This document shows, piece after piece, positions 1 to 64,000 of a stretch of 64,000 nucleotides of DNA. A model generated the notes under the pieces. That model was not told where the DNA came from, did not search any database, and was given only the letters and a program-made list of their open reading frames with translations. This DNA is from Herpetosiphon gulosus. GTDB lineage: Bacteria; Chloroflexota; Chloroflexia; Chloroflexales; Herpetosiphonaceae. The stretch's first letter is position 1, and every line of letters starts with the position of its first letter. The stretch covers positions 130,427 through 194,426 of the forward strand of contig NZ_BAABRU010000004.1 in assembly GCF_039545135.1 (NCBI RefSeq), given 5' to 3'. A program made the position numbers and the translations under genes.

Positions 1-761
1 TTAAAAAATTCTTTTGATACATACGTTTTAGTCTTATTCGTGTATGTGCCATAGTGTGTATAGATTTGTCCGTAGTGAATGCAACCAACACCCGTTTCCG
101 TAAAATCTTTTTTCTGTAATCCGCCGCCGCGAATAAATTCGCCAATCTCTCCCAATGTGCTCCTCTGCACTTCGCCATCTTCAAAACTCAACAATTGCTC
201 ACGATAGTACGTATATTGTTTTTTACGGGCGGTCAGCTCGGCGGTCAGCTCGGCGGTCAGCTCGGCAAAGCCGTCCAAAATCGTAACGATTTTGGACTGG
301 ATTTGCCGCGATTTTTTTGGATTTTCAGGACATGGGATGGGAATTTCCTTATTTGCATAATTACTAATCCATTGACGTTTGTGATCACCGTCAACTAATT
401 CACTTGGCAATGTATTCAGCCAATAATAAATATATTTAGATAAGGTTCTAGACTCATCTGCTGATGAAATCATTTTCATCGCCGATGATTTGGCTTTGAA
501 ATCGAAATCAACCCATTTATGGGCTGTTGTAAAATCATCAAAAATTATAACAGGGGTAGCTGATGCGTTATAAATTCCGTCTGTTTCATCTGTATAACCA
601 AGGATGAATGTTTTACCAGCAGTCAATACCGGAATTTTAAAATCATCGTTATAGTTGGTTGATTGAACAAGGTATTTAGTTGGTTGCTCATATTTTGTTA
701 CCTCCCCCAACGGCAACCACTCCACCGCAACCCCATCCAGCAACTTTTCTAAATAGCTCAT
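1..761 (-). CDS. hsdS: Type I restriction-modification specificity subunit HsdS, N-terminal part (gene continues beyond window start)
   Basis: I translated the minus strand from an ATG at 761..759 that overlaps the hsdM stop as ATGA. The product begins [21 protein letters not shown]..., a typical HsdS target-recognition-domain N-terminus. It is followed by a central [12 protein letters not shown] spacer motif. No stop codon occurs before position 1. The ORF track does not list it because it is truncated. Confidence 0.8.
228..266. repeat. 12-bp tandem repeat (ggcggtcagctc)x3 inside hsdS; encodes TAEL x3 on the coding strand
   Basis: Direct reading of ggcggtcagctcggcggtcagctcggcggtcagctcggc. 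The translated region is [13 protein letters not shown]. Confidence 0.9.
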
Positions 762-2317
762 GCCTCAAGCTCCTCAGATTCAAGCTCAGCCACAATCGCA
801 TCAATCTCCTTGCGCAATTGGTCAATTCTGGCAACCGTGATTTTCAAATTGGCATTGAGCTGGGCAATATCCACTACTTCGCGATTATCTTTGGCTTCGA
901 CATAGCTGCTAACCGACAGATTGTAGTCGTTGGCGGCGATGGCTTCATAGGCTACCGATTGCGCGAAGTGCGCGAGATTGGCCTTGCTCTCGAACACCGC
1001 CATAATCTGGTCGATATGGGCTTCGGTGAGCGTGTTGGTATTAGTTTCTTTTTTAAATAAACCGCTGGCATCGATAAACTGGGTGGTGGTGTCGGTTTTA
1101 TGTTTCGACAACACTAGAATCGTCACCGCAATGCTCGTGCCATAAAACAGGTTGGGTGCGAGCGCAATCACCGTTTCCACAAAGTTATTATCAATCAAAT
1201 ATTGACGGATTTTCTGCTCAGCGCCGCCACGGTAAAAAATCCCCGGGAAGCAAACAATCGCGGCGCGGCCTTTACTGGAAAGATAACTGAGCGCATGCAA
1301 CACAAAAGCAAAATCGGCTTTGGACTTGGGAGCTAAGACCCCGGCTGGCGCAAAACGGTCGTCGTTGATCAGCGTCGGATCATCGGAGCCGATCCACTTG
1401 ACTGAGTAGGGCGGGTTGGAAACGATCGCATCAAAGGGTTTATCACCAAGAAATTGTGGGTTGGTCAGGGTATTGCCCAACTGAATATTGAACTTATCGT
1501 AGTTGATGTTATGCAAAAACATGTTCATCCGCGCCAAGTTGTAGGTGGTGTGGTTAATCTCCTGGCCCCAAAAACCATCTTCAATAATATGCTCGTCGAA
1601 GTGCTTTTTGGCTTGCAGCAGCAGCGAGCCGGAACCTGCGGCGGGATCATAAATTTTATTAACGCTGGTTTGCTTGTGCATGGCCAGCTTGGCAATCAGC
1701 TTTGATACATGCTGCGGGGTGAAAAACTCACCGCCGGATTTACCAGCATTAGCGGCATAGTTGGAGATCAGATACTCATAGGCATCGCCAAACAAGTCGA
1801 TCTGACTATCTTCAAAATCGCCAAAGTCCAGCCCAGCGACCCCTTTGATCACGGCGGCCAAGCGCTGGTTTTTCTCCTTGACAGTATTGCCAAGGCGATT
1901 GCTGGTGGTATCGAAATCGGCAAACAGGCCTTTGATATCGGTCTCGGAAGCGTAGCCGATGGCCGAATTTTCAATCGCGCCAAAGATCGTCGCAAGATCG
2001 GTATTTAACTGTTGGTTGGTATTGGCAGTTTTGGCGATAGTTTCAAACAACTGGCTAGGGTAGATAAAATAGCCCTTGGTTTTGATTGCATCATCTTTGA
2101 TATCGGGAGTAATGACCGCATCAGCAAGCGCGGCGTAATTGATACTCTCATCGCCACCAGCAATATAGCTAGCAAAGTTTTCGCTGATAAAGCGATAAAA
2201 CAGCGTGCCCAGCACATATTGCTTAAAATCCCAGCCATCGACAGAGCCACGGACATCATTGGCAATCTGCCAGATTTGGCGATAGAGAGCGGCACGTTGT
2301 TGTTGGATGCTTGTCAT
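758..2317 (-). CDS. hsdM: Type I restriction-modification DNA methyltransferase subunit HsdM (N6-adenine methyltransferase)
   Basis: 519-aa product with NPPY catalytic motif ([10 protein letters not shown]) and an SAM-binding DPAAGSGS motif. The N-terminal HsdM_N-like region ([13 protein letters not shown]) is present. The gene is translationally coupled to the downstream hsdS. Confidence 0.9.
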
Positions 2318-2359
2318 GGTGCTTTCCTATCTAATCTATCGTGATCTGCTGAATGTACG

Positions 2360-2612
2360 GGTACCGTTCCCTCACCCCCTGCCCCCGCTCCTACTGCGGC
2401 GGGCGAGGGGCACAGTACCGTTCCCTCACCCCCGACCCCTCTCCCACGGCGGCGAGCGAGGGGCGTTCTACCCTTCATGATGGAGCGGTTCCCCCTCGCT
2501 CGCTTGCGGGAGAGGGGGCTAGGGGGTGAGGGCATTCCAATCGACTCCAAATCCCACCCACCAAATTATTAACAACCAACTCTTGAACGGAGGGGGCTAG
2601 GGGTGAGGGCAG
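2360..2612. repeat. Dispersed structured GC-rich palindromic repeat, family A (about 2.5 tandem units)
   Basis: Units such as ccctcaccccNacccctc(g/t)cccacNgcggcgggcgaggggc, each with an internal 10-bp stem (cccctcgccc...gggcgagggg). An outer inverted repeat ccctcacccc...ggggtgaggg encloses the unit. The same element recurs at 3922, 6771, 13912 and 42457. Confidence 0.85.
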
Positions 2613-2614
2613 CG

Positions 2615-3334
2615 TTAATTTGCGTTCTTGGGCTGAGCCAAACGCCCCAGTAACAAGCCAAATTCAAACAAAAGATACATTGGAACCGCCAAAAAGGCCA
2701 AGTTGGCAGGGTCGCCCGTTGGGGTCAAAATTGCCGCAGCAATCACCGTGATCAGCACAACATAGCGGCGATAACCACCAAGTTTGCGTGGATTCAAAAT
2801 GCCAAGCTTGGTGAGGGTAAACATGATCATCGGCAGTTCAAACACAATCCCATTGATTAGCAGTAGGCGGGTCAGAATTGAGAGAAAATCATCGAGGCGC
2901 GGCTTGTTTTCGATCAAATTACCAGTATTTTCGATGCCAAAGTTGATCAAAAATTTAATTGCGGCTGGGGCAGTTACAAACCAACCAAAGGCCAAGCCAC
3001 CCAAAAAGCACAAAATCACCATGGGCAAACCGATAAAAATCCATTTGCGTTCGGTGCGGGTCAGGCCAGGCGCTAAAAAAGCCAAAAGTTGATAAATAAT
3101 TACCGGCATGGCTGCTGCAATGCCCAGCGTCAGCGCTGTACTGAGGTAGGTGGTAAAGGTTTCGGCAACTTGGGTTGTTTGCACGCCCTGCTCGCCAGCA
3201 AAGCTCAAAATCACATATTTAATAAAGCTAGTGCTATTGACAATATAAAAACCACCAAACATGCCAATTAATACCGCAATCGAGACCTTGGTGAGTCGTG
3301 AACGCAACTCACGCAAGTGATCGAGCAAAGTCAT
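2615..3334 (-). CDS. tatC: Twin-arginine translocase subunit TatC
   Basis: Multi-TM protein with a TatC-type N-terminus, MTLLDHLRELRSRL, at the internal Met I take as the start (3334). The ORF is open upstream to 3394. Confidence 0.85.
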   Translation of the reverse strand: MTLLDHLRELRSRLTKVSIAVLIGMFGGFYIVNSTSFIKYVILSFAGEQGVQTTQVAETFTTYLSTALTLGIAAAMPVIIYQLLAFLAPGLTRTERKWIFIGLPMVILCFLGGLAFGWFVTAPAAIKFLINFGIENTGNLIENKPRLDDFLSILTRLLLINGIVFELPMIMFTLTKLGILNPRKLGGYRRYVVLITVIAAAILTPTGDPANLAFLAVPMYLLFEFGLLLGRLAQPKNAN

Positions 3335-3359
3335 GGTGCCATCAAGCGCAGTCGTTGAT

Positions 3360-3830
3360 CTAGCCATTGGTTTGCTCCTCGGCGGCAGGCGCACGCAACG
3401 CTTGATCTAACGGCTGATCAAGCAAATCGTCATCGAGCATCACACGAGCTTGGCGGGCAATCTCAGGCCGTGCTGCTGGGGCTTTGGGGGTTGGGTCAAT
3501 CACATTAGCCGCAGCCGTTGTTTTGGGATCTAAACCAAGATCGACGATCATCGCCCGATCATCATCGGAGAGAATCGAGCGCCCAAGCTCTTGAATTTGG
3601 CGGCGCGGGTCGAGTTCGCGAATTTGGCGGGCCATTTTTTCGACCGATTCATAATCGTCGCCCAGCTCGTTACGCGCCTGATTGCGCAGATCGGTAACCA
3701 TTTTGCGGCCTTTGCTGATCCACTGGCCAATTTGAAACAACATTTCAGGCAAGCGCTCAGGTCCGACCACCACCAGGGCAATCACCAAGATGATCACAAA
3801 TTCAAACGGGCCAATCCCAAAAATTGTCAT
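3360..3830 (-). CDS. tatA: Twin-arginine translocase TatA/TatB family protein
   Basis: N-terminal MTIFGIGPFEFVIILVIALVVVGPERLPE is the TatA/B signature TM helix plus hinge. The 156-aa length is TatB-like. Confidence 0.8.
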   Translation of the reverse strand: MTIFGIGPFEFVIILVIALVVVGPERLPEMLFQIGQWISKGRKMVTDLRNQARNELGDDYESVEKMARQIRELDPRRQIQELGRSILSDDDRAMIVDLGLDPKTTAAANVIDPTPKAPAARPEIARQARVMLDDDLLDQPLDQALRAPAAEEQTNG

Positions 3831-3921
3831 AAGCGTCTGACCACTGGCTACAGGCTTGGGGCAACGCTTTAAGCAGAGTTAACCGAAAGCCCAACAAATA
3901 ACTGCAATGGTTTATCGTTGC

Positions 3922-4152
3922 GTCCCCTCACCCTCGACATATCCTTACAAGGGTAGGTTTTAACGTTCCCTCACCCCAACCCCTCGCCCACTGCGGCGGG
4001 CGAGGGGCGTTCTACCCTTCATGATGGAGCGCTTCCCCCTCTCCTCGCAGGGCGGGAGAGGGGGCTAGGGGGTGAGGGCATGTCAATCGATGGTGAATCC
4101 CACCCAATCATTGCTAACAACCCACCCTTGTAAGGCGAGGGGGTGAGGGATG
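3922..4152. repeat. Family A palindromic repeat copy with extra outer inverted repeat
   Basis: Same core as 2360..2612. It is flanked by tcccctcaccctcg...ccttacaaggg on one side and cccttgtaaggcgagggggtgaggga on the other. Confidence 0.85.
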
Positions 4153-4231
4153 CCAACCATTACAAATAACAAATGGACAATGCCATGCAAGGCCGAACAC
4201 CTTGCAGCATTGTCCACTGTTCGCATACAAA

Positions 4232-4471
4232 TTACTCTTGGATGTTTGCTTTGATAAATGCTTCAGCGTCGCCGACGGTGCGCAATTTTTCAGCTTCTTC
4301 GTCGGTAATTTCTACGCCGAATTCTTCTTCGAGCGACATGACCAACTCGACCAAATCGAGTGAGTCGGCGTTAAGATCGTCCAAGAAGGTGGCGCTTGGC
4401 ACAATTTTGTCTTCTTCTACGCCCAATTGTTCAGCAACCAATTTCTTCAAGCGTTCGTTTAAGTCTGACAT
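4232..4471 (-). CDS. acpP: Acyl carrier protein
   Basis: 79 aa, with the phosphopantetheine attachment motif [16 protein letters not shown]. Confidence 0.92.
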
Positions 4472-4528
4472 TGTTAGATTCTCCGTATAGATAAGGATAA
4501 GTCCGAGGCAATCAAAGGGATTACCGAG

Positions 4529-4993
4529 TTATTCCTCGGATTCAGGTTTATTGACCACGGTACTGAGCACGCCATTGACAAAACGGCCAGAATTATCGCT
4601 GCCGAAATGTTTTGCAAGCTCGACCGCTTCATTAATCACGGCTTTAACCGGAGCTTTATCCGCCGCCGCATCGTAGAGAATTTCAAACAAAGCGATGCGC
4701 AGCACCGCAATATCCACCCCAGGCATTTGGTGGACAGGCCAAGATGGGGCAATTTTAGCAATTAAATCATCAATCTCTTGACGATTACCCCATGCACCAT
4801 TAACAATTCGGGCAAAAAAATCACGACCTTCTGCGCTGAACATTTCATCATCACTGATGCGTGCAACAACCGAATCAAGGTCGTGGGTGGTTTGATCAAG
4901 TTCAAAGAGTGCCTGAAGTGCCGCAGCACGCACTCGGTGGCGAAGGCTACCCACGGTTCTGCTCGACATCCTGAATATAGACATTAACCGCAC
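4529..4993 (-). CDS. nusB: Transcription antitermination factor NusB
   Basis: 154 aa. The ALQALFELD... pattern is typical of NusB. Confidence 0.8.
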
Positions 4994-5309
4994 TGACCGG
5001 CATGCCGACCATTTCGTTTAATGCTTCGGTTACCGCCGATTGAACACGAGCGCCGAGATCAAGCAAGTTGACATCGGGTTGGGCGATCAGGTAGCAATCG
5101 GCACTGACGCTATCATCGACAACACGGATTGCCACACCATCAGCATTAGCAGTTCCGCTCCCCAACATGCTACCGACACGTTGTTGGCCAGGCACACTGC
5201 CCAACCGCGCAACGCCAGCAACATCCTGCGCCGTCAACGAGACAATCGCTGAAAGCACATCGGGGGCAATTGTCACAGTTCCAAATGGTTGATTCACGGT
5301 TTTCTCCAA
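4947..5309 (-). CDS. Asp23/Gls24 family envelope stress protein
   Basis: 120 aa. [17 protein letters not shown] and the following glycine-rich segment are typical of the Asp23 family. Confidence 0.75.
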
Positions 5310-5316
5310 GACTGCC

Positions 5317-6684
5317 CTATGCTGTCGCTTCTTTGGCAGCCTGTTGATTTAAAATATCAGCCAAGGTGTGCGTTGCAACATCGCCGCTCACAAAAGCTGG
5401 CTCGTTCATCATGCGCAGTTGAAATGGCAAGGTGGTCGTAATGCCATTGATCACACATTCGCTTAATGCTCGCCGCATGCGTTCAATTGCCTCAAGCCGC
5501 GTTTCCCCCCAGACGATCACTTTGGCTAACATCGAATCGTAGTTGGTAGGAGTGCGATAACCTGAATAGAGATGCGAATCGACCCGTACCCCTGGGCCAC
5601 CTGGCGGCAAGTAGAGATCGACAGTCCCGCCAGCAGGCATAAAATCACGGTCGGCATCTTCGGCATTAATCCGACATTCAATCGCATGCCCGCGTATTTT
5701 AATGTCATCCTGAGTGAGCGTCAAGCGTTCGCCGGAAGCAATCCGAATTTGCCACTTAACCAGATCAAGCCCAGTCAGCCATTCGGTCACAGGGTGCTCA
5801 ACCTGCAAACGGGTGTTCATTTCCATAAAATAGAAATTTCCCTGATGATCGAGCAAAAATTCCATCGTACCAGCGTTGTAGTAGCCAATTTCACGCACGC
5901 CATGCAAGGCCGCTTCGCCCATTTTCTGGCGTAATTCTGGGGTCAAGGCAGGCGATGGGCCTTCTTCAACCACTTTTTGATGGCGACGTTGCAACGAGCA
6001 ATCACGCTCGCCCAGGTGAATTGCATGGCCATGTTGATCAGCCAAAATCTGAATTTCAACATGGCGCACCACCGGCAAGTATTTTTCCATATACAGATCG
6101 CCACGGCCAAAGGCAGCTTCGGCCTCAGCGCGGGCGGTATTAAAGGCGCGGGCCAATTCATCGGGCTGATTGACCACACGCATGCCCCGCCCGCCACCAC
6201 CAGCCACAGCTTTGAGCAAAACCGGGTAGCCAATACCATCAGCCAAGCTTTGGGCTTCTTCAACGCTGGTCAAGGGGTTTTCGGTGCCAGGTACAAGCGG
6301 CAGGCCAGCCAACTTCATGGCTTGCTTTGCCAAGGCTTTATCGCCCATACGCTGAATCGAATCGGCTGAAGGGCCAATAAAGGTCAGGCCACATTCACGG
6401 CAACTCTCAGCAAAATAAGGGTTTTCCGACAAAAAGCCATAACCTGGGTGAATCCCATCGCAATCGCTAATCAACGCGGCGCTAATCAAGGCTGGCGCAT
6501 TCAAATAGGATTTGGCTGGTGGTGGCGGGCCAATACAAATCGCTTCATCGGCCATGCGCACCGCCAGCGAATCGCGATCGGCCTCGGAATAGGCGGCAAC
6601 CGCTTTGATGCCTAGCTCGTGGCAAGCGCGAATGATCCGCACCGCAATTTCACCACGATTGGCAATTAAAATTTTGCGTAACAT
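5317..6684 (-). CDS. accC: Acetyl-CoA carboxylase biotin carboxylase subunit
   Basis: 455 aa. MLRKILIANRGEIAVRIIRACHELGI plus ATP-grasp motifs. No accB is adjacent. Confidence 0.92.
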   Translation of the reverse strand: MLRKILIANRGEIAVRIIRACHELGIKAVAAYSEADRDSLAVRMADEAICIGPPPPAKSYLNAPALISAALISDCDGIHPGYGFLSENPYFAESCRECGLTFIGPSADSIQRMGDKALAKQAMKLAGLPLVPGTENPLTSVEEAQSLADGIGYPVLLKAVAGGGGRGMRVVNQPDELARAFNTARAEAEAAFGRGDLYMEKYLPVVRHVEIQILADQHGHAIHLGERDCSLQRRHQKVVEEGPSPALTPELRQKMGEAALHGVREIGYYNAGTMEFLLDHQGNFYFMEMNTRLQVEHPVTEWLTGLDLVKWQIRIASGERLTLTQDDIKIRGHAIECRINAEDADRDFMPAGGTVDLYLPPGGPGVRVDSHLYSGYRTPTNYDSMLAKVIVWGETRLEAIERMRRALSECVINGITTTLPFQLRMMNEPAFVSGDVATHTLADILNQQAAKEATA

Positions 6685-6770
6685 GTTGGTTCCTCAGCTA
6701 AAGCGTTCGAGCAAGCGTTCCAACGCTGCTGCCTCATTGTAATGGTTTATATGGTCGCAATGGTCGCTAT

Positions 6771-6960
6771 GCCCTCACCCCAACCCCTCTCGCACTACGG
6801 CGAGCGAGGGGCTTTATCAGGGTCGGTTTTGCGTTCCCTCACCCCAACCCCGCTCCCACGGCGGCGGGCGAGGGGCATTCCACCGCTCCACCGATTCATT
6901 GGTGAGCTAGTTCCCCTCGCTCGCTGGGCGGGAGAGGGGGCTAGGGGGTGAGGGAACCTC
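6771..6960. repeat. Family A palindromic repeat (two units)
   Basis: Contains ccctcaccccaacccctctcgcactacggcgagcgaggggc ... gggagagggggctagggggtgaggg. Confidence 0.85.
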
Positions 6961-6974
6961 ATAAACCATTACAT

Positions 6975-7730
6975 TTAATACATGGTCATGCCGCCATCGA
7001 CCGCCAAGGTTTGGCCAGTGATGTAGCCCGCAGCATCGGAAGCCAAGAAGACCACCGCGTTGGCAATTTCGGCAGGTTGACCCATACGTGCCAAAGGAAT
7101 TCGATCCAAGGCTTTGTTGATTAATTCTTCGGACATGGCATTGCGGGTCATATCGGTTTCAATAAAGCCTGGGCAAATCGCGTTGGCGGTAATCCCCCGC
7201 GAGGCCATTTCTTGGGCCACCGACTTGCTAAAGCCGATCAGGCCAGCTTTGGCAGCGGCGTAGTTGGCTTGGCCGGCATTGCCTGTTAGACCGATAACTG
7301 AGCTAATCGTGATCACGCGACCCCATTTATTTTTCATCATTGGGCGCAGCACAGCCTTGGTCAGCAACATCACCCCACGCAGGTTGGTTTGCAACACATC
7401 ATCAACTTCGCTCTCTTTCATGCGCAACAACAAGTTATCACGGGTAATGCCAGCATTGTTGACCAGAATATCGACGCGGCCAAAGGCTTCGGTCGTGGCT
7501 TTGAGCAAGGCTTCGTGGCTGGCAGCATCAGCTACATCGGCCTGTACCGCCAGAGCCTTGCCACCCTTGGCAGTAATCGTCTCGACCACTTCAGCAGCGG
7601 CGGCTTCGCTACCACGATAATTGACCACCACCGCAGCGCCGCTGGCGGCCAACGCCTCAGCGATTGCCCGACCGATCCCGCGTGAAGCTCCCGTCACAAT
7701 TGCGACCCGACCCGTTAAATCTAGTTGCAT
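6975..7730 (-). CDS. fabG: 3-oxoacyl-ACP reductase FabG (SDR)
   Basis: The ORF is open to 7853, but an SDR-type start, MQLDLTGRVAIVTGASRGIGRAIA, lies at 7730. It has the TGxxxGIG Rossmann motif and a YAAAKAG catalytic region. Confidence 0.8.
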   Translation of the reverse strand: MQLDLTGRVAIVTGASRGIGRAIAEALAASGAAVVVNYRGSEAAAAEVVETITAKGGKALAVQADVADAASHEALLKATTEAFGRVDILVNNAGITRDNLLLRMKESEVDDVLQTNLRGVMLLTKAVLRPMMKNKWGRVITISSVIGLTGNAGQANYAAAKAGLIGFSKSVAQEMASRGITANAICPGFIETDMTRNAMSEELINKALDRIPLARMGQPAEIANAVVFLASDAAGYITGQTLAVDGGMTMY

Positions 7731-7746
7731 GCTTGCTCCTTCAACA

Positions 7747-8490
7747 CTAAACCATGCGCCAACCGCCATCGACTGGCAGCACTTGGCCCGTAATATAGCC
7801 CGCCTCAGGATTGGCCAGCATAAAAATTGCTGGGGTAATTTCGGCAGGTGCACCTAAGCGTTTCAACGGCACAATATTGGTGGCCCATGGGATATAACTT
7901 GGATCAAAACTCGACATATGGGGCCGTGAGATCAGGCCTGGAGCAACGCTATTCACCGTAATACCCCATGGTGCAACCTCACGCGCCAACGATTTAGAAA
8001 AGCCGATAATCCCACCCAGAGCGGCGGCATAATTGGCTTGGGTTAGGCCGCCAGCTAAGGGCTGATAGCCAGTAATCGTGATAATTCGCCCGTAACGGGC
8101 TTTTTGCATTGGCCGCAAAACGGCGCGGGTAATCCGCGTCACGCCACGCAGCATCACATCCATCACTTCGTTCCATTGCTCAAGGGTCATGTCGGCCACC
8201 GGAGCATTGTTAACCGCAGAATGGGCAGTGATCAGCATATCGAGCCGTTCCCAGCGTCGCACAGCCACTTCAACCAAGCTATTCATGGCTTCAGCATCGC
8301 GCACATCGGCCTTGATCGCGATTAAACGCTGCTCATCAGCAATCGTATCGCACATCTCTTCAGCCAAATCATCGCGCTGGCGATAGCAAAAAACCACCCG
8401 TGCACCGCGTTGAATCAGCCCTGAAACCACTTCGCGCCCAACCGCGCCAGTGCCACCTGTGACAATCGCCACTTGATCGTTAATACTCAT
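7747..8490 (-). CDS. SDR family oxidoreductase (FabG paralog)
   Basis: MSINDQVAIVTGGTGAVG Rossmann motif and YAAALGG catalytic region. 247 aa. Confidence 0.75.
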   Translation of the reverse strand: MSINDQVAIVTGGTGAVGREVVSGLIQRGARVVFCYRQRDDLAEEMCDTIADEQRLIAIKADVRDAEAMNSLVEVAVRRWERLDMLITAHSAVNNAPVADMTLEQWNEVMDVMLRGVTRITRAVLRPMQKARYGRIITITGYQPLAGGLTQANYAAALGGIIGFSKSLAREVAPWGITVNSVAPGLISRPHMSSFDPSYIPWATNIVPLKRLGAPAEITPAIFMLANPEAGYITGQVLPVDGGWRMV

Positions 8491-8499
8491 TCTGCACCC

Positions 8500-9267
8500 C
8501 TATGGCATGACCCAGCCGCCGTCAATCGTCAGCACATGGCCAATAATATACGATGCAGCAGGCGATGCCAGAAAGGCTACCGCTGGCGCAACTTCTTCAA
8601 CTTTGCCAAAGCGTTTGAGTGGAATCACATCAAGCGCCCAGGTTCGCAGCCATTGCGGAATGTGGTCGATAAAATCGGTATCGATATAGCCAGGTGCAAC
8701 CACATTCACCACAATGCCATCGGAAGTGACTTCGCGTGCCACGGCCTTGGAAAAACCAACCAAGCCCATTTTGGCCGCTGCATAGTTGGTTTGGCCAACA
8801 TTGCCCGCCAAGCCTGCCAACGAAGCAATGCTCACGATACGGCCATAGCGATTGGCTCGCATCGCTGGCAACACCGCTTGCGTGCATAAAAATGCCGAGG
8901 TCAGATCAGCCTTGATCACCTCGTCCCACTCATCGTCTTTCAAACGCTGAAAGAGATTATCGCGGGTGATGCCTGCGTTATTGATCAGAATCTGAATCGT
9001 ACCCCATTCAGCCAAGGTTTGAGTAACCATCGTCTCAACCGATTGCTGATCAGTTACGTCGGCCTGAATTGCCATCGCCACCCCGCCAGCGGCTTGAATT
9101 TCGGCAACCACTGCCTCAGCTTTGGCGGCACTTGATTGATAATTAACAACGACTTTAACGCCCCAACTGGCTAGCTCCAAAGCAATCGCTCGGCCAATCC
9201 CGCGCGATGCTCCGGTGACAATCGCCACATGGTCTTGCATTCCCCGCATAGCAGCTGCCTCACCCAC
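8500..9267 (-). CDS. SDR family oxidoreductase, FabG-like (third tandem paralog)
   Basis: The MQDHVAIVTGASRGIGRAIALELA Rossmann motif puts the real start at about 9240-9249. It also has a YAAAKMG catalytic region. Confidence 0.75.
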   Translation of the reverse strand: MGEAAAMRGMQDHVAIVTGASRGIGRAIALELASWGVKVVVNYQSSAAKAEAVVAEIQAAGGVAMAIQADVTDQQSVETMVTQTLAEWGTIQILINNAGITRDNLFQRLKDDEWDEVIKADLTSAFLCTQAVLPAMRANRYGRIVSIASLAGLAGNVGQTNYAAAKMGLVGFSKAVAREVTSDGIVVNVVAPGYIDTDFIDHIPQWLRTWALDVIPLKRFGKVEEVAPAVAFLASPAASYIIGHVLTIDGGWVMP

Positions 9268-9272
9268 TTACA

Positions 9273-10205
9273 TTACTGGGCGTTATTGTACTCGCCAATC
9301 TTGGCTATGTCATCAAAGTTGGCAATATTCAGGCGTTGCAAATTGGGATCGATCCGCTTGACCAAGCCTGTAAGCACACTCCCTGCGCCAATTTCAATCA
9401 CGGTTTGCACACCCATGGCCGCAGCTTGCTCAATTGTAGCAATCCAGCGCACTGGCGCAGTAATTTGGGCGATGAGTTCAGCCCGAAGATCCTCGGCGCT
9501 CTGAATTGGCTGAGCCGTGCTGTTAGCAATCAATGGCACGTGGGCTGCGCTCATCGCTGCTGCCGCAAGCGCTGGCGCTAAACCAGCAGCGGTTGCCGCC
9601 ATCAAGGGCGAGTGAAATGCTGCACTCACATTCAACGGCATAATTTTCTTGGCTCCAGCAGCTTTGGCTTGCTCACTAGCCGCCGCAACCGCCGCACTGG
9701 CCCCGCTAATCACCAACTGGCCATGGGCATTTTGATTGGCCACGACACACGCGCCAAATTCGCTCACATTGGTGCAAACTGCTTCGAGCGGCGCAAGATC
9801 AAGCCCAATTACTGCGGCCATCGCGCCTTCGCTCGCTTGAGCCATCAACTCACCGCGTTGGCGCACCAAGCGCAGGGCCGTGGCAAAATCGAGGGCCTTG
9901 GCGGCTACCAAGGCACTATATTCGCCCAACGAATGACCAGCAACAATGCTTGGATGAAGCTCCACGCCAGCCTCAGCAATTGCCGCCAACAAGGCCACGC
10001 TGACTGTCAGCAAGGCTGGTTGGGTATTTTCAGTCGCAGTTAAATCAGCTTCAGGCCCATCAAAGCACAAGCCCGCTAGATCAAAACCAAGCACGGCTTC
10101 GGCTTCGGCAAAAATCGCGCGTGCTGCTGGCGATTGTTCATAGACCTCGCGGCCCATGCCAATTTTTTGCGAGCCTTGTCCTGGAAAAAGCAATCCGATT
10201 GTCAT
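9273..10205 (-). CDS. fabD: Malonyl CoA-ACP transacylase
   Basis: MTIGLLFPGQGSQKIGMG and the GHSLGEYSAL active-site serine motif. Confidence 0.9.
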   Translation of the reverse strand: MTIGLLFPGQGSQKIGMGREVYEQSPAARAIFAEAEAVLGFDLAGLCFDGPEADLTATENTQPALLTVSVALLAAIAEAGVELHPSIVAGHSLGEYSALVAAKALDFATALRLVRQRGELMAQASEGAMAAVIGLDLAPLEAVCTNVSEFGACVVANQNAHGQLVISGASAAVAAASEQAKAAGAKKIMPLNVSAAFHSPLMAATAAGLAPALAAAAMSAAHVPLIANSTAQPIQSAEDLRAELIAQITAPVRWIATIEQAAAMGVQTVIEIGAGSVLTGLVKRIDPNLQRLNIANFDDIAKIGEYNNAQ

Positions 10206-10206
10206 T

Positions 10207-10330
10207 GGTTATCTTTCTATTATTACGAGGGGTCAGGGGCTAGGGACTAGGAGCCAGGTTTAGATTTAGAAATGCAACGAAATAATTCGTGCCTAAAAAC
10301 TGATCCCTGACCCCTAGCACCTGACCCCTC
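10207..10330. repeat. Intergenic inverted-repeat element, family B
   Basis: cgaggggtcaggggctagggactagg ... ctgatccctgacccctagcacctgacccctcg. Related modules occur at 18590-18840, 24960-25210, 30690-30780, 48870-49070 and 59930-60230. Confidence 0.7.
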
Positions 10331-10334
10331 GTCG

Positions 10335-11321
10335 CTACTTTCCGCCCCACACCAACACGCCCGAAGCCCAGGTCAGGCCGCCGCCAAAGGCAGTCAACAA
10401 AATCGTATCGCCAGGCTGCATGCGTCCAGCATCGGCGGCTTCGGCGATCGCTACGGGCAGAGTGGCAGCAGAAGTATTGCCATATTCTTGAATATTGACA
10501 AAGACTTGATCCATCGACACATTCAGGCGTTTAGCGACGGCTTCGATAATGCGTAAATTGGCTTGATGCGGCACGACCAATTGCACATCGGCAGTTGTTT
10601 TGCCAACTTGGGCCAACACATGCAACGAACTATCGACCATTGAGCGCACCGCATACTTAAACACTTCCGAGCCATTCATCTGAATATATTGTTCAGACTG
10701 ATCAAGCCGCTCGTGAGTTGCAGGGTACAGCGTCGCGCCAGCTTTGATCCACAATAATTCGGCAGTATCGGGAATTGCCCCAAGCTTGTAAGATTGCAAA
10801 CCGCGCTCTTGTTCGGTTGCTTCGAGGATGACAGCCCCTGCAGCATCGCCGAAAATCACGCAGGTATTACGATCTTGCCAATTTAAAAATGGCGAGATCG
10901 TTTCTGCACCGCAGAGTAATACTTTACCCACACCGCCGCCGCGAATCATGGCTGTGACAGCGCTGAGGGCATATAAAAAGCCACAGCATGCGGCATTCAT
11001 ATCCATCACACCAGCATTGATCGCGCCGAGTTTGGTTTGAACTAAGGCGGCAGTTGAGGGCAAAAGTAAATCGGGCGAAGTTGTGGCCACGACAATCAAA
11101 TCAAGTTCTTCGGGTTTTACGCCAGCTTTATCAAGGGCAATCCGGGCGGCGCGTGCCGACATATCCGAGGTAGCTTGGCCTTCGGCAACGATATGGCGGC
11201 GCTGAATGCCGGTACGCGATTGAATCCATTCATCATTGGTATCGACAATTTGTTCAAGTTCTTGGTTTGTAAGCACACGATCGGGAGCGTAGCGCCCCCA
11301 ACCAGTAATAGCTGCATTCAT
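10335..11321 (-). CDS. fabH: 3-oxoacyl-ACP synthase III
   Basis: Internal start MNAAITGWGRYAP at 11321 (the ORF is open to 11360). It has the active-site Cys region NAACCGFLYAL and a C-terminal GFGGGLTWAS. Confidence 0.88.
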   Translation of the reverse strand: MNAAITGWGRYAPDRVLTNQELEQIVDTNDEWIQSRTGIQRRHIVAEGQATSDMSARAARIALDKAGVKPEELDLIVVATTSPDLLLPSTAALVQTKLGAINAGVMDMNAACCGFLYALSAVTAMIRGGGVGKVLLCGAETISPFLNWQDRNTCVIFGDAAGAVILEATEQERGLQSYKLGAIPDTAELLWIKAGATLYPATHERLDQSEQYIQMNGSEVFKYAVRSMVDSSLHVLAQVGKTTADVQLVVPHQANLRIIEAVAKRLNVSMDQVFVNIQEYGNTSAATLPVAIAEAADAGRMQPGDTILLTAFGGGLTWASGVLVWGGK

Positions 11322-11384
11322 TACAAAACACTCCCGTGGTGAAGCCGTTTCATGCTGCACTGCACAATAACGCGCCTAAAATGC

Positions 11385-11420
11385 GAAAGGGACGAGAACC
11401 ATTGGTCTCGACCCTTTCGC
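11385..11420 (-). terminator. Stem-loop between rpmF and fabH (possible attenuator or terminator)
   Basis: gcgaaagggacgaga-accattgg-tctcgaccctttcgc forms a stem of about 14 bp with one mismatch. A T-tract is not obvious. Confidence 0.3.
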
Positions 11421-11441
11421 TGCTTCGCTGCCAACCATGGC

Positions 11442-11633
11442 TTATGCTTCAGCATTGTCCTTCTTGAGGTATTGGCGACCTTTGTAGGTACCGCAGTTCA
11501 AGCAAACGCGATGTGGGCGGCGATAGCCACCACAGTTTGGACAAGCCGACAATGAAGGTGCGGTCAAAGCAAGATGTTGGCGGCGGTGCCCGCGTTGTTC
11601 GCGGGTAATTTTACGACGTGGCAATGCGCCCAT
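11442..11633 (-). CDS. rpmF: 50S ribosomal protein L32
   Basis: 63 aa. MGALPRRKITREQRGHRRQHLALTAP...CPNCG..HRVC.NCGTYKGR matches the L32 zinc-ribbon pattern. Confidence 0.88.
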   Translation of the reverse strand: MGALPRRKITREQRGHRRQHLALTAPSLSACPNCGGYRRPHRVCLNCGTYKGRQYLKKDNAEA

Positions 11634-11639
11634 GAGAAA

Positions 11640-12176
11640 CTAGGCTCCTTTCAGCAATTGTTTGAGCGCGGCAAGGCGCTCATCGATCACTTGATCGTCC
11701 AAATTATCGGCTTCAGGGTTATCGTTGAGGTTTTGGCCATCGAACGACAAACCACGACAATCGGGGCGACAAATCGGCGCGATAGGTAAGTTGATGAGCG
11801 TGTATTCACGGGCAGCATCGCCAAGATCAAGCAAATGGTTGCCGTTAATTTTGAACACATCAGGCTCTTCTGGTTCTGGCAACGGTGCGCCCGTCGTTGC
11901 ATGAACCGTCGCGAAATATTCCTCGGCGAAATCGAACTCAACAGGTTGGCTGAAATCGCTTAAGCATCGCACGCATTCTAAAGTGACGTTGCCGCTCATC
12001 GCAGCATCTACTAAGACCCCATTTTTGGTGCGGGTCAGTTTGACATCGCCTTCGGTAATCCGCAGGCGGCTACCATCACCTAAATCAAGCTGTTCGTTTT
12101 CATAAGTATACTGGCGGGTCGCCCCAACATATTCTTGCAATAGTTGGGAAACATTGAATTGGAGTTCGGATGACAT
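11640..12176 (-). CDS. yceD: YceD/DUF177 family protein (upstream partner of rpmF in fatty-acid-synthesis operons)
   Basis: 178 aa with a CVRC...CRPDC Cys pair. It sits in the conserved position before rpmF. Confidence 0.65.
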   Translation of the reverse strand: MSSELQFNVSQLLQEYVGATRQYTYENEQLDLGDGSRLRITEGDVKLTRTKNGVLVDAAMSGNVTLECVRCLSDFSQPVEFDFAEEYFATVHATTGAPLPEPEEPDVFKINGNHLLDLGDAAREYTLINLPIAPICRPDCRGLSFDGQNLNDNPEADNLDDQVIDERLAALKQLLKGA

Positions 12177-12243
12177 ACAGTGACCTCCTGCTGGAATTCA
12201 ACCCGCAAGCGACGTGACATTATAGGCGCGAGAACGCGCTCTG

Positions 12244-12756
12244 TCAAACTACGCCCAGTTCATCGAGGCCATTTTGAATAATCGTCAGCGATTTGCCAAT
12301 ATGTTCTTCAAGGTTTAACAACACTTGTCGGGCATATTCATCGGCCTCAGAGCGCACTTTGGCGGCTTCTGATTCGGCTTCGGCGATAATTCGGCTACGT
12401 TCACGCTGGGCAATTTCAAGCATGCCCTGTTCCGAGAGCGTGATCGCAATTTTCTTTTTGGTCGCCTCGATCAGTTGGTCGCGTTCGCGCACAATCTGGC
12501 GTGCTTGGCGTAATTCATTGGGAACCGCAACCCGCATCCGGTCGATAATGTCGAAGACTTGCTTCTCGTCGATCATTAATCGGCTGGTCAAGGGCACACG
12601 GCCACCACTCGCTAAAACCTCTTCCAACTCGTTAATCAGGCGCTCAAACTCGGCCTCAGCATATTCTGGGGGGCGCTGGTGTTGCCCGACTGGCTCCACG
12701 CTGGTTGCTTCCTGATGTTCACTGGGCTGTTCTCCCCATTGGGATTGTTCGCTCAT
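12244..12756 (-). CDS. Hypothetical coiled-coil protein
   Basis: 170 aa, highly charged, and the sequence pattern suggests a coiled coil. It is translationally coupled to coaD (ATGA-like overlap at 12753-12756). I could not assign a family. Confidence 0.4.
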   Translation of the reverse strand: MSEQSQWGEQPSEHQEATSVEPVGQHQRPPEYAEAEFERLINELEEVLASGGRVPLTSRLMIDEKQVFDIIDRMRVAVPNELRQARQIVRERDQLIEATKKKIAITLSEQGMLEIAQRERSRIIAEAESEAAKVRSEADEYARQVLLNLEEHIGKSLTIIQNGLDELGVV

Positions 12757-13250
12757 GCGCGTGACTCCTCATGCGTTTGATAGGCTTGCTTGAGCGCAAG
12801 GGCAATATGAGCTGGCACAAATGAGCTAACATCGCCGCCATAAGCCGCAATTTCGCGTACCGCGCTTGAGCTAAGCAACGTAAAGCGTTGATCAGCCATC
12901 AAACAGACCGTATCAAGCGTGGGAGCCAAGTGATGATTGATATGCGCCATTTGAAACTCGTGCTCGAAATCGGTCGAAGCGCGTAAGCCTCGTACCAACA
13001 CGGTTGCACCAATATCGAGCGCATACTCCACAACCAAACTCGAAAAAGCATCCACCCGCACATTGGGCAGGTGCGCTACCGATTCGCGAATCATGGCAAT
13101 CCGTTGCTCAGTAGTAAATAGCAACTTTTTGTACGGACGATGAGCTACCGCTAAGACCAACTCATCAAACAAGCGTGATGCGCGAGCCGCAACATCAAGA
13201 TGTCCATTGGTAATTGGGTCGAAGCTTGCAGGGTAGACAGCAATAGTCAC
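12753..13250 (-). CDS. coaD: Phosphopantetheine adenylyltransferase
   Basis: MTIAVYPASFDPITNGHLDV contains the HxGH nucleotidyltransferase motif. Confidence 0.9.
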   Translation of the reverse strand: MTIAVYPASFDPITNGHLDVAARASRLFDELVLAVAHRPYKKLLFTTEQRIAMIRESVAHLPNVRVDAFSSLVVEYALDIGATVLVRGLRASTDFEHEFQMAHINHHLAPTLDTVCLMADQRFTLLSSSAVREIAAYGGDVSSFVPAHIALALKQAYQTHEESRA

Positions 13251-13256
13251 AGGTGA

Positions 13257-13859
13257 TTACTCCGATTGCGGCGGTAACGCTGGGCTCAATTCATAAATTG
13301 AGAAGCAGGAATCGCCGATACGCCGATGCTTTAGCAAACTCAGTGGCCCAAGTTGGGGCGGCATCACCAGCTTTGGCCAATGGCCTAAAACTAAAACGCC
13401 ATTTGGATCTAAAATGCCGCGTTCAGCAACCCGCACTACAAGGTCGGGTATGCCTTCCATAGCATATGGCGGATCGAGCAGGATTATAGCATATTTTGTT
13501 TTTTCGTCGATGATTTGCAGAAATTTATCGACCGAAACGTTCCAAACTTTGGCTCGCTCAGCCAATTTGGTCGTTTTTAGGTTGTCTTTGGTCACGGCAG
13601 CAACATGGCTGCGAGCTTCAACAAAATCGGCCCATTCTGCCCCGCGCGATAAACATTCGATGCCCAGCGAGCCAGTGCCGGCAAATAAATCAAGGGCACG
13701 GCCTTCAAAGGCATTAAAGCCCTCTAAAATGCCAAATAACGATTCTTTGACCCGATCCAGCATCGGGCGCGTGCCAATATCCGGTGGGCCTTTTAATTGT
13801 CGCCCCTTGGCACTGCCAGTAATCACCCGCATTGGTAGTAACCCCGTAAATAAAGTCAA
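13257..13859 (-). CDS. rsmD: 16S rRNA (guanine966-N2)-methyltransferase RsmD
   Basis: DPPY motif and DLFAGTGSLGIE SAM-binding region. Conserved rsmD-coaD arrangement. Confidence 0.85.
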   Translation of the reverse strand: MTLFTGLLPMRVITGSAKGRQLKGPPDIGTRPMLDRVKESLFGILEGFNAFEGRALDLFAGTGSLGIECLSRGAEWADFVEARSHVAAVTKDNLKTTKLAERAKVWNVSVDKFLQIIDEKTKYAIILLDPPYAMEGIPDLVVRVAERGILDPNGVLVLGHWPKLVMPPQLGPLSLLKHRRIGDSCFSIYELSPALPPQSE

Positions 13860-13911
13860 AAGTCAAAGGGCAAAAGTCAAAAGAGTCTAAACCAGAGATC
13901 AAATGGTTCAT

Positions 13912-14015
13912 ACTCCCTCACCCCAACCCCTCTCCCACGGCGGCGGGAGAGGGGCTTTTGGTTTGGTGGTTCCCCCTCGCTCGCGTGCAGGCTAGGGGGC
14001 TAGGGGGTGAGGGCA
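13912..14015. repeat. Family A palindromic repeat (single unit)
   Basis: ccctcaccccaacccctctcccacggcggcgggagaggggc ... gctagggggctagggggtgaggg. Confidence 0.85.
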
Positions 14016-14054
14016 TGAGAATTCTTATTAACCCAATCAACCATTATCTATAGA

Positions 14055-14112
14055 CCAGAAACTTCTGACTTCTGACTTCTGACTTCTGACTTCTGACTTC
14101 TGACTTCTGACT
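14055..14112. repeat. Heptamer microsatellite (ctgactt)x8
   Basis: Direct reading: tctgacttctgacttctgacttctgacttctgacttctgacttctgactttcc. A reverse-orientation aagtcaaaagtcaaag tract lies at 13855-13885. Confidence 0.9.
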
Positions 14113-14115
14113 TTC

Positions 14116-14463
14116 CTAAAAGACTTCTGCGCCAAATTCGGCTAGCTCGTCGGCGATCGATTCAATATCGTGGATGGTGCGCATTTTTTTGATCAGCCCA
14201 ACATATTTTTGGCGATTGGCATCGTGGGCCATCACGGCTCGCTCAACATATTGGGTCAAATAGAGTTTTAATGCAGTTAATTGGGCTTCATCAAGCCGTT
14301 CACCATTCATATAGGCATCGACTGCGGCTTCTAAAACGCCAGTTTGCTCTTCCATCCAAAAGCGCGGTGGTACTGCTACTTTAAAAGGATAGGGGTACTC
14401 GCGGTTGGGCACAAATACTAAATTGCCAATTTGTTCGGCATCATCAGGCCATTGTTCAGTCAT
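14116..14463 (-). CDS. Hypothetical acidic protein
   Basis: 115-aa ORF with good codon usage and no recognisable family. Candidate SD-like motif (aaggat) about 6 nt upstream of the ATG. Confidence 0.4.
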   Translation of the reverse strand: MTEQWPDDAEQIGNLVFVPNREYPYPFKVAVPPRFWMEEQTGVLEAAVDAYMNGERLDEAQLTALKLYLTQYVERAVMAHDANRQKYVGLIKKMRTIHDIESIADELAEFGAEVF

Positions 14464-14481
14464 TGTATCGAAATCCTTGTT

Positions 14482-15522
14482 TTAGTTCGGAAGATCGTTC
14501 AAGCTTGCCAAGGGCACAATTGGGTCGATTTGCTGCACGCTATTACCTTCAGCAGCATCGATTGCCCGCATGATCAACCGCCAATCGGCCAGCGCGGTAG
14601 CCAAACTAGCCACAATTGGCTCATCATCAACAATCGCCGCATAAAAATTGCGAAACTCGCTGATATAGCCGCGCAAATCTTGAGCTTGATAGTGCTCTAT
14701 TGTACCATCAGCCCGATATAATGTCGTCTGATCGCCACGAATCGTAATACTACCGTGGGTTCCATGCACCACCGTCCAATCAAAACAGGGATTTTCGGTT
14801 TTCACTGCGCCCGAAAAACACAACGAACCAAGCACGCCTGAGGCAAAACGCAAATTCAGCACCATCGTGTCTGGGCCACGTAGCACTGGATGCACATCCT
14901 TAATAAAGGCATGGGCGCTTTCGATTGGCCCGCCCAGTTCGCGCAATAACGCAGCTTGATGCACTCCAGCATCGGCCAAGACAGCCCCACGATATTGATG
15001 ATCATGTCGCCAAGGGGTTGCCCCAAAACCTTGATTTGGATCGCTCCAGAAGGTGGCACGAAGTTCAATCAACACTAAATCGCCAATCGTGCCAGCATCC
15101 ATCCAAGCGCGGGCTTGCTTGAGGTCATCGCGATAGTGAAAATTTTCGGCAATCAATATTTTGACTGGGGCATGCTGACAGGCTGCAACTAAAGCTTCGG
15201 CCTGCGGCAAATTGGCAGCCAAAGGTTTTTCACAAATTACATGTTTGCCTGCCGCGACCGCCGCTTGAATCGCCTCGGCATTACGCTGAATTGGCAACGA
15301 AATTAATACTGCCTCGATCTGCGAATCGGCAAAGAAATCCACCCACGAATCAGTGATCGTTGGGTGGAGATCGAGCAAGCCTGCCAGCGCCTCAGCATTG
15401 GCTCGATTATGATCGCAAATGCTAACAATTTCAAAGCAATTTGGTAATGCTTTGAGCGCTGGTAGATGCAAATGTTTGACCGCCAAACCCGCTCCAAGCA
15501 CTCCTAACCTGATCGTTTTCAT
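14482..15522 (-). CDS. Gfo/Idh/MocA family NAD(P)-dependent oxidoreductase
   Basis: MKTIRLGVLGAGLAVKHLHLPAL Rossmann N-terminus and an EKPLA motif. Confidence 0.8.
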   Translation of the reverse strand: MKTIRLGVLGAGLAVKHLHLPALKALPNCFEIVSICDHNRANAEALAGLLDLHPTITDSWVDFFADSQIEAVLISLPIQRNAEAIQAAVAAGKHVICEKPLAANLPQAEALVAACQHAPVKILIAENFHYRDDLKQARAWMDAGTIGDLVLIELRATFWSDPNQGFGATPWRHDHQYRGAVLADAGVHQAALLRELGGPIESAHAFIKDVHPVLRGPDTMVLNLRFASGVLGSLCFSGAVKTENPCFDWTVVHGTHGSITIRGDQTTLYRADGTIEHYQAQDLRGYISEFRNFYAAIVDDEPIVASLATALADWRLIMRAIDAAEGNSVQQIDPIVPLASLNDLPN

Positions 15523-15878
15523 TAATGACGAGCCTCACGCTGGAAGCGCCGACGTTGCATCAAGGTTGGGCGACGACGAATTTTAAAGGGCGATGGTGGG
15601 GTTAATGGATCATCAGCTTCAAGCCGAGCACGGCGCTTGGGGCGTTCAAAGCGATAATAATCGAAGCCAACCAAGCCAACCCCAATCACGGCAGCAACCG
15701 CGATCACCACCGAACCAAACAGGCCTTCAGCGTTGCGGGTATAAACCAAGCCGCTCACAAAGGCACTTGCCAGCGTTAGCCAGCCCAAAGCACCTTGCCA
15801 GCGCTTGCGAAAAACAAACAACACAAGAACAGCAAACACCGCTAAAAAGCCGAAAACGAACCAATCAACACGAGTCAT
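15522..15878 (-). CDS. Small membrane protein (3 predicted TM helices)
   Basis: Hydrophobic segments plus a basic C-terminal tail. Its stop overlaps the downstream start as ATGA. Confidence 0.4.
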   Translation of the reverse strand: MTRVDWFVFGFLAVFAVLVLFVFRKRWQGALGWLTLASAFVSGLVYTRNAEGLFGSVVIAVAAVIGVGLVGFDYYRFERPKRRARLEADDPLTPPSPFKIRRRPTLMQRRRFQREARH

Positions 15879-16060
15879 AGCGTGCTCCTCTAAGTCAAAG
15901 CATGGCTAGTAATACTGTAGCACACAATGGGCCATGCCTACCGAACCAATCGGATTGATTATGGTTAATCATGGGCCAAATTTGCATGTTTGACAAGCAG
16001 CCTTCAGATCTATTATTCTATACCTTGTATTACAAAGTATCCTTTATCGCAAGGTAGCCT

Positions 16061-16396
16061 ATGTTTGAACGTGAACTTCTTAAAGGTAGCCTCGGTTTGA
16101 TGCTAATGGCGCTGGTCGAGCAAGGCCCAATGTATGGCTACCTAATCGCGAAGGAAATTCGTGCGCTCACCGACGATGTAATTGATCTCAAAGAGGGGTC
16201 GTTATATCCGGCGCTCCATCGGTTGGAAAAAGAGGGGATGATCGAAGGCTTTTGGCAACGGCGCGAAGATGGGGTTGATCGCCGCTACTATCGCATAACA
16301 GCGGCTGGTCAGGCTGTCTTAGACGAACGCCGTGCCCAATGGAGTCGATTTAGTGCCGCAGTTTCAAAGGTGGTCTCCGATGCACCGTCCCAATGA
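16061..16396 (+). CDS. PadR family transcriptional regulator
   Basis: PMYGYLIAKEI...GSLYPALHRLEKEGMIEG is the PadR winged-helix signature. Confidence 0.88.
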   Translation: MFERELLKGSLGLMLMALVEQGPMYGYLIAKEIRALTDDVIDLKEGSLYPALHRLEKEGMIEGFWQRREDGVDRRYYRITAAGQAVLDERRAQWSRFSAAVSKVVSDAPSQ

Positions 16397-16916
16397 TAGC
16401 TATTTTGCTGAACTCGAACAAGAATTAGCAGCGCTCAGCCTTGCCGAACGTGAAGCGATTTTGCGCGAATTACGCTCGCACTACGACGATGCTGCCGCTG
16501 ACCCAACCGCCGACGATCAGATTTTACGCTTAGGTTTGCCATTTCAGGCCGATCAATTTGGGCGCAAGCTCAAGCGCATCCATCGCTCGGCCAAACGCGA
16601 GGCCGCCAAACATCGCACCATGATGATTATTGCCACCGTGATTGCCAGCATCGCGATTGTGCTTTCGTTTGTCTTTCCATGGTTCGATGGCAATCTCTTG
16701 GCCTTCATTCTTGGCGGAACAGCGGCGGTCTGTTCAATTCTCTCAGTTGTAGGGATTTGGCTGCCCAAACAAACCATCGGCCAATGGCTCTTTTGGAGTG
16801 GTAGCACCGGCCTAACGTTAATCGGCCTACCATCCGTGATCAGCTTCAGCAGCTTCTATCTCATTTTCGGCCCTTTGTTGTTGTGGACAGGAACCCGACT
16901 ACAACGGACGTATTAA
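16380..16916 (+). CDS. DUF1700-like membrane protein (PadR-associated)
   Basis: The N-terminus MHRPNDSYFAELEQELAALSLAEREAILRELRSHYDDAAA is followed by TM helices. This is the typical gene after padR. The start overlaps padR by 17 nt. Confidence 0.6.
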   Translation: MHRPNDSYFAELEQELAALSLAEREAILRELRSHYDDAAADPTADDQILRLGLPFQADQFGRKLKRIHRSAKREAAKHRTMMIIATVIASIAIVLSFVFPWFDGNLLAFILGGTAAVCSILSVVGIWLPKQTIGQWLFWSGSTGLTLIGLPSVISFSSFYLIFGPLLLWTGTRLQRTY

Positions 16917-16984
16917 GCCGCTAACATGGCTGCCCCGTCTCGTCGGGGTTTCTTTAGTGTGCCTAAAATTCAAGGAGTGGATCT

Positions 16985-18004
16985 GTGTTACACGAACAAC
17001 AACCCCCTATAACCCCGCTAGTTATCAATGGCCCATGGACCCGCGAAGCCCGCGAGCGTGCGATCGCCGAAGAAGTAAAATTAGCTTATATCGAATATTT
17101 TCGCAAAGCCGTTAAAACCCGCAACTGGTTGCCATGGGATGATTTGCCGTTGCGCGAGATGGAACAATATGGTCACATGCTCAGCGAAGATACTGTGACC
17201 CTAGTTGAAAGTTTCTTGGGCGTTGAAGATTATGTCGGCGATTATGTCGAGGACACAATCAATATTGTGCACGGCAAGCGTGAACGCCGCAATATTCAAT
17301 TGCAATGGGGCGCTGAAGAATCTAAGCATGCCGAGGCTTGGGAATTGGTGCTGTTGCACTCAGGTCGCCGCACCAAAGAGCAATTAGAAACCTATCGCGA
17401 TCAAGTTGCTGAGCATCGCTGGACGATGTATGAAAATCATCCTGGCTTTGACACGCCCTTGGGGGTTGCAGCCTATGCGATGGTTCAAGAACGCGCTACC
17501 TATTTTAATTATGAAGAACTACGCAAACGGATTCGCAGCGAGTATGGCTTGCCCGAACAAACCACTGAAGAAGAACGCAAACGTGGCAAGCAAATTGGCG
17601 CTGCTGCCGCCTTCAAAATCGTTGGGGTTGATGAAATTGCTCACCACGGCATGTTTCTGCGGGTGATCGATATTTACAAGCGCTATTTGCCTTATGAAAC
17701 GCTGGATATGGTGTTTCGGGTGCTGAATGGCTTCAACATGCCAGCGCTACATATTTTGCCCAATGCCGAGGAACTGAAAGCCTCATTGGAACGCACCAAA
17801 CTCTACACGCCACTCAAACATGGTCGTTTTGTGGCCAATCCAGTGCTCGATGCTATGGGCTTCAACAATAAACGTGCCCTCGAACGAGCCGTTCAACAAG
17901 CCAAACTGCTGCCAACTGGCCTTGGCCCTGAACACGTTGCAATTGGCCGCGATGGCGAATTCGTGATTTCGATGCAACCAGACGCTGAAATTGAAGCCGC
18001 TTAA
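16985..18004 (+). CDS. Ferritin-like diiron protein resembling soluble acyl-ACP desaturase
   Basis: 339 aa with two ExxH motifs (GAEESKHAEAW and DEIAHHGMF). These are spaced like the EENRHG/DEKRHE pair of acyl-ACP desaturases. Confidence 0.5.
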   Translation: MLHEQQPPITPLVINGPWTREARERAIAEEVKLAYIEYFRKAVKTRNWLPWDDLPLREMEQYGHMLSEDTVTLVESFLGVEDYVGDYVEDTINIVHGKRERRNIQLQWGAEESKHAEAWELVLLHSGRRTKEQLETYRDQVAEHRWTMYENHPGFDTPLGVAAYAMVQERATYFNYEELRKRIRSEYGLPEQTTEEERKRGKQIGAAAAFKIVGVDEIAHHGMFLRVIDIYKRYLPYETLDMVFRVLNGFNMPALHILPNAEELKASLERTKLYTPLKHGRFVANPVLDAMGFNNKRALERAVQQAKLLPTGLGPEHVAIGRDGEFVISMQPDAEIEAA

Positions 18005-18019
18005 TCATTGCGATTAAAC

Positions 18020-18055
18020 GCCAGAGCGCAGGCAGTAATGATTGCCTGCGCTTGC
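18020..18055. terminator. Bidirectional rho-independent terminator between convergent genes
   Basis: agcgcaggca-gtaatgat-tgcctgcgct forms a 10-bp stem, followed by a tgctattt T-tract. Confidence 0.55.
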
Positions 18056-18099
18056 TATTTAACCCAGCGCTCATCACGCAACAAGAACGAAGAAGAACG

Positions 18100-18465
18100 T
18101 TAAGAATTGGAGATTGATGATTGTTGGGTGTTGGTGTAGGCCGCCAAATCTTGTTCTTCGATCACTGGCATAAAGCGCGTCATCTCGACCATCTTGAAGA
18201 TTTTTTGATGGTGTGGGCTGACGTGTAAACAAAAGACTTTATAGCCATTCTTGCGAGCAGCGACCACAAACTTCAGTAGCACCGAAATGCCCGCCGAGTT
18301 GATAAACGCCACATCAGCAAAATCTAAAACAGTAATTGGTTTCATTTGGGTACAGGCATGCTCGATCGTTGCTGCCGAGACCGCATCGACGCTGTTGGTC
18401 AGAATATGCAACAGCACGACATCATCCCACTCTTCTCGTCGAATTACCGCTTGTACATCGCTCAT
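18100..18465 (-). CDS. STAS-domain anti-sigma-factor antagonist (SpoIIAA/RsbV-like)
   Basis: Start MSDVQAVIRREEWDDVVLL at 18465 with an aggagatct SD upstream. FADVAFINSAGISVLLKF is the STAS signature including the putative phosphorylatable Ser. Confidence 0.75.
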   Translation of the reverse strand: MSDVQAVIRREEWDDVVLLHILTNSVDAVSAATIEHACTQMKPITVLDFADVAFINSAGISVLLKFVVAARKNGYKVFCLHVSPHHQKIFKMVEMTRFMPVIEEQDLAAYTNTQQSSISNS

Positions 18466-18589
18466 AATAGATCTCCTAGGTTGGTCAACGCGGCCAACTC
18501 TGACATGATCATAGTTGAGCAGACGATTTTTGGCAACCAAGCTGCATGAATTTTTGATGACAAATTCCTAAGAACATCAAGCAAAGAAC

Positions 18590-18840
18590 ATAGAACATAG
18601 AATTGGGGATCAGGGGAGAGATTTAACGCAGAGGCGCAGAGCGATGTGAGGGGTCAGGATTCAGGGATCAGAGGTCAGAGGCTAGAGACCGAAGCATCAT
18701 CAGATTAATTTGTGATAATCTGGGGCTAAAAAACTGAGCCTTCGTGTGCTTCGTGTGCTTCGTGGTTTCGTTCTTTGTGATCTTCGGGCTCAAATCTGCT
18801 CCCTGACACCTAGCCCCTGATCCCGCACCCTTCATACTTG
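18590..18840. repeat. Composite intergenic repeats (families B and C modules)
   Basis: Contains ttaacgcagaggcgcagagcg, gaggggtcaggattcagggatcag, gtgtgcttcgtgtgcttcgtgg and ctgacacctagcccctgatccc modules that are shared with other intergenic regions. Confidence 0.65.
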
Positions 18841-18910
18841 CGATAATGGTACAATAGCAGCGGGCATTCGCCCCTTGCTGATTGTATATACCCAATGGTG
18901 CTAACAATCT

Positions 18911-19621
18911 ATGTCCACAATATTGCTTGTAGAAGATGAAGCCCTGCTCGCCGATACGCTCCGTTACAACCTTGAACGCGAAGGCTATACCGTGCTTTCT
19001 GCTTCCGATGGAGTGACAGGGCTGGATTTGGCCCGGGCTGAACAGCCCGATTTGCTGATTTTAGATGTGATGTTGCCGAAACTCGATGGCTTTTCAGTCT
19101 GTCGAATTTTGCGCCGTGAAACCAATATTCCAATTATGATGCTGACCGCCCGCCAAGATGAAGTTGATCGGATTGCGGGCTTGGAATTGGGCGCTGATGA
19201 TTATGTAATCAAGCCATTTAGCCTTGGCGAATTGCTGGCCCGCGTGCGGGCGATTTTGCGCCGCACCGACCGCCAACCAACCGGGGTTGAACGCGAATTG
19301 CTGACCGCCGCCAATCTTAAGGTCGATACTGGGAGCCGCCGGGTGTTTCGCGATAACAACGAAATTACCCTCGCCCAGAAGGAATTTGACCTGTTGGTGT
19401 GTTTGATGCGCAACCGTGGCATGGCGCTCTCCCGCGATTTGCTGCTTGAACGGGTTTGGGGCTACGATTTTCCAGGCGATTCGCGCACGGTCGATGTGCA
19501 TGTGCGTTGGCTGCGTGAGAAAGTTGAAGTAGATCCCAGCAACCCAATTTATATTCAAACGGTGCGTGGGATTGGCTATCGCTTTAATGATCAACTTAGC
19601 CGTAGCGAGCGCAAAAACTAA
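18911..19621 (+). CDS. OmpR/PhoB-family response regulator
   Basis: REC domain ([13 protein letters not shown], acceptor-Asp context LLILDVMLP) plus a winged-helix C-terminus (VRGIGYRF). Confidence 0.88.
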
Positions 19622-20820
19622 TGACTTGGATTGTGCTGTTGGCGTTGACAACGATCATCGCGTTGCTTTGGGGCTGGCATGGTCAACGCAATCTCCGCCG
19701 TGAACTGGCCTATTTACGCAATCGGCCTGTGGTTGCCCCAACCCCACCAGCCGATCCGTTTAATCAGTTGTTTCGCACGCTCAGCGCCGCGCTTGATGCA
19801 GGCGTGATTGTCGTCAATGATGGCCGCACCATTCGTTATTGTAACGATGTTGCGGCTAAATTATTTGGGGTCAGTGCCAATGCGGTGGTCAATCATAGCG
19901 TGATCACCTTGGTGCGCGATTATCAGGCCGATACGATGATCGAGCAATCGATTCGGCGGCGCGACCCACAGCAAGTAACCTTGCAACCAGTGCTTTCGAA
20001 TCGTACAATTCGGATTTGGTGTGAGCCATTGCCCGAAAGTGGCGCGTTGATTCTAGCTCGCGATTTGACCCAACTGAGTTTATTAGAACGAGCGCGGCGC
20101 GATTTGGTAGCGAATGTTTCGCATGAGTTGCGCACGCCGCTGGCCTCGATCAAACTCTTGGTCGAAACCTTAGCAACCCAACCACCACCTGAGTTAGCCC
20201 AACGCATGCTGGGGCAGGTCGATACTGAGCTTGATGCGGTAATGCAGCTGGTCGATGAATTGCACGAACTTTCGCAGATCGAATCGGGTCGCACAGCCTT
20301 GCAATTGCAGCCAACTCCAGTCGAAGATATTGTCGAACGCGCCAATAATCGCATTCAGCCGCAAGCCAAGCGCAAAGATCTACGGGTAGCGGTGACAATT
20401 GCGCCTGACTTGCCCGAAGTCTATGTTGATCGCGATCGAATTAGCCAAGTGCTGCTCAATTTGTTGCATAATGCAGTTAAATGGACTGATGCTGGCGGTA
20501 CGATTACGATTGAAGCTGGTTTGCGTTCGCGCAGCGAGCTTGGTCATCATCTTAGCCGCATGCTTGAGCCAAGTAATCGCTGGGTCATTATGGCGATTCA
20601 CGATACTGGCGCGGGCATTCCGGCTGAGGCGATTCCGCGAATTTTCGAGCGTTTCTATAAAGTTGATCGAGCGCGGACGCGCGGGGTTGGTGGCACAGGT
20701 TTGGGTTTGGCCATTGTCAAACACTTGGTCGAAGGCCATGGCGGCGTGGTGTGGGTCGCTAGCAGCGAAGGTCGCGGTAGTACATTTACCGTGGCGCTGC
20801 CAGTCGTTGACGATGAATAA
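19621..20820 (+). CDS. Sensor histidine kinase (TM, PAS-like, HisKA, HATPase)
   Basis: H-box VSHELRTPLASI. N/G boxes LLHNAVKWT and GTGLGLAIVKHLVEGHGG. The start overlaps the RR stop (ATGA). Confidence 0.85.
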   Translation: MTWIVLLALTTIIALLWGWHGQRNLRRELAYLRNRPVVAPTPPADPFNQLFRTLSAALDAGVIVVNDGRTIRYCNDVAAKLFGVSANAVVNHSVITLVRDYQADTMIEQSIRRRDPQQVTLQPVLSNRTIRIWCEPLPESGALILARDLTQLSLLERARRDLVANVSHELRTPLASIKLLVETLATQPPPELAQRMLGQVDTELDAVMQLVDELHELSQIESGRTALQLQPTPVEDIVERANNRIQPQAKRKDLRVAVTIAPDLPEVYVDRDRISQVLLNLLHNAVKWTDAGGTITIEAGLRSRSELGHHLSRMLEPSNRWVIMAIHDTGAGIPAEAIPRIFERFYKVDRARTRGVGGTGLGLAIVKHLVEGHGGVVWVASSEGRGSTFTVALPVVDDE

Positions 20821-20841
20821 TTGTGTGGTTTGAGGGAAATC

Positions 20842-21795
20842 ATGACGGGATTAAACATTCAAACATGGGCTGAACAGTTACGTCGGCAAGTTGGACAGGT
20901 GGTGGTTGGCAAGCAAACTAGCGTCGATTTATTACTAACAGCCCTGTTGTGCGAAGGCCATGTGCTATTGGAAGATGTGCCAGGTGTGGGCAAAACCACC
21001 CTGATTCGAGCACTCGCCCAAAGCCTTGATTGCCAATTTCGGCGGGTGCAATTTACGCCCGACTTGTTGCCCAGCGATGTAACTGGCCTAAATTTTTATA
21101 ATCAAAAATTGAGTGAGTTTCAGTTTCGAGCGGGGCCGTTGTTTGCCAATATTGTGCTAGCCGATGAAATTAACCGTGCTACGCCACGCACCCAATCGGC
21201 ATTGCTCGAAGCCATGGCCGAAGCCACCATTACGATCGATGGTGAAACCCATCAATTAACGCGGCCATTTTTGGTGCTCGCCACCCAAAATCCAATCGAA
21301 TTAGAAGGCACATTTCCCTTGCCCGAAGCCCAACTCGACCGCTTTTTGCTGCGAATCAATTTGGGTTATCCCAGCGAAGCCGAAGAACATGCAATTATCC
21401 AACGCTTTAATCAAGGCAATCCATGGGTAACGATGCAGGCCGTTAGCGATCAAAGCCAGCTGTTGGCGGCAATTCAAGCGGTGCGCACTGTGCACCTGAG
21501 CGATGCAGTGCGCAATTATGCAATTGCGATTGTGCGAGCAACCCGCGAGCATGGTGAAATTGAGTTGGGTGCTAGCCCACGTGGCTCGTTGGCCTTAACT
21601 CGCGCAGCCCAGGCTTGGGCATTAATTCATGGCCGCGATTTTGTGCTGCCTGATGATGTTAAGCAGCTTGTGCCCAGCGTTTTGGCCCATCGGCTGATTT
21701 TGAATGCCGAAGCCCGTTTGGCGCAACGTAGCCCTGAGAAAATTCTGGCCGACGTTGTTAAAAGCATTGCAACCCCAGTTGAGGAACGGGCATGA
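20842..21795 (+). CDS. MoxR-family AAA+ ATPase
   Basis: Walker A LLEDVPGVGKTTL and Walker B LADEINRA. Likely start MTGLN at 20842. Confidence 0.88.
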   Translation: MTGLNIQTWAEQLRRQVGQVVVGKQTSVDLLLTALLCEGHVLLEDVPGVGKTTLIRALAQSLDCQFRRVQFTPDLLPSDVTGLNFYNQKLSEFQFRAGPLFANIVLADEINRATPRTQSALLEAMAEATITIDGETHQLTRPFLVLATQNPIELEGTFPLPEAQLDRFLLRINLGYPSEAEEHAIIQRFNQGNPWVTMQAVSDQSQLLAAIQAVRTVHLSDAVRNYAIAIVRATREHGEIELGASPRGSLALTRAAQAWALIHGRDFVLPDDVKQLVPSVLAHRLILNAEARLAQRSPEKILADVVKSIATPVEERA

Positions 21796-22979
21796 AAGGG
21801 CGACGAGCAGGCTTATTTGTTTTGGTCTTGCTCTTGATTATTGGCTTGCTGAGCGATGTGACGCTGTTGCCTTTGGTTGCAATGCTGGGGATTATGGCCT
21901 TGCTCGCGGTCGAATTATGGGAATGGCGCATGTTTCGGCATGTTGATTATCGACGTGAGCTAGGCCATACCCATCTTTTTCCCGATAACCGCACCACCCT
22001 CAGCATTACCCTTAGCAATCGCAAATTCTTGCCCTTGCCATTTGTTAATCTGCACGATTTAGTGCCAGTTGGCATTACACTTGAGCAAATTGAAACCCAG
22101 CCCGCTGCTAGCCCCAATTATCGAGTGCTAGCGCGGGCGTTTGGCATCAGCAGCTATCAACAAGTAACTCGTCAATATACAATTCTCTGCCCACAACGGG
22201 GTTTGCACCGTTTTGGCCCAGCCAATTTGAGCGCCAGCGATCCACTTGGCTTGAGTACGAGTCGCGCAACCATTAATGAGATTGATCGCTTGATCGTCTA
22301 CCCTCGCTTGCTGACGGAACCAGAGTTGGGCTTGCCTTTACGCGAATTATTAGGCACGATTCGTGCATCGCAACGCTTGCTGACCGACCCAGTTGTGCCA
22401 ATTGGTATCCGCGATTATACCCAAAGCGACCCGCTCAAAAGCATTCATTGGACGGCGACGGCGCGGCGGGGCCAATTGCAAACTCGCATTTACGAGCCAG
22501 TTACGGCGCTGACCGTGATGTGTATTCTCGATATCGAAACGATTGTGCCCTCGTATCTTGGGGTGAATAAATTTCAGGGCGAACGTTTAATTAGTATGGC
22601 GGCAACGGTTTGTAGCGCTTTGCACAAAGCAGGGCATGCGGTTGGTTTATGGTCGAATGCAGCGCTGGTTGAAGGCAACACCGCCATCCAACTGCCCCCC
22701 AATCGTAGCCCCAAACAAGCCAGCGCCATCTTAGAAGTATTGGCCCAAATGTCGCTCTACTCGCGGCTAGAAATTGCCAAATTTATTGGGCGCGAGCAAT
22801 CGCGTTTGCCGCTAGGTGCGACGGTTTTGCTAATTAGTGCGGTGGATACGCCGGCCCATCGCAGCGCCTTGACTCGTTTGCGCGAATATGGCTATGCCCC
22901 CGTTTGGCTGTATTTGGGCCAGCATGCCCCGAAAGTTGGCGGAGTTAAGCTGATTCATAGTCACCAGAGGGAGCCATGA
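21792..22979 (+). CDS. DUF58 domain protein (vWA-like, MoxR partner)
   Basis: N-terminal TM, then the DUF58 core (GIRDYTQSDPLKSIHWTATARRGQLQTRIYE). Coupled to moxR by ATGA overlap. Confidence 0.8.
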   Translation: MKGRRAGLFVLVLLLIIGLLSDVTLLPLVAMLGIMALLAVELWEWRMFRHVDYRRELGHTHLFPDNRTTLSITLSNRKFLPLPFVNLHDLVPVGITLEQIETQPAASPNYRVLARAFGISSYQQVTRQYTILCPQRGLHRFGPANLSASDPLGLSTSRATINEIDRLIVYPRLLTEPELGLPLRELLGTIRASQRLLTDPVVPIGIRDYTQSDPLKSIHWTATARRGQLQTRIYEPVTALTVMCILDIETIVPSYLGVNKFQGERLISMAATVCSALHKAGHAVGLWSNAALVEGNTAIQLPPNRSPKQASAILEVLAQMSLYSRLEIAKFIGREQSRLPLGATVLLISAVDTPAHRSALTRLREYGYAPVWLYLGQHAPKVGGVKLIHSHQREP

Positions 22980-24277
22980 TCAATCGTCAGAGCGCCAAAT
23001 TAATCGTTTTGCTCAGCGCCTGCATCGCCTATAGCAGCTTGATTAGCGTTGTGCTGAATAGCCTTGATAGTGTTGGCGATCAACCAAGCACGGTCTGGCG
23101 CTGGCCAATTTTCCTGTTTGGCATGATCACAATGGCTAGTTTGCGCCAACGTTTGCGTCAGCGCAGCGCGATCATTACTGCTGCCAGCGCGATTGGGATC
23201 GCCATGGTTGGCTGGCTTTGGATACGGACTGAACGCAGTGGCCAAGAATTGGTCTTGAGTGGTTTTGGGGCAGGCTTTTTGATGTCGCGGGCAATCAACT
23301 CTGATCAATGGAACCATGATTGGTTGCAACAACTCTTTTGGCGCGGACTAGGTGTATTGGTGGCATTTGTGGCGCTTGGCCCAGTGATGACCCGTGGCGC
23401 ATTAGAGCAACCAGGGTTGCTTCAACTTTTTATTATTCAAGCCTTGGCGTTTGTAGCGGCATGTTTATTTGCGATTATGCTCGATCAGAGCAACCAAGCT
23501 GAGTTGCAAACCCCGCCGATGTTGGGCTGGAGCAGCCTATTTACCTTGGCACTGGTAGGAATTCCCTTGCTCGTGTTTGGAGTTGCTGACGGTCAGCGCA
23601 GCATCTTAGGCCTGATTCTGGGCGCATTTATGGATGGTTTGGTACTAATTGCTGGAGGGTTAGCTGTAGCCTTATCGTGGTTGGTTGGCTGGCTGATTCC
23701 ATCATTCAAGCCCAATCAACGCCCACCAATTGAGCCAAGCATGCCTCAAGCAGCCGATCCCTCAAGCCTAATGCCTGAAGAAACCAGTCAAGTAAGTTCG
23801 TTGCTCGGCGACCTGCTGAATATTGGGGTGGCAATTATTCTCTTGCTGATGATTGCTTGGCTAATTTATCGAGTGGTACACTGGTTGCGCAATTTTGAAA
23901 CCAAGCCGATTGCCCAAGGCGAAGTGGTAATCGAGCAATCGATTTGGTCGTTCGATAGCCTACGTGAGCAACTTTTAGAGCGTTTTCGGCGCAAAAAACC
24001 ATGGAAACTTGATACCAACGATCCGCAGGTGCAAAAAGTACGGCGGATTTATACTCAATTTTTGGAGTTGGGCGAAGATCATGGCCAACCACGTAGCAAA
24101 CATCAAACCGCTCACGAATATGGGCGTGGGTATGCACAACAACAACCAACCAACGAGCCAGCGATTGATGAACTAACAGCTATCTATACCCAAGCCCGGT
24201 ATGCCGAGCAACTTGATGCCGAGGCCGTAGCTCGCGCTGAGCAAGCCCTAAAAACCATCCAAAAGCAGCAGCCCTAG
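22976..24277 (+). CDS. Multi-TM protein with C-terminal DUF4129-like domain (third member of MoxR triad)
   Basis: Many TM helices, then a C-terminal AIDELTAIYTQARYAEQLDAEA motif typical of DUF4129. ATGA overlap with the DUF58 gene. Confidence 0.6.
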   Translation: MINRQSAKLIVLLSACIAYSSLISVVLNSLDSVGDQPSTVWRWPIFLFGMITMASLRQRLRQRSAIITAASAIGIAMVGWLWIRTERSGQELVLSGFGAGFLMSRAINSDQWNHDWLQQLFWRGLGVLVAFVALGPVMTRGALEQPGLLQLFIIQALAFVAACLFAIMLDQSNQAELQTPPMLGWSSLFTLALVGIPLLVFGVADGQRSILGLILGAFMDGLVLIAGGLAVALSWLVGWLIPSFKPNQRPPIEPSMPQAADPSSLMPEETSQVSSLLGDLLNIGVAIILLLMIAWLIYRVVHWLRNFETKPIAQGEVVIEQSIWSFDSLREQLLERFRRKKPWKLDTNDPQVQKVRRIYTQFLELGEDHGQPRSKHQTAHEYGRGYAQQQPTNEPAIDELTAIYTQARYAEQLDAEAVARAEQALKTIQKQQP

Positions 24278-24888
24278 AAACGCCATTGCACACTATGCCA
24301 CAAGGCAAATTGCTGCGGAATCGTTTGGGGTTTGCTGGTTGAAAGCATCATCGATAACGCTGGATAGCGTTCGAGCCAACTGCTGATCCAATGTGACCAA
24401 CGCTGTTGATCGCTATTGTTGAGTTGATCCCAGCCTTCGATTAATAACAACCATAAACCTGCGGCCAAACCGCGTTTGACGGCCAATTCGGTCATGGCAA
24501 AGCCCAGCTTCTCAATCTCTTGGTGCAGCAAAGGCAGTGGCTGGGTTAGGCGGCTGAGCGGCTGTTGCACCTGATAGAGTAACGGCAAATAGGCGGTTGG
24601 TAATTGAGCACCGCGTGCCCATTGCAAACATAATTGGCGCATCGCCAGCGAACGCGAACCAGGCTCGATCAAGGCCAAACGCGGAGTTTCGCGTAGGGCA
24701 TCGCGCAAAGTCATCGATGGGCCGCCCTCAACTTGTTGAAATTGCAGCGGCAAACGTTGCAAATGGGGCAACAATGGTTGTGAACCAACCAAACTCTCGC
24801 CCTCAAGCAAGTGGTGACGATAACGCCGAATTTGCCGACCATCACGGAGGCGCGGTAGGAAGTTAAGTCGAAAGGTTGCTAAGGCCAT
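24274..24888 (-). CDS. Hypothetical protein
   Basis: 204-aa ORF, Leu/Gln-rich, no family recognised. Convergent 4-nt overlap with the preceding gene. Confidence 0.35.
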   Translation of the reverse strand: MALATFRLNFLPRLRDGRQIRRYRHHLLEGESLVGSQPLLPHLQRLPLQFQQVEGGPSMTLRDALRETPRLALIEPGSRSLAMRQLCLQWARGAQLPTAYLPLLYQVQQPLSRLTQPLPLLHQEIEKLGFAMTELAVKRGLAAGLWLLLIEGWDQLNNSDQQRWSHWISSWLERYPALSMMLSTSKPQTIPQQFALWHSVQWRF

Positions 24889-25232
24889 ATGCCGTCCCTC
24901 CTAAAACGATAGCTGTGAGGTTTAGCCTAAGGCTTGCCAACCATGGATTCAATCGGTTAAGGTTACAAAGCGATGACAGGACGAAGGGATCAGAGGTCAG
25001 GATTCAGGGGCTAGGTTGGAAGCATAAGGGTTTAGGCATTAACACAGAGGCACAGAGCGTTAAGGCTATCGACTTTTGGCTATCGGAGATTGATTGGAAA
25101 AACCATCACATGTTCCGATAGCCTAGCGCCAATAGCCTCATCTCCCTTCATGTTCTTCATGGTTACAAAAATCTAATGCCTTGTCCCTAGTCCCTGACCC
25201 CTAGCCCATGTATTACAATGAGGTAATGTTGT

Positions 25233-26723
25233 ATGCAGTATATTGCGGCACTCGACCAAGGCACAACTAGCACGCGCTGTATGGTTTTCGATCACAATGG
25301 CAATGTTGTCGGGGTTGATCAACGTGAGCATACCCAGATTTTCCCGCAGCCAGGCTGGGTCGAGCATAATCCCGCCGAGATTTGGCAACGCACGCAGGGC
25401 GTGATCGCTGGAGCATTGGCAGCGGCCAACATTGAAAAAACTGATCTGGCGGCGCTGGGCATTACCAATCAGCGCGAAACAACCGTCATTTGGGATCGTC
25501 ACACAGGCAAGGCAATTTACAATGCGTTGGTCTGGCAAGATACCCGCACTGATTCGCTTGTGCGCCAATTTGCTGCCGACGGCGGCCAAGATCGTTTTCG
25601 AGCGCAAACAGGCTTGCCCTTGGCGACCTACTTTTCGGCTACCAAAATTCGTTGGCTACTTGATCAGGTTGAGGGTGCACAGGCAGCAGCTGAGGCTGGC
25701 GATCTGTTGTTTGGCACGATCGATTGTTTTGTGGCTTGGTGGCTGACGGGCGGTCCACATGGCGGTTTACACATCACCGACACCACCAATGCCTCACGCA
25801 CCTTGCTGCTCAACCTCGCGACTGGTGATTGGGATGCTGAACTATTGGAAATTTTTCGAATTCCGCGCAGCATGTTGCCCAGCGTGCGATCCTCAAGCGA
25901 GGTATATGGCCCATGTCGCGGCCAACTCGATGGCGTGCCGTTGGCGGGAATTTTGGGCGATCAACAGGCTGCGACGGTTGGGCAAGTGTGTTTTGAAGTT
26001 GGCGAAGCCAAAAATACCTATGGCACTGGCAATTTTATGCTGCTCAATACTGGCGAACGCTTGGTGCAATCGCGCCATGGCTTGATCACCACGCCAGCCT
26101 ATCATTTTGGCCAGCAGCCAACGTGGGCCTTAGAAGGCTCAATCGCGGTAACTGGCTCGTTGGTGCAATGGCTACGCGATAATTTGGGAATTATTCACAG
26201 CGCGGCTGAGGTTGAACCATTGGCTGCCAGTGTGGCTGATAACGGTGGCGTGTACCTTGTGCCCGCCTTTTCGGGCTTGTTTGCCCCCCATTGGCGCTCC
26301 GATGCGAGGGGAGTGTTGGTTGGGCTAACCCGCTATGCCAACAAAGCGCATATTGCACGGGCGGCACTTGAAGCGACTGCCTACCAAACCCGCGAAGTCG
26401 TCAGCGCCATGGCCCAAGATTCAGGGGTTGAGTTGACTGCGCTCAAAGTTGATGGCGGAATGGTGGCGAATGAATTGCTTATGCAATTTCAGGCTGATAT
26501 TTTGGGTGTGCCAGTTGTGCGGCCCAAAGTTGCCGAAACCACCGCCTTAGGGGCAGCCTACGCTGCGGGTTTGGCCGTTGGCTACTGGGCGAATCCAGCT
26601 GAATTACGCGCCAATTGGAGCGAAAGCAAACGTTGGGAGCCACAAATGAGCAGCGATCAGCGTGATAGCTTATATGCACAATGGAATAAAGCAGTGCAAC
26701 GCACGCTCAATTGGCAAGATTAA
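25233..26723 (+). CDS. glpK: Glycerol kinase
   Basis: [20 protein letters not shown] actin-fold N-terminus plus FGGY C-terminal motifs. 496 aa. Confidence 0.92.
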
Positions 26724-26809
26724 GCTACCTAATCCGTCTTGATACTAGCCAAATCAGCGGCTGGTTTGGCTACTAAATTGCTACTTCAGAAAACCTACAA
26801 TCGATGGTA

Positions 26810-26852
26810 TTGTGGTTATATCCAAAAATACATCCATGGTTTTGTGATATAA
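26810..26852. promoter_or_regulatory. Perfect 10-bp inverted repeat (TGGTTATATC-N23-GATATAACCA) in AT-rich leader upstream of the GGDEF gene
   Basis: Direct reading of tggttatatccaaaaatacatccatggttttgtgatataacca. Confidence 0.4.
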
Positions 26853-27000
26853 CCAACTCACGATTCACGAATACATTTGGCGAATATTCAAAGACATTTC
26901 ATATTGTGGTCTTGGCTTTGGCAACTCCTGCTAACTCCGCAGCCAACCGCGATGAATTCGTTAGCTTTGGCCATTTACCCATCCTGCGGAGGTAGGCGGC

Positions 27001-28227
27001 ATGGCGCTTGACCAGCCAACGGTTGCCTTAATTGTCGGAATTGGCTTGTTGCTCCAAGCATTGGTAATTGGGGCTTTTTTAGTTTTTGTTCGGCGTTATC
27101 AAGGGATTCGCTGCTTTTTAATTGGCACGATTGGTTTAGGTTTGGGCTTTTTAGCCTTAGCTTTATTGCCCCAAACCTCATTAGCAGCAATCACAAGTAG
27201 TTATATTTTGATACTCAGTGGCTTGTTTGGGCTAAGCAGTGGGATTTTACGCTTCATCGGGGCTACCAGTTCAGCCAAAATTTATGCGATCTGTTGGCTA
27301 ATCGTTGCTGGAATGCTCAGTCTGTGTGCTTGGTGGTTTGCCGATCCAGGCTTAATTATCAATTTGGCGATGCTGCTTGGTAGCGCAGGCATGGCCTATA
27401 CTGCGCTCCAAGTATTTTTTCAGCGCACCATCCCCTATCAAAGTGCCAGTCGTTTGTTGGCTTTGGCCTTGACCCTCAAAATTGCAATTATCTTTTTGGG
27501 CTTGGCCTATTTTTGGTATAGCCAGCGCTGGCCGAGCCTGACGACCTTGAAACTAGGCTATAGCGTGCTGATTTTGCTGCTTTCGCTGCTGTGGACTGGC
27601 GGCTTTGCGGTAATGATTACCCAGCGCATGCAATGTGATTTATCGGCCTTGGCCAGCATTGATGTCTTAACGGGCATTGCCAATCGCCGCGCAATCAACG
27701 AATATTTAGAGCAGGCGATTGCCAAATGGCGACGCAACCAGCAGGGTTTTGCGGTAATCATGCTCGATATTGATTGTTTTAAACAGATTAATGATCGTTA
27801 TGGTCACCACGCTGGCGATTCCGTGTTGCGCCATATTGCCTTGGTGCTGAGCGAACAAGTGCGAATTAACGATCTAATTGGGCGCTGGGGAGGCGAAGAG
27901 TTTCTTTTGATTGTTGATGCCGATACGATCCAGCAAGCAACCTTGATGGCTGAACGCTTACGTCAAGCTATTCAGCAACAACCAACCGTCTGGGATGATC
28001 ACGTGATTCAGCATACAGTCAGCATTGGGATTGCGCTCTGTGGAACGCATGGCTTCAACGAAGCCCAATTACTGACTGCTGCCGATTTAGCGCTTTACGA
28101 GGCCAAGGAAACTGGTAAAAATCGCTGGATTGTCTATGAGCGCCGTTTGTTGAACCAGCTTGATCCAGCGCTAGAACTGGCCAACGAAGGGCTTATTTTC
28201 GATGTTGATTCATCGATTTATGCCTAA
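27001..28227 (+). CDS. Diguanylate cyclase (GGDEF) with N-terminal 6-7 TM sensor region
   Basis: GGEEF active site (RWGGEEFLLIV) and RxxD-like I-site context. Membrane N-terminal half. Confidence 0.85.
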   Translation: MALDQPTVALIVGIGLLLQALVIGAFLVFVRRYQGIRCFLIGTIGLGLGFLALALLPQTSLAAITSSYILILSGLFGLSSGILRFIGATSSAKIYAICWLIVAGMLSLCAWWFADPGLIINLAMLLGSAGMAYTALQVFFQRTIPYQSASRLLALALTLKIAIIFLGLAYFWYSQRWPSLTTLKLGYSVLILLLSLLWTGGFAVMITQRMQCDLSALASIDVLTGIANRRAINEYLEQAIAKWRRNQQGFAVIMLDIDCFKQINDRYGHHAGDSVLRHIALVLSEQVRINDLIGRWGGEEFLLIVDADTIQQATLMAERLRQAIQQQPTVWDDHVIQHTVSIGIALCGTHGFNEAQLLTAADLALYEAKETGKNRWIVYERRLLNQLDPALELANEGLIFDVDSSIYA

Positions 28228-29417
28228 TGCGCTGGTTGAGCTTGCGGTTCAGCGCTAGGCAAACCAACGGCAATCAACGCTCCTGCCACAACTAACACGC
28301 TGCCCATCAGGTAGGGCGAAGCTTCGCCAACGTTGGAAAGCATCCAAGTGGCATACAACGGGGCAAAAATCCGGGCCAAACTGCTCATCGATTGATACAA
28401 GCCCATATTCTCGCCCCGCTCGCTAGCTGGTGAATTGCGGCTGACCAACGACGAAAGCGATGGCGTGAGCAAACCTTCGCCAACTGCCAGCACAATACAA
28501 ATTGCCACCAAATGCCAAACATTTTGAATAAAGCCCAGGCCTGCCAATGAAAGTGCTAGCAGCAACGAGCCTGAGACAATCAGGGTTGCTTCACCAAACC
28601 GCGCCGCCAAGCGCCGAATTAAGCCGCCTTGCACAATCGCCACTACAATCCCAACCCCAGCCAAGGTATAGCCAGTTTGATGCGAGCCAAACTCCAAACG
28701 CCGCGCTGCAAACAAGGCAAAGGTGGTTTCAAAGGCCACAAATGCCAAGTTAATCAACAAGGTAATGCTGAGCAAACGGCCAACATTCGGCTTGCGAACT
28801 GCGGCCAAGAGTTTCATGAGATTAAAAGTACGGCCTTGTTGGGGGGCATGGCGCTCTGGCTCAGGCAACATCACAATCGTTAAAATTAAACTCAGCACTG
28901 CAATCCCCGCTGCCACAAAAATTGGCAACTGATAATTGCCATCTTTGCTGAGCAATGCGCCAATTGCTGGCCCAGCGATAAAGCCTAAGCCAAGTGCCGC
29001 CCCAACCATGCCCATGCCACGAGCACGATCTTTATCGGTGGTAATATCACTAACATAGGCTTGGGCAATCGAGATATTGCCGCCAGTTGCGCCATCGAAC
29101 ATGCGCCCGACAAACAGCCAAATCAGGCTATTAGCAAAACCAAACAGCAACAAGCTACAAACTGTGCCAATCAAACTTAAAATCAACAGCGGGCGACGAC
29201 CATAGCGGTCGGATAATTGGCCAAGAATCGGGGCAAAAATAAATTGCATCAAGGCATAACTACCGACAATCATGCCAACCTGAACCTCGGAAGCCCCAAA
29301 CTCCTGCGCATAAAACGGCGTGATCGGAATCACCACACCATAGCTCATGGTTCCAACAAACGCGATCAAAAAAATGGTCAAAAGTGGAGAGCGTTTCATA
29401 GGCGAGTCTATAGCCAA
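28224..29417 (-). CDS. MFS transporter
   Basis: 12-TM protein with MFS motif A (GQLSDRYGRRPLL). Confidence 0.85.
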   Translation of the reverse strand: MAIDSPMKRSPLLTIFLIAFVGTMSYGVVIPITPFYAQEFGASEVQVGMIVGSYALMQFIFAPILGQLSDRYGRRPLLILSLIGTVCSLLLFGFANSLIWLFVGRMFDGATGGNISIAQAYVSDITTDKDRARGMGMVGAALGLGFIAGPAIGALLSKDGNYQLPIFVAAGIAVLSLILTIVMLPEPERHAPQQGRTFNLMKLLAAVRKPNVGRLLSITLLINLAFVAFETTFALFAARRLEFGSHQTGYTLAGVGIVVAIVQGGLIRRLAARFGEATLIVSGSLLLALSLAGLGFIQNVWHLVAICIVLAVGEGLLTPSLSSLVSRNSPASERGENMGLYQSMSSLARIFAPLYATWMLSNVGEASPYLMGSVLVVAGALIAVGLPSAEPQAQPAH

Positions 29418-29443
29418 GCGGCTACTGGCTCCTTATCACTAGA

Positions 29444-30592
29444 TTAACCGTTGCCATTACGGCGAGCGGCGAGAACATCTTCAACCGCCAGCGAACAACC
29501 GCGCAATTCTGCGCCGCTGGCTCGACCAAGCACCTCAAACCCATCAGCTACAACCACGCCTAAATCTTCGGTTTGCAATGCGAGTACCGAGTAGAGATTA
29601 GCCAAATCAAGGTGGCGTAACAGTCCAGTTTGGCCAGCAGGCAATGGTGCAAAGGTGGTTGGATCGACGATCTGGGTGCGAACCCAGGGCACAATCACCT
29701 TATGGCGTGGTTGCCATTCGCGGAGGTAGGCCGAGTGCAACGAGCAATCGTAAAATTGGCTGCCCAGTTCGGTCATACCATATTCGTTGACACACATAGT
29801 CGATGGAATCCCCAAAACTTCGCTGTAGAGCGCATAGAGATCGTTGCGGGCAATTTCGCGCACTTTGCCTTTGGAGCCGCCGGTATCCATCAAACGGCTA
29901 CCTTTGGGCAATTGCCAACGCTTGCCATGCTCGGCGCACCAATCCAAAAAATAGACGAAGGTATACATCACGCCCATCAAGCAAACCGGAGTATTCTTGG
30001 CCACTGCTGCATCAAGCGATTCGGCGAGGCTGGCTGAATCTAGGCCTGCTGCACTAAACACATAGCGGCTTTCAGCTGTGCCATGCTGCTCCACTGCATC
30101 GCTGATCATATGTGCTAGCGACGACTGTGGTAGCTCATTGGGATGCCAAAAAAGCACATAGATTGGCAGGCGTTTAGCATCGGGAAACAGATGATAGGCT
30201 AAATTTGGCCGTAACGACGCTTCATACAACGAGCGATCGCGAATATAGTGCGTGCCCCGTTGTTCACTGCCTTGGGTCGTACCGCTGGTGCGATAGATCG
30301 CCTGGGCTTCTTCGGGCGGAAAGGTGGTTAAGGGCAGATGTTTGAAGGCCGTGGTTGGCACTGCCGGAATCTCCGACCAATGCTTTACCCGCTCAGGGCT
30401 GAGCATCCGCCGTTCGCAATAGCGCTGATACACCACATTATGCTGCCATTGATAGCGAAACGTGCGCAAGGCTAAATCATTAAACAAACTATCGTCATCG
30501 GGGTCAATCGGGCGAACACCCGCTTGCATCAAAGCCCGAATTTCAAAATCGAGCGTTTCAATTTCGTTCATTTCCAACCTCAGGTGAGCCAA
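29444..30592 (-). CDS. LuxE-family acyl-protein synthetase (AMP-forming)
   Basis: IPAVPTTAFKH...RTSGTTQGSEQRG aligns with LuxE IPVFPTSVFKF...TSSGTNGLKSQ, from my recall of the Vibrio LuxE sequence. 382 aa. Confidence 0.7.
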   Translation of the reverse strand: MAHLRLEMNEIETLDFEIRALMQAGVRPIDPDDDSLFNDLALRTFRYQWQHNVVYQRYCERRMLSPERVKHWSEIPAVPTTAFKHLPLTTFPPEEAQAIYRTSGTTQGSEQRGTHYIRDRSLYEASLRPNLAYHLFPDAKRLPIYVLFWHPNELPQSSLAHMISDAVEQHGTAESRYVFSAAGLDSASLAESLDAAVAKNTPVCLMGVMYTFVYFLDWCAEHGKRWQLPKGSRLMDTGGSKGKVREIARNDLYALYSEVLGIPSTMCVNEYGMTELGSQFYDCSLHSAYLREWQPRHKVIVPWVRTQIVDPTTFAPLPAGQTGLLRHLDLANLYSVLALQTEDLGVVVADGFEVLGRASGAELRGCSLAVEDVLAARRNGNG

Positions 30593-30882
30593 AACACGCC
30601 CTCTGGACGCGCCTTGAATTGTACCACGCTCAATCTTACTAAGGATGAATTATGAAGGATGAGGGATGAAGGACATTGAACAAAGGGGTTAGGAGCCAGC
30701 GATCAGGAGTCAGGATTGCTGATTGGGCTCGTTAATTCAAATCTGACCCCTCGTCCCTGAATCCTGACCCCTTCTAATGCTTTGTGGTTTCAGTTCGAGG
30801 CTCCATTGCTGCTTGTTTGCGTGGTTGAAAACTACGGTATACTATAATCAAAGGATACTACTCCATGTAGGAGAACCTGTGT

Positions 30883-31239
30883 ATGGTCTTAGTTGTCGAT
30901 GATTCGCCGTTTATTCGTGCGTTTGTGGCAGCAGCCCTAGCACGGATCGACGTGGCAACTTGCGAGGCTGAGAGTGTGAGGGCAGCGCGTGCCATCTGTC
31001 ATGAGCGAACATTGGAAGCAGTGGTGGTGGATTTTGAGTTGCCCGATGAGCCTGGTGTGGCCTTATGTCGCGAGATGCAACGGTTGAGCAATGTGCCAGT
31101 TGTCCTGATGAGTGGGCATAGCGAGGATGATGTGCGTGCTCAATTCCCCTTACATCAACAACCCTACTTCCTAGCCAAACCCTTCACCCTCAATCAAATT
31201 CAAGGGCTGATTCAGCAAATCATCGGCGTTGCCTGCTAA
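30883..31239 (+). CDS. Single-domain response regulator (CheY-like REC)
   Basis: MVLVVDDSPFIRAF N-terminus, acceptor Asp at VVDFELPD, and conserved Lys at LAKPF. Confidence 0.75.
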   Translation: MVLVVDDSPFIRAFVAAALARIDVATCEAESVRAARAICHERTLEAVVVDFELPDEPGVALCREMQRLSNVPVVLMSGHSEDDVRAQFPLHQQPYFLAKPFTLNQIQGLIQQIIGVAC

Positions 31240-31268
31240 GCTATTCTTTGGTATAATGCGCGACGCAC

Positions 31269-31359
31269 GGGTGGGTCGCATAGTTGGTCGAGTGCGCGGC
31301 ACTGGAAATGCCGTAGGGTGTCAAAGCTCTCGAGGGTTCGAATCCCTCTCCACCCGCCA
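31269..31359 (+). tRNA. tRNA-Ser (anticodon GGA), class II with long variable arm
   Basis: Manual fold. Acceptor gggtggg/tccaccc, D-stem gcat/gtgc, anticodon stem cggca/tgccg with loop ctGGAaa, an 18-nt variable arm, and T-arm gaggg-ttcgaat-ccctc. The discriminator is g, and CCA is encoded. Confidence 0.85.
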
Positions 31360-31362
31360 AAT

Positions 31363-31398
31363 CACACGCCATGAAGTTTCATGGCGTGTTGTTGTTTA
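31363..31398 (+). terminator. Rho-independent terminator after tRNA-Ser
   Basis: acacgccatgaa-gtt-tcatggcgtgt forms a 12-bp stem, followed by tgttgttt. Confidence 0.7.
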
Positions 31399-31654
31399 AC
31401 TGGGGATCGGTTTGGAGTCAGGGCTGGACGTTTTTGATCCACAAAGCGCACGAAGAGCACGAAGGCTATTTTTAGCCACAGATTACACAGATTTGTTTGA
31501 TGCTTCTACTATAACCAATTCACTTTCTGATCGCTGACCCCTGATCCCTCATCTTTCTCTGCACCTTTGCGTTAAAAATCGATCCCCTGCCCTCTTTACA
31601 TTTGGCTTAAGCTTGGTTATAGTATTAGCACAAATGTTTTATTCGGAGAATAGA

Positions 31655-32056
31655 ATGAGTACAACTGCGAAGGCAACGTTTAGCATTTTAGAATGGGATG
31701 AAAAGCCTTTTCACGAACAAACCGGCGAAGGCAAACTGACCCGCGCCCATGTGCGTTATCGCTATGAAGGTGATTTAGTCGGCGAAAGCACGGTTGAATA
31801 TTTGATGGCCTACCCCGAAGTTGGCGATGCAAGCTATGTTGGCCTACAGCGCTTTGTTGGTACGTTGGCTGGTAAAACTGGTAGTTTTGTGTTGCAACAT
31901 GTGGGCACTGCCAATCAGGTTGATGTGTTCGATCAAATTGAGGTTGTAGCTGGCTCGGCTACCGACGAATTAGCAGGTTTGCGCGGCCATGGCAAACTGG
32001 CGATCAGCGGTCACTCCGAAAATTATCCATTTGCAATTGAATATGAATTTGTTTAA
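31655..32056 (+). CDS. DUF3224-like protein
   Basis: Start MSTTAKATFSILEWDEKP after a ggagaatagaATG SD. The pattern ...GKLTRAHVRYRYEGDLVGES...VGLQRFVGTLAGKTGSFVLQH...GLRGHGK matches DUF3224 as I remember it. Confidence 0.5.
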   Translation: MSTTAKATFSILEWDEKPFHEQTGEGKLTRAHVRYRYEGDLVGESTVEYLMAYPEVGDASYVGLQRFVGTLAGKTGSFVLQHVGTANQVDVFDQIEVVAGSATDELAGLRGHGKLAISGHSENYPFAIEYEFV

Positions 32057-32169
32057 TTGATTGCAACCTTGCACAACCACGCTGCGTACTGTGTTCCAGA
32101 AGGATTGATATTCAATCGAAAGCATTGTCTTGCATAGTTCTTTTGGCAAGGCGAAAGGAACATAAGGTC

Positions 32170-32676
32170 ATGGATTGTTCAGTATGTGGCCGTCATAACG
32201 AAACAGCAGCGGTATTTTGTGTCTATTGTGGTATTCGGCTTGAAACTGCCAATCAGCGCAAGCCAGTTCAGCCAGCCCTCGGCAAAACAATAGATTTACG
32301 CCGTGAGTCTGGGCCTGCTGTGCAATCAATGCCGGTTACGCCCAAGCTTGAGCCAGTTGTCCCACCAATGCCTGTTGCTCAGCCAATCGTCCAGCGTGAA
32401 CGCTCACGCAAATCGTCGAATGATGGTTGGATTTTGTTGGGTGTGGTAGTGTTAGCCCTGATCTTCTTTAATAGTCTCTCGTTCATCCCTTTATGGGCGA
32501 TGATCATGATGGGAATTGGGGTGCTTTCACTGAGTCAATCACGCCAAGCGGCAGTATGGCTGATTGGTATTCCAATTCTGGCAATCACTGGTTGGTGGTG
32601 GGGCATTGTGCTCCTGATTATTTTTAGCAATCATAAATCGAATGGTTGCGGCATGAAACATTCCTACAAACATTAA
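32170..32676 (+). CDS. Zinc-ribbon membrane protein
   Basis: Start MDCSVCGRHNETAAVFCVYCG (CxxC...CxxC) after an aaggaacataaggtc SD. The C-terminal half has 3 TM helices. Confidence 0.55.
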   Translation: MDCSVCGRHNETAAVFCVYCGIRLETANQRKPVQPALGKTIDLRRESGPAVQSMPVTPKLEPVVPPMPVAQPIVQRERSRKSSNDGWILLGVVVLALIFFNSLSFIPLWAMIMMGIGVLSLSQSRQAAVWLIGIPILAITGWWWGIVLLIIFSNHKSNGCGMKHSYKH

Positions 32677-32791
32677 TCGATAATTACCTTGCGGTATCAA
32701 ACAAGCGCTCTGCCTGCGGGTAGGACGATTGTTTTTAACGTGGCGGCGATCTATACTCACTGAGTTTGTTAGCAACTTAGAGGAGTGAACC

Positions 32792-33259
32792 ATGGCCCAA
32801 TATCTGTATGGTGATCGCATCGCTGCCCAAGGCCGCTTGATGCTTGGTTGCTCAGCAACCTTATTCGATGCCACGCGCAGTAAGCTTTTATTAACCCGCC
32901 GCACCGATAACGGGCGCTGGTGTTTGCCTGGTGGAGCAGTCGATGCTGGCGAATCGGTCAGCGAAGCCTGCGTTCGCGAGGTTTTTGAGGAAACTGGGCT
33001 GACGGTGCAGGTTGTGCGCTTGCTGGGCATTTATAGCAATCCACATCGCATGGTGCGCTACGCTGATGGCAATCAATATCATGTGATTAGCATGAATTTT
33101 GAGGTGGCCTTGATTGGTGGTGAGCTAGGATTAAGCAACGAAACCACCGAAGTCGGCTATTTCAGCCAAGCCGAAATTGATACAATGGATCTGATCGATC
33201 CGCACCGTGAGCGGATGGCGGCGATTTGGAGCAATGATTCCATTCCAACAATTGCTTGA
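32792..33259 (+). CDS. NUDIX hydrolase
   Basis: Nudix box GGAVDAGESVSEACVREVFEETGL. aggagtgaacc SD. Confidence 0.88.
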   Translation: MAQYLYGDRIAAQGRLMLGCSATLFDATRSKLLLTRRTDNGRWCLPGGAVDAGESVSEACVREVFEETGLTVQVVRLLGIYSNPHRMVRYADGNQYHVISMNFEVALIGGELGLSNETTEVGYFSQAEIDTMDLIDPHRERMAAIWSNDSIPTIA

Positions 33260-33265
33260 TGAAAG

Positions 33266-33300
33266 TGCCCCGCAGCTTTGCAATAGGCTACGGGGCACTT
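33266..33300. terminator. Bidirectional terminator hairpin between convergent nudix and pfpI
   Basis: agtgccccg-cagctttgcaataggcta-cggggcact. A second small hairpin acaggtt-atcaacc-aacctgt follows. Confidence 0.5.
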
Positions 33301-33317
33301 CTTCCTGATACAGGTTA

Positions 33318-33887
33318 TCAACCAACCTGTTTATGTAAACCTTCGCCTAATTCTTCAATAAATTTGCGATTGAAGGCCGGAATATCTTGGGGATTGCGGC
33401 TGGTCACTAGGCCATTATCGACCACGACCTCGCGATCAACCCACTCGGCTCCCGCATTTTTCAGGTCGTTTTGTAAGGTTGGGTACGATGTGAGCATACG
33501 GCCTTTGGCAATTCCAGCATCGATCAGCGTCCAAGGGCCATGGCAAATGGCAGCAATTGGTTTGCCAGCCTCGGCCATCGCTCGTACAAAATTCAAAACG
33601 CTGGTTTCGCGCCGCAGTTTATCGGGGTTCATTACGCCGCCAGGCAACAACAACCCATCATAATCAGCAGGGTTGACTTGCTCAAGCGTATAATCAACGG
33701 CAATCTCGCTGCCCCAATCTTGCTCTTTCCAGCCGCGAATCGTGCCAGCCTTGAGCGAAATGACATGGGTTTTGGCTCCGGCTTGCTCTAAGGCTGCTTT
33801 TGGTTCTTCAAGCTCGCTTTGCTCAAAGCCATGAGTTGCAATAATCGCCACTCGTTTGCCCTTTAAATGATGACTCATACTTCGCAT
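33318..33887 (-). CDS. DJ-1/PfpI family protein (class I glutamine amidotransferase-like; deglycase or protease)
   Basis: KRVAIIATHGFEQSEL, then the nucleophile elbow IAAICHGPWTL. Confidence 0.85.
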   Translation of the reverse strand: MRSMSHHLKGKRVAIIATHGFEQSELEEPKAALEQAGAKTHVISLKAGTIRGWKEQDWGSEIAVDYTLEQVNPADYDGLLLPGGVMNPDKLRRETSVLNFVRAMAEAGKPIAAICHGPWTLIDAGIAKGRMLTSYPTLQNDLKNAGAEWVDREVVVDNGLVTSRNPQDIPAFNRKFIEELGEGLHKQVG

Positions 33888-33989
33888 ACCTCCTGTTACA
33901 CCACTATTCTATGCCTAGGTTAAGGCAAGATTCAGGCCACAGCCGATATGCCTGCGCCTCAATCACCCATGATCGAGGCGCATAGTTGG

Positions 33990-35348
33990 TTATTTATCAG
34001 GCGCTGCTGGCACGCTGCTTGGTGGTTGCGAACGGAAAAAGCGCGAGGCGGCAAGCAATACTTTGGGTGTAAACAAGCTCGCGGCTGAGCCGATCATATG
34101 AATCGCGCCAACCATGGCGTTGGTAGCAGCATGATTGCCTGCCGCCGCCATATTTACCTTATCGCTATACCATTGCAGCACGCGAATCGGCAAAATTGGG
34201 CGATAGGTCGGCGTATCAGCCAGTCGTGAATCTTCGCTGATGGTGGTAAGCCAGCCCGCTTTGTTGCGGCGAGCCAAGGCTTTTTGGAAGCTCAAGGCCC
34301 ATGGTGCGCTGCCTATGCCCTCACGTTGCAGATGCTTGGCTAAAACCTGAACGCTCATGGCAGTATTAGTAATACCTTGGCCATAAATTGGATTCAAGGC
34401 ACACACGCTATCAGCAATCGCAATGAGGCCAGCGGGCATGACTGGCAATTGTTCGTAATGCACCCAACGATTTTCGGTTTTGGCATAACCATAGACTTGG
34501 CTGGCAGGCGTAAATTTCTGGGTAATTTCAGCAATCAAGGGCGTGCGCATCCGTGCCAACCAAGCCTCAAACTCGGTACTATCGGTTGGCGGGCGTTGGC
34601 TGCCAACTCCGCCAATCGTCAAGAGCCATTGGTCGTTTTCAACCTTAAGAAAAGTTGCGCCATGGCGAATATGCGGCGGCATCGGCATCACAAAGATCGC
34701 TGGCCAGCCTTGCCAATCGGCAGGAGCGGTGTACATTCTGGTGGCATAGCCCACATCTGATTTGTAAATGGTCTCTTTGACTCGCCCAAATTGATGTTGT
34801 TCCAGCCATTCTGGCAGCTTGGATGGACGACCAGCCGCATCGACAACCAAGTTGGCATTAAGTTCATGCTGCTCACCAGTATCACGATTGCGCAACTTGA
34901 CCCCGACAACTTGTCGCCCGTGAAAGAGCAAATCAGTCACTTCTTGGCGCGTTTGGATTTCAATATTGGGAATTTGGCGAATGCGCCCAAGAATCGCTGC
35001 ATCGAACAAGGGGCGGGTGGCGATGATGCTGCGATAATCCGAGGGTCGTGGTTCGGCCCAGCCTGCCGCAAATAAATAACGACAATCGTTCATCAGATCA
35101 AGCTCGTTGCCGCCAAGCGCCTTCATATCTTCGCGAATGTTGGGAAACAGTTTTTCTAATTCGAGTAAACCGCGCATCAGCAACAAGTGCAATTGGCGAC
35201 CTTGCGGCACGCCCGCCCGAAATTGCACCCCATCGGGCAGCGTATCACGCTCCAAAATCGTCACTTTAGCATAAACGTCACTCAACACACGGGCACTCAA
35301 TAAGCCACCGATGCTGGCTCCGATCACAATCGCATGGTCTCGTCTCAT
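33990..35348 (-). CDS. FAD-dependent monooxygenase-like protein, paralog 1
   Basis: DHAIVIGASIGGL dinucleotide-binding motif followed by ...ILERD. A GD-type second FAD motif (IADSVCALNPIYGQGITN) and a 100-aa C-terminal extension. 452 aa. Confidence 0.7.
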   Translation of the reverse strand: MRRDHAIVIGASIGGLLSARVLSDVYAKVTILERDTLPDGVQFRAGVPQGRQLHLLLMRGLLELEKLFPNIREDMKALGGNELDLMNDCRYLFAAGWAEPRPSDYRSIIATRPLFDAAILGRIRQIPNIEIQTRQEVTDLLFHGRQVVGVKLRNRDTGEQHELNANLVVDAAGRPSKLPEWLEQHQFGRVKETIYKSDVGYATRMYTAPADWQGWPAIFVMPMPPHIRHGATFLKVENDQWLLTIGGVGSQRPPTDSTEFEAWLARMRTPLIAEITQKFTPASQVYGYAKTENRWVHYEQLPVMPAGLIAIADSVCALNPIYGQGITNTAMSVQVLAKHLQREGIGSAPWALSFQKALARRNKAGWLTTISEDSRLADTPTYRPILPIRVLQWYSDKVNMAAAGNHAATNAMVGAIHMIGSAASLFTPKVLLAASRFFRSQPPSSVPAAPDK

Positions 35349-35422
35349 AGTACACCTCCCAAATCTGAAATGTACTCCTGCATATTCTAGTAGTATAGCA
35401 GGGCTGGATTCAGTTGCCTATG

Positions 35423-36784
35423 CTATACGTTGACCTGCAAGGGCAAGTTTGGCACTGCATCGGAATATTTAGGCCGAATTTTGCTCAGCAGCACGGGAAT
35501 AAACACCCGTGGATGAAATAGCGCATTTGGATTGCCGATCATATGAATTGTTTTGATAAACTCGCTAAAAACCACGTTACTATTCAAACTGGCCTGATTA
35601 ATTTGATCAAAATAGGGTGCGATTAGTTTACTCAACAACGGGCGTTTGAACGATGAATCGTAACGCGAATCTTCACCACTCGCCATTTCCCAAGGGAATT
35701 GGTTGTTCTTGGCTAAAACTTGTTGAAAACGCTGACCCCAGGCTGCTGAGCCACGATCTTGCTGTTTGAGCTGGTTACCTAGCAAGATTGCGCCTAGGGT
35801 GGCAGTGCTAATCCCCTGCCCATAAACCGGATTAAAGGCACAAACCGCATCGCCCAAGGCAATTATTCCTGCTGGCAGGTGCATGCGCTCGTAGTGGCGT
35901 TGGCGATTTTCGGTACGCCCATAGCCACTGGTTGGGCTAAGCGGCTGCGATTTACTCAACAGATCGGCCAAAATTGGCGAGGGCAATTCGCGCAGCCATT
36001 GCATAAAACCATCTTCATCGGTTGGTGGCTTGGCCTGATTGACCCCGCCGCCAGTCACAATCCAGCGATTGCCCTCAACTTCGAGCAAAATCGCGCCTTT
36101 GGGAACGGTCGGCGGCTGTTGCATCACAAACAGGCCTTTCCATTCATTCCAGCCTTCGGGCTTAGCATAGAGCCGCGACGTATAGCCAAGTTTGGCATCG
36201 AGCACGGTTTCGCTTACCTTGCCACAACCAAGTTCAGCCAGCCATTCTGCCAATTTGGAATTGCGCCCACTGGCATCGACAACCAAATCGGCATGCAAAC
36301 TCTGTTCGCTGCCATCTTGGCGATTGCGCACCTGCACCCCTTGAATATGGCGACTATTGCCGATCAGATTGAGGGCATCGTGTTGGGCCAAAAACTGAAT
36401 CTTAAGGTTTTGCAATAAGCGCCGCCGAATTGCCCAATCAAACAAAGGGCGAGTTGCCGAGAGCGTTTTCAATTCGGTTGGCTGGGGCACTGTCCAGCCA
36501 TTTTTGAGGTAATAGCGACAATCGTTGATCATATCCACTGATTGTGCCCCAAGATCTTGCAGTTCTTGGTTGATGCCTGGAAAAAGCGTTTCCAGCTCGC
36601 GTGCACCACGAATCAGTAGCAAATGCACATGGCGACCTTGCGGCACACCCGCCCGAAAATCACCAGCCTCGGGCAAGCTATCGCGTTCGAGCACACTAAC
36701 TCGGCCATAATGTTGGCTCAACATGTGGGCGGTAATCAGGCCGCTAATACTGGCTCCAATCACAATTGCATGATCTTGCAGCAT
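35423..36784 (-). CDS. FAD-dependent monooxygenase-like protein, paralog 2
   Basis: MLQDHAIVIGASISGL... It is collinear with paralogs 1 and 3 over the full length. Confidence 0.7.
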   Translation of the reverse strand: MLQDHAIVIGASISGLITAHMLSQHYGRVSVLERDSLPEAGDFRAGVPQGRHVHLLLIRGARELETLFPGINQELQDLGAQSVDMINDCRYYLKNGWTVPQPTELKTLSATRPLFDWAIRRRLLQNLKIQFLAQHDALNLIGNSRHIQGVQVRNRQDGSEQSLHADLVVDASGRNSKLAEWLAELGCGKVSETVLDAKLGYTSRLYAKPEGWNEWKGLFVMQQPPTVPKGAILLEVEGNRWIVTGGGVNQAKPPTDEDGFMQWLRELPSPILADLLSKSQPLSPTSGYGRTENRQRHYERMHLPAGIIALGDAVCAFNPVYGQGISTATLGAILLGNQLKQQDRGSAAWGQRFQQVLAKNNQFPWEMASGEDSRYDSSFKRPLLSKLIAPYFDQINQASLNSNVVFSEFIKTIHMIGNPNALFHPRVFIPVLLSKIRPKYSDAVPNLPLQVNV

Positions 36785-36786
36785 AG

Positions 36787-38175
36787 TTAAGCTCCTTGGC
36801 TAGCGCTGAGAATGGTCGGGATCGCGGGCGTTGGGTTGGGAGTTGCTGATTGTAAGCGCCCTTTGAGCACATTCCAGATCATCGCTGGGTGCAGTAAGCC
36901 ACTGGGATTACCAGTCATATGCACAATCGGCGTGAAGCGGTTGAGCACGATTGGATTATTGCTTGATGCCAGATTGATTTGATCAAAATAATTGCGCAGC
37001 AGGGTCGCCCCAAACGAACGCTTGACGCTGGTGTTATAGCGGGCATCTTCGCCCACCGCGATGCCCCAAGGAAATTGATTGCTCTTGGCGAGCGCTTGTT
37101 GGAAGCGCTGACCCCAGGCTGCCGAGGCCCGATCTTGTTCTTTTAAATGCTGGCTCAGCAAAATCGCGCCCAAGGTGGCGTTGCTAATACCTTGCCCATA
37201 AATTGGATTAAAGGCACAAACCGCATCACCAAGCGCGACCACTCCCGCAGGCAGGCTAAGTTGCTCATAATGGCGTTGGCGATTTTCGGTGCGGCCAAAA
37301 CCAACCAAGGGGCTAATTGGCTGGGCCTTGCTCAGTAATTCATACAAAATCGGCGAACACAATAGTTTGAGCCAATTTAGCCATTCGGCCTCATCAAGTG
37401 GTGGCTTGGCCTCGTTGAATCCACCACAGGTCACCATCCAGCGATTGCCCTCGATCTCAGTTAAAATCGCGCCACGTGGATTAACCAATGGTCGTTGGCG
37501 CACAAATAAGCCCTTCCATTCGTTCCAGCCTTCGGGTTTGGCATAGAGCCGTGAGCAATAGCCCACATTCGAGGCAATCACGGTTTCGGGCACTGCTTGG
37601 CAACCGAGCGCTTGCAGCCATTGAGCAAGTTTAGATGAACGCCCACTGCAATCGACCACAAGTTCGGCCAAAAATTGGTGTTCAACTTCGGTATCGCGGC
37701 GTTTGGTATTGATACCCCGCACATGACGCAAATCCCCAACCAAGCCAAGCACATCGGTTTGGGTTTCGAGCCGAATCTTGGGGTTTTGACGTAAACGCTG
37801 CAACAACACCCAATCGTAGAGCGGGCGGCTAGCCGAGATTGTGCGATGGGTTGATTGATGCGGTTTGGCCCAACCACCAGCCATCAAATAGCGATAATCA
37901 TTCATCAAATCGACCGACTGTGCGCCGTGGGCCACGAGTTCCTGTCCAATGCCAGGGAAAAGCATTTCAAGCTCACGCGCCCCACGCATCAACAGCAGAT
38001 GCAGGTGACGAGCTTGCGGCAAACCAGCCCGCACATCGATCGAGTCGGGCAAACTATCACGTTCGATAATCGTTACTTGGGCAAAATAGTGGCTGAGGAT
38101 GTGTGCGGTCACTAAACCGCTAATGCTTGCGCCAATAACCAGCGCATGATCGTGACCCATCATAGCTCCTTCCAA
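36787..38175 (-). CDS. FAD-dependent monooxygenase-like protein, paralog 3
   Basis: MGHDHALVIGASISGL... The start is probably 38160-38163. It is separated from paralog 2 by 2 nt. Confidence 0.7.
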   Translation of the reverse strand: MEGAMMGHDHALVIGASISGLVTAHILSHYFAQVTIIERDSLPDSIDVRAGLPQARHLHLLLMRGARELEMLFPGIGQELVAHGAQSVDLMNDYRYLMAGGWAKPHQSTHRTISASRPLYDWVLLQRLRQNPKIRLETQTDVLGLVGDLRHVRGINTKRRDTEVEHQFLAELVVDCSGRSSKLAQWLQALGCQAVPETVIASNVGYCSRLYAKPEGWNEWKGLFVRQRPLVNPRGAILTEIEGNRWMVTCGGFNEAKPPLDEAEWLNWLKLLCSPILYELLSKAQPISPLVGFGRTENRQRHYEQLSLPAGVVALGDAVCAFNPIYGQGISNATLGAILLSQHLKEQDRASAAWGQRFQQALAKSNQFPWGIAVGEDARYNTSVKRSFGATLLRNYFDQINLASSNNPIVLNRFTPIVHMTGNPSGLLHPAMIWNVLKGRLQSATPNPTPAIPTILSASQGA

Positions 38176-38363
38176 GGCAAGTGGAATTCAACGCACACAA
38201 CAATTCTGGCTACTAACGTTTGATTCTCTAGCAAACGTAGCAGGTTGAAGCATGCTGCTGTGGTTGATGGAGCAATTGATGGGTGGATTGATGTGGGTAT
38301 GTTTGACTCCATGCAGCAGCCAAAAATTTGATTGCTGCATCTTAGCATAATTCAGGGTTTTTG

Positions 38364-39485
38364 CTAGCGTGGTTGCCAAAATGGGCGATCAGGCCAGCGC
38401 TGTTCTTGGGCATAAATCTGCTGGCGAAGCTGGCGATAAGCTTGCCAAGCCTGCTCAATCTGATGTCCATAGCCATGCAGCGCGGCAATTGAGCCTTGGT
38501 TGGCAGCGATTAAACATTGAGCGGCATCGCGGGCGCTGGTTAATCCCACCGTAATTCCATGGGCCGCCAGCGGATCATAGCTCATGGCCGCGTCGCCGAT
38601 CGCCAGCCAACCATTGCCATAGCAGCGATCTAAGCGGCTACTGCTAGCATCGACCCAATACGGTTGGGCACAAAGCTGGTGTTGATCGAGCCATTGTTTG
38701 GCCCAAGTGCTACATTTGAGGGCTTGCCACCAACCCTCGGCATGAACAAGCTTTTGGCGTTGGGTGGCAGTTGGGTGACCAATAAAAATGCTGGCCATTT
38801 GAGCTTGCGGCACTCGCGCCACATACCACCAACCATCAGCTACCGCCTCGACCAAGCTCCGCTGATCGGGCCATGGCTGAGCTTGCGGCTCCAGCATCGC
38901 CACCAAACCAAGCTGTTTGGGGCCATCAATCTGGGTTTGTATTCCCAATCGCCGCGCTAGCCAACGTGCTCGGCCAGTCGCCTCAATCAGCCAGCGCGTT
39001 TGAAATAATTGCTCGCCAACCCCCATAATCCAGCGCTCAGACTGACGTTCGAGGTAGCTAATTGACACTGAACTGAATGTTACGCCCAATCCAAGGCCGC
39101 GCTGGCGGAGCTGCTGCTCAAAGTGCGGTCGATTGAGATGCCAGCCATGGCCATAGGGCGTTGCCAAAAAATCATGATGATAGAGCGCATCTGATCCCCA
39201 AGCTGCTAGATTGCCCGGGCAAATCGAATGCTCCCGATCAAGATCTAGACCCAGCTCGTGCACCAACGGGCGAGCGGCAGGCGCTAAACTTTCGCCAAAG
39301 CACTGTGGCCGCGTAGGCGGGCGTTCGAGTACAACCACCTGCAACCCATGCCGTGCGAGATGCACGGCACAGGCGCAGCCAGCGATGCCGCCGCCAACGA
39401 TCAAACAATCAATCGTTATTGGCTTCGGCGGCATTTTTGCGTCCTCGCTTGAGGCGTTGTTGTGGCCAATTGAGGTCGCTATCAA
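38364..39485 (-). CDS. lodB: LodB-like FAD-dependent flavoprotein (CTQ cofactor biogenesis partner)
   Basis: ITIDCLIVGGGIAGCACAVHLARHGLQVVVLER Rossmann motif, with a likely start MPPKP at 39434. It is about 370 aa, located immediately 3' of and overlapping lodA, as in Marinomonas lodAB and goxAB. Confidence 0.7.
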   Translation of the reverse strand: MIATSIGHNNASSEDAKMPPKPITIDCLIVGGGIAGCACAVHLARHGLQVVVLERPPTRPQCFGESLAPAARPLVHELGLDLDREHSICPGNLAAWGSDALYHHDFLATPYGHGWHLNRPHFEQQLRQRGLGLGVTFSSVSISYLERQSERWIMGVGEQLFQTRWLIEATGRARWLARRLGIQTQIDGPKQLGLVAMLEPQAQPWPDQRSLVEAVADGWWYVARVPQAQMASIFIGHPTATQRQKLVHAEGWWQALKCSTWAKQWLDQHQLCAQPYWVDASSSRLDRCYGNGWLAIGDAAMSYDPLAAHGITVGLTSARDAAQCLIAANQGSIAALHGYGHQIEQAWQAYRQLRQQIYAQEQRWPDRPFWQPR

Positions 39486-41352
39486 CCAGATCGGTATCTG
39501 GCTCGGCGGCTAGACTACGGGTTAATTGGGGAGCCTCGGTTTCAACCTTGCGACCTGTTTCAACCCAGAGCGTTTGTGGAAAACTGGCGCTATGTTCAGG
39601 CCCAGTTTGGGCGATGATAATGCCCACGGTATCCCATTCGTTGGTAAATTTAGTAATTGCCGGCACGGTTGGAATATGGCCTGGTGGAATGCTCTCAGTG
39701 TAGACCATCCCGCGCAGCCACTTGCGGCGGGTAGTCGGCGCGAAGGCTTGGGCACGCTCTTCAGGCGTAGCATCAGGGTTCATAATAATCTGGTAGCTCT
39801 CTTGGCTAAGCACATCGTTGGGCACACGAGCAGGCCAAAAAGTGGGCAAATAGGTTCCGGCATAGCCCATATAGGCTGAGAGACAGCTTGAAGTATCGGT
39901 TTGCCAAGGCACGGCCATCCAACGGGTGATCGCCCCAGCATCGCTGGCATACAACATCCCATTGGGAGCTAAGGCAGTAGCCGCATCAAGCGTATCGCCC
40001 CAATCTGGCTCAGGGCTGGTGCGACGTTTGAGCCGAAATGGCGCTACATACATCGAAGCATGACGTAACGGCCAAGTGAATTCGCAGCCGGGGTGAAACG
40101 GGCCGCCCAAGGTTGCATCAAGCGCTGCCCGCGTGAGATTGTAGGCCTGTTCAGCCGGATCAAGCTGCTCCCACGACCTGACCACGGGCAAACCATCGGC
40201 AATAAAATCGCCATTGGCCCATTGCTCGAGCCAACGATATTGGCTTGGCAGAATTGCTTGCCACTCCTGCGGATCGGTGGTTTTGGTGTTGAGCGTAATC
40301 GCATCGCCATAAAACAATGGCAGGCCTTCGGGATCGATATAGGGATTACTGGGACTGCGCATTTGAGCTAAAACAGCTTGGCGCAATGGTTCGCTAGCAG
40401 CACTAGGATCGCCCAAGTGGGCGATCAACTCGGGATTATTGAAATCACTGGGGCTGCCCCAACCAAAACTACGGGCAAACCCAGCGTTAACCCATTGCAA
40501 CTGACTAAAGCGTGAGAGCAGGGGATAAATTTCGCTGCTAAAACGTGGCTTGGCTGGTGCAAGCGTCGGATCAAGCTGCATCGCCACTTCAAATAGCAAA
40601 TCGTAGCCTGTCATAATCGAATTTGTGCCTGGGGCATAATCAGGTGGCGCAACAATCACCCAAGCATGAGTTGCCTGTAAAACGCGGCCATCACTCAATT
40701 TGACCACGGCCTCAATCGGGCCATCGGCAGTATCGTCGTGCCAATCATCGTTATCGGCAAAGGTGGTTAAGGGCTTACCATGGGCTGAAGCTGAGTGACC
40801 ACGTCCGCCCAGCACAATCAAATTGCCCTGTTCATCGGTGCGCAATTCGCCCAAATAAACTTGCTTGCCAAAGAATGTGCCCTGATCAAAGGCATAGATC
40901 GCCTCTGCTCCCTGAGGGTTGACATTTAGGCCACAAATACTGCGTGTGCCACCGTCGATTGTCAATTGATCGCGCTTGGTTACATCAGCATTGCGGCGCT
41001 TGCTGACAATTTTGCCATCGGCCGAGGCCGGAATATCCAGCGCTTGGATAAATTCGTACCACGCGGCTTTTTGATTGGCGAGCTGCGCCGTCCAGACAAT
41101 TTCTTGCAGATCAGGATTGGTTTGGTTTAACTCGCAAATCACCTCACCTGCGGAATTCAAGCCATAAACCCGAAACCGCGCCGCTTGGCGTTTGATCGCG
41201 CCACTAGGATCGCGAAACAAGTCGGGGTCAACTTGAGGCGCACCCAACACTTCGGGGCCATAAAAAAATTCATTTGGGCTATTTCCGACGCGAGCAAAGC
41301 CAACCGGAGGATAAATCGCAACGCTGACAATCTCAGCACAAGCCATAATCAA
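39409..41352 (-). CDS. lodA: LodA/GoxA-family quinoprotein amino-acid oxidase (cysteine tryptophylquinone, H2O2-generating)
   Basis: Multiple blocks match LodA of Marinomonas mediterranea as I recall it: VAIYPPVGFARVGNS (LodA VHPSIGVARLGNA), VWTAQLANQKAAWYEF (LodA WTVHLANKKAAWYEF), GNLIVLGGRG (LodA GRLIVLGGYG) and AVPWQTDTSSC (LodA ACPWQADFFNC, which has the CTQ Trp). A candidate CTQ Cys lies in HPGCEFTW. 647 aa. Confidence 0.85.
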   Translation of the reverse strand: MIMACAEIVSVAIYPPVGFARVGNSPNEFFYGPEVLGAPQVDPDLFRDPSGAIKRQAARFRVYGLNSAGEVICELNQTNPDLQEIVWTAQLANQKAAWYEFIQALDIPASADGKIVSKRRNADVTKRDQLTIDGGTRSICGLNVNPQGAEAIYAFDQGTFFGKQVYLGELRTDEQGNLIVLGGRGHSASAHGKPLTTFADNDDWHDDTADGPIEAVVKLSDGRVLQATHAWVIVAPPDYAPGTNSIMTGYDLLFEVAMQLDPTLAPAKPRFSSEIYPLLSRFSQLQWVNAGFARSFGWGSPSDFNNPELIAHLGDPSAASEPLRQAVLAQMRSPSNPYIDPEGLPLFYGDAITLNTKTTDPQEWQAILPSQYRWLEQWANGDFIADGLPVVRSWEQLDPAEQAYNLTRAALDATLGGPFHPGCEFTWPLRHASMYVAPFRLKRRTSPEPDWGDTLDAATALAPNGMLYASDAGAITRWMAVPWQTDTSSCLSAYMGYAGTYLPTFWPARVPNDVLSQESYQIIMNPDATPEERAQAFAPTTRRKWLRGMVYTESIPPGHIPTVPAITKFTNEWDTVGIIIAQTGPEHSASFPQTLWVETGRKVETEAPQLTRSLAAEPDTDLVDSDLNWPQQRLKRGRKNAAEANND

Positions 41353-41388
41353 ATCTCCTTAATAAACCATTCAAACATTTTTTAAAGG

Positions 41389-42402
41389 CTAAGTTAAATC
41401 GTGACGAGGTTGGCGTGGCTCCACAAGCGGAATGCCATTACGTTGGCGGCGCAACTCTGCCGAAGCTTGATAGACCACTTTGCGAGCTTCACTAATACTG
41501 CCGACTGGAGCGTGTTCGGGCAGTGCATGCCATGGGTTGAAGGCCAGATTTTCAACGTAAGCGGCTTGACCAGGCGCATCAATATCTTGTTGGGGCAGGG
41601 TTAGGGTTGCCACATGCAGCGGCGGCGCTAGCTCGGTTGACCATTCGACGGTTGCAGCATCCAACGGCATCAGCTTAGGATTGGTGCGCAGTTGAATGCT
41701 AAAGTGCAGATCAATCGGGCCGGCCAACAAGCGACTATGCAGATCATCGTGCAAAAAGTTGGGGTTGAGCTGTGGGTTGCTCGGCGGTTGCGGATTGAGC
41801 GATTCAAGCGCCAAGTGATATTTGACGTAACGGCCTTGACCAAAAGCATAGGGCAGACCGCTCCAATAAACTGCATCGAAGACACTAGCCAAATTTTGCT
41901 GCATCAGATCAAGAATTTTGCGGGTTTTGGGGTGTTTGGCGAGATAGGCATCATAGCCATCACCTACCAAGCCTTCGTAGGTAAATTCGCACATATCCTT
42001 GGCGGTATCGACAAAAAAGACTGGATAATTTTGCAAGACCAAATCGTGAGTTAATGCATCTTCTTCACCAGTTAATAATTTACGACCGTGTACCCCAAAT
42101 AGCTTGATCCCTACACCCAAGGTTGTGCCAAGATCGCTGGCAAACGGCACGGTATCGCTGGAAAAGCGCAGCCAAGCCGCAAGCTGATCGTAAGCCAACA
42201 AGCCAACTCGTAGCTCGGCTGGCAAATCGGGGCGAACCCACCAAGTCGCTTTGGCCCCACCGTGCGGCTTAAGAAACACCGCCCGTCGAACCGGATCTTG
42301 TCCGGCGTTAATCCGCGTGCCCATAGTTTTGTTGACAAATAGCTGGCGTAGTTGGGTGATGGGATCAGCACATGGACAATCGTGAGCATGATCTGAACTC
42401 AT
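41389..42402 (-). CDS. Small catalase-related haem protein (mini-catalase or peroxidase-like)
   Basis: 337 aa. The C-terminal SEARKVVYQASAELRR fits the catalase proximal ligand motif R-x3-Y-x2-S-x3-R. RRAVFLKPHGGAKA resembles the distal RVVHAKGxGA region. Confidence 0.45.
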   Translation of the reverse strand: MSSDHAHDCPCADPITQLRQLFVNKTMGTRINAGQDPVRRAVFLKPHGGAKATWWVRPDLPAELRVGLLAYDQLAAWLRFSSDTVPFASDLGTTLGVGIKLFGVHGRKLLTGEEDALTHDLVLQNYPVFFVDTAKDMCEFTYEGLVGDGYDAYLAKHPKTRKILDLMQQNLASVFDAVYWSGLPYAFGQGRYVKYHLALESLNPQPPSNPQLNPNFLHDDLHSRLLAGPIDLHFSIQLRTNPKLMPLDAATVEWSTELAPPLHVATLTLPQQDIDAPGQAAYVENLAFNPWHALPEHAPVGSISEARKVVYQASAELRRQRNGIPLVEPRQPRHDLT

Positions 42403-42456
42403 ACAAGCTCCTCATTGCAGCGTGATCGATGAGGGCAGCCAATTTTAAGAATATTC

Positions 42457-42560
42457 CCTCACCCCCACCCCTCTCCCACTGCGGCGGGAGAAGGACAACT
42501 GGCGGGATAGTTCCCCCTCGCCTCGCTTGCGGGAGCGGGGCCAGGGAGTGAGGGATGGAG
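42457..42560. repeat. Family A palindromic repeat (degenerate unit)
   Basis: tccctcacccccacccctctcccactgcggcgggagaagg ... gggagcggggccagggagtgaggg. Confidence 0.8.
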
Positions 42561-42612
42561 ATTATTGTCAATCCAATAAACTATTTCGCCTAGCAATTGA
42601 CTGCTTAGTTAA

Positions 42613-43509
42613 TTAACGTAAGAAGGGCTGGTTAATTAGACTATTTGGACACTCAAGTTGGGGAATTTGTTGAAACTTGTTGTCGTAGAGGCTGCGGCGC
42701 AGTTGTTCGCCCAGGTTGGCATAGCTAATTTGGGGATTTTCGCTGAGGATATTTTTCAAAAAGAAGGTCATTGCACCATGGTAGGTTCCGCCAAAATTGG
42801 CATCGGCGGCAACTTGCTCGGCCTTACAAGCAGAAATCAAAACCGTATTTTCGTGCTGTGGGCGTTGACCAAAGCTCTGTTTTTGCAACGAACTGACTAA
42901 ATCGCCTGCAAACTTGGCAATTTCGGTTGGGTCGGCGCTCCGTTGTTGCAGATCAAGAATTTGCTGCGCCACACTATCAACCTGTTGCTGTTGATAGGCC
43001 TGCTTTTTGGCACGAATTTCGTCAAAAACTGCTTTGGCGGGAGTTAAGGTGCGATACCGAATATCGGCAAATGGATCTTTGCTGATCGTGCCCGAATGAC
43101 AACAATCCATCAATAAAATCAGCCGCGTTGTGCCCAAAAAACCTTGGTACAGCTCAGCCAAATGGTCATCGGTAAGCAGGCCAGCGCTAGGATAATCGAT
43201 CGGAGCAAGACATTCATCAGCACCATCGGGTTCATCACCATTTTGATCAGGCTGCTGCACCCCATGGCCAGCATAATGAAAAATCCGAATTTCCGGCTGA
43301 CCATCGTTGAGCGGTTCGGCGAGCCAGCGCAAATTATCGATAATCGCTTGGCGCGTAGCAGCAGCATCGGTGATCAAACGCAGCTGATCATCGGCAGCAG
43401 CATGCTGGGCTTTAAACAACTCACGAACTGCACTTACATCGTTAACACAGCCCTTGAGTGGCCGCTCGCTATAACTATTGATTCCCACAAATAAGCCACG
43501 AATACCCAT
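42613..43509 (-). CDS. Caspase-like peptidase C14 domain protein (standalone)
   Basis: p20-like fold markers GINSYSERPLKGCVNDV, His dyad context HYAGHGVQ, and catalytic Cys context LLMDCCHSG. 298 aa, with no fused effector domain. Confidence 0.8.
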   Translation of the reverse strand: MGIRGLFVGINSYSERPLKGCVNDVSAVRELFKAQHAAADDQLRLITDAAATRQAIIDNLRWLAEPLNDGQPEIRIFHYAGHGVQQPDQNGDEPDGADECLAPIDYPSAGLLTDDHLAELYQGFLGTTRLILLMDCCHSGTISKDPFADIRYRTLTPAKAVFDEIRAKKQAYQQQQVDSVAQQILDLQQRSADPTEIAKFAGDLVSSLQKQSFGQRPQHENTVLISACKAEQVAADANFGGTYHGAMTFFLKNILSENPQISYANLGEQLRRSLYDNKFQQIPQLECPNSLINQPFLR

Positions 43510-43701
43510 AGTGCAAACTCCTCAGCGCTAATTTTTTTGGGATGATTGCAGCGTGGCTATACAGTAGTAGAGCGTTATAGCCCTGTCAAGAGCAAAACCA
43601 GCGCATGCAAAACCAGCATAATCAGGTACAATAGGCGCAGATGGGGGCAAAGAACTAGTTGTTCTTTGCTCCCCTTTTGCGAACAATGGAGGACAAACGG
43701 C

Positions 43702-44355
43702 GTGAGCGCAGAGCAACGACCAATTGTGATTGGGGTCGCTGGCGGAACTGGATCAGGCAAAACTACCGTTTCTCAGGCGATTCTTAGTCGCGTCGGGCCA
43801 TCACGAATTGCATTTTTACAGCACGATTCCTATTATCGTGATTTTGCTGAGCTTTCGTTTGAAGAACGCTTGCGAGTCAATTTCGATCATCCTAATTCAC
43901 TCGATAGCAATTTGCTGGCGCAACATATCGAAGCCTTATGCAATGGTGAGACGATTGAGGTACCAATTTATGATTTTACCCACTATAGCCGTCGGCCTGA
44001 GGTGATGCATGTGCAACCGCGTCCGGTTATTTTGGTCGAAGGCATTTTGATTTTTGCCGAAGCGGTGTTGCGCCAATGCATGGATGTAAAAATTTATGTT
44101 GATGCTGATGCTGATTTGCGCTTTATTCGCCGCCTCAAACGCGATATTGCCGAACGTGGCCGCTCAATCGAATCGGTGATCGAGCAATATACCAACACCG
44201 TGCGCCCGATGCACCTTGAATTTGTCGAGCCAACCAAGCGCTATGCCGACATTATTATTCCACGCGGTGGCTTAAATGCGATTGCGATCGATATGGTGAT
44301 TGCCCGCGTTGAGTATTTGTTGGCCGAGAGCGAGAAAGTTAAGGATGAAGGATGA
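43702..44355 (+). CDS. udk: Uridine kinase
   Basis: GTG start after ggagg (VSAEQRPIVIGVAGGTGSGKTT P-loop). The ORF track shows a longer TTG/ATG-extended version from 43546. Confidence 0.85.
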   Translation: MSAEQRPIVIGVAGGTGSGKTTVSQAILSRVGPSRIAFLQHDSYYRDFAELSFEERLRVNFDHPNSLDSNLLAQHIEALCNGETIEVPIYDFTHYSRRPEVMHVQPRPVILVEGILIFAEAVLRQCMDVKIYVDADADLRFIRRLKRDIAERGRSIESVIEQYTNTVRPMHLEFVEPTKRYADIIIPRGGLNAIAIDMVIARVEYLLAESEKVKDEG

Positions 44356-44450
44356 ATTATGAGGGATGAAGAACAGAGAGCATAGAATATCAATGGAAAT
44401 CGGGATTGGTTTTTAACGCAGCGGTGCAGAGAAATTAATGGCTATTAGTT

Positions 44451-44575
44451 ATTGATCCACGAAGAGCACGAAGGGTAAAACCACGAAGGACGCGAAGAGC
44501 GCGAAGGGTGCTTAACCCACAGCCTACAGCCCTGATCCCTAACACCTGGCCCCTCATCATTCTCTGTGCCGCTGC
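44451..44575. repeat. Left copy of a 125-bp perfect direct repeat (family C) flanking the SUKH gene
   Basis: attgatccacgaagagcacgaagggtaaaaccacgaaggacgcgaagagcgcgaagggtgcttaacccacagcctacagccctgatccctaacacctggcccctcatcattctctg is essentially identical to 45137..45262. The reverse-complement cccttcgtgctcttcgtggatcaa motif also occurs at 60120-60180, 48960-49000 and 31441-31475. Confidence 0.9.
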
Positions 44576-44597
44576 CTCCTGAATCTTGCCCCTAGGC

Positions 44598-45101
44598 TCA
44601 ATCGTCATCATCAAGCGGGCGTTCTGGCGACAAGCTATCAACAAATGCTTGGAATGAAGGGCTACAATACGACACATTGTAATACAGATCGCCCTCATCT
44701 TCGGACTCTAGCTCAAATTCATGATCCCAAAAATAGACCTTGCCTCGCTGCTCACCACGAATTCCCAAGCAAATCACATTACCACCAGGATCGCAAGCAA
44801 TTGGCAGAAGTTCAAGTGGAATTCGTGTTTCATACGCGGTGTATGTTCTAATCGTATCTCGAATTTCATAGTATTCTGAGGCTGGATCAAGGGTAAGAAA
44901 GAAGTGGATCATACTTTCATCATCAGGCAACAATAAGGGGCTTCCGGTTTTGAAAACGGTTAGCTCAGGTTGGCCACCATTATGTTCAAGCAAAAATGAC
45001 CGATAATCTTCTGGCAATCGACAGCCCAACTCTTGCTCAAAAGCCGCCACTTCGGCCTCATTAGTTGGAGTAAAGCCATCAACAATTGTTATGTTCATCA
45101 C
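44598..45101 (-). CDS. SMI1/KNR4 (SUKH-1) family immunity-type protein
   Basis: The N-terminus EAEVAAFEQELGCRLPEDYRSFLLEHNGG is the canonical SUKH-1 motif. 167 aa with an acidic C-terminus. Confidence 0.75.
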   Translation of the reverse strand: MMNITIVDGFTPTNEAEVAAFEQELGCRLPEDYRSFLLEHNGGQPELTVFKTGSPLLLPDDESMIHFFLTLDPASEYYEIRDTIRTYTAYETRIPLELLPIACDPGGNVICLGIRGEQRGKVYFWDHEFELESEDEGDLYYNVSYCSPSFQAFVDSLSPERPLDDDD

Positions 45102-45136
45102 ATCTCCTCAAAATTAAAACATGCCAGCCAATAAAT

Positions 45137-45262
45137 ATTGATCCACGAAGAGCACGAAGGGTAAAACCACGAAGGACGCGAAGAGCGCGAAGGGTGCTTA
45201 ACCCACAGCCTACAGCCCTGATCCCTAACACCTGGCCCCTCATCATTCTCTGCGCCGCTGCA
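45137..45262. repeat. Right copy of the 125-bp direct repeat (family C)
   Basis: See 44451..44575. The copies differ by 1 nt near the 3' end (tgtgcc versus tgcgcc). Confidence 0.9.
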
Positions 45263-45297
45263 TTAAATTCTGAATCCTGAACCCTATAATCTCTGCG

Positions 45298-46224
45298 CTA
45301 TCTAGGCTCAGCTTTTTGACTTTTGACTTTTGACTTTTGACTTGCTCTCCGTTCCCGTTTGCCGCGCTCCAAATGCTGCTTGATCAACCCTTCAACTGCG
45401 CTACGATCAGCGCTGATTTGAGCTTGAATTGCACGGCGAGTTGCGAGGGTTTGCTTGAAATTGCGGCCATGCCAGATCCAAACATTCAGCATTGCCAGAT
45501 TACGCTGGCGCAAACTGACAACCGCTGTTTTGGCTAGCATACGCAAGCTATAGCTCAATACCGCCGACCATGGCCGCAGCTTCAGGTAACAATACAAACC
45601 GTTTTTGCTGCTCTCGACCAGCCAACGTTGGCCGCCGCCGCTACCACCGCGCTCGTGCACCACCAACGCCTCAAAATCTTCGAGCACCTGCCAACCCAAC
45701 AACCATGCCCGCCAGCATAATTCAGTATCTTCCCAATACAAGAAAATAGCTGGATCAAAACCGCCAATCGCTTGCCAAGCGCTGCGCCGAAACAACATCG
45801 CACAGCCTGGCACCGCCGCCGTGATCGCTACACCTTGGCGGGTGGGCGGCGCTTGATTAGGATACAAGGTGGTTGGGCAAATAATCGCCGCTTGGGGATT
45901 GGCTGCTAGATGTTGGCGCAATAGGGTCAACCAATTGGGAGTGATTTGTACATCGGGATTGAAAAATAAAAAATATTCGCCAGTTGCCGCCACCATGCCT
46001 TGATTGCATGCCGCACCAAAGCCATGATTATGTTGATTGTCAATCAGCTGAACCTGCGGATACTGCTGACGCACCAACTCGGCAGATCCATCGCTTGAAG
46101 CATTATCAACTACAATTAATTGATAATTGTCGTCGTTGGTGGTGGCGAGGCTGGCAAAACAAGCGGGCAATAGTTCGGCGCTGTTATAGCTCACGATGAT
46201 GATCGAAATTTGACCTGGAATCAT
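45298..46224 (-). CDS. Glycosyltransferase family 2
   Basis: ISIIIVSYNSAELL and DNASSDGS motifs. The C-terminal tail (SQKSKVKSQKAEPR) is encoded by a (gactttt)x4 heptamer tract at 45307-45345. Confidence 0.85.
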   Translation of the reverse strand: MIPGQISIIIVSYNSAELLPACFASLATTNDDNYQLIVVDNASSDGSAELVRQQYPQVQLIDNQHNHGFGAACNQGMVAATGEYFLFFNPDVQITPNWLTLLRQHLAANPQAAIICPTTLYPNQAPPTRQGVAITAAVPGCAMLFRRSAWQAIGGFDPAIFLYWEDTELCWRAWLLGWQVLEDFEALVVHERGGSGGGQRWLVESSKNGLYCYLKLRPWSAVLSYSLRMLAKTAVVSLRQRNLAMLNVWIWHGRNFKQTLATRRAIQAQISADRSAVEGLIKQHLERGKRERRASQKSKVKSQKAEPR

Positions 46225-47276
46225 GCGGGTTTCTCAAATAAACGGCGATAGACTGCCGCAGTTTGGCTAGCAATCTGGCCCCAATCGAGCGCTTGAACTG
46301 TTTGGAGCGCGTTTTTGCGCAAGGCTTGTGGGTTGGGATGGGCGGAGGCTCGTTGCAAAGCGACAGATAAGCTAGCCGAATTATTGACCTCAAACAAAAA
46401 GCCATTCTCGCCATCGCGAATCAATTCGCGTACTGGCGGCAAATCAGGGGCGATCACTGGCGTGGCATACGAAAGTGCGGCCAGCAACATACCTGAGGTC
46501 AAGGTTTTGCGATAAGGTAACACCACCACATCCGCTGCTGCAAACCAAGCAGGCAAGAGGGCATCGGCAATGAACTGGGGCCGTAGCGTGATGCTAGGGT
46601 CGGTTGCATGTTGCTGCAAGTGTTCAGCATAGCGTGGATCTTTGGCTGCACCCACAATCAGCAAGCGGCCAAGCTCGGCAGACCAAGCCTCAAGCAACAA
46701 TTCCACACCTTTGTAGGGACGCAATGTGCCAAGATTGAGTGCAACAAAGCCTTTGGGTACTAATTGCAAATGCTCACGCGCTGCTGCTTGTTCCAAGGGT
46801 TCGCCATAAATCCCAATATACGAGCCATGGGCAATCACGTTGGTTTTAGCGGCAACTCGATAGCGTTGATCAAGCAGTTGAGCGGCGGCCTGCGAATGCA
46901 CAATAATTTGATCAGCCGCCTGCGCCATAGCTTGATAACAACGCTGTGCCCATTGCGGGTAGCATAATTCATGTGGTTCTAAGTTGTGAGCCGTCCAAAC
47001 CAATCTTGCCCCACGCCAACCTAGCAAGCGCAATAGCGCAATAAAGCTCATGCTGCGCAATGCGGTTGCCGCTTGGCTAGGCTGCTGGGTCAGTTCATCG
47101 AAAAAATGCCAATGCAATACTCGTTGATCGCCATGCAATAAGCCATGATGTAAGGTTTGAGCAAATGGCAGCCGCACAATCGGCACATCAGGCCATGCGC
47201 CAAATGGCGCATACAACAAATCAAGATATGGGTTAGTCGCCAATAAACGCGGAATCGGATAGATCGTGATACTCAT
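46221..47276 (-). CDS. Glycosyltransferase family 4-like (GT-B)
   Basis: Start MSITIYPIP at 47276. It has a C-terminal EGFGLP-like region (ENGFLFEV). 4-nt overlap with the GT2 gene. Confidence 0.7.
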   Translation of the reverse strand: MSITIYPIPRLLATNPYLDLLYAPFGAWPDVPIVRLPFAQTLHHGLLHGDQRVLHWHFFDELTQQPSQAATALRSMSFIALLRLLGWRGARLVWTAHNLEPHELCYPQWAQRCYQAMAQAADQIIVHSQAAAQLLDQRYRVAAKTNVIAHGSYIGIYGEPLEQAAAREHLQLVPKGFVALNLGTLRPYKGVELLLEAWSAELGRLLIVGAAKDPRYAEHLQQHATDPSITLRPQFIADALLPAWFAAADVVVLPYRKTLTSGMLLAALSYATPVIAPDLPPVRELIRDGENGFLFEVNNSASLSVALQRASAHPNPQALRKNALQTVQALDWGQIASQTAAVYRRLFEKPA

Positions 47277-47323
47277 AGTTTTGCGTTGGCCGCCAAGCGC
47301 GACCAACGCCCTACAAAATAATT

Positions 47324-48847
47324 CTATGGTGTGGGAATTCCACGATAGCTGTTGGTTCCGCCGCCAGTCGTGAAATACAACGTGCCATTAATCTCGCCAA
47401 TAATGCCCGAATAACGGGTTGCTGGCAAGTTATTGGGCATTTGTGCCCAAGTATTCGTAGCCGGATCATACACATAAATCGTGTTATGTCTGGTTCCGTT
47501 GGTGGTTTGGCCCGCAAAGACGAAAATTTTACCGCCAAGCGCCAAGGTCGAATGGCTAATATGGTTCAAGGCCAACGGAATATCGGCCATTTGTTCCCAT
47601 ATATTTGTGGCAGGATCGTAGCGATGCACATCGTTATCGACAGTTAAGCTACCATCGTGGCCATGCTGGCCGCCAATATAGTAGAGTTTGCCATCAAGCA
47701 CGACCCCACCAGCATGTTGACGTGGATTGGGCAACTCGGCATAGGTTAGTTGGTTAGTTTGGGTCACCCAGCCTGTCGCCAAATCATTCAAATCGAGCAC
47801 AAAATGCGTGCCAACATCAACCTGTTTGTAATAGGTTCCGCCAACATAATGCAATTTACGATCAAGATAATAAAGCTGGCCCGCCGCCCGTTGGATTGGA
47901 ATCACCGGCAAGTTGGTATAAGTATTGGTGGCGGTGTCGTAATAGCGCGAAACCCGTGAACCAAAAATCTGGCCAACTCCATCAAAATCTTCAATATAGC
48001 CACCAACCAAGAAAATCTTCTGGCCATCGGTAGCCGTGCCAACGTGGGTCAAACCGCGCTCCAAGGGGGCAATCGCTGTCCAGGTATTGGCCACTGGATC
48101 ATAGACATTCGACAAACGTGAGGGTGTATCGCCCGATAAACCAGGCTGCCCGAAGCCACCAAAGACATACAATTTACCGCCAACTACTGCGCCTTGTGCT
48201 TCAACCGCCGCAAAGGGATAACTAAATGGGGTTGGCACAGCAGTTGACCAAACAATCCGCGTAAAGTTGGGCGGTGTGGTTGGGGTCGCCGTACCCACAA
48301 TCGTGGTTGGGGTGGTGGTTGGTGGGCGTGGTGTTGCCGTAGCCGTGCTGGTCGGCGTTAATGTATTGGTTGGTGTACTCGTTGGTGTTGATGTATTGGT
48401 TGGGGTATTGGTCACGGTTGGCACAGCGGTTGGGGTGTTGGTCGCAGTTGGCACATCAGTTGGTGTGCTGGTCGCAGTTGGTACATCAGTCGATGTGCTT
48501 GTTGCCGTTGGCACGTCAGTTGGTGTGTTGGTTACTGTGGGAATATTCGTCGGCGTATTGGTTGCGGTTGGTACATCGGTTGGTGTGCTTGTTGCCGTTG
48601 GCACATCAGTTGGGGTAGTGCTCGATGTCGCAGTTGGCGAGAGCATCACGTTTGTTGCGGTTGCCGCAGTGGTTGGCATTGGCGTAATTTCATTAGAATT
48701 TTTCAAGGCCAACGGTAAAAACGTACAAGCGCTCGTTGTGCAATTAGGGTCATCCAATAGGCCAGTTGTGCGAGCTAAACTCAAGCCAGCACTCGCTAGA
48801 AGCAGCGTCAGGCTGATTGCGATTAATATCCATCGTCGGCGCTGCAT
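47324..48847 (-). CDS. Secreted Kelch-repeat beta-propeller protein with Thr/Pro-rich repetitive linker
   Basis: Signal peptide [25 protein letters not shown]. ([10 protein letters not shown])n linker. C-terminal Kelch blades ([27 protein letters not shown]). Confidence 0.8.
48340..48640. repeat. About 30-bp tandem repeat array (roughly 10 units) within the Kelch gene linker
   Basis: gttggcacatcagttggtgtgctggtcgca-like units repeated. They encode [10 protein letters not shown]-type decapeptides. The plus-strand ORF 48267..48917 is an antisense artefact of this array. Confidence 0.85.
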
Positions 48848-48869
48848 GCAATGTTCTCCATATATGTTG

Positions 48870-49070
48870 GATGAGGGGTCAGGGGCTAGATTTAACGCAG
48901 AGGGTAATAGGGGCTAGGGTTTAGGGGTCAGGGGCCAGAGACAAATACTCTCGTCCATGAAACCTGATCCCTCGGACTTTGTGCGCTTCGTACCCTTCGT
49001 GGATCAACCTTAGCTTAGCCCCTGAACCCTCGCCCCTGAACCCTGACCACTCGCCCCTGCATCCTATTTC
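48870..49070. repeat. Composite intergenic repeats (families B and C)
   Basis: tttaacgcagagggtaatagg, gtgcgcttcgtacccttcgtggatcaacc, and gcccctgaaccctcgcccctgaaccctgacc. Confidence 0.6.
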
Positions 49071-49483
49071 GCTTTGAAAATCCGTAAGCGCAAACTTGTG
49101 CCTGTGCCCGAGCTTTGCACCTCGTATTGATCAACCAACTCGCTGATGAGATAGGAGCCGAAGCCACGTAACATGCCCGCTTCGAGATTATCTTCCTCGA
49201 CCACTCGCCGCTCGGTATTAAAATGCTCAATGCCTTTGCCATGATCAATAATTTCGACTTCTAATTGATCGGCGTGCAACGAGAAAATAACTTCGACTGA
49301 GCCAGCTACACCGCCACCGCCGCCATGCTCGATAGCATTGGTTACTGCTTCGCTCACCGCCAGTTTCAAATCTTCAACGCGCTCACGTGGAAAGCCCATT
49401 GTGCTACCGAGTTCGGCAGCACTGGCTCGCACAACCCGCTCAAAGACCAAATCCGATGGAATGTTGAGGTGAATCCGATTCAT
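49064..49483 (-). CDS. Anti-sigma regulatory factor, RsbW/SpoIIAB-type Ser-protein kinase (HATPase_c)
   Basis: 139 aa. N-box VSEAVTNAIEHGG and G-box IIDHGKGI. Coupled (ATGA-like overlap) to the upstream TPR gene. Confidence 0.8.
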   Translation of the reverse strand: MNRIHLNIPSDLVFERVVRASAAELGSTMGFPRERVEDLKLAVSEAVTNAIEHGGGGGVAGSVEVIFSLHADQLEVEIIDHGKGIEHFNTERRVVEEDNLEAGMLRGFGSYLISELVDQYEVQSSGTGTSLRLRIFKAK

Positions 49484-51036
49484 CGCGAACCTCCACGAGC
49501 CATTGCCCGGCCCTTTTGTGGTAATTGTTCCTGTTGGTTGATCAGATGTTCATAGCGGCGCAGGTAGGCCTTACCCAAAGAACTGTTGCCAACTTGGAGA
49601 TAACATGCCCCTAAATAGTAGAGCGCTTGGGTATGACGTGGGTTGCGGCGCAGCACTTTTTCAAATAACGGTATCGCTTGGGCTGGTTCTAACATTTCTT
49701 TATAACATGTGCCCAGCATAAAGGTAGTTTCAATATCATCGGGCCAATGCATCAGCACATGGCTAAATTCGCGCGAAGCCAAATCGTAGCGGCGGCGGCG
49801 GGTGTACATATAGCCCAAATCGTAGCGCAATGAATGGGCATGCGGCGCTAACTCGACTGCTTTGCGCCACGCCGCCAAGGCCCAACTTTCATGGCCCAAT
49901 ACCGTGTACATAAACCCCAACAAATAGTAGGCATTGGGATCTTTGGGCAAAAGTTGTACCGCGCGTTCAAAAGCACGCATGGCGGCGTGATGTTTCTCTA
50001 AATCATAGAGCAATTTGCCCATTTGCAAGAACACTTGACCATCGTTAGGACGCAACTTGGCCGTGCTATACAAATGGTTATAGGCCTCACGATGCTTGCC
50101 TTGAAAGCGTAAAATTGCACTGATCCGCAGCCGTGCATCAACATAGTAGCGATCTTGCGGTGGAATTCGGCCATATTCTTGCAAGGCTAATTCCCAACGC
50201 CGCGCCCGAGCCAATAAATTGCCCAACAAATAGCGGGCGCGATGCTCGGTTGGCCGCCATTTCAGCAAGGCCTCGTAAATTCGCTTGGCATCTTCATCAT
50301 AACCTTGGGCTTTGAGGTCGTCACTCAAACGATAGTACCAATTGGCAACCTCTTGCTCGGATTTGCTGACCAGCACTTCATCGGGGCCAACGCTGGGCGA
50401 GATAAAGGTTGGTTCAACTCGCAGCGCCTCGGCAAAACAGCGCTGAGCCAATTCGTGAGCACCATGGGCTTGGTGCATCAAACCCATGTAATACAAAGGC
50501 TCGCCAGCGTAAGGCCGCAATTCACGGGCCGAGGTAAAGTGAATATAGGCGCGGCCAGCATCATCGAGCATTTGATAGGCACGACCAAGCGCAAAATGGG
50601 CCTCGTACAAGCCATTATTATGCTCAAGGGCTTCTTTGAATGCACCGATTGCCCGATCAATCTGGCGCATCGCGCCGAAGGCCACACCTAAATTGTAGTG
50701 GGCTTCAGCTAATTGCGGGTCGGTTTGTACCGATTCCAAATATTCGCGCTGAGCAGTTGGCCAATCATCTTGAAAAGCACAAGCATTGCCAATATACAGA
50801 TAAATAATCGCCCGTTCGCGATCGTAGATTTGCGATTTCTCATCGCCTTCAACATAGGCAGCGATTAATGCAGTTTTAAAATGCTCGATTGCATCAGGAT
50901 AATTGGCGGCCAAATAGGCTTTGATCCCGCGCCCAAACGCAGCACCCAAGCGCGTTCCAGCCATAAAACGCTCGCTCCCAGCAAAGGTATCGAGGTCCAG
51001 CGGCATTACATTCAAAGTGTCAACATTGGTAGTCAT
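49480..51036 (-). CDS. TPR repeat protein
   Basis: 518 aa. At least 10 TPR-like units (repeated AxxYxxLGxxYxxxGxxxxAxxxFxxAL pattern). Confidence 0.75.
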   Translation of the reverse strand: MTTNVDTLNVMPLDLDTFAGSERFMAGTRLGAAFGRGIKAYLAANYPDAIEHFKTALIAAYVEGDEKSQIYDRERAIIYLYIGNACAFQDDWPTAQREYLESVQTDPQLAEAHYNLGVAFGAMRQIDRAIGAFKEALEHNNGLYEAHFALGRAYQMLDDAGRAYIHFTSARELRPYAGEPLYYMGLMHQAHGAHELAQRCFAEALRVEPTFISPSVGPDEVLVSKSEQEVANWYYRLSDDLKAQGYDEDAKRIYEALLKWRPTEHRARYLLGNLLARARRWELALQEYGRIPPQDRYYVDARLRISAILRFQGKHREAYNHLYSTAKLRPNDGQVFLQMGKLLYDLEKHHAAMRAFERAVQLLPKDPNAYYLLGFMYTVLGHESWALAAWRKAVELAPHAHSLRYDLGYMYTRRRRYDLASREFSHVLMHWPDDIETTFMLGTCYKEMLEPAQAIPLFEKVLRRNPRHTQALYYLGACYLQVGNSSLGKAYLRRYEHLINQQEQLPQKGRAMARGGSR

Positions 51037-51046
51037 AACAGTTCCC

Positions 51047-52141
51047 TTAGGACGATCCTTTGGTGGATTGAAGCAAGCGATATTCTTCGATCACTGGGCG
51101 CAATTGCGCTTGGAGTTCACGGGCAATCCCACGGCCAAATTGGCTGGATACCATTTCATTCAGCGGGCGCAACAATTCTAAACATTGGTCGGGTGTACGG
51201 GTTGTGCCCACCAAACTCAAGGCTTGCCACCACTCGTCAGCTGTGATTGGCCCAACCACATCGGCCACGATGCTATGCATTTCATCGAGCAAGTTTGCCA
51301 AGCGCCGCCGGACTAGCACCATCGTCACATCATCGTGTTTAAGCTGGCCTTGAGTCCATGCCCGAACTTCGCTGAGCACGCGGGCCATCAAGGCGCGAGG
51401 CTTGAGATGGCCAACTGCTTGTAATAGGCTTTGAAAGCGTGGGTAGCCATACAATACTTGGTGTTCATTGGTCGCTTCAACAATGCCATCAGTGTACAAC
51501 ATGACCGAATCGCCATAGTTCAGTTGTAAGATGGATTCACTATAACAATCAATTTCCATAACCCCAAGCGGCACACCTGACGTTTCGATTTCAATCACTT
51601 GATTATTGATCACAATCAGATAATTGTGACCAGCATTCGCCAAGTGCATCATGCCCGTTTGCGGGTCGATTAAGGCATACAGCATCGTAACCATGCCTTG
51701 GGGCATTTCTTCGATCAAAATATTATTCACGGCTGCTAAGGTTTGGCCTGGTGATTGGCCGCGCCGCACTTCAGCCCGAAATACCGTTCGCGCCACCGCC
51801 ATCCGCAATGCTGCGGGTAAGCCTTTGCCGCTGACATCGCCAATCATAATGCCCTGGGTACCATTGACCGCCAGAAAATCGTAGAGGTCGCCGCCAAGCT
51901 CACGCGCTGGCAATGAGACCGCGCTCATTTCCCAGCCAGGCAGACGTGGCACGGTTTCGAGCATCAAGCCCTGTTGCAAATCGCGTGCCAATTGCAAATC
52001 TTGTTCCAACTCAGCTTGGCGTTGGTCGATCACTGGCGCTGCGGGCGGCGTTGGCACTGGTGGCTCAAGCGCAACCGCCACACGACCTTGGGCGCGGTGA
52101 CTGAGCAGTGAACTATAGATTGCTGATTGTGCTTTTTGCAT
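51047..52141 (-). CDS. PP2C-type (SpoIIE/RsbU-like) Ser/Thr phosphatase
   Basis: GGDLYDF and GDVSGKGLPAALRMA metal-binding motifs, plus a C-terminal HDDVTMVLVRR motif. Confidence 0.85.
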   Translation of the reverse strand: MQKAQSAIYSSLLSHRAQGRVAVALEPPVPTPPAAPVIDQRQAELEQDLQLARDLQQGLMLETVPRLPGWEMSAVSLPARELGGDLYDFLAVNGTQGIMIGDVSGKGLPAALRMAVARTVFRAEVRRGQSPGQTLAAVNNILIEEMPQGMVTMLYALIDPQTGMMHLANAGHNYLIVINNQVIEIETSGVPLGVMEIDCYSESILQLNYGDSVMLYTDGIVEATNEHQVLYGYPRFQSLLQAVGHLKPRALMARVLSEVRAWTQGQLKHDDVTMVLVRRRLANLLDEMHSIVADVVGPITADEWWQALSLVGTTRTPDQCLELLRPLNEMVSSQFGRGIARELQAQLRPVIEEYRLLQSTKGSS

Positions 52142-52145
52142 AGTT

Positions 52146-53606
52146 TTAGAATGTTCCTTGGCTGGCTTCTAATCCGCCAATCCAGCGTTCACAAGCAGAA
52201 CGCAACCACCCCACGGCGATTCCATCGATTACGGTGCTACTTGAATGGTGCGCCAATTTGCGCAAGGCATGTTGATAATAACGTAAGGCGGCGGTTGACC
52301 GCCCTTGATGGCGATAACTTTCAGCTAAATGAAAGGCAATCGTCGGCGAATCAGGCACCAAATAGCTGGCTCGCTCAAGATAATTGATCGCTTTATCCCA
52401 TGCGCCTTGGTTGAGTTCGATCATCCCCAGCACCACATAGGCAGCATCTTGTAGCACATCAAGCTCTAAAGCACGCCGCGCCTCAGCCGCCGCTTGCTCA
52501 TGTTGGCCAAGATCGGCGTGTAGTTGTGCGGCTAAAGCCAAAATTGCTGGCTGGCGTTGGTTGGGTGCAATACTCGCCAACAGGCTTAATCCACGTCGCT
52601 GCTGACCTTGACCGCGCAATTTCCGTGCTTCATCCAATAAGCTCGTCACATCGGGCGGCTTACTTGGGCTAGCTGGCGCTAATGGCCGTGTGCTTGGGCG
52701 GGGCCGCGCTAGTGCTGGTTCGGCTGGCTTATTCAGCGGCTTGGTAATTGGCCGTTCGCTCAAGTTGGGGCGTGGTTTGGGCTGACCATCGCCTTTACGA
52801 TAGATAAATGCCCCAGCTACCTCGACCGTTTCAAAGCGATCAAAAATGCCCCACAGCGATTCGGAAAAGCCCAAGAGCAAATAGCCACCAACCGCCATCG
52901 CCGCATAAATCCGTTCGATCAATTGGCGACATGTTTCCAGCTGAAAATAGATCGTGACATTCTGGCAAAATACCACATCAAGCTGATAGGCCCAATGTGG
53001 TAGGGCATCGAGCAAATTGTGCTGCTCAAATTGTACCAAGGATCGCACGGCTTCGCTGACGCGCAAGGCTCCGTTGGCTTGCTGCTCAAACCATTGTCTG
53101 TAGTCGGCTTGCACATTGGCCAGCGAACGCCCACGATACTCGGCGGTGATCGCTCGCTCCAAGGGCACATTGCTCAAATCGGTGGCCCAAATCGAAATCG
53201 GGCGGCTCGGCGGATTGCCCCATTGCTGCAAGCCAACCATGGCCATACTATAGGGTTCCTCGCCAGTTGAGCAGCCAGCACTCCAACAACGCAATGGCCG
53301 CAAGGGCGAACGCGAACGCTGCAATTCAGGAAAAATATGCTCACGCAACGCCCGAAAATGAGCTGGGTTACGAAAAAACTGGGTCTCGTGATTGGCCAAG
53401 CGTTCGGCCAACCATTGCAACTCGCTGCCATTGGTCGGGTCTTGAATCCGCAATGTATAGGCAGCGGGGCTAATCTGCAACTGCCGATAACGCTCCTGAA
53501 CCAGCATGCGGCCTTGGCGCATACGACTATCATCGAGATATAAGCCAGCCCGTTGAGCTAGATAATCGCGGATGATCATCCACTGTTCAGTGCTCAACTC
53601 GCTCAT
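52146..53606 (-). CDS. cheR: CheR-type chemoreceptor methyltransferase fused to C-terminal TPR repeats
   Basis: FFRNPAHFRALREHIFPEL and WSAGCSTGEEPYSMAM SAM-methyltransferase motifs. The C-terminal 200 aa have TPR units. Confidence 0.85.
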   Translation of the reverse strand: MSELSTEQWMIIRDYLAQRAGLYLDDSRMRQGRMLVQERYRQLQISPAAYTLRIQDPTNGSELQWLAERLANHETQFFRNPAHFRALREHIFPELQRSRSPLRPLRCWSAGCSTGEEPYSMAMVGLQQWGNPPSRPISIWATDLSNVPLERAITAEYRGRSLANVQADYRQWFEQQANGALRVSEAVRSLVQFEQHNLLDALPHWAYQLDVVFCQNVTIYFQLETCRQLIERIYAAMAVGGYLLLGFSESLWGIFDRFETVEVAGAFIYRKGDGQPKPRPNLSERPITKPLNKPAEPALARPRPSTRPLAPASPSKPPDVTSLLDEARKLRGQGQQRRGLSLLASIAPNQRQPAILALAAQLHADLGQHEQAAAEARRALELDVLQDAAYVVLGMIELNQGAWDKAINYLERASYLVPDSPTIAFHLAESYRHQGRSTAALRYYQHALRKLAHHSSSTVIDGIAVGWLRSACERWIGGLEASQGTF

Positions 53607-54685
53607 CGACGTTCAGTTTCGCTGAGCAACGCCACCAACCGTGGCGCAATCAGATCAGCAGCTAAAAATTCCATGGCAGCCCCAGCTTCCTCTGCCGCCC
53701 GTGGCATGCCCCAAATCGCGCTAGTGGCTCGATCTTGGGCGATAGTGCGTGCCCCAGATCGGCGTAAAGCCAACAAGCCTTGGGCTCCATCGCGGCCCAT
53801 ACCTGTCAACAAGACCCCAATCGTCTGTTTGGGCAAGACTTTGGCAGCTGATTGCATCGTCACATCGACCGATGGATAGAGCAAATTATCGGGTTCGGTT
53901 TCCAAATGCACCGTCCAGTTAGCATCAACCCGCAAATGGTGGGTATCGGGCGCAACATAGACATGGCCATTTTTCAAGCTGCCACGATGTTGAGCCAATT
54001 CCACCGTCAAGGGCGAATGATTGTCCAACCAGTCTACCATTGTACCAACAAATCCCTCGGCGATGTGCTGCACAATGATAATGCTTGCGGGGATGCTCGC
54101 AGGCAGGCTATGCAGGAGTTTGTATAACACACGCGGGCCGCCAGTTGAAGCCCCAACCACAATTAGCCAGCGTTGGCTTGGTGGGCTAGCCGAGGCCAAT
54201 AACAAGGGAATATTGGTTTCGGTGGTTGGCGATTTGCGCCGCCGCCCGCGCAGGTGGGTCACAACTTTAACCCGTGAAAGCACCTTGACCCGATCCAACA
54301 GCCGCATGCGATTGGCTTCGCCTTGGGCTAAGGTCAGGTCGGTAGGTTTTTCCCAAACTTCCAAGGCTCCAGCGTTGAGCATTTGAAAGGTTAAATTGCG
54401 ATCATGGCGAGTCAGTGATGAGGTGATCACCAAAATTGGCGTAGGATGATAGGCCATAATTTCTTCGGTGGCCTGCAAACCATCCATCACCGGCATGCGC
54501 ACATCCATTGTGATAATATCCGGCTGCAATGCTGCCACCAATTGCACCGCCTCACGGCCATCACGGGCCTCGCCAACCACCTGAATCGTTGGATCACTGG
54601 CTAAAATAGTGCTGATGACTCGGCGCGAAACCGCCGAGTCATCGACAACTAACACTCGAATTGGTGCAAGCGGCCCTGTCATCAT
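53603..54685 (-). CDS. cheB: Chemotaxis response regulator protein-glutamate methylesterase CheB
   Basis: N-terminal REC (IRVLVVDDSAVSRRVI). C-terminal methylesterase with GASTGGP and a catalytic His context. Confidence 0.88.
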   Translation of the reverse strand: MMTGPLAPIRVLVVDDSAVSRRVISTILASDPTIQVVGEARDGREAVQLVAALQPDIITMDVRMPVMDGLQATEEIMAYHPTPILVITSSLTRHDRNLTFQMLNAGALEVWEKPTDLTLAQGEANRMRLLDRVKVLSRVKVVTHLRGRRRKSPTTETNIPLLLASASPPSQRWLIVVGASTGGPRVLYKLLHSLPASIPASIIIVQHIAEGFVGTMVDWLDNHSPLTVELAQHRGSLKNGHVYVAPDTHHLRVDANWTVHLETEPDNLLYPSVDVTMQSAAKVLPKQTIGVLLTGMGRDGAQGLLALRRSGARTIAQDRATSAIWGMPRAAEEAGAAMEFLAADLIAPRLVALLSETERR

Positions 54686-55044
54686 TACATACCCAACAAC
54701 AGTTTGACTCGATTGGGCAAATCGAGCAAATCAAGATCTTTGTTGAGATAATCGTCAACTCCAGCTTCAAAACCGGCCCGTTTGTCATCCATCGAAGTCA
54801 ACATGATAATCGGCAGTTCTTCGAATAAAGGATTGGCACGTAACTGACGGCAAACCTCATAGCCATCAATCCCAGGCATCTGCACATCCAACACCACCAA
54901 ATCGGGCGTGAGATCGCCGATTTTTTGCAGCGCTTCCTCGCCGCTATAGGCCAAATCGACAGCATAGCCATACATTTCCAGCCGCATTTTGACAATATCG
55001 GTAACCAGTTTGCTATCGTCAACAACTAAGATACGTTCACTCAT
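54685..55044 (-). CDS. cheY: CheY-like single-domain response regulator
   Basis: 119 aa. ILVVDDSKLVTDIV, acceptor Asp in VVLDVQMPGIDG, and conserved T and K residues. Confidence 0.85.
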   Translation of the reverse strand: MSERILVVDDSKLVTDIVKMRLEMYGYAVDLAYSGEEALQKIGDLTPDLVVLDVQMPGIDGYEVCRQLRANPLFEELPIIMLTSMDDKRAGFEAGVDDYLNKDLDLLDLPNRVKLLLGM

Positions 55045-55091
55045 TGAAAAACTCCTCGCAGGGGAATATAGGCCTTCAGGGCTGCGCTACT

Positions 55092-57389
55092 TTAGCGGCC
55101 AAGTAATTGATGAATCGTTTCGAGCAAGTTGCTTTGATCAAACTGGCTTTTGACGATATAGGCTTGTGCCCCAGCCAACAAGCCTTCGCGTCGATCGCTA
55201 TCGCGGGCCAAGCTGGTGATAATGATAATTGGCAGTTGGCGCAAACGTTCATGGGCACGCACACGGCGGGTTAGCTCAAAGCCAGTTAGCAACGGCATTT
55301 CAACATCGCTTACCAGCAGATCGTAGGAATTGTGATTGAGCTTGTCAAGCGCATCTTGGCCGTTAATTGCGGTTTCAACCACATAGCCCGCCGATTGCAG
55401 CATTGAGCGTAGTAGTTCGCGGGTGGTAAATGAATCTTCCGCAACCAATAATTTGGCAGGCTGGAGCTTGGTTGGCGCTGGCAAGGCGACTGGTTTGCCC
55501 CATTCACGCGCCCGCGCCGCAATCGCCAAGGGATTGAGCACCAACACCAAACGCCCATCAGGCAGGGCAATCGCGCCAGTGCATAATCGCTGTTCATGCA
55601 ACAATGCGCCCAATGATTTAACCACGACCTCACGTTCATCGACCAATTTATCGACCAATAAGGCCAATGGGCGATTAGCTGGTCCCAAAATCACCAAGTT
55701 GGAAATATCCGATGGTTGCGGCAAGGGGCCACGCTGCTCAAGCAAGGGCGCAAGCGCTACAATGCTCACGCTGCGCTCATCGACCCGCACGGTTGGCCGC
55801 CCTTCGACGGTCTGAATTTGCCCGCCAGCAACCCGCCGTCCACCTAAACAAGCGGTCGAAGGCAAAGCATAGGTTGTGCCAGCCACATCAAACAATAACA
55901 CGCGGGTGGTCAACAAAGTAATTGGCAAAATTAGCGTAAATGTTGTGCCTTGGCCGAGCACCGAATGCACATCAACCCGCCCGCCAACCTCGGTCACTGC
56001 TGCCCGAACCACATCCATGCCCACGCCACGGCCTGAAACATCGGTGATGATTGCGCTGGTGGAAAAACCAGGCTGCCAGATTAACTCCAAAGCTTCTTCA
56101 TCACGCAAGCGAGCCGCCGCATCAGCCTCGATAATTCCGCGTTTAATCGCGGTTGCCCGAATTACCGCTGGATCGATCCCACGGCCATCGTCACTGATGA
56201 TGATTTCAATCGTGCCGCCCAACGAGCGAGCTTCTAGCCGTAAAGTGGCTTCAGCAGGCTTTTTGGCTTTAACCCGATCATCGGGATTTTCGATGCCATG
56301 ATCAAGTGCGTTGCGCACTAAATGTACCAACGGATCAGCCATTAACTCAATCACTTTGCGGTCGGCCTCGGTGGTTTCGCCTTCGGTGATTAAGTTAACT
56401 TCTTTGCCCAACGAACGAGCCAGCTCGCGCACGGCACGCGGAATTGGCGCAAATAAACCAGCAACTGGTTGCAAACGGGTCGCCATCACCTCGGCTTCAA
56501 GTTCATCGACCAAGGCCTCGCTGGCAGCGCTATGGCTGCTCCAACGCTCGGTTAGCAAACGCAACTGATTGCGAGTCGATTGGGCTAAATTTTGCAATTG
56601 GCTGGCCAATTCGCTGGCCTCGCGCCGTTGCTGAAAGGTCACACGTTGGCCAGTCAAGCGTTCGCTCAATTGTTGGCTCAGACGCTCACTTTTGGTCAAT
56701 AATTTATCCAAAGCCTCAAGATCAGCGACATGCTCAAGGTGCAATTGGCGGGTCACTACCAACTCACCCGCCGTATTCAACAAGCGATCTAAGCGCGAAA
56801 TTGGCACACGCACCGTCGAACGGGTACTACTCACGGGCTTGGGGGCTTCGGCTGCGGCTGATTTTTTGGGTTTAGGCTTAGCAACCACTGGTTCAGACTT
56901 AGGTTGCTCAAGCACCACTGGCGCTGGCGCTGGTTCTGGTTCGGCCACAGGCGCGACAATTGGCGCAGCTTTGGGTGTTGCTGGAGCCGCAGGCAACGTT
57001 TCGCCAGCCGCCAAGGCATTCAATTGCTCCACCAACTGATCAACGTTGGGATCGGTTGGCGGTGGCTCATTAACTTGGGAATTCAGCACTAGCAGCACAT
57101 CAGCACTGGACAGCAGCACATCGTTAATGCTCGAATTCATGGCCAACATGCCACTGCGCAAGGCTGAAAGCAAACTTTCCATGGTATGCGCCAGACGACC
57201 CATATCAACTTGGCCCAGCATGCGAGCCGAGCCTTTGATCGTATGCGCCGCCCGAAAAATCGTATCAATCGCTTCGCGATCGCCTGGGTTTGACTCCAAG
57301 GCCAATAAGCCTGTGGTCAAGGCCCGCACATTCTCTTCAGTTTCTTCGCGAAACTGGCCAAAAAATGCTGATAAATCAAAACCGCCCAT
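55092..57389 (-). CDS. cheA: Hybrid CheA histidine kinase (HPt, dimerisation, HATPase, CheW-like, C-terminal REC)
   Basis: HPt motif FRAAHTIKGSARMLG. HATPase N/G boxes (VRNALDHGIE, DDGRGID, GRGVGMDVV). A CheW-like domain and a terminal REC (LLVAEDSFTTRELL). 765 aa. Confidence 0.88.
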   Translation of the reverse strand: MGGFDLSAFFGQFREETEENVRALTTGLLALESNPGDREAIDTIFRAAHTIKGSARMLGQVDMGRLAHTMESLLSALRSGMLAMNSSINDVLLSSADVLLVLNSQVNEPPPTDPNVDQLVEQLNALAAGETLPAAPATPKAAPIVAPVAEPEPAPAPVVLEQPKSEPVVAKPKPKKSAAAEAPKPVSSTRSTVRVPISRLDRLLNTAGELVVTRQLHLEHVADLEALDKLLTKSERLSQQLSERLTGQRVTFQQRREASELASQLQNLAQSTRNQLRLLTERWSSHSAASEALVDELEAEVMATRLQPVAGLFAPIPRAVRELARSLGKEVNLITEGETTEADRKVIELMADPLVHLVRNALDHGIENPDDRVKAKKPAEATLRLEARSLGGTIEIIISDDGRGIDPAVIRATAIKRGIIEADAAARLRDEEALELIWQPGFSTSAIITDVSGRGVGMDVVRAAVTEVGGRVDVHSVLGQGTTFTLILPITLLTTRVLLFDVAGTTYALPSTACLGGRRVAGGQIQTVEGRPTVRVDERSVSIVALAPLLEQRGPLPQPSDISNLVILGPANRPLALLVDKLVDEREVVVKSLGALLHEQRLCTGAIALPDGRLVLVLNPLAIAARAREWGKPVALPAPTKLQPAKLLVAEDSFTTRELLRSMLQSAGYVVETAINGQDALDKLNHNSYDLLVSDVEMPLLTGFELTRRVRAHERLRQLPIIIITSLARDSDRREGLLAGAQAYIVKSQFDQSNLLETIHQLLGR

Positions 57390-57404
57390 GCGATAGCTCC
57401 TCGC

Positions 57405-58988
57405 TTAGCGTGTATGTGCCTCGATGTTGACCAACGAATGCAAGCGATTTGCAATCGCGGTGAGTTTGGATGCGGCATCGGCAGTTTGGCGCGAACCAGC
57501 CGCCGTTTGACGTGAGACTTCGGCAATTTCACGCATGGTTTCAACAACTTGCTCCGATGCAGTTTGTTGTTGAGCGGTTGCTAGGCTAATTTCTTGGGCT
57601 AATTGGGCGGTATGTTCGCCCAAAACCACGATTGAATCCATCTCTTGACCAGCGCGATGGGCCAAACTGACCCCTTGTTCGACTTCTTTAACGCTCTCTT
57701 CGGTGGCTAGCACTGAGGCATTAGTTGCAGCCTGAATTTCGGCAATCACATCTTTGACTTCACGTGAAGCGGCCAATGTACGATTAGCCAAACTCTTGAC
57801 TTCGGCGGCAACCACCGCAAATCGCCGACCATGCTCGCCAGCCCCAGCCGCTTCGATCGCCGCATTCAAGGCCAACAAGTGCGTTTCATCGGAAACATCA
57901 TCGATCAAAGCAATAATTTCGCTGATATGATGCGAACGTTCGCCCAAACTCAAAACCCGCGAAGAAACCTCTTGCACCCGTTGCTTGATTCGCTCCATAC
58001 CTTGAATTGCTTCATCAACCGATTGCTGGCCCATCGCCAACGAGGTCAAGGTTTGTTGAGCAGCAATGCTGACTTGATCTGAGGCACTGGCGATTTGTCG
58101 CGCGGTAAAGCCCAATTCTTCAATGGTTGATGAAACTTCTGCGACTGCTGAGGCCTGTTCCGTCGCCCCTGAAGCTTGTTGCTGCGAGGCTGCCGATAAT
58201 TCAGTGGCGGCAAATGACAGATCAGTGCCAAGCTCAATCTGCTGAATATTTTTCTCGATCAATTGTTCATTGGCCCGCATCAGGTCGGAAGTCCATTGCT
58301 CGCTCTTGAGTGAATATTCACCTAAAGCCCGGCTAAAAATGGTGGTCAGCACAATCGTCGTGGCCAAACCAACAAAAAACAGCACTGCTCCAACGCCATA
58401 CACCCCAGCATTATTAGCGGCAGTCAGGGTTGTTACCTGAAATGATGCAAGGCTATCTTTGAGTAGCAGCAACATCCCATAGGCCAAGGTAATCGAAACC
58501 CCATAGGCCACAATTTCACGCCAAGTTGCCACCAAGCCCACGATAAATAGCATCACCAGCAATAACGAGACGATCAGACTTTGATCAATGCCACCATAGC
58601 GCACGGCACAAGCCAAGGCTGCCAACGAAATCGTGCCAATTAAAACATAGGTCGCAATTTGATCTTGGCCTTGCCGAATCATGCGCAAACTGAGCAAGGC
58701 AATTAACCAAACCGCCCCCATCGAGACGAATAAAACCCCAAGGGCATTCCATAATTGCGGATTATTGCGCTCGTAAATCCACGCCACCAAGACCACTAAA
58801 AAAGGCACGACCAAGGCAGCCAAGGCGACAATCCGCATAATCACGCGGCGGCGATCAGTCAAATTCGTAAAATCGAGCGAGAAAAGCGAACCTAAATTCG
58901 CCATGAGCAGACTCCTTGGCACTGGTCTAGCGCTTGGCATGTACCAGCACAAACAGTTCAAGATCAAGCATGAGGCATGGACGGTCAT
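57405..58988 (-). CDS. Methyl-accepting chemotaxis protein with multi-TM N-terminal sensor
   Basis: Highly conserved MCP signalling hairpin (ALNAAIEAAGAGEHGRRFAVVAAEVKSLA) and methylation-site heptads. 6 or more TM helices at the N-terminus. Confidence 0.85.
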   Translation of the reverse strand: MTVHASCLILNCLCWYMPSARPVPRSLLMANLGSLFSLDFTNLTDRRRVIMRIVALAALVVPFLVVLVAWIYERNNPQLWNALGVLFVSMGAVWLIALLSLRMIRQGQDQIATYVLIGTISLAALACAVRYGGIDQSLIVSLLLVMLFIVGLVATWREIVAYGVSITLAYGMLLLLKDSLASFQVTTLTAANNAGVYGVGAVLFFVGLATTIVLTTIFSRALGEYSLKSEQWTSDLMRANEQLIEKNIQQIELGTDLSFAATELSAASQQQASGATEQASAVAEVSSTIEELGFTARQIASASDQVSIAAQQTLTSLAMGQQSVDEAIQGMERIKQRVQEVSSRVLSLGERSHHISEIIALIDDVSDETHLLALNAAIEAAGAGEHGRRFAVVAAEVKSLANRTLAASREVKDVIAEIQAATNASVLATEESVKEVEQGVSLAHRAGQEMDSIVVLGEHTAQLAQEISLATAQQQTASEQVVETMREIAEVSRQTAAGSRQTADAASKLTAIANRLHSLVNIEAHTR

Positions 58989-59346
58989 CGAGCATAATAA
59001 TGCCCAAAATGCTGGGGTCGAGCAAGCTATCGGAAACTAAACTTGGCAGTGGTTGCAGGCTCAAGGCTGTGCTAATTGGGTCGCCCAATTGATCGACTAC
59101 CACGCCCATGGCTGTTTGCCCAACCACAAATAAGGCTAAGCGATTGGCTTGTTGGCCAATTGGCTGCTGGAGCCACTGATTTAAGTCAATGACATCGATT
59201 GAATTGCTTTGCTGAATCACGCTGCTAATTGGTTGCCCAGTATTCGCAACATAATCCACACCAACCAAAGCAGTTTGGCGAATCAAGACCGTTTGATCGC
59301 CAACATTGACTGGATACAGATCGCTGACAACTGCCGGATTAACCAT
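58927..59346 (-). CDS. CheW-like coupling protein (divergent)
   Basis: The ORF is open to 59433, but the upstream part overlaps the cheW gene. A start near MVNPAVV is likely. The domain is about 140 aa with a weak CheW pattern (VLIRQTALVGVDYV...ALFVVGQTAMGVVVDQL). Confidence 0.5.
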   Translation of the reverse strand: MVNPAVVSDLYPVNVGDQTVLIRQTALVGVDYVANTGQPISSVIQQSNSIDVIDLNQWLQQPIGQQANRLALFVVGQTAMGVVVDQLGDPISTALSLQPLPSLVSDSLLDPSILGIIMLDDRPCLMLDLELFVLVHAKR

Positions 59347-59785
59347 TGATCGACCCAAGCAAGGCATTAAGATCAAGCCAAGTTGCAAAACCAAACGGCG
59401 TTGGCAGCAAGCCTCGGCTAGCAACTGTCCCACGATGGGGAGTTGGCTCGGCCAAACTCACATTCAGCATCAACATATCGATCACCTGATCAACCGCAAT
59501 TGCACAATCGATCTGTTCGTGAACGAGCAAAAAGCGACTGCGCCGGGTTGGGGTAATCGGCTTCATGCCTAAAACCACCCGCATATCAACCACCGTCAGC
59601 AAAACCCCGCGCTGATTGATAATGCCCATAATGGCTGTGGCAGTGCCTGGAATTCGGGTTGGATTGCGCCAACGTTCGATGCCACGCGCCTGCTCAACTG
59701 GCAAGGCAAACCGTTCTTGATCGAGGATAAAAACCACAAATTGCGCCAATTGATCCTCAACTTGGCTCACAACAGGCTCCCGCAT
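59339..59785 (-). CDS. cheW: Chemotaxis coupling protein CheW
   Basis: FVVFILDQERFALPVEQARGI...GIINQRGVLLTVVDMR is the classic CheW signature. Confidence 0.85.
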   Translation of the reverse strand: MREPVVSQVEDQLAQFVVFILDQERFALPVEQARGIERWRNPTRIPGTATAIMGIINQRGVLLTVVDMRVVLGMKPITPTRRSRFLLVHEQIDCAIAVDQVIDMLMLNVSLAEPTPHRGTVASRGLLPTPFGFATWLDLNALLGSING

Positions 59786-59929
59786 GATTCAATAATGGTT
59801 GTATGGCTCAATTGAGCAGCAACCAAGCATTGAATCATCACAAATGGCGCGTTCTAAAGCAGCAAATCGTAGCTTAGCATAGTCGCAAGGTAGCCCAACT
59901 GTCAAGCGTACTAAAGCAAGTAATTTATA

Positions 59930-60225
59930 AGGATGAGGGATGAGGGGTCAGGTTTCAGGGGCGAGGGCTAGAAGTTCATGCAGAGCCACTAAGAAGGAGG
60001 AATTATGAGGGATGAAAGCAACCATCAAAAATTGAGGATCACGCTATTCAACGCAGAGGCGCAGAGAAAAATGAGGGAACAGATGTCAGGGTCAGCAGAA
60101 ATTGGGACTTTGGGATAAGCAACCTTCGTGGCCTTCGTGCTCTTCGTGGATCAAAATAATCTTCGTGCCCTTCGTGGATCAAAACTATGAGCCTGATCCC
60201 CGATCCCTAACCCCTGATCCCTAAC
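59930..60225. repeat. Composite intergenic repeats (families B and C, inverted orientation relative to 44451)
   Basis: aggatgagggatgaggggtcaggtttcagggg, ttcaacgcagaggcgcagag, ccttcgtgctcttcgtggatcaa (reverse-complement of family C core) and ctgatccctaacccctgatccctaacacct. Confidence 0.7.
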
Positions 60226-60227
60226 AC

Positions 60228-60560
60228 CTATGCCCGATAGGCTTGCAATTGGTTGATTAAATTGCGGCCAGTAATGGGCTTGGCAAGGCTTAGGCGACCA
60301 GTGGTGCGGGGTTGGGGCAGGTCGGTCAGCAAAATATAATTCTGATGATCGCGGCAATTGAGCGTATTGCTGTGCTCGGTTGAAATTGCTTCATCAAGGA
60401 TGATAAATTCTGGTTGATATTGCTCGTTCAGTTGAGCAGCGAGGGTGCAGGAATCGGCTTCGTAGACTGTATAGCCTGCCCGGCGAAGATGATATTTCAT
60501 AAGCGTTCGGGTGATCCAATCGGGATCAACCAGCAAAACAGTCTTTAGCATACTTAACAT
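60228..60560 (-). CDS. Single-domain REC-like response regulator
   Basis: VLLVDPDWITRTLM and FIILDEAI (acceptor Asp) with a LAKPI Lys. 110 aa. Confidence 0.6.
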   Translation of the reverse strand: MLSMLKTVLLVDPDWITRTLMKYHLRRAGYTVYEADSCTLAAQLNEQYQPEFIILDEAISTEHSNTLNCRDHQNYILLTDLPQPRTTGRLSLAKPITGRNLINQLQAYRA

Positions 60561-60627
60561 CCTTATAGTGATGGATCATTTGGGCAACCATCACCACCAC
60601 TATAAGAATGTAAGTTTACGAGTAAGA

Positions 60628-61338
60628 TTACAAGCCGCGCCGTGGTTGCACGTCGAACACGTAACCCACGCCTCGCACGGTTTTTAAGTAGATTGGCTTG
60701 GATGGGTTGTCCTCAAGTTTGGTGCGCAACGAGCGAATTCGCACCCACAACGAGGATTGATCGCCCTCTTCGCCCAAACCCCAAGCCTTACGCAACAGGG
60801 TCGTGGTTGCCACCGCCACAGTTGGAGTTTGCAACAGCAAATACAACACCCGTAGCTCAATCGGCTCCAACGGAATCGCCTCGCCTTTGCGCAACAGAAT
60901 ATGTTGACCAAAATTGACTGAAAGATCTTCGTCAATTACGACCAACTCGCCCGGATGCAAGCCACCTTCATACGATTTAGTCAGCAGCTTGTTAACCCGC
61001 GCTCGCAATTCAGGGTAGCGGTAGGGCTTGGTCATATAATCATCGGCATGCTGTTCGAGGCCGCGCACGGTGGTAGCCTCATCGGAAATTGAGGTCAGCA
61101 TAATCACTGGAATTTCCACATAGCGCCGCAAACGGTCTGACAACTCAAAACCGGTCATGCCAGGCATCATCAAATCGAGAATCGCCAGATCAGGCCATGA
61201 ACTTTCAACCATCGTTAGCGCCGATTGGCCTGATTCTGCCGCCATCACCTCAAAACCATCGTTAAGCAAATTGCTCACGAGCGTGCGGCGAATAATCGTG
61301 TCATCATCAACTACAAGAATACGCCATCGTGCTGGCAT
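60628..61338 (-). CDS. OmpR-family response regulator
   Basis: REC (ILVVDDDTIIRRTL, LAILDLMMPGMTG) plus winged helix (VRGVGYVF). Confidence 0.88.
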   Translation of the reverse strand: MPARWRILVVDDDTIIRRTLVSNLLNDGFEVMAAESGQSALTMVESSWPDLAILDLMMPGMTGFELSDRLRRYVEIPVIMLTSISDEATTVRGLEQHADDYMTKPYRYPELRARVNKLLTKSYEGGLHPGELVVIDEDLSVNFGQHILLRKGEAIPLEPIELRVLYLLLQTPTVAVATTTLLRKAWGLGEEGDQSSLWVRIRSLRTKLEDNPSKPIYLKTVRGVGYVFDVQPRRGL

Positions 61339-61344
61339 CGGGTG

Positions 61345-62940
61345 TTACTCCTTCCAAGGTAGCTGCACGGTGACAGTCGTCCCCTTGCCTACTTGGCTAT
61401 CTACGCTAATTGTGCCGCCATGAGCACCAACTGCTAAATTACAAAAGGTCAAGCCCAACCCAGTGCCCCGTGATTGGGCTGTAGTACGGCCTTGATAAAA
61501 TTTATCGAAAATATGCGGAATATCTTCGGCAGCAATTCCCTGCCCCGTATCGCTCACGTTCAGGGTAATCAGTTGCTGCACTTGATCAATCGTGCCAACG
61601 ACGCGAATTGTACCACCTGGTCGCGTCCATTTGATGCCATTGCTCACCAAATTGGCCAATACCCGTACCATTTTATGCTCATCAAGCACCACCAATGGTT
61701 CAGCTGGTAGATCAAGTTCAAAGCTCAGTTGTTGCTCAACCGTGATCCCCAAGACTTGCTCACTCAACAATTCACCCAAACGTTGCAGGCTGGTGGTTTC
61801 TTGGCTAAGCATCAAGCGGCCTGCCTCAGCCTTATACACATCGAGCAAATCATCAATCAGGCGTTGTTGGGCAGCTCCGGCTCGAAAACCAAGCTCGACA
61901 AACAATTTGCCATCATCATCAAGTTGGGTGGTCATCAAGGCATCAAAGCAGCCAACCATGCCCGCCAACGGTGCGCGTAAGTCGTGGGTCAGCATCTGAA
62001 TAAAACCATCGCGGCTATCTTCAGCTTCGCGCAAACGGGTGTAAACCGCAGCGTTGGTTAAGGCGACGCTTAATTGATCAGTCAGGGCTTTGATCAAGGT
62101 TTCTAGCTCGGTGCGGAAGAAATTGCGCTGAGGATGCACCAAGATAAACACCCCAATGATCGTATTTTGGGCATAATTATGCAATGGCAAGGCCAGTGCC
62201 GAGCCAATTTCCTCACGATCATCATAAAAATGCTTCCAGCGGGGATCATTCTGGGCATCTTCGACAATTTGGACTTCGCCAGTACGCAAGGCATATGAAG
62301 CCAAGCCTTCACGCAACACCGCCTGAATCGCTTGCTCAGCCTCGGCAGGCGGCAAATGTGGCCGAAACAAGATCCGCCGCCAAACCCGATTTTGATCATC
62401 GAGCAGCAACACGCTACCACGGCTGGCTCCCAGCAGTTCATTGATCGCATTCAAGGCTTCGGGCAGCACTTGATCAATATCCAATGAGCGATGCAAGGTT
62501 TGCGAAACCCGATAGAGAAAGCGCAAACGTTCTTGTTCACGATGCAATGCCCGCCGTGTATGCTTCAGGCGCAGCAGCACCCGCATTCGAGCCAACAATT
62601 CATCACGATTAACGGGCTTGGTAACGTAATCATCAGCGCCCAAATCCAAACCAGTTACCGTGTCGGCGGTGGTTTGTTTGGCCGAAACAAAGATAATTGG
62701 AATAAATGGCAGATGATTGCGCTCACGAATTGCCTGAAGCGTTTGATAGCCATCCATCTCCGGCATCATCACGTCAAGCAAAATCAAATCGGGGACTTGT
62801 TGTTCGAGCATGGTCAAGGCTTCGAAGCCGCTACGAGCACAGGCAGTGGCATAACCAGCGCGTTCCAACATCCGCTGTAACACCATCACATTGGTGGTTT
62901 GATCATCCACAATCAAAATTAGTTCGGGTGTTGCTTGCAT
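61345..62940 (-). CDS. Hybrid sensor: N-terminal REC, GAF, HisKA, HATPase histidine kinase
   Basis: REC (ILIVDDQTTNVMVL, LILLDVMMPEMDG). A GAF-like middle region. H-box LTHDLRAPLAGM. N/G boxes (LVSNGIKWT, GTGLGLTFCNLAVGAHGG). Confidence 0.85.
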   Translation of the reverse strand: MQATPELILIVDDQTTNVMVLQRMLERAGYATACARSGFEALTMLEQQVPDLILLDVMMPEMDGYQTLQAIRERNHLPFIPIIFVSAKQTTADTVTGLDLGADDYVTKPVNRDELLARMRVLLRLKHTRRALHREQERLRFLYRVSQTLHRSLDIDQVLPEALNAINELLGASRGSVLLLDDQNRVWRRILFRPHLPPAEAEQAIQAVLREGLASYALRTGEVQIVEDAQNDPRWKHFYDDREEIGSALALPLHNYAQNTIIGVFILVHPQRNFFRTELETLIKALTDQLSVALTNAAVYTRLREAEDSRDGFIQMLTHDLRAPLAGMVGCFDALMTTQLDDDGKLFVELGFRAGAAQQRLIDDLLDVYKAEAGRLMLSQETTSLQRLGELLSEQVLGITVEQQLSFELDLPAEPLVVLDEHKMVRVLANLVSNGIKWTRPGGTIRVVGTIDQVQQLITLNVSDTGQGIAAEDIPHIFDKFYQGRTTAQSRGTGLGLTFCNLAVGAHGGTISVDSQVGKGTTVTVQLPWKE

Positions 62941-62963
62941 TCCTGTGCTCCATGCGCTGAAAA

Positions 62964-64000
62964 TTACGAAGCTGACGCTAGCTCAGAAAGTTCCATCCAG
63001 CGTTCGTAGCTTTGTTCTAAGCTTTGGCTGACCTGCTCAAGTTCATTGTGCAAACGGGTATAGGCTTGATAATCGCTGCCTGCATTATTCAATGCTTCAT
63101 TCAATTCGTTTTGGCGGGCTTCCAGTTTGGCGATGGTTTTTTCGAGTTCGCTCAATTCGCGTTGCTCTTTGAAGCCCAGTTTACGCGGTTTTTGCTCGCG
63201 CGGGCGCTCTTGAGTTGACGGTTTGGTTACAGCTTTGAGCGCGGCTTGTTCGCGTTCGTAGACTTCACGATAAGCCGAGTAGTCGCCTGGAAAGTGGCGT
63301 ACCTTGCCATCGCCCTCGAAAATCAGCAAATGATCAACCGTGTTATCGAGAAACGCCCGATCGTGCGAGACGATAATCACTGCACCATTAAATTGCTCAA
63401 TATATTCTTCCAAAATCGCAATCGTCTGCACATCAAGATCGTTGCTGGGTTCGTCGAGCAGCAGCACATTGGGGTTACGCATCAAGGTTCGCAATAAATA
63501 AAGGCGGCGGCGTTCGCCCCCCGACAAGCTGTGGATATAATCCCAATGCTGATTATTGGGGAATAAGAAGCGCTCAAGCATTTGGCTGGCGGTACGCAAA
63601 CCCTCGCCTGTTTGCACTAACTCAGCACCATCGCTGACATAATCAATCAAGCGTTGGTTGGGGTTGAGATCGCTGCTACTTTGATCGTAATAGGCCACAT
63701 GGATGGTTTCACCCACCACCAATTCGCCGCTATCAGGCTGCAAACGGCCTGCGATTAAATTGAGTAAGGTCGATTTGCCAACCCCGTTGGGACCGATAAT
63801 TCCCAAACGATCGTCGCGAGTAAGTTGATATTCAAAATTGTGCAGCAAGGTTTTGCCAGCAATTTGCTTATTTACCCCATGCATTTCGATCAGCTTTTTG
63901 CCAATCCGCCGTCCGCTCGATTCAAGCTCCAATGTGCCACGTTCTTGACGACGCTCTTGGTTGATCAAGGCATTGGCGCGATCAACGCGGGCTTGTTGTT
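62964..64000 (-). CDS. ABC-F family ATPase, C-terminal half (second NBD plus coiled-coil tail); gene continues beyond window end
   Basis: Walker A GPNGVGKST, signature LSGGERRRL, Walker B LLLDEPSNDLD, and a C-terminal charged coiled coil. The reading frame is open upstream through position 64000 (I translated ...QQARVDRANA before the TTG the track listed as the start). Confidence 0.8.
   Translation of the reverse strand, partial: QQARVDRANALINQERRQERGTLELESSGRRIGKKLIEMHGVNKQIAGKTLLHNFEYQLTRDDRLGIIGPNGVGKSTLLNLIAGRLQPDSGELVVGETIHVAYYDQSSSDLNPNQRLIDYVSDGAELVQTGEGLRTASQMLERFLFPNNQHWDYIHSLSGGERRRLYLLRTLMRNPNVLLLDEPSNDLDVQTIAILEEYIEQFNGAVIIVSHDRAFLDNTVDHLLIFEGDGKVRHFPGDYSAYREVYEREQAALKAVTKPSTQERPREQKPRKLGFKEQRELSELEKTIAKLEARQNELNEALNNAGSDYQAYTRLHNELEQVSQSLEQSYERWMELSELASAS

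Follow-up and report, generated by a model that had tools for sequence, protein, structure and literature searches.

Does the chemosensory gene cluster of Herpetosiphon gulosus carry its own output, and if so, of what kind? In the 64,000-nucleotide stretch analysed here (the window), a sequence-only reading had described a string of che genes that runs on into the genes of a PP2C phosphatase, a TPR protein and an RsbW-type kinase. This string was indeed present. It consists of ten co-directional genes, all on the minus strand and separated by gaps of at most 47 nt (ORF coordinates), in the order CheW, divergent CheW, six-TM MCP, CheA-REC, CheY, CheB, CheR-TPR, SpoIIE/RsbU-type PP2C, 518-aa TPR protein and RsbW-type kinase. 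Pfam domains were found in nine of the ten, the exception being the second cheW. The features of the cluster, starting upstream, are:

59876..59905, minus strand: promoter-like site TTGACA-18-TATGCT, about 90 nt upstream of cheW; candidate operon promoter, as a consensus match only
59339..59785, minus strand: cheW (148 aa; Pfam CheW, E 1.8e-21)
58927..59346, minus strand: second, divergent cheW (139 aa; ATG at 59346; identified through its orthologs)
57405..58904, minus strand: MCP (499 aa from the ATG at 58904, in an ORF open to 58988; Pfam MCPsignal, E 1.4e-37)
55092..57389, minus strand: cheA with C-terminal receiver (765 aa; Hpt, dimerisation, HATPase, CheW-like and REC domains by Pfam)
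54685..55044, minus strand: cheY, single-domain response regulator (119 aa; Pfam Response_reg, E 1.6e-27)
53603..54685, minus strand: cheB methylesterase with receiver domain (360 aa; Pfam CheB_methylest, E 1e-56, plus REC)
52146..53606, minus strand: cheR methyltransferase with C-terminal TPR (486 aa; Pfam CheR, E 3.6e-50; TPR repeats at residues 355-455)
51047..52141, minus strand: RsbU/SpoIIE-type PP2C serine phosphatase (364 aa; Pfam SpoIIE, E 1.9e-46)
49480..51036, minus strand: all-TPR protein (518 aa; Pfam TPR families)
49064..49483, minus strand: RsbW/SpoIIAB-type serine kinase (139 aa; Pfam HATPase_c_2, E 1.4e-25)

The two cheW genes overlap by 8 nt, and gaps of 22, 15 and 47 nt separate the second cheW from the MCP gene, the MCP gene from cheA, and cheA from cheY. 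The cheY and cheB genes overlap by 1 nt, cheB and cheR by an ATGA. After a 10-nt gap between the PP2C and TPR genes, the TPR gene is joined to rsbW by another ATGA overlap. The promoter-like site upstream of cheW lies in a 442-bp intergenic gap and was the top-scoring one in the region.

In the chemosensory half, the MCP, CheA and CheW core is encoded together, and CheB and CheR, the enzymes of adaptation by methylation, are both present with their catalytic motifs. The window copy of the second CheW gave no match in the Pfam search. Four of five aligned orthologs did match Pfam CheW (best E 1.2e-10), the ortholog profile matched E. coli CheW in the PDB (E 5e-4), and gene calls in relatives label this position CheW or CheW (weak). 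The MCP had been taken for a polytopic sensor, in agreement with hydropathy, which predicted six transmembrane segments with short loops (residues 25-189) running straight into the signalling domain; no HAMP and no periplasmic or ligand-binding domain was found by Pfam and hydropathy. On alignment the signalling domain has the same length as that of CtpM and exceeds Tar-type models by about 28 aa, and from these lengths we read it as 40H-like; its hairpin tip is invariant among orthologs. The kinase and REC motifs of CheA are kept in 53 orthologs, and the CheB motifs (GASTGGP, VQHIA, GMGRDGA) and the SAM motif of CheR are likewise conserved. CheB scored above the NCBIfam CheB subfamily cut-off (355 bits vs 342). 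The only free response regulator of the cluster is the single-domain CheY, which retains its DD, D53, T and K motifs and is among the most conserved cluster proteins (100% identical to that of H. giganteus, 64-78% to orthologs outside the Herpetosiphonaceae).

Two of these architectures, the CheA-REC hybrid and CheR-TPR, are typical of pathways of alternative cellular function (ACF), and no CheC, CheD, CheX, CheZ or CheV was found in the cluster by Pfam or in the gene calls of the window and its relatives. CheR-TPR has been linked to the ACF class, and to Chloroflexi in particular; all Chloroflexi chemosensory pathways have been classified as ACF, and Chloroflexi with CheR-TPR lack flagellar genes (PMC3447774). 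The CheR-TPR fusion, which had been singled out as unusual, is therefore nothing out of the ordinary in this class and phylum. The cluster is best explained as a Chloroflexia-wide chemosensory system of the ACF (Wsp-like) type, the class being that given in the literature.

The phosphatase consists of an N-terminal helix (37-60), a PP2C core (70-279) and a clade-specific C-terminal four-helix bundle (284-362). Its metal-binding motifs (GGDLYDF, GDVSGKG, YTDG and DDxT) recur in 66 orthologs, with D85, D102, D218 and D270/D271 invariant. Structure comparison of the protein (AF2 model, pLDDT 82.8) gave the RsbU domain of Rv1364c, RssB, SiaA and SpoIIE as the nearest folds. The last 84 residues had only 10 matches among 1.84 billion representatives. 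No REC, PAS, HAMP, RsbT-binding or other known input domain was seen in Pfam, in the orthologs or in the AF2 model. Since an output domain is missing from the Che half and an input domain from the PP2C, the best reading is that the Che pathway acts on the partner switch, i.e. that this is a Che system with a built-in partner-switching output. We give this reading a probability of roughly 60%.

The TPR protein starts with an invariant N-terminal peptide (MPLDLDTFxGSERF), followed by two TPR arrays (29-206 and 227-503), for which an AF2 model was made. It is 99% identical to its ortholog in H. giganteus, 66-75% to those in Chloroflexales and 55-57% to those in the deepest lineages. There were only 226 homologs at E<=1e-20; identity was 68% or more throughout the best 120 of these 226, and those with a name were nearly all from Chloroflexia.

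A partner switch also needs a STAS antagonist, and the sequence-only reading had noted a STAS gene at 18100, far from the cluster. We found this ORF, and comparison with related genomes accounts for its position. The features concerned are:

18100..18465, minus strand: STAS-domain protein (121 aa; Pfam STAS, E 2.2e-7), the displaced eleventh gene and ortholog of the rsbW-adjacent STAS; ORF extendable to a TTG at 18540
18508..18536, minus strand: promoter-like site TTGCCA-17-TATGAT, followed by AGGAG and the ATG of the STAS gene; a consensus match
18577..48976, no strand assigned: 30.4-kb intervening segment, outside the system, delimited by blastn against three other Herpetosiphon

The window STAS protein is 56-98% identical to the STAS protein encoded directly after rsbW in relatives. 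Its motif FINSaGIS.LLKF is kept in 59 orthologs, and Ser57 in FINSAG, the predicted phospho-acceptor, aligns with Ser58 of SpoIIAA. Judged on these alignments, the gene is the true ortholog of the cluster's eleventh gene and codes for the predicted cognate partner of the switch. It lies about 30.6-31 kb from rsbW. Aligned with the window by blastn, the loci of H. giganteus, Herpetosiphon sp. NSE202 and H. geysericola jump from 48977 (49020 in NSE202) to about 18576-18620. The segment in between is absent from these three species and, on this comparison, is an insertion private to the present genome that splits STAS from the operon. Its gene content is unrelated to the system; a GGDEF gene lies within it at 27001-28227. 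The statement that the cluster holds no STAS gene is thus literally correct, as the 216 bp after rsbW leave no room for one, but it describes a peculiarity of this genome and not of the system: STAS is missing from the cluster here because the 30.4-kb segment intervenes. Three Herpetosiphon genomes are almost the same over the roughly 115 bp that precede the STAS ATG. As a conserved promoter-like site precedes STAS itself, this genome probably still has the complete system despite the split.

We then have to consider that the two halves might be independent neighbours, a Che system controlling gliding via CheY next to a separate partner switch with its own input. A census was made of 64 Chloroflexia species loci, with gene detection by tblastn. 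The same gene order, with the STAS gene directly following, was collinear in about 60 species of these gliding, filamentous bacteria, including the genera Herpetosiphon, Roseiflexus, Chloroflexus, Oscillochloris and Kouleothrix and spanning Herpetosiphonales, Chloroflexales and lineages that branch deeper in Chloroflexia. In 40 of the 64 loci, all ten genes that tblastn can detect were collinear; TPR-rsbW-STAS followed PP2C in 56 of the 59 loci with enough sequence (so that kinase, phosphatase and STAS genes are co-located in these relatives), and che genes preceded the module in 40 of the 42 whose upstream sequence was long enough. After PP2C, TPR-rsbW-STAS was missing from two or three MAG loci (L044, L050). 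Recurrence in about 60 other genomes is far beyond chance, and since the flanking genes change from genus to genus, conservation is limited to this block. Independence is what promoter-like hexamers within the cluster might suggest, though they occur at chance level (16 observed vs 11.5 +/- 3.7 expected), and the separate promoter-like site of the Herpetosiphon STAS gene would fit sub-operonic expression. Against it speak, besides the strict collinearity amid variable flanks, the high frequency with which the module follows che genes, the tight cheR/PP2C junction (a 4-nt gap in the window; an overlap or 6 nt in L001 and L002; 46 nt in L004) and the restricted distribution of the TPR family, as far as its named homologs go, and of the STAS family, which was found in Chloroflexia only. 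We consider two unconnected systems very improbable. The proposal that Che and PP2C/TPR/RsbW form one unit is borne out by collinearity over two Chloroflexia orders and by the close spacing.

Conservation also differed between the proteins of the unit. Identity to Chloroflexales was 64-79% for CheY, TPR and STAS, well above the 35-47% of CheA, CheR and CheW, as expected if the first three are interaction hubs. Catalytic and phospho-acceptor motifs were conserved in 55-66 orthologs.

The kinase had been called an RsbW-type serine kinase, an assignment that would have been undermined by a lack of kinase motifs. On alignment the N (SEAVTNAIEHG), G1 (DHGKG) and G2 (RGFGSYLI) boxes were all present, and conserved in 60 orthologs. 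Its best PDB match was RsbW (6m36, E 4.5e-14), followed by SpoIIAB. It remained under the NCBIfam cut-offs, with 79.9 bits vs 145 for PRK04069, 69.3 vs 155 for TIGR01924 and 67.4 vs 135 for SpoIIAB; by these scores it is a member of the family, not an RsbW or SpoIIAB equivalog. These data bear on the proposal that the output is release of a sigma factor. The kinase could be a true anti-sigma factor, dephosphorylated STAS freeing a sigma factor encoded elsewhere, so that the Che pathway would control a regulon. Among solved structures and curated families, the kinase comes nearest to RsbW and SpoIIAB, which agrees with this, while its score below the RsbW equivalog cut-off does not. Canonical rsbW and spoIIAB operons carry their sigma gene. 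Unlike these, the conserved cluster held no sigma factor gene in any of the genomes with called genes that were read, and the flanks vary between genera, so sigma release is unproven. The location of the target elsewhere has a parallel in the che1-linked CrsR/CrsA of Shewanella, which controls RpoS, also encoded elsewhere (PMC9855816). However, in several partner switches without an adjacent sigma gene (HmpUWV, SypE/SypA) the STAS protein is reported to be the output (PMC8256260, PMC6495340), and an anti-sigma function would give the conserved TPR protein no role. We regard sigma release as a possible but doubtful outcome.

Another explanation is feedback: STAS, depending on its phosphorylation, would bind CheA or the MCP and tune phosphotransfer or the array, the output being CheY or other receivers. 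There are models for this, as CheS, a STAS-only protein of alphaproteobacterial che operons, binds CheA and shifts the flow of phosphate among the CheYs (PMC12654446), and for Campylobacterota a chemoreceptor has been proposed as the target of a STAS protein (PMC9239204). In addition, many Chloroflexales carry a conserved REC gene and a REC-GAF-HD gene after STAS (neither is downstream in Herpetosiphon), and their products could be the real CheA targets or outputs in those Chloroflexales. Yet CheS needs no dedicated kinase or phosphatase, while the present cluster conserves a complete PP2C/kinase/STAS set in which the phospho-serine motif is intact, and feedback would leave the PP2C without any identifiable input. 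It appears improbable to us.

Returning to the Che system with a built-in partner switch, the signal might flow as follows. A membrane or envelope stimulus would alter CheA activity, and CheY~P would dock on the PP2C, via the clade-specific C-terminal helical bundle or with the TPR protein as scaffold, and thereby change its activity towards STAS~P. The RsbW-like kinase would phosphorylate STAS on Ser57 and be bound by unphosphorylated STAS, and the balance would set the kinase's choice of partner. For the role of third partner or effector our preferred candidate is the TPR protein, on the grounds only of its slot beside the kinase, translational coupling and high conservation; the effector of the switch may be the TPR protein or the STAS protein. 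The physiological target would probably be surface behaviour of the filaments (gliding, aggregation, matrix), a guess from taxonomic distribution. More tentatively, and with less chance of being right than not, the coupling may be new in kind: CheY~P would be read by a REC-less PP2C through its C-terminal bundle, or by the TPR protein, and the kinase's partner would be the TPR protein rather than a sigma factor, filament gliding or aggregation being controlled directly at the protein level. If true, this would give a first defined output to the one chemosensory system that has been noted in the gliding bacterium Herpetosiphon.

The switch resembles RsbU-RsbV-RsbW-SigB and SpoIIE-SpoIIAA-SpoIIAB-SigF of Bacillus in its PP2C metal motifs, the N, G1 and G2 boxes of its GHKL kinase and the STAS serine at the position of SpoIIAA Ser58. 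It differs from them in having no sigma gene in the operon, in its order PP2C-TPR-kinase-STAS and in its sub-threshold kinase score; in addition, a novel C-terminal helical bundle takes the place of the RsbT-binding N-domain or membrane domain of the Bacillus phosphatases. The sensing half recalls Pseudomonas Wsp, another ACF system, which comprises one membrane MCP, two CheW-type proteins, CheA-REC, CheB and CheR-TPR. This parts list is identical, but the gene order differs and the Chloroflexia MCP has neither a periplasmic domain nor HAMP. The Wsp output is WspR, a REC-GGDEF protein (PMC3447774), whereas Chloroflexia have a single-domain CheY and PP2C/TPR/RsbW/STAS; no GGDEF gene was found in the conserved block (Pfam in the window, gene calls in relatives).

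Nostoc punctiforme, like Herpetosiphon a filamentous surface-motile bacterium, has a Che-like Hmp system and the RsbU/RsbW/RsbV-type proteins HmpU/HmpW/HmpV; both systems serve motility and polysaccharide control, with the STAS protein as output (PMC8256260, PMC6495340). This likeness is one of description, and hmpA-F and hmpU-W are described as separate systems, whereas Chloroflexia have one collinear block with an extra TPR protein. Sinorhizobium and Agrobacterium likewise encode a STAS-only protein, CheS, with their che genes (PMC12654446), but it acts on CheA and CheY1, while the Chloroflexia genes predict a complete phosphorylation cycle.

Also comparable are che clusters that carry PP2C and STAS genes, namely che1-CrsR/CrsA of Shewanella oneidensis (PMC9855816) and the ancestral "stage 1" F7 clusters of gamma-proteobacteria (V. 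cholerae cluster III, P. aeruginosa Che2 relatives; PMC7184735). These combine a che cluster with a serine phosphatase, a kinase function of anti-sigma type and one or more STAS antagonists, and are thought to feed a partner switch, not a motor (PMC9855816, PMC7184735). CrsR is a single REC-PP2C-HATPase protein; here, PP2C (364 aa) and kinase (139 aa) are two proteins, both without REC, and the 518-aa TPR protein stands between them. The F7 set has CheD and an Aer2-like soluble receptor (PMC7184735), in contrast to the single six-TM MCP, CheA-REC and CheR-TPR found here. The Shewanella switch targets RpoS, and the lineage in our case is Chloroflexia, of ACF class according to the literature. 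Che-linked partner switching has precedents in Shewanella che1 and the ancestral F7 clusters, and the Chloroflexia version would be a variant of it.

The chemosensory and partner-switch genes form one head-to-tail string of ten, at positions 59785-49064 of the minus strand. Pfam assigned nine of them, as listed below.

Genes of the cluster in the window, in order of transcription
59339-59785, minus strand: cheW (Pfam CheW)
start ATG at 59346, minus strand: cheW2, the second gene, without a Pfam match of its own; its orthologs match CheW
57405-58904, minus strand: MCP (Pfam MCP signalling domain)
55092-57389, minus strand: cheA (Pfam Hpt, dimerisation, HATPase, CheW-like and C-terminal receiver domains)
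54685-55044, minus strand: cheY (Pfam single-domain receiver)
53603-54685, minus strand: cheB (Pfam CheB methylesterase and receiver)
52146-53606, minus strand: cheR (Pfam CheR with C-terminal TPR repeats)
51047-52141, minus strand: PP2C (Pfam SpoIIE/RsbU-type PP2C)
49480-51036, minus strand: TPR gene (Pfam TPR; all-TPR protein of 518 residues)
49064-49483, minus strand: rsbW-like gene (Pfam HATPase_c_2; kinase of 139 residues)

The true start of the second gene is the ATG at 59346, which gives an 8-nt overlap with the stop of cheW. Because its orthologs match Pfam CheW (four of the five aligned) and E. coli CheW is among the PDB matches of the ortholog profile, we regard its product as a divergent CheW. 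Junctions across the ten genes ranged from 8-nt overlaps to a 47-nt gap; cheB/cheR and TPR/rsbW overlap by ATGA, and the PP2C gene follows cheR after a gap of just 4 nt. Of the promoter-like sites in the region, the best (TTGACA-18-TATGCT) lies about 90 nt upstream of cheW. Terminator-like matches within the cluster were at chance level and inside coding sequence. Screening of the leaders with Rfam revealed no riboswitch and no other RNA family. The sequence-only reading had described the che genes as running without gaps into the phosphatase, TPR and kinase genes, and the coordinates, Pfam assignments and ortholog matches bore out this gene string in all particulars.

Homologs of the PP2C protein carried names from Herpetosiphonaceae, Roseiflexus, Oscillochloris and Chloroflexaceae. 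In a genome scan with one genome per species, a full-length PP2C ortholog was found in 64 Chloroflexia loci. Closest of these, at 92% protein and about 87% nucleotide identity, were the loci of Herpetosiphon giganteus DSM 589 and Herpetosiphon sp. NSE202, which makes the source of the window a further Herpetosiphon species. Among relatives with called gene maps the order was invariably cheW-cheW-MCP-cheA(REC)-cheY-cheB-cheR(TPR)-PP2C-TPR-rsbW, directly followed by a STAS gene. A tblastn census of the 64 loci found all ten detectable genes collinear in 40. When only loci with enough sequence were counted, TPR-rsbW-STAS lay downstream of PP2C in 56 of 59, and che genes lay upstream of it in 40 of 42. 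The block is also present in the genome of Chloroflexus aurantiacus J-10-fl (protein match P0332), and a Chloroflexus-type metagenome contig (L089) showed the same gene context. On two Chloroflexales/Chloroflexaceae MAG contigs (L044 and L050), unrelated large ORFs follow PP2C in place of TPR-rsbW-STAS; either the block was split naturally there as well, or the contigs are mis-assembled. Beyond locus L070 of the scan, outside the 64 loci, the PP2C domains were unrelated (Acidobacteriota, Planctomycetia and others) and had no che, TPR, rsbW or STAS neighbours. A search of 5.8 billion proteins gave 226 matches for the TPR protein and 264 for the STAS protein, and the named matches were essentially all from Chloroflexia.

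Conservation was confined to the block, its flanks varying by genus (ABC transporters, polysaccharide genes, gyrase, transposases). Immediately upstream of the che cluster in the window, at 60228-62940 on the same strand, are a degenerate receiver-like ORF of 110 residues, an OmpR-family regulator and a REC-GAF-HisKA-HATPase hybrid kinase; these genes also adjoin the cluster in H. giganteus and NSE202, and not in other genera. Downstream of STAS, many Chloroflexales carry a conserved REC gene, in about 35 loci, and a gene for a REC-GAF-HD protein, in about 27, mapped for instance at 13756-15799 of locus L004 and 11869-13920 of L089, with single-domain receivers 61-80% identical among themselves. 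Neither gene was found downstream of STAS in Herpetosiphon and Roseiflexus. They may form a further output branch in the Chloroflexales lineages that carry them.

The STAS gene of the window lies at 18100-18465, away from the cluster. Its ORF has a Met start with AGGAG ahead of it, and its longest reading reaches a TTG at 18540. The encoded protein is 98% identical to the STAS proteins of H. geysericola and H. giganteus; with more distant relatives the identity is 56-86%. A STAS remnant was sought in the 216 bp after rsbW, where we found none, only intergenic repeats. In H. giganteus, NSE202 and H. geysericola, the STAS gene is separated from rsbW by 284-510 nt, and in most Chloroflexales by about 15 nt. 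The DNA of the same three Herpetosiphon genomes matches the window collinearly as far as 48977 (for NSE202, 49020) and then picks up again at about 18576-18620; positions 18577-48976 therefore constitute a private 30.4-kb segment between rsbW and STAS. The sequence-only reading, which proposed a STAS antagonist and noted the gene at 18100, was right about STAS, on grounds not visible from the sequence alone: this gene is the ortholog of the relatives' rsbW-adjacent gene, split off by the private segment. The genes of the segment are unrelated to the che/partner-switch system.

Genes and features inside the 30.4-kb segment
within 18577-48976: OmpR/PAS-kinase pair
20821-24277: MoxR-type AAA_3 ATPase, DUF58 and DUF4129 proteins in a row
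27001-28227: GGDEF diguanylate cyclase gene with a 217-residue N-terminal region of no known type
inside the segment: FGGY kinase, MFS transporter and LuxE-like enzyme
33990-39485: four consecutive FAD-dependent halogenase/monooxygenase-like genes
39409-41352: LodA-type L-lysine epsilon-oxidase
within 33990-43509: ORF of 337 residues without assignment
42613-43509: caspase-like C14 peptidase
inside the segment: SUKH-1 protein, two glycosyltransferases and Kelch protein

The stretch 33990-43509 may be an antimicrobial or secondary-metabolite locus in this predatory genus. No integrase or transposase was found among the approximately 25 ORFs of the segment scanned for mobile-element signatures, and a tRNA-Ser (31269-31359) lies inside it, at neither border. 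A dispersed intergenic repeat, GCGCCTCTGCGTTAAAT, occurs six times in the window (18621-18637, 31561-31577, 44411-44427, 45252-45268, 48890-48906 and 60046-60062) as against 0.3 copies expected. Each edge of the segment has a copy, as does the region upstream of cheW, and the repeat adjoins runs rich in G or C, for instance GGGGTTAGGGATCAGGG and CCCCTGACCCCTCATCC. A recombination substrate and a REP-like element are both possible readings of it.

Upstream of the STAS gene is a promoter-like site (TTGCCA-17-TATGAT, 18536-18508), and the approximately 115 bp before its ATG are near-identical in three Herpetosiphon genomes. In Herpetosiphon the gene is probably expressed from a promoter of its own, which would account for the tolerance of the split. 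The split operon amounts to a natural experiment: off the operon, STAS can function or, at the least, remain intact.

The PP2C motifs GGDLYDF, GDVSGKG, YTDG and DDxT are kept in 66 orthologs, and among solved folds the RsbU domain of Rv1364c, RssB, SiaA and SpoIIE come closest. The protein consists of a variable N-terminus, one long helix (residues 37-60), the catalytic core and a C-terminal four-helix bundle (residues 284-362), and has no receiver, PAS, HAMP or RsbT-binding domain. In the predicted model the bundle has a pLDDT above 90, and it carries the invariant GRGxARExxxQxRxxxExYR. The C-terminal domain (residues 281-364; window 51050-51301) had 10 matches among 1.84 billion representatives, and Foldseek matches to the protein covered the catalytic core only, none extending over this domain. 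It looks like a clade-specific regulatory domain. For the kinase, the assignment to the RsbW type held on alignment: the N (SEAVTNAIEHG), G1 (DHGKG) and G2 (RGFGSYLI) boxes are intact, and in the PDB the protein matches RsbW (6m36) best and SpoIIAB next. Because it scores below the NCBI equivalog cut-offs for RsbW and SpoIIAB, we consider it a member of the family and not an ortholog of either. The serine in the FINSAG motif of the STAS protein aligns with the phospho-acceptor Ser58 of SpoIIAA and is kept in 59 orthologs.

On the chemosensory side, the motifs of CheY, the CheA receiver, CheB and CheR are conserved in the orthologs. In the MCP, six hydrophobic segments joined by short loops lead directly into the coiled coil; HAMP and ligand-binding domains are both absent. 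Its signalling domain shows no net length change with respect to CtpM and is about 28 residues longer than Tar-type models; by this length it appears to belong to the 40-heptad class. The TPR protein is 99% identical to that of H. giganteus and 66-75% identical to those of Chloroflexales, compared with 35-47% for CheA, CheR and CheW; conservation of CheY and STAS is similar to or above that of the TPR protein. An AF2 model of the TPR protein comprises two TPR arrays with a disordered linker between them, and no enzymatic domain. Residues 8-24 (window 50965-51015) form an invariant, unstructured N-terminal peptide before the arrays, MPLDLDTFxGSERF, which looks like a short linear docking motif. 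Attempts to find a more specific identity for this protein gave generic TPR proteins as NCBIfam and PDB profile matches (such as MamA, OGT and Cdc27).

Gene content, gene order and intact motifs are what the sequence shows. The che and partner-switch modules almost certainly form one functional unit. The che half terminates in a single-domain CheY and contains no output domain. Simple adjacency of two independent systems is less likely. The che module calls for an output and the partner-switch module for an input, and both are inherited as one block. CheY, the TPR protein and STAS, which are under the strongest constraint, are plausible contact points, and they provide three highly conserved handles on what the pathway controls. 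In the proposed mechanism the MCP array would control CheA, and CheY~P would modulate PP2C, by acting directly on the C-terminal bundle or via the TPR protein as a scaffold; how a single-domain CheY~P reaches a REC-less phosphatase is a mechanistic question that the cluster raises. PP2C and the RsbW-like kinase would set the phosphorylation state of STAS Ser57, and unphosphorylated STAS would capture the kinase and displace its other partner. We tentatively favour the TPR protein as this partner or effector, with low confidence, because of its operon slot beside the kinase, the translational coupling implied by the ATGA overlap and its extreme conservation. The main alternative, the sequence-only proposal, is that the partner may be a sigma factor, which would be encoded elsewhere. 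A CheS-like feedback of STAS onto CheA is less likely.

Earlier work lists the che clusters of Chloroflexi as CheR-TPR with 'single domain RR' and classes all Chloroflexi pathways as alternative cellular function (PMC3447774). One complete chemosensory system has been noted in Herpetosiphon genomes (PMC6210107), and the Chloroflexia are filamentous gliders whose motility genes have not been identified (PMC5826079, PMC5812497). In a literature search we found no account of PP2C, TPR, kinase and STAS genes attached to Chloroflexia che clusters. The block, with its downstream part in 56/59 genomes, gives these clusters a concrete, testable output, and experiments are feasible since it is present in cultivated organisms (Chloroflexus aurantiacus J-10-fl and Herpetosiphon species). 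This is relevant to chemosensory and partner-switch signalling and to Chloroflexia motility, as a matter of solid interest rather than a categorical surprise.

Partner-switch proteins have been linked to chemosensory and related pathways elsewhere. The Shewanella che1 locus carries CrsR (REC-PP2C-HATPase) and CrsA and controls RpoS (PMC9855816), and 'stage 1' ancestral F7 clusters contain anti-sigma antagonists and a serine phosphatase (PMC7184735). In Nostoc HmpUWV and Vibrio SypE/SypA, STAS was reported as the output, with an undefined target. The Chloroflexia cluster shares the partner-switch logic of all these systems. However, it lacks the fused REC-PP2C-kinase protein, the CheD and the Aer2-like receptor that define the CrsR type, and also the REC-GGDEF protein that defines Wsp. 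With its separate, REC-less enzymes, the block is a third architecture among the few chemosensory pathways that are wired to partner switches.
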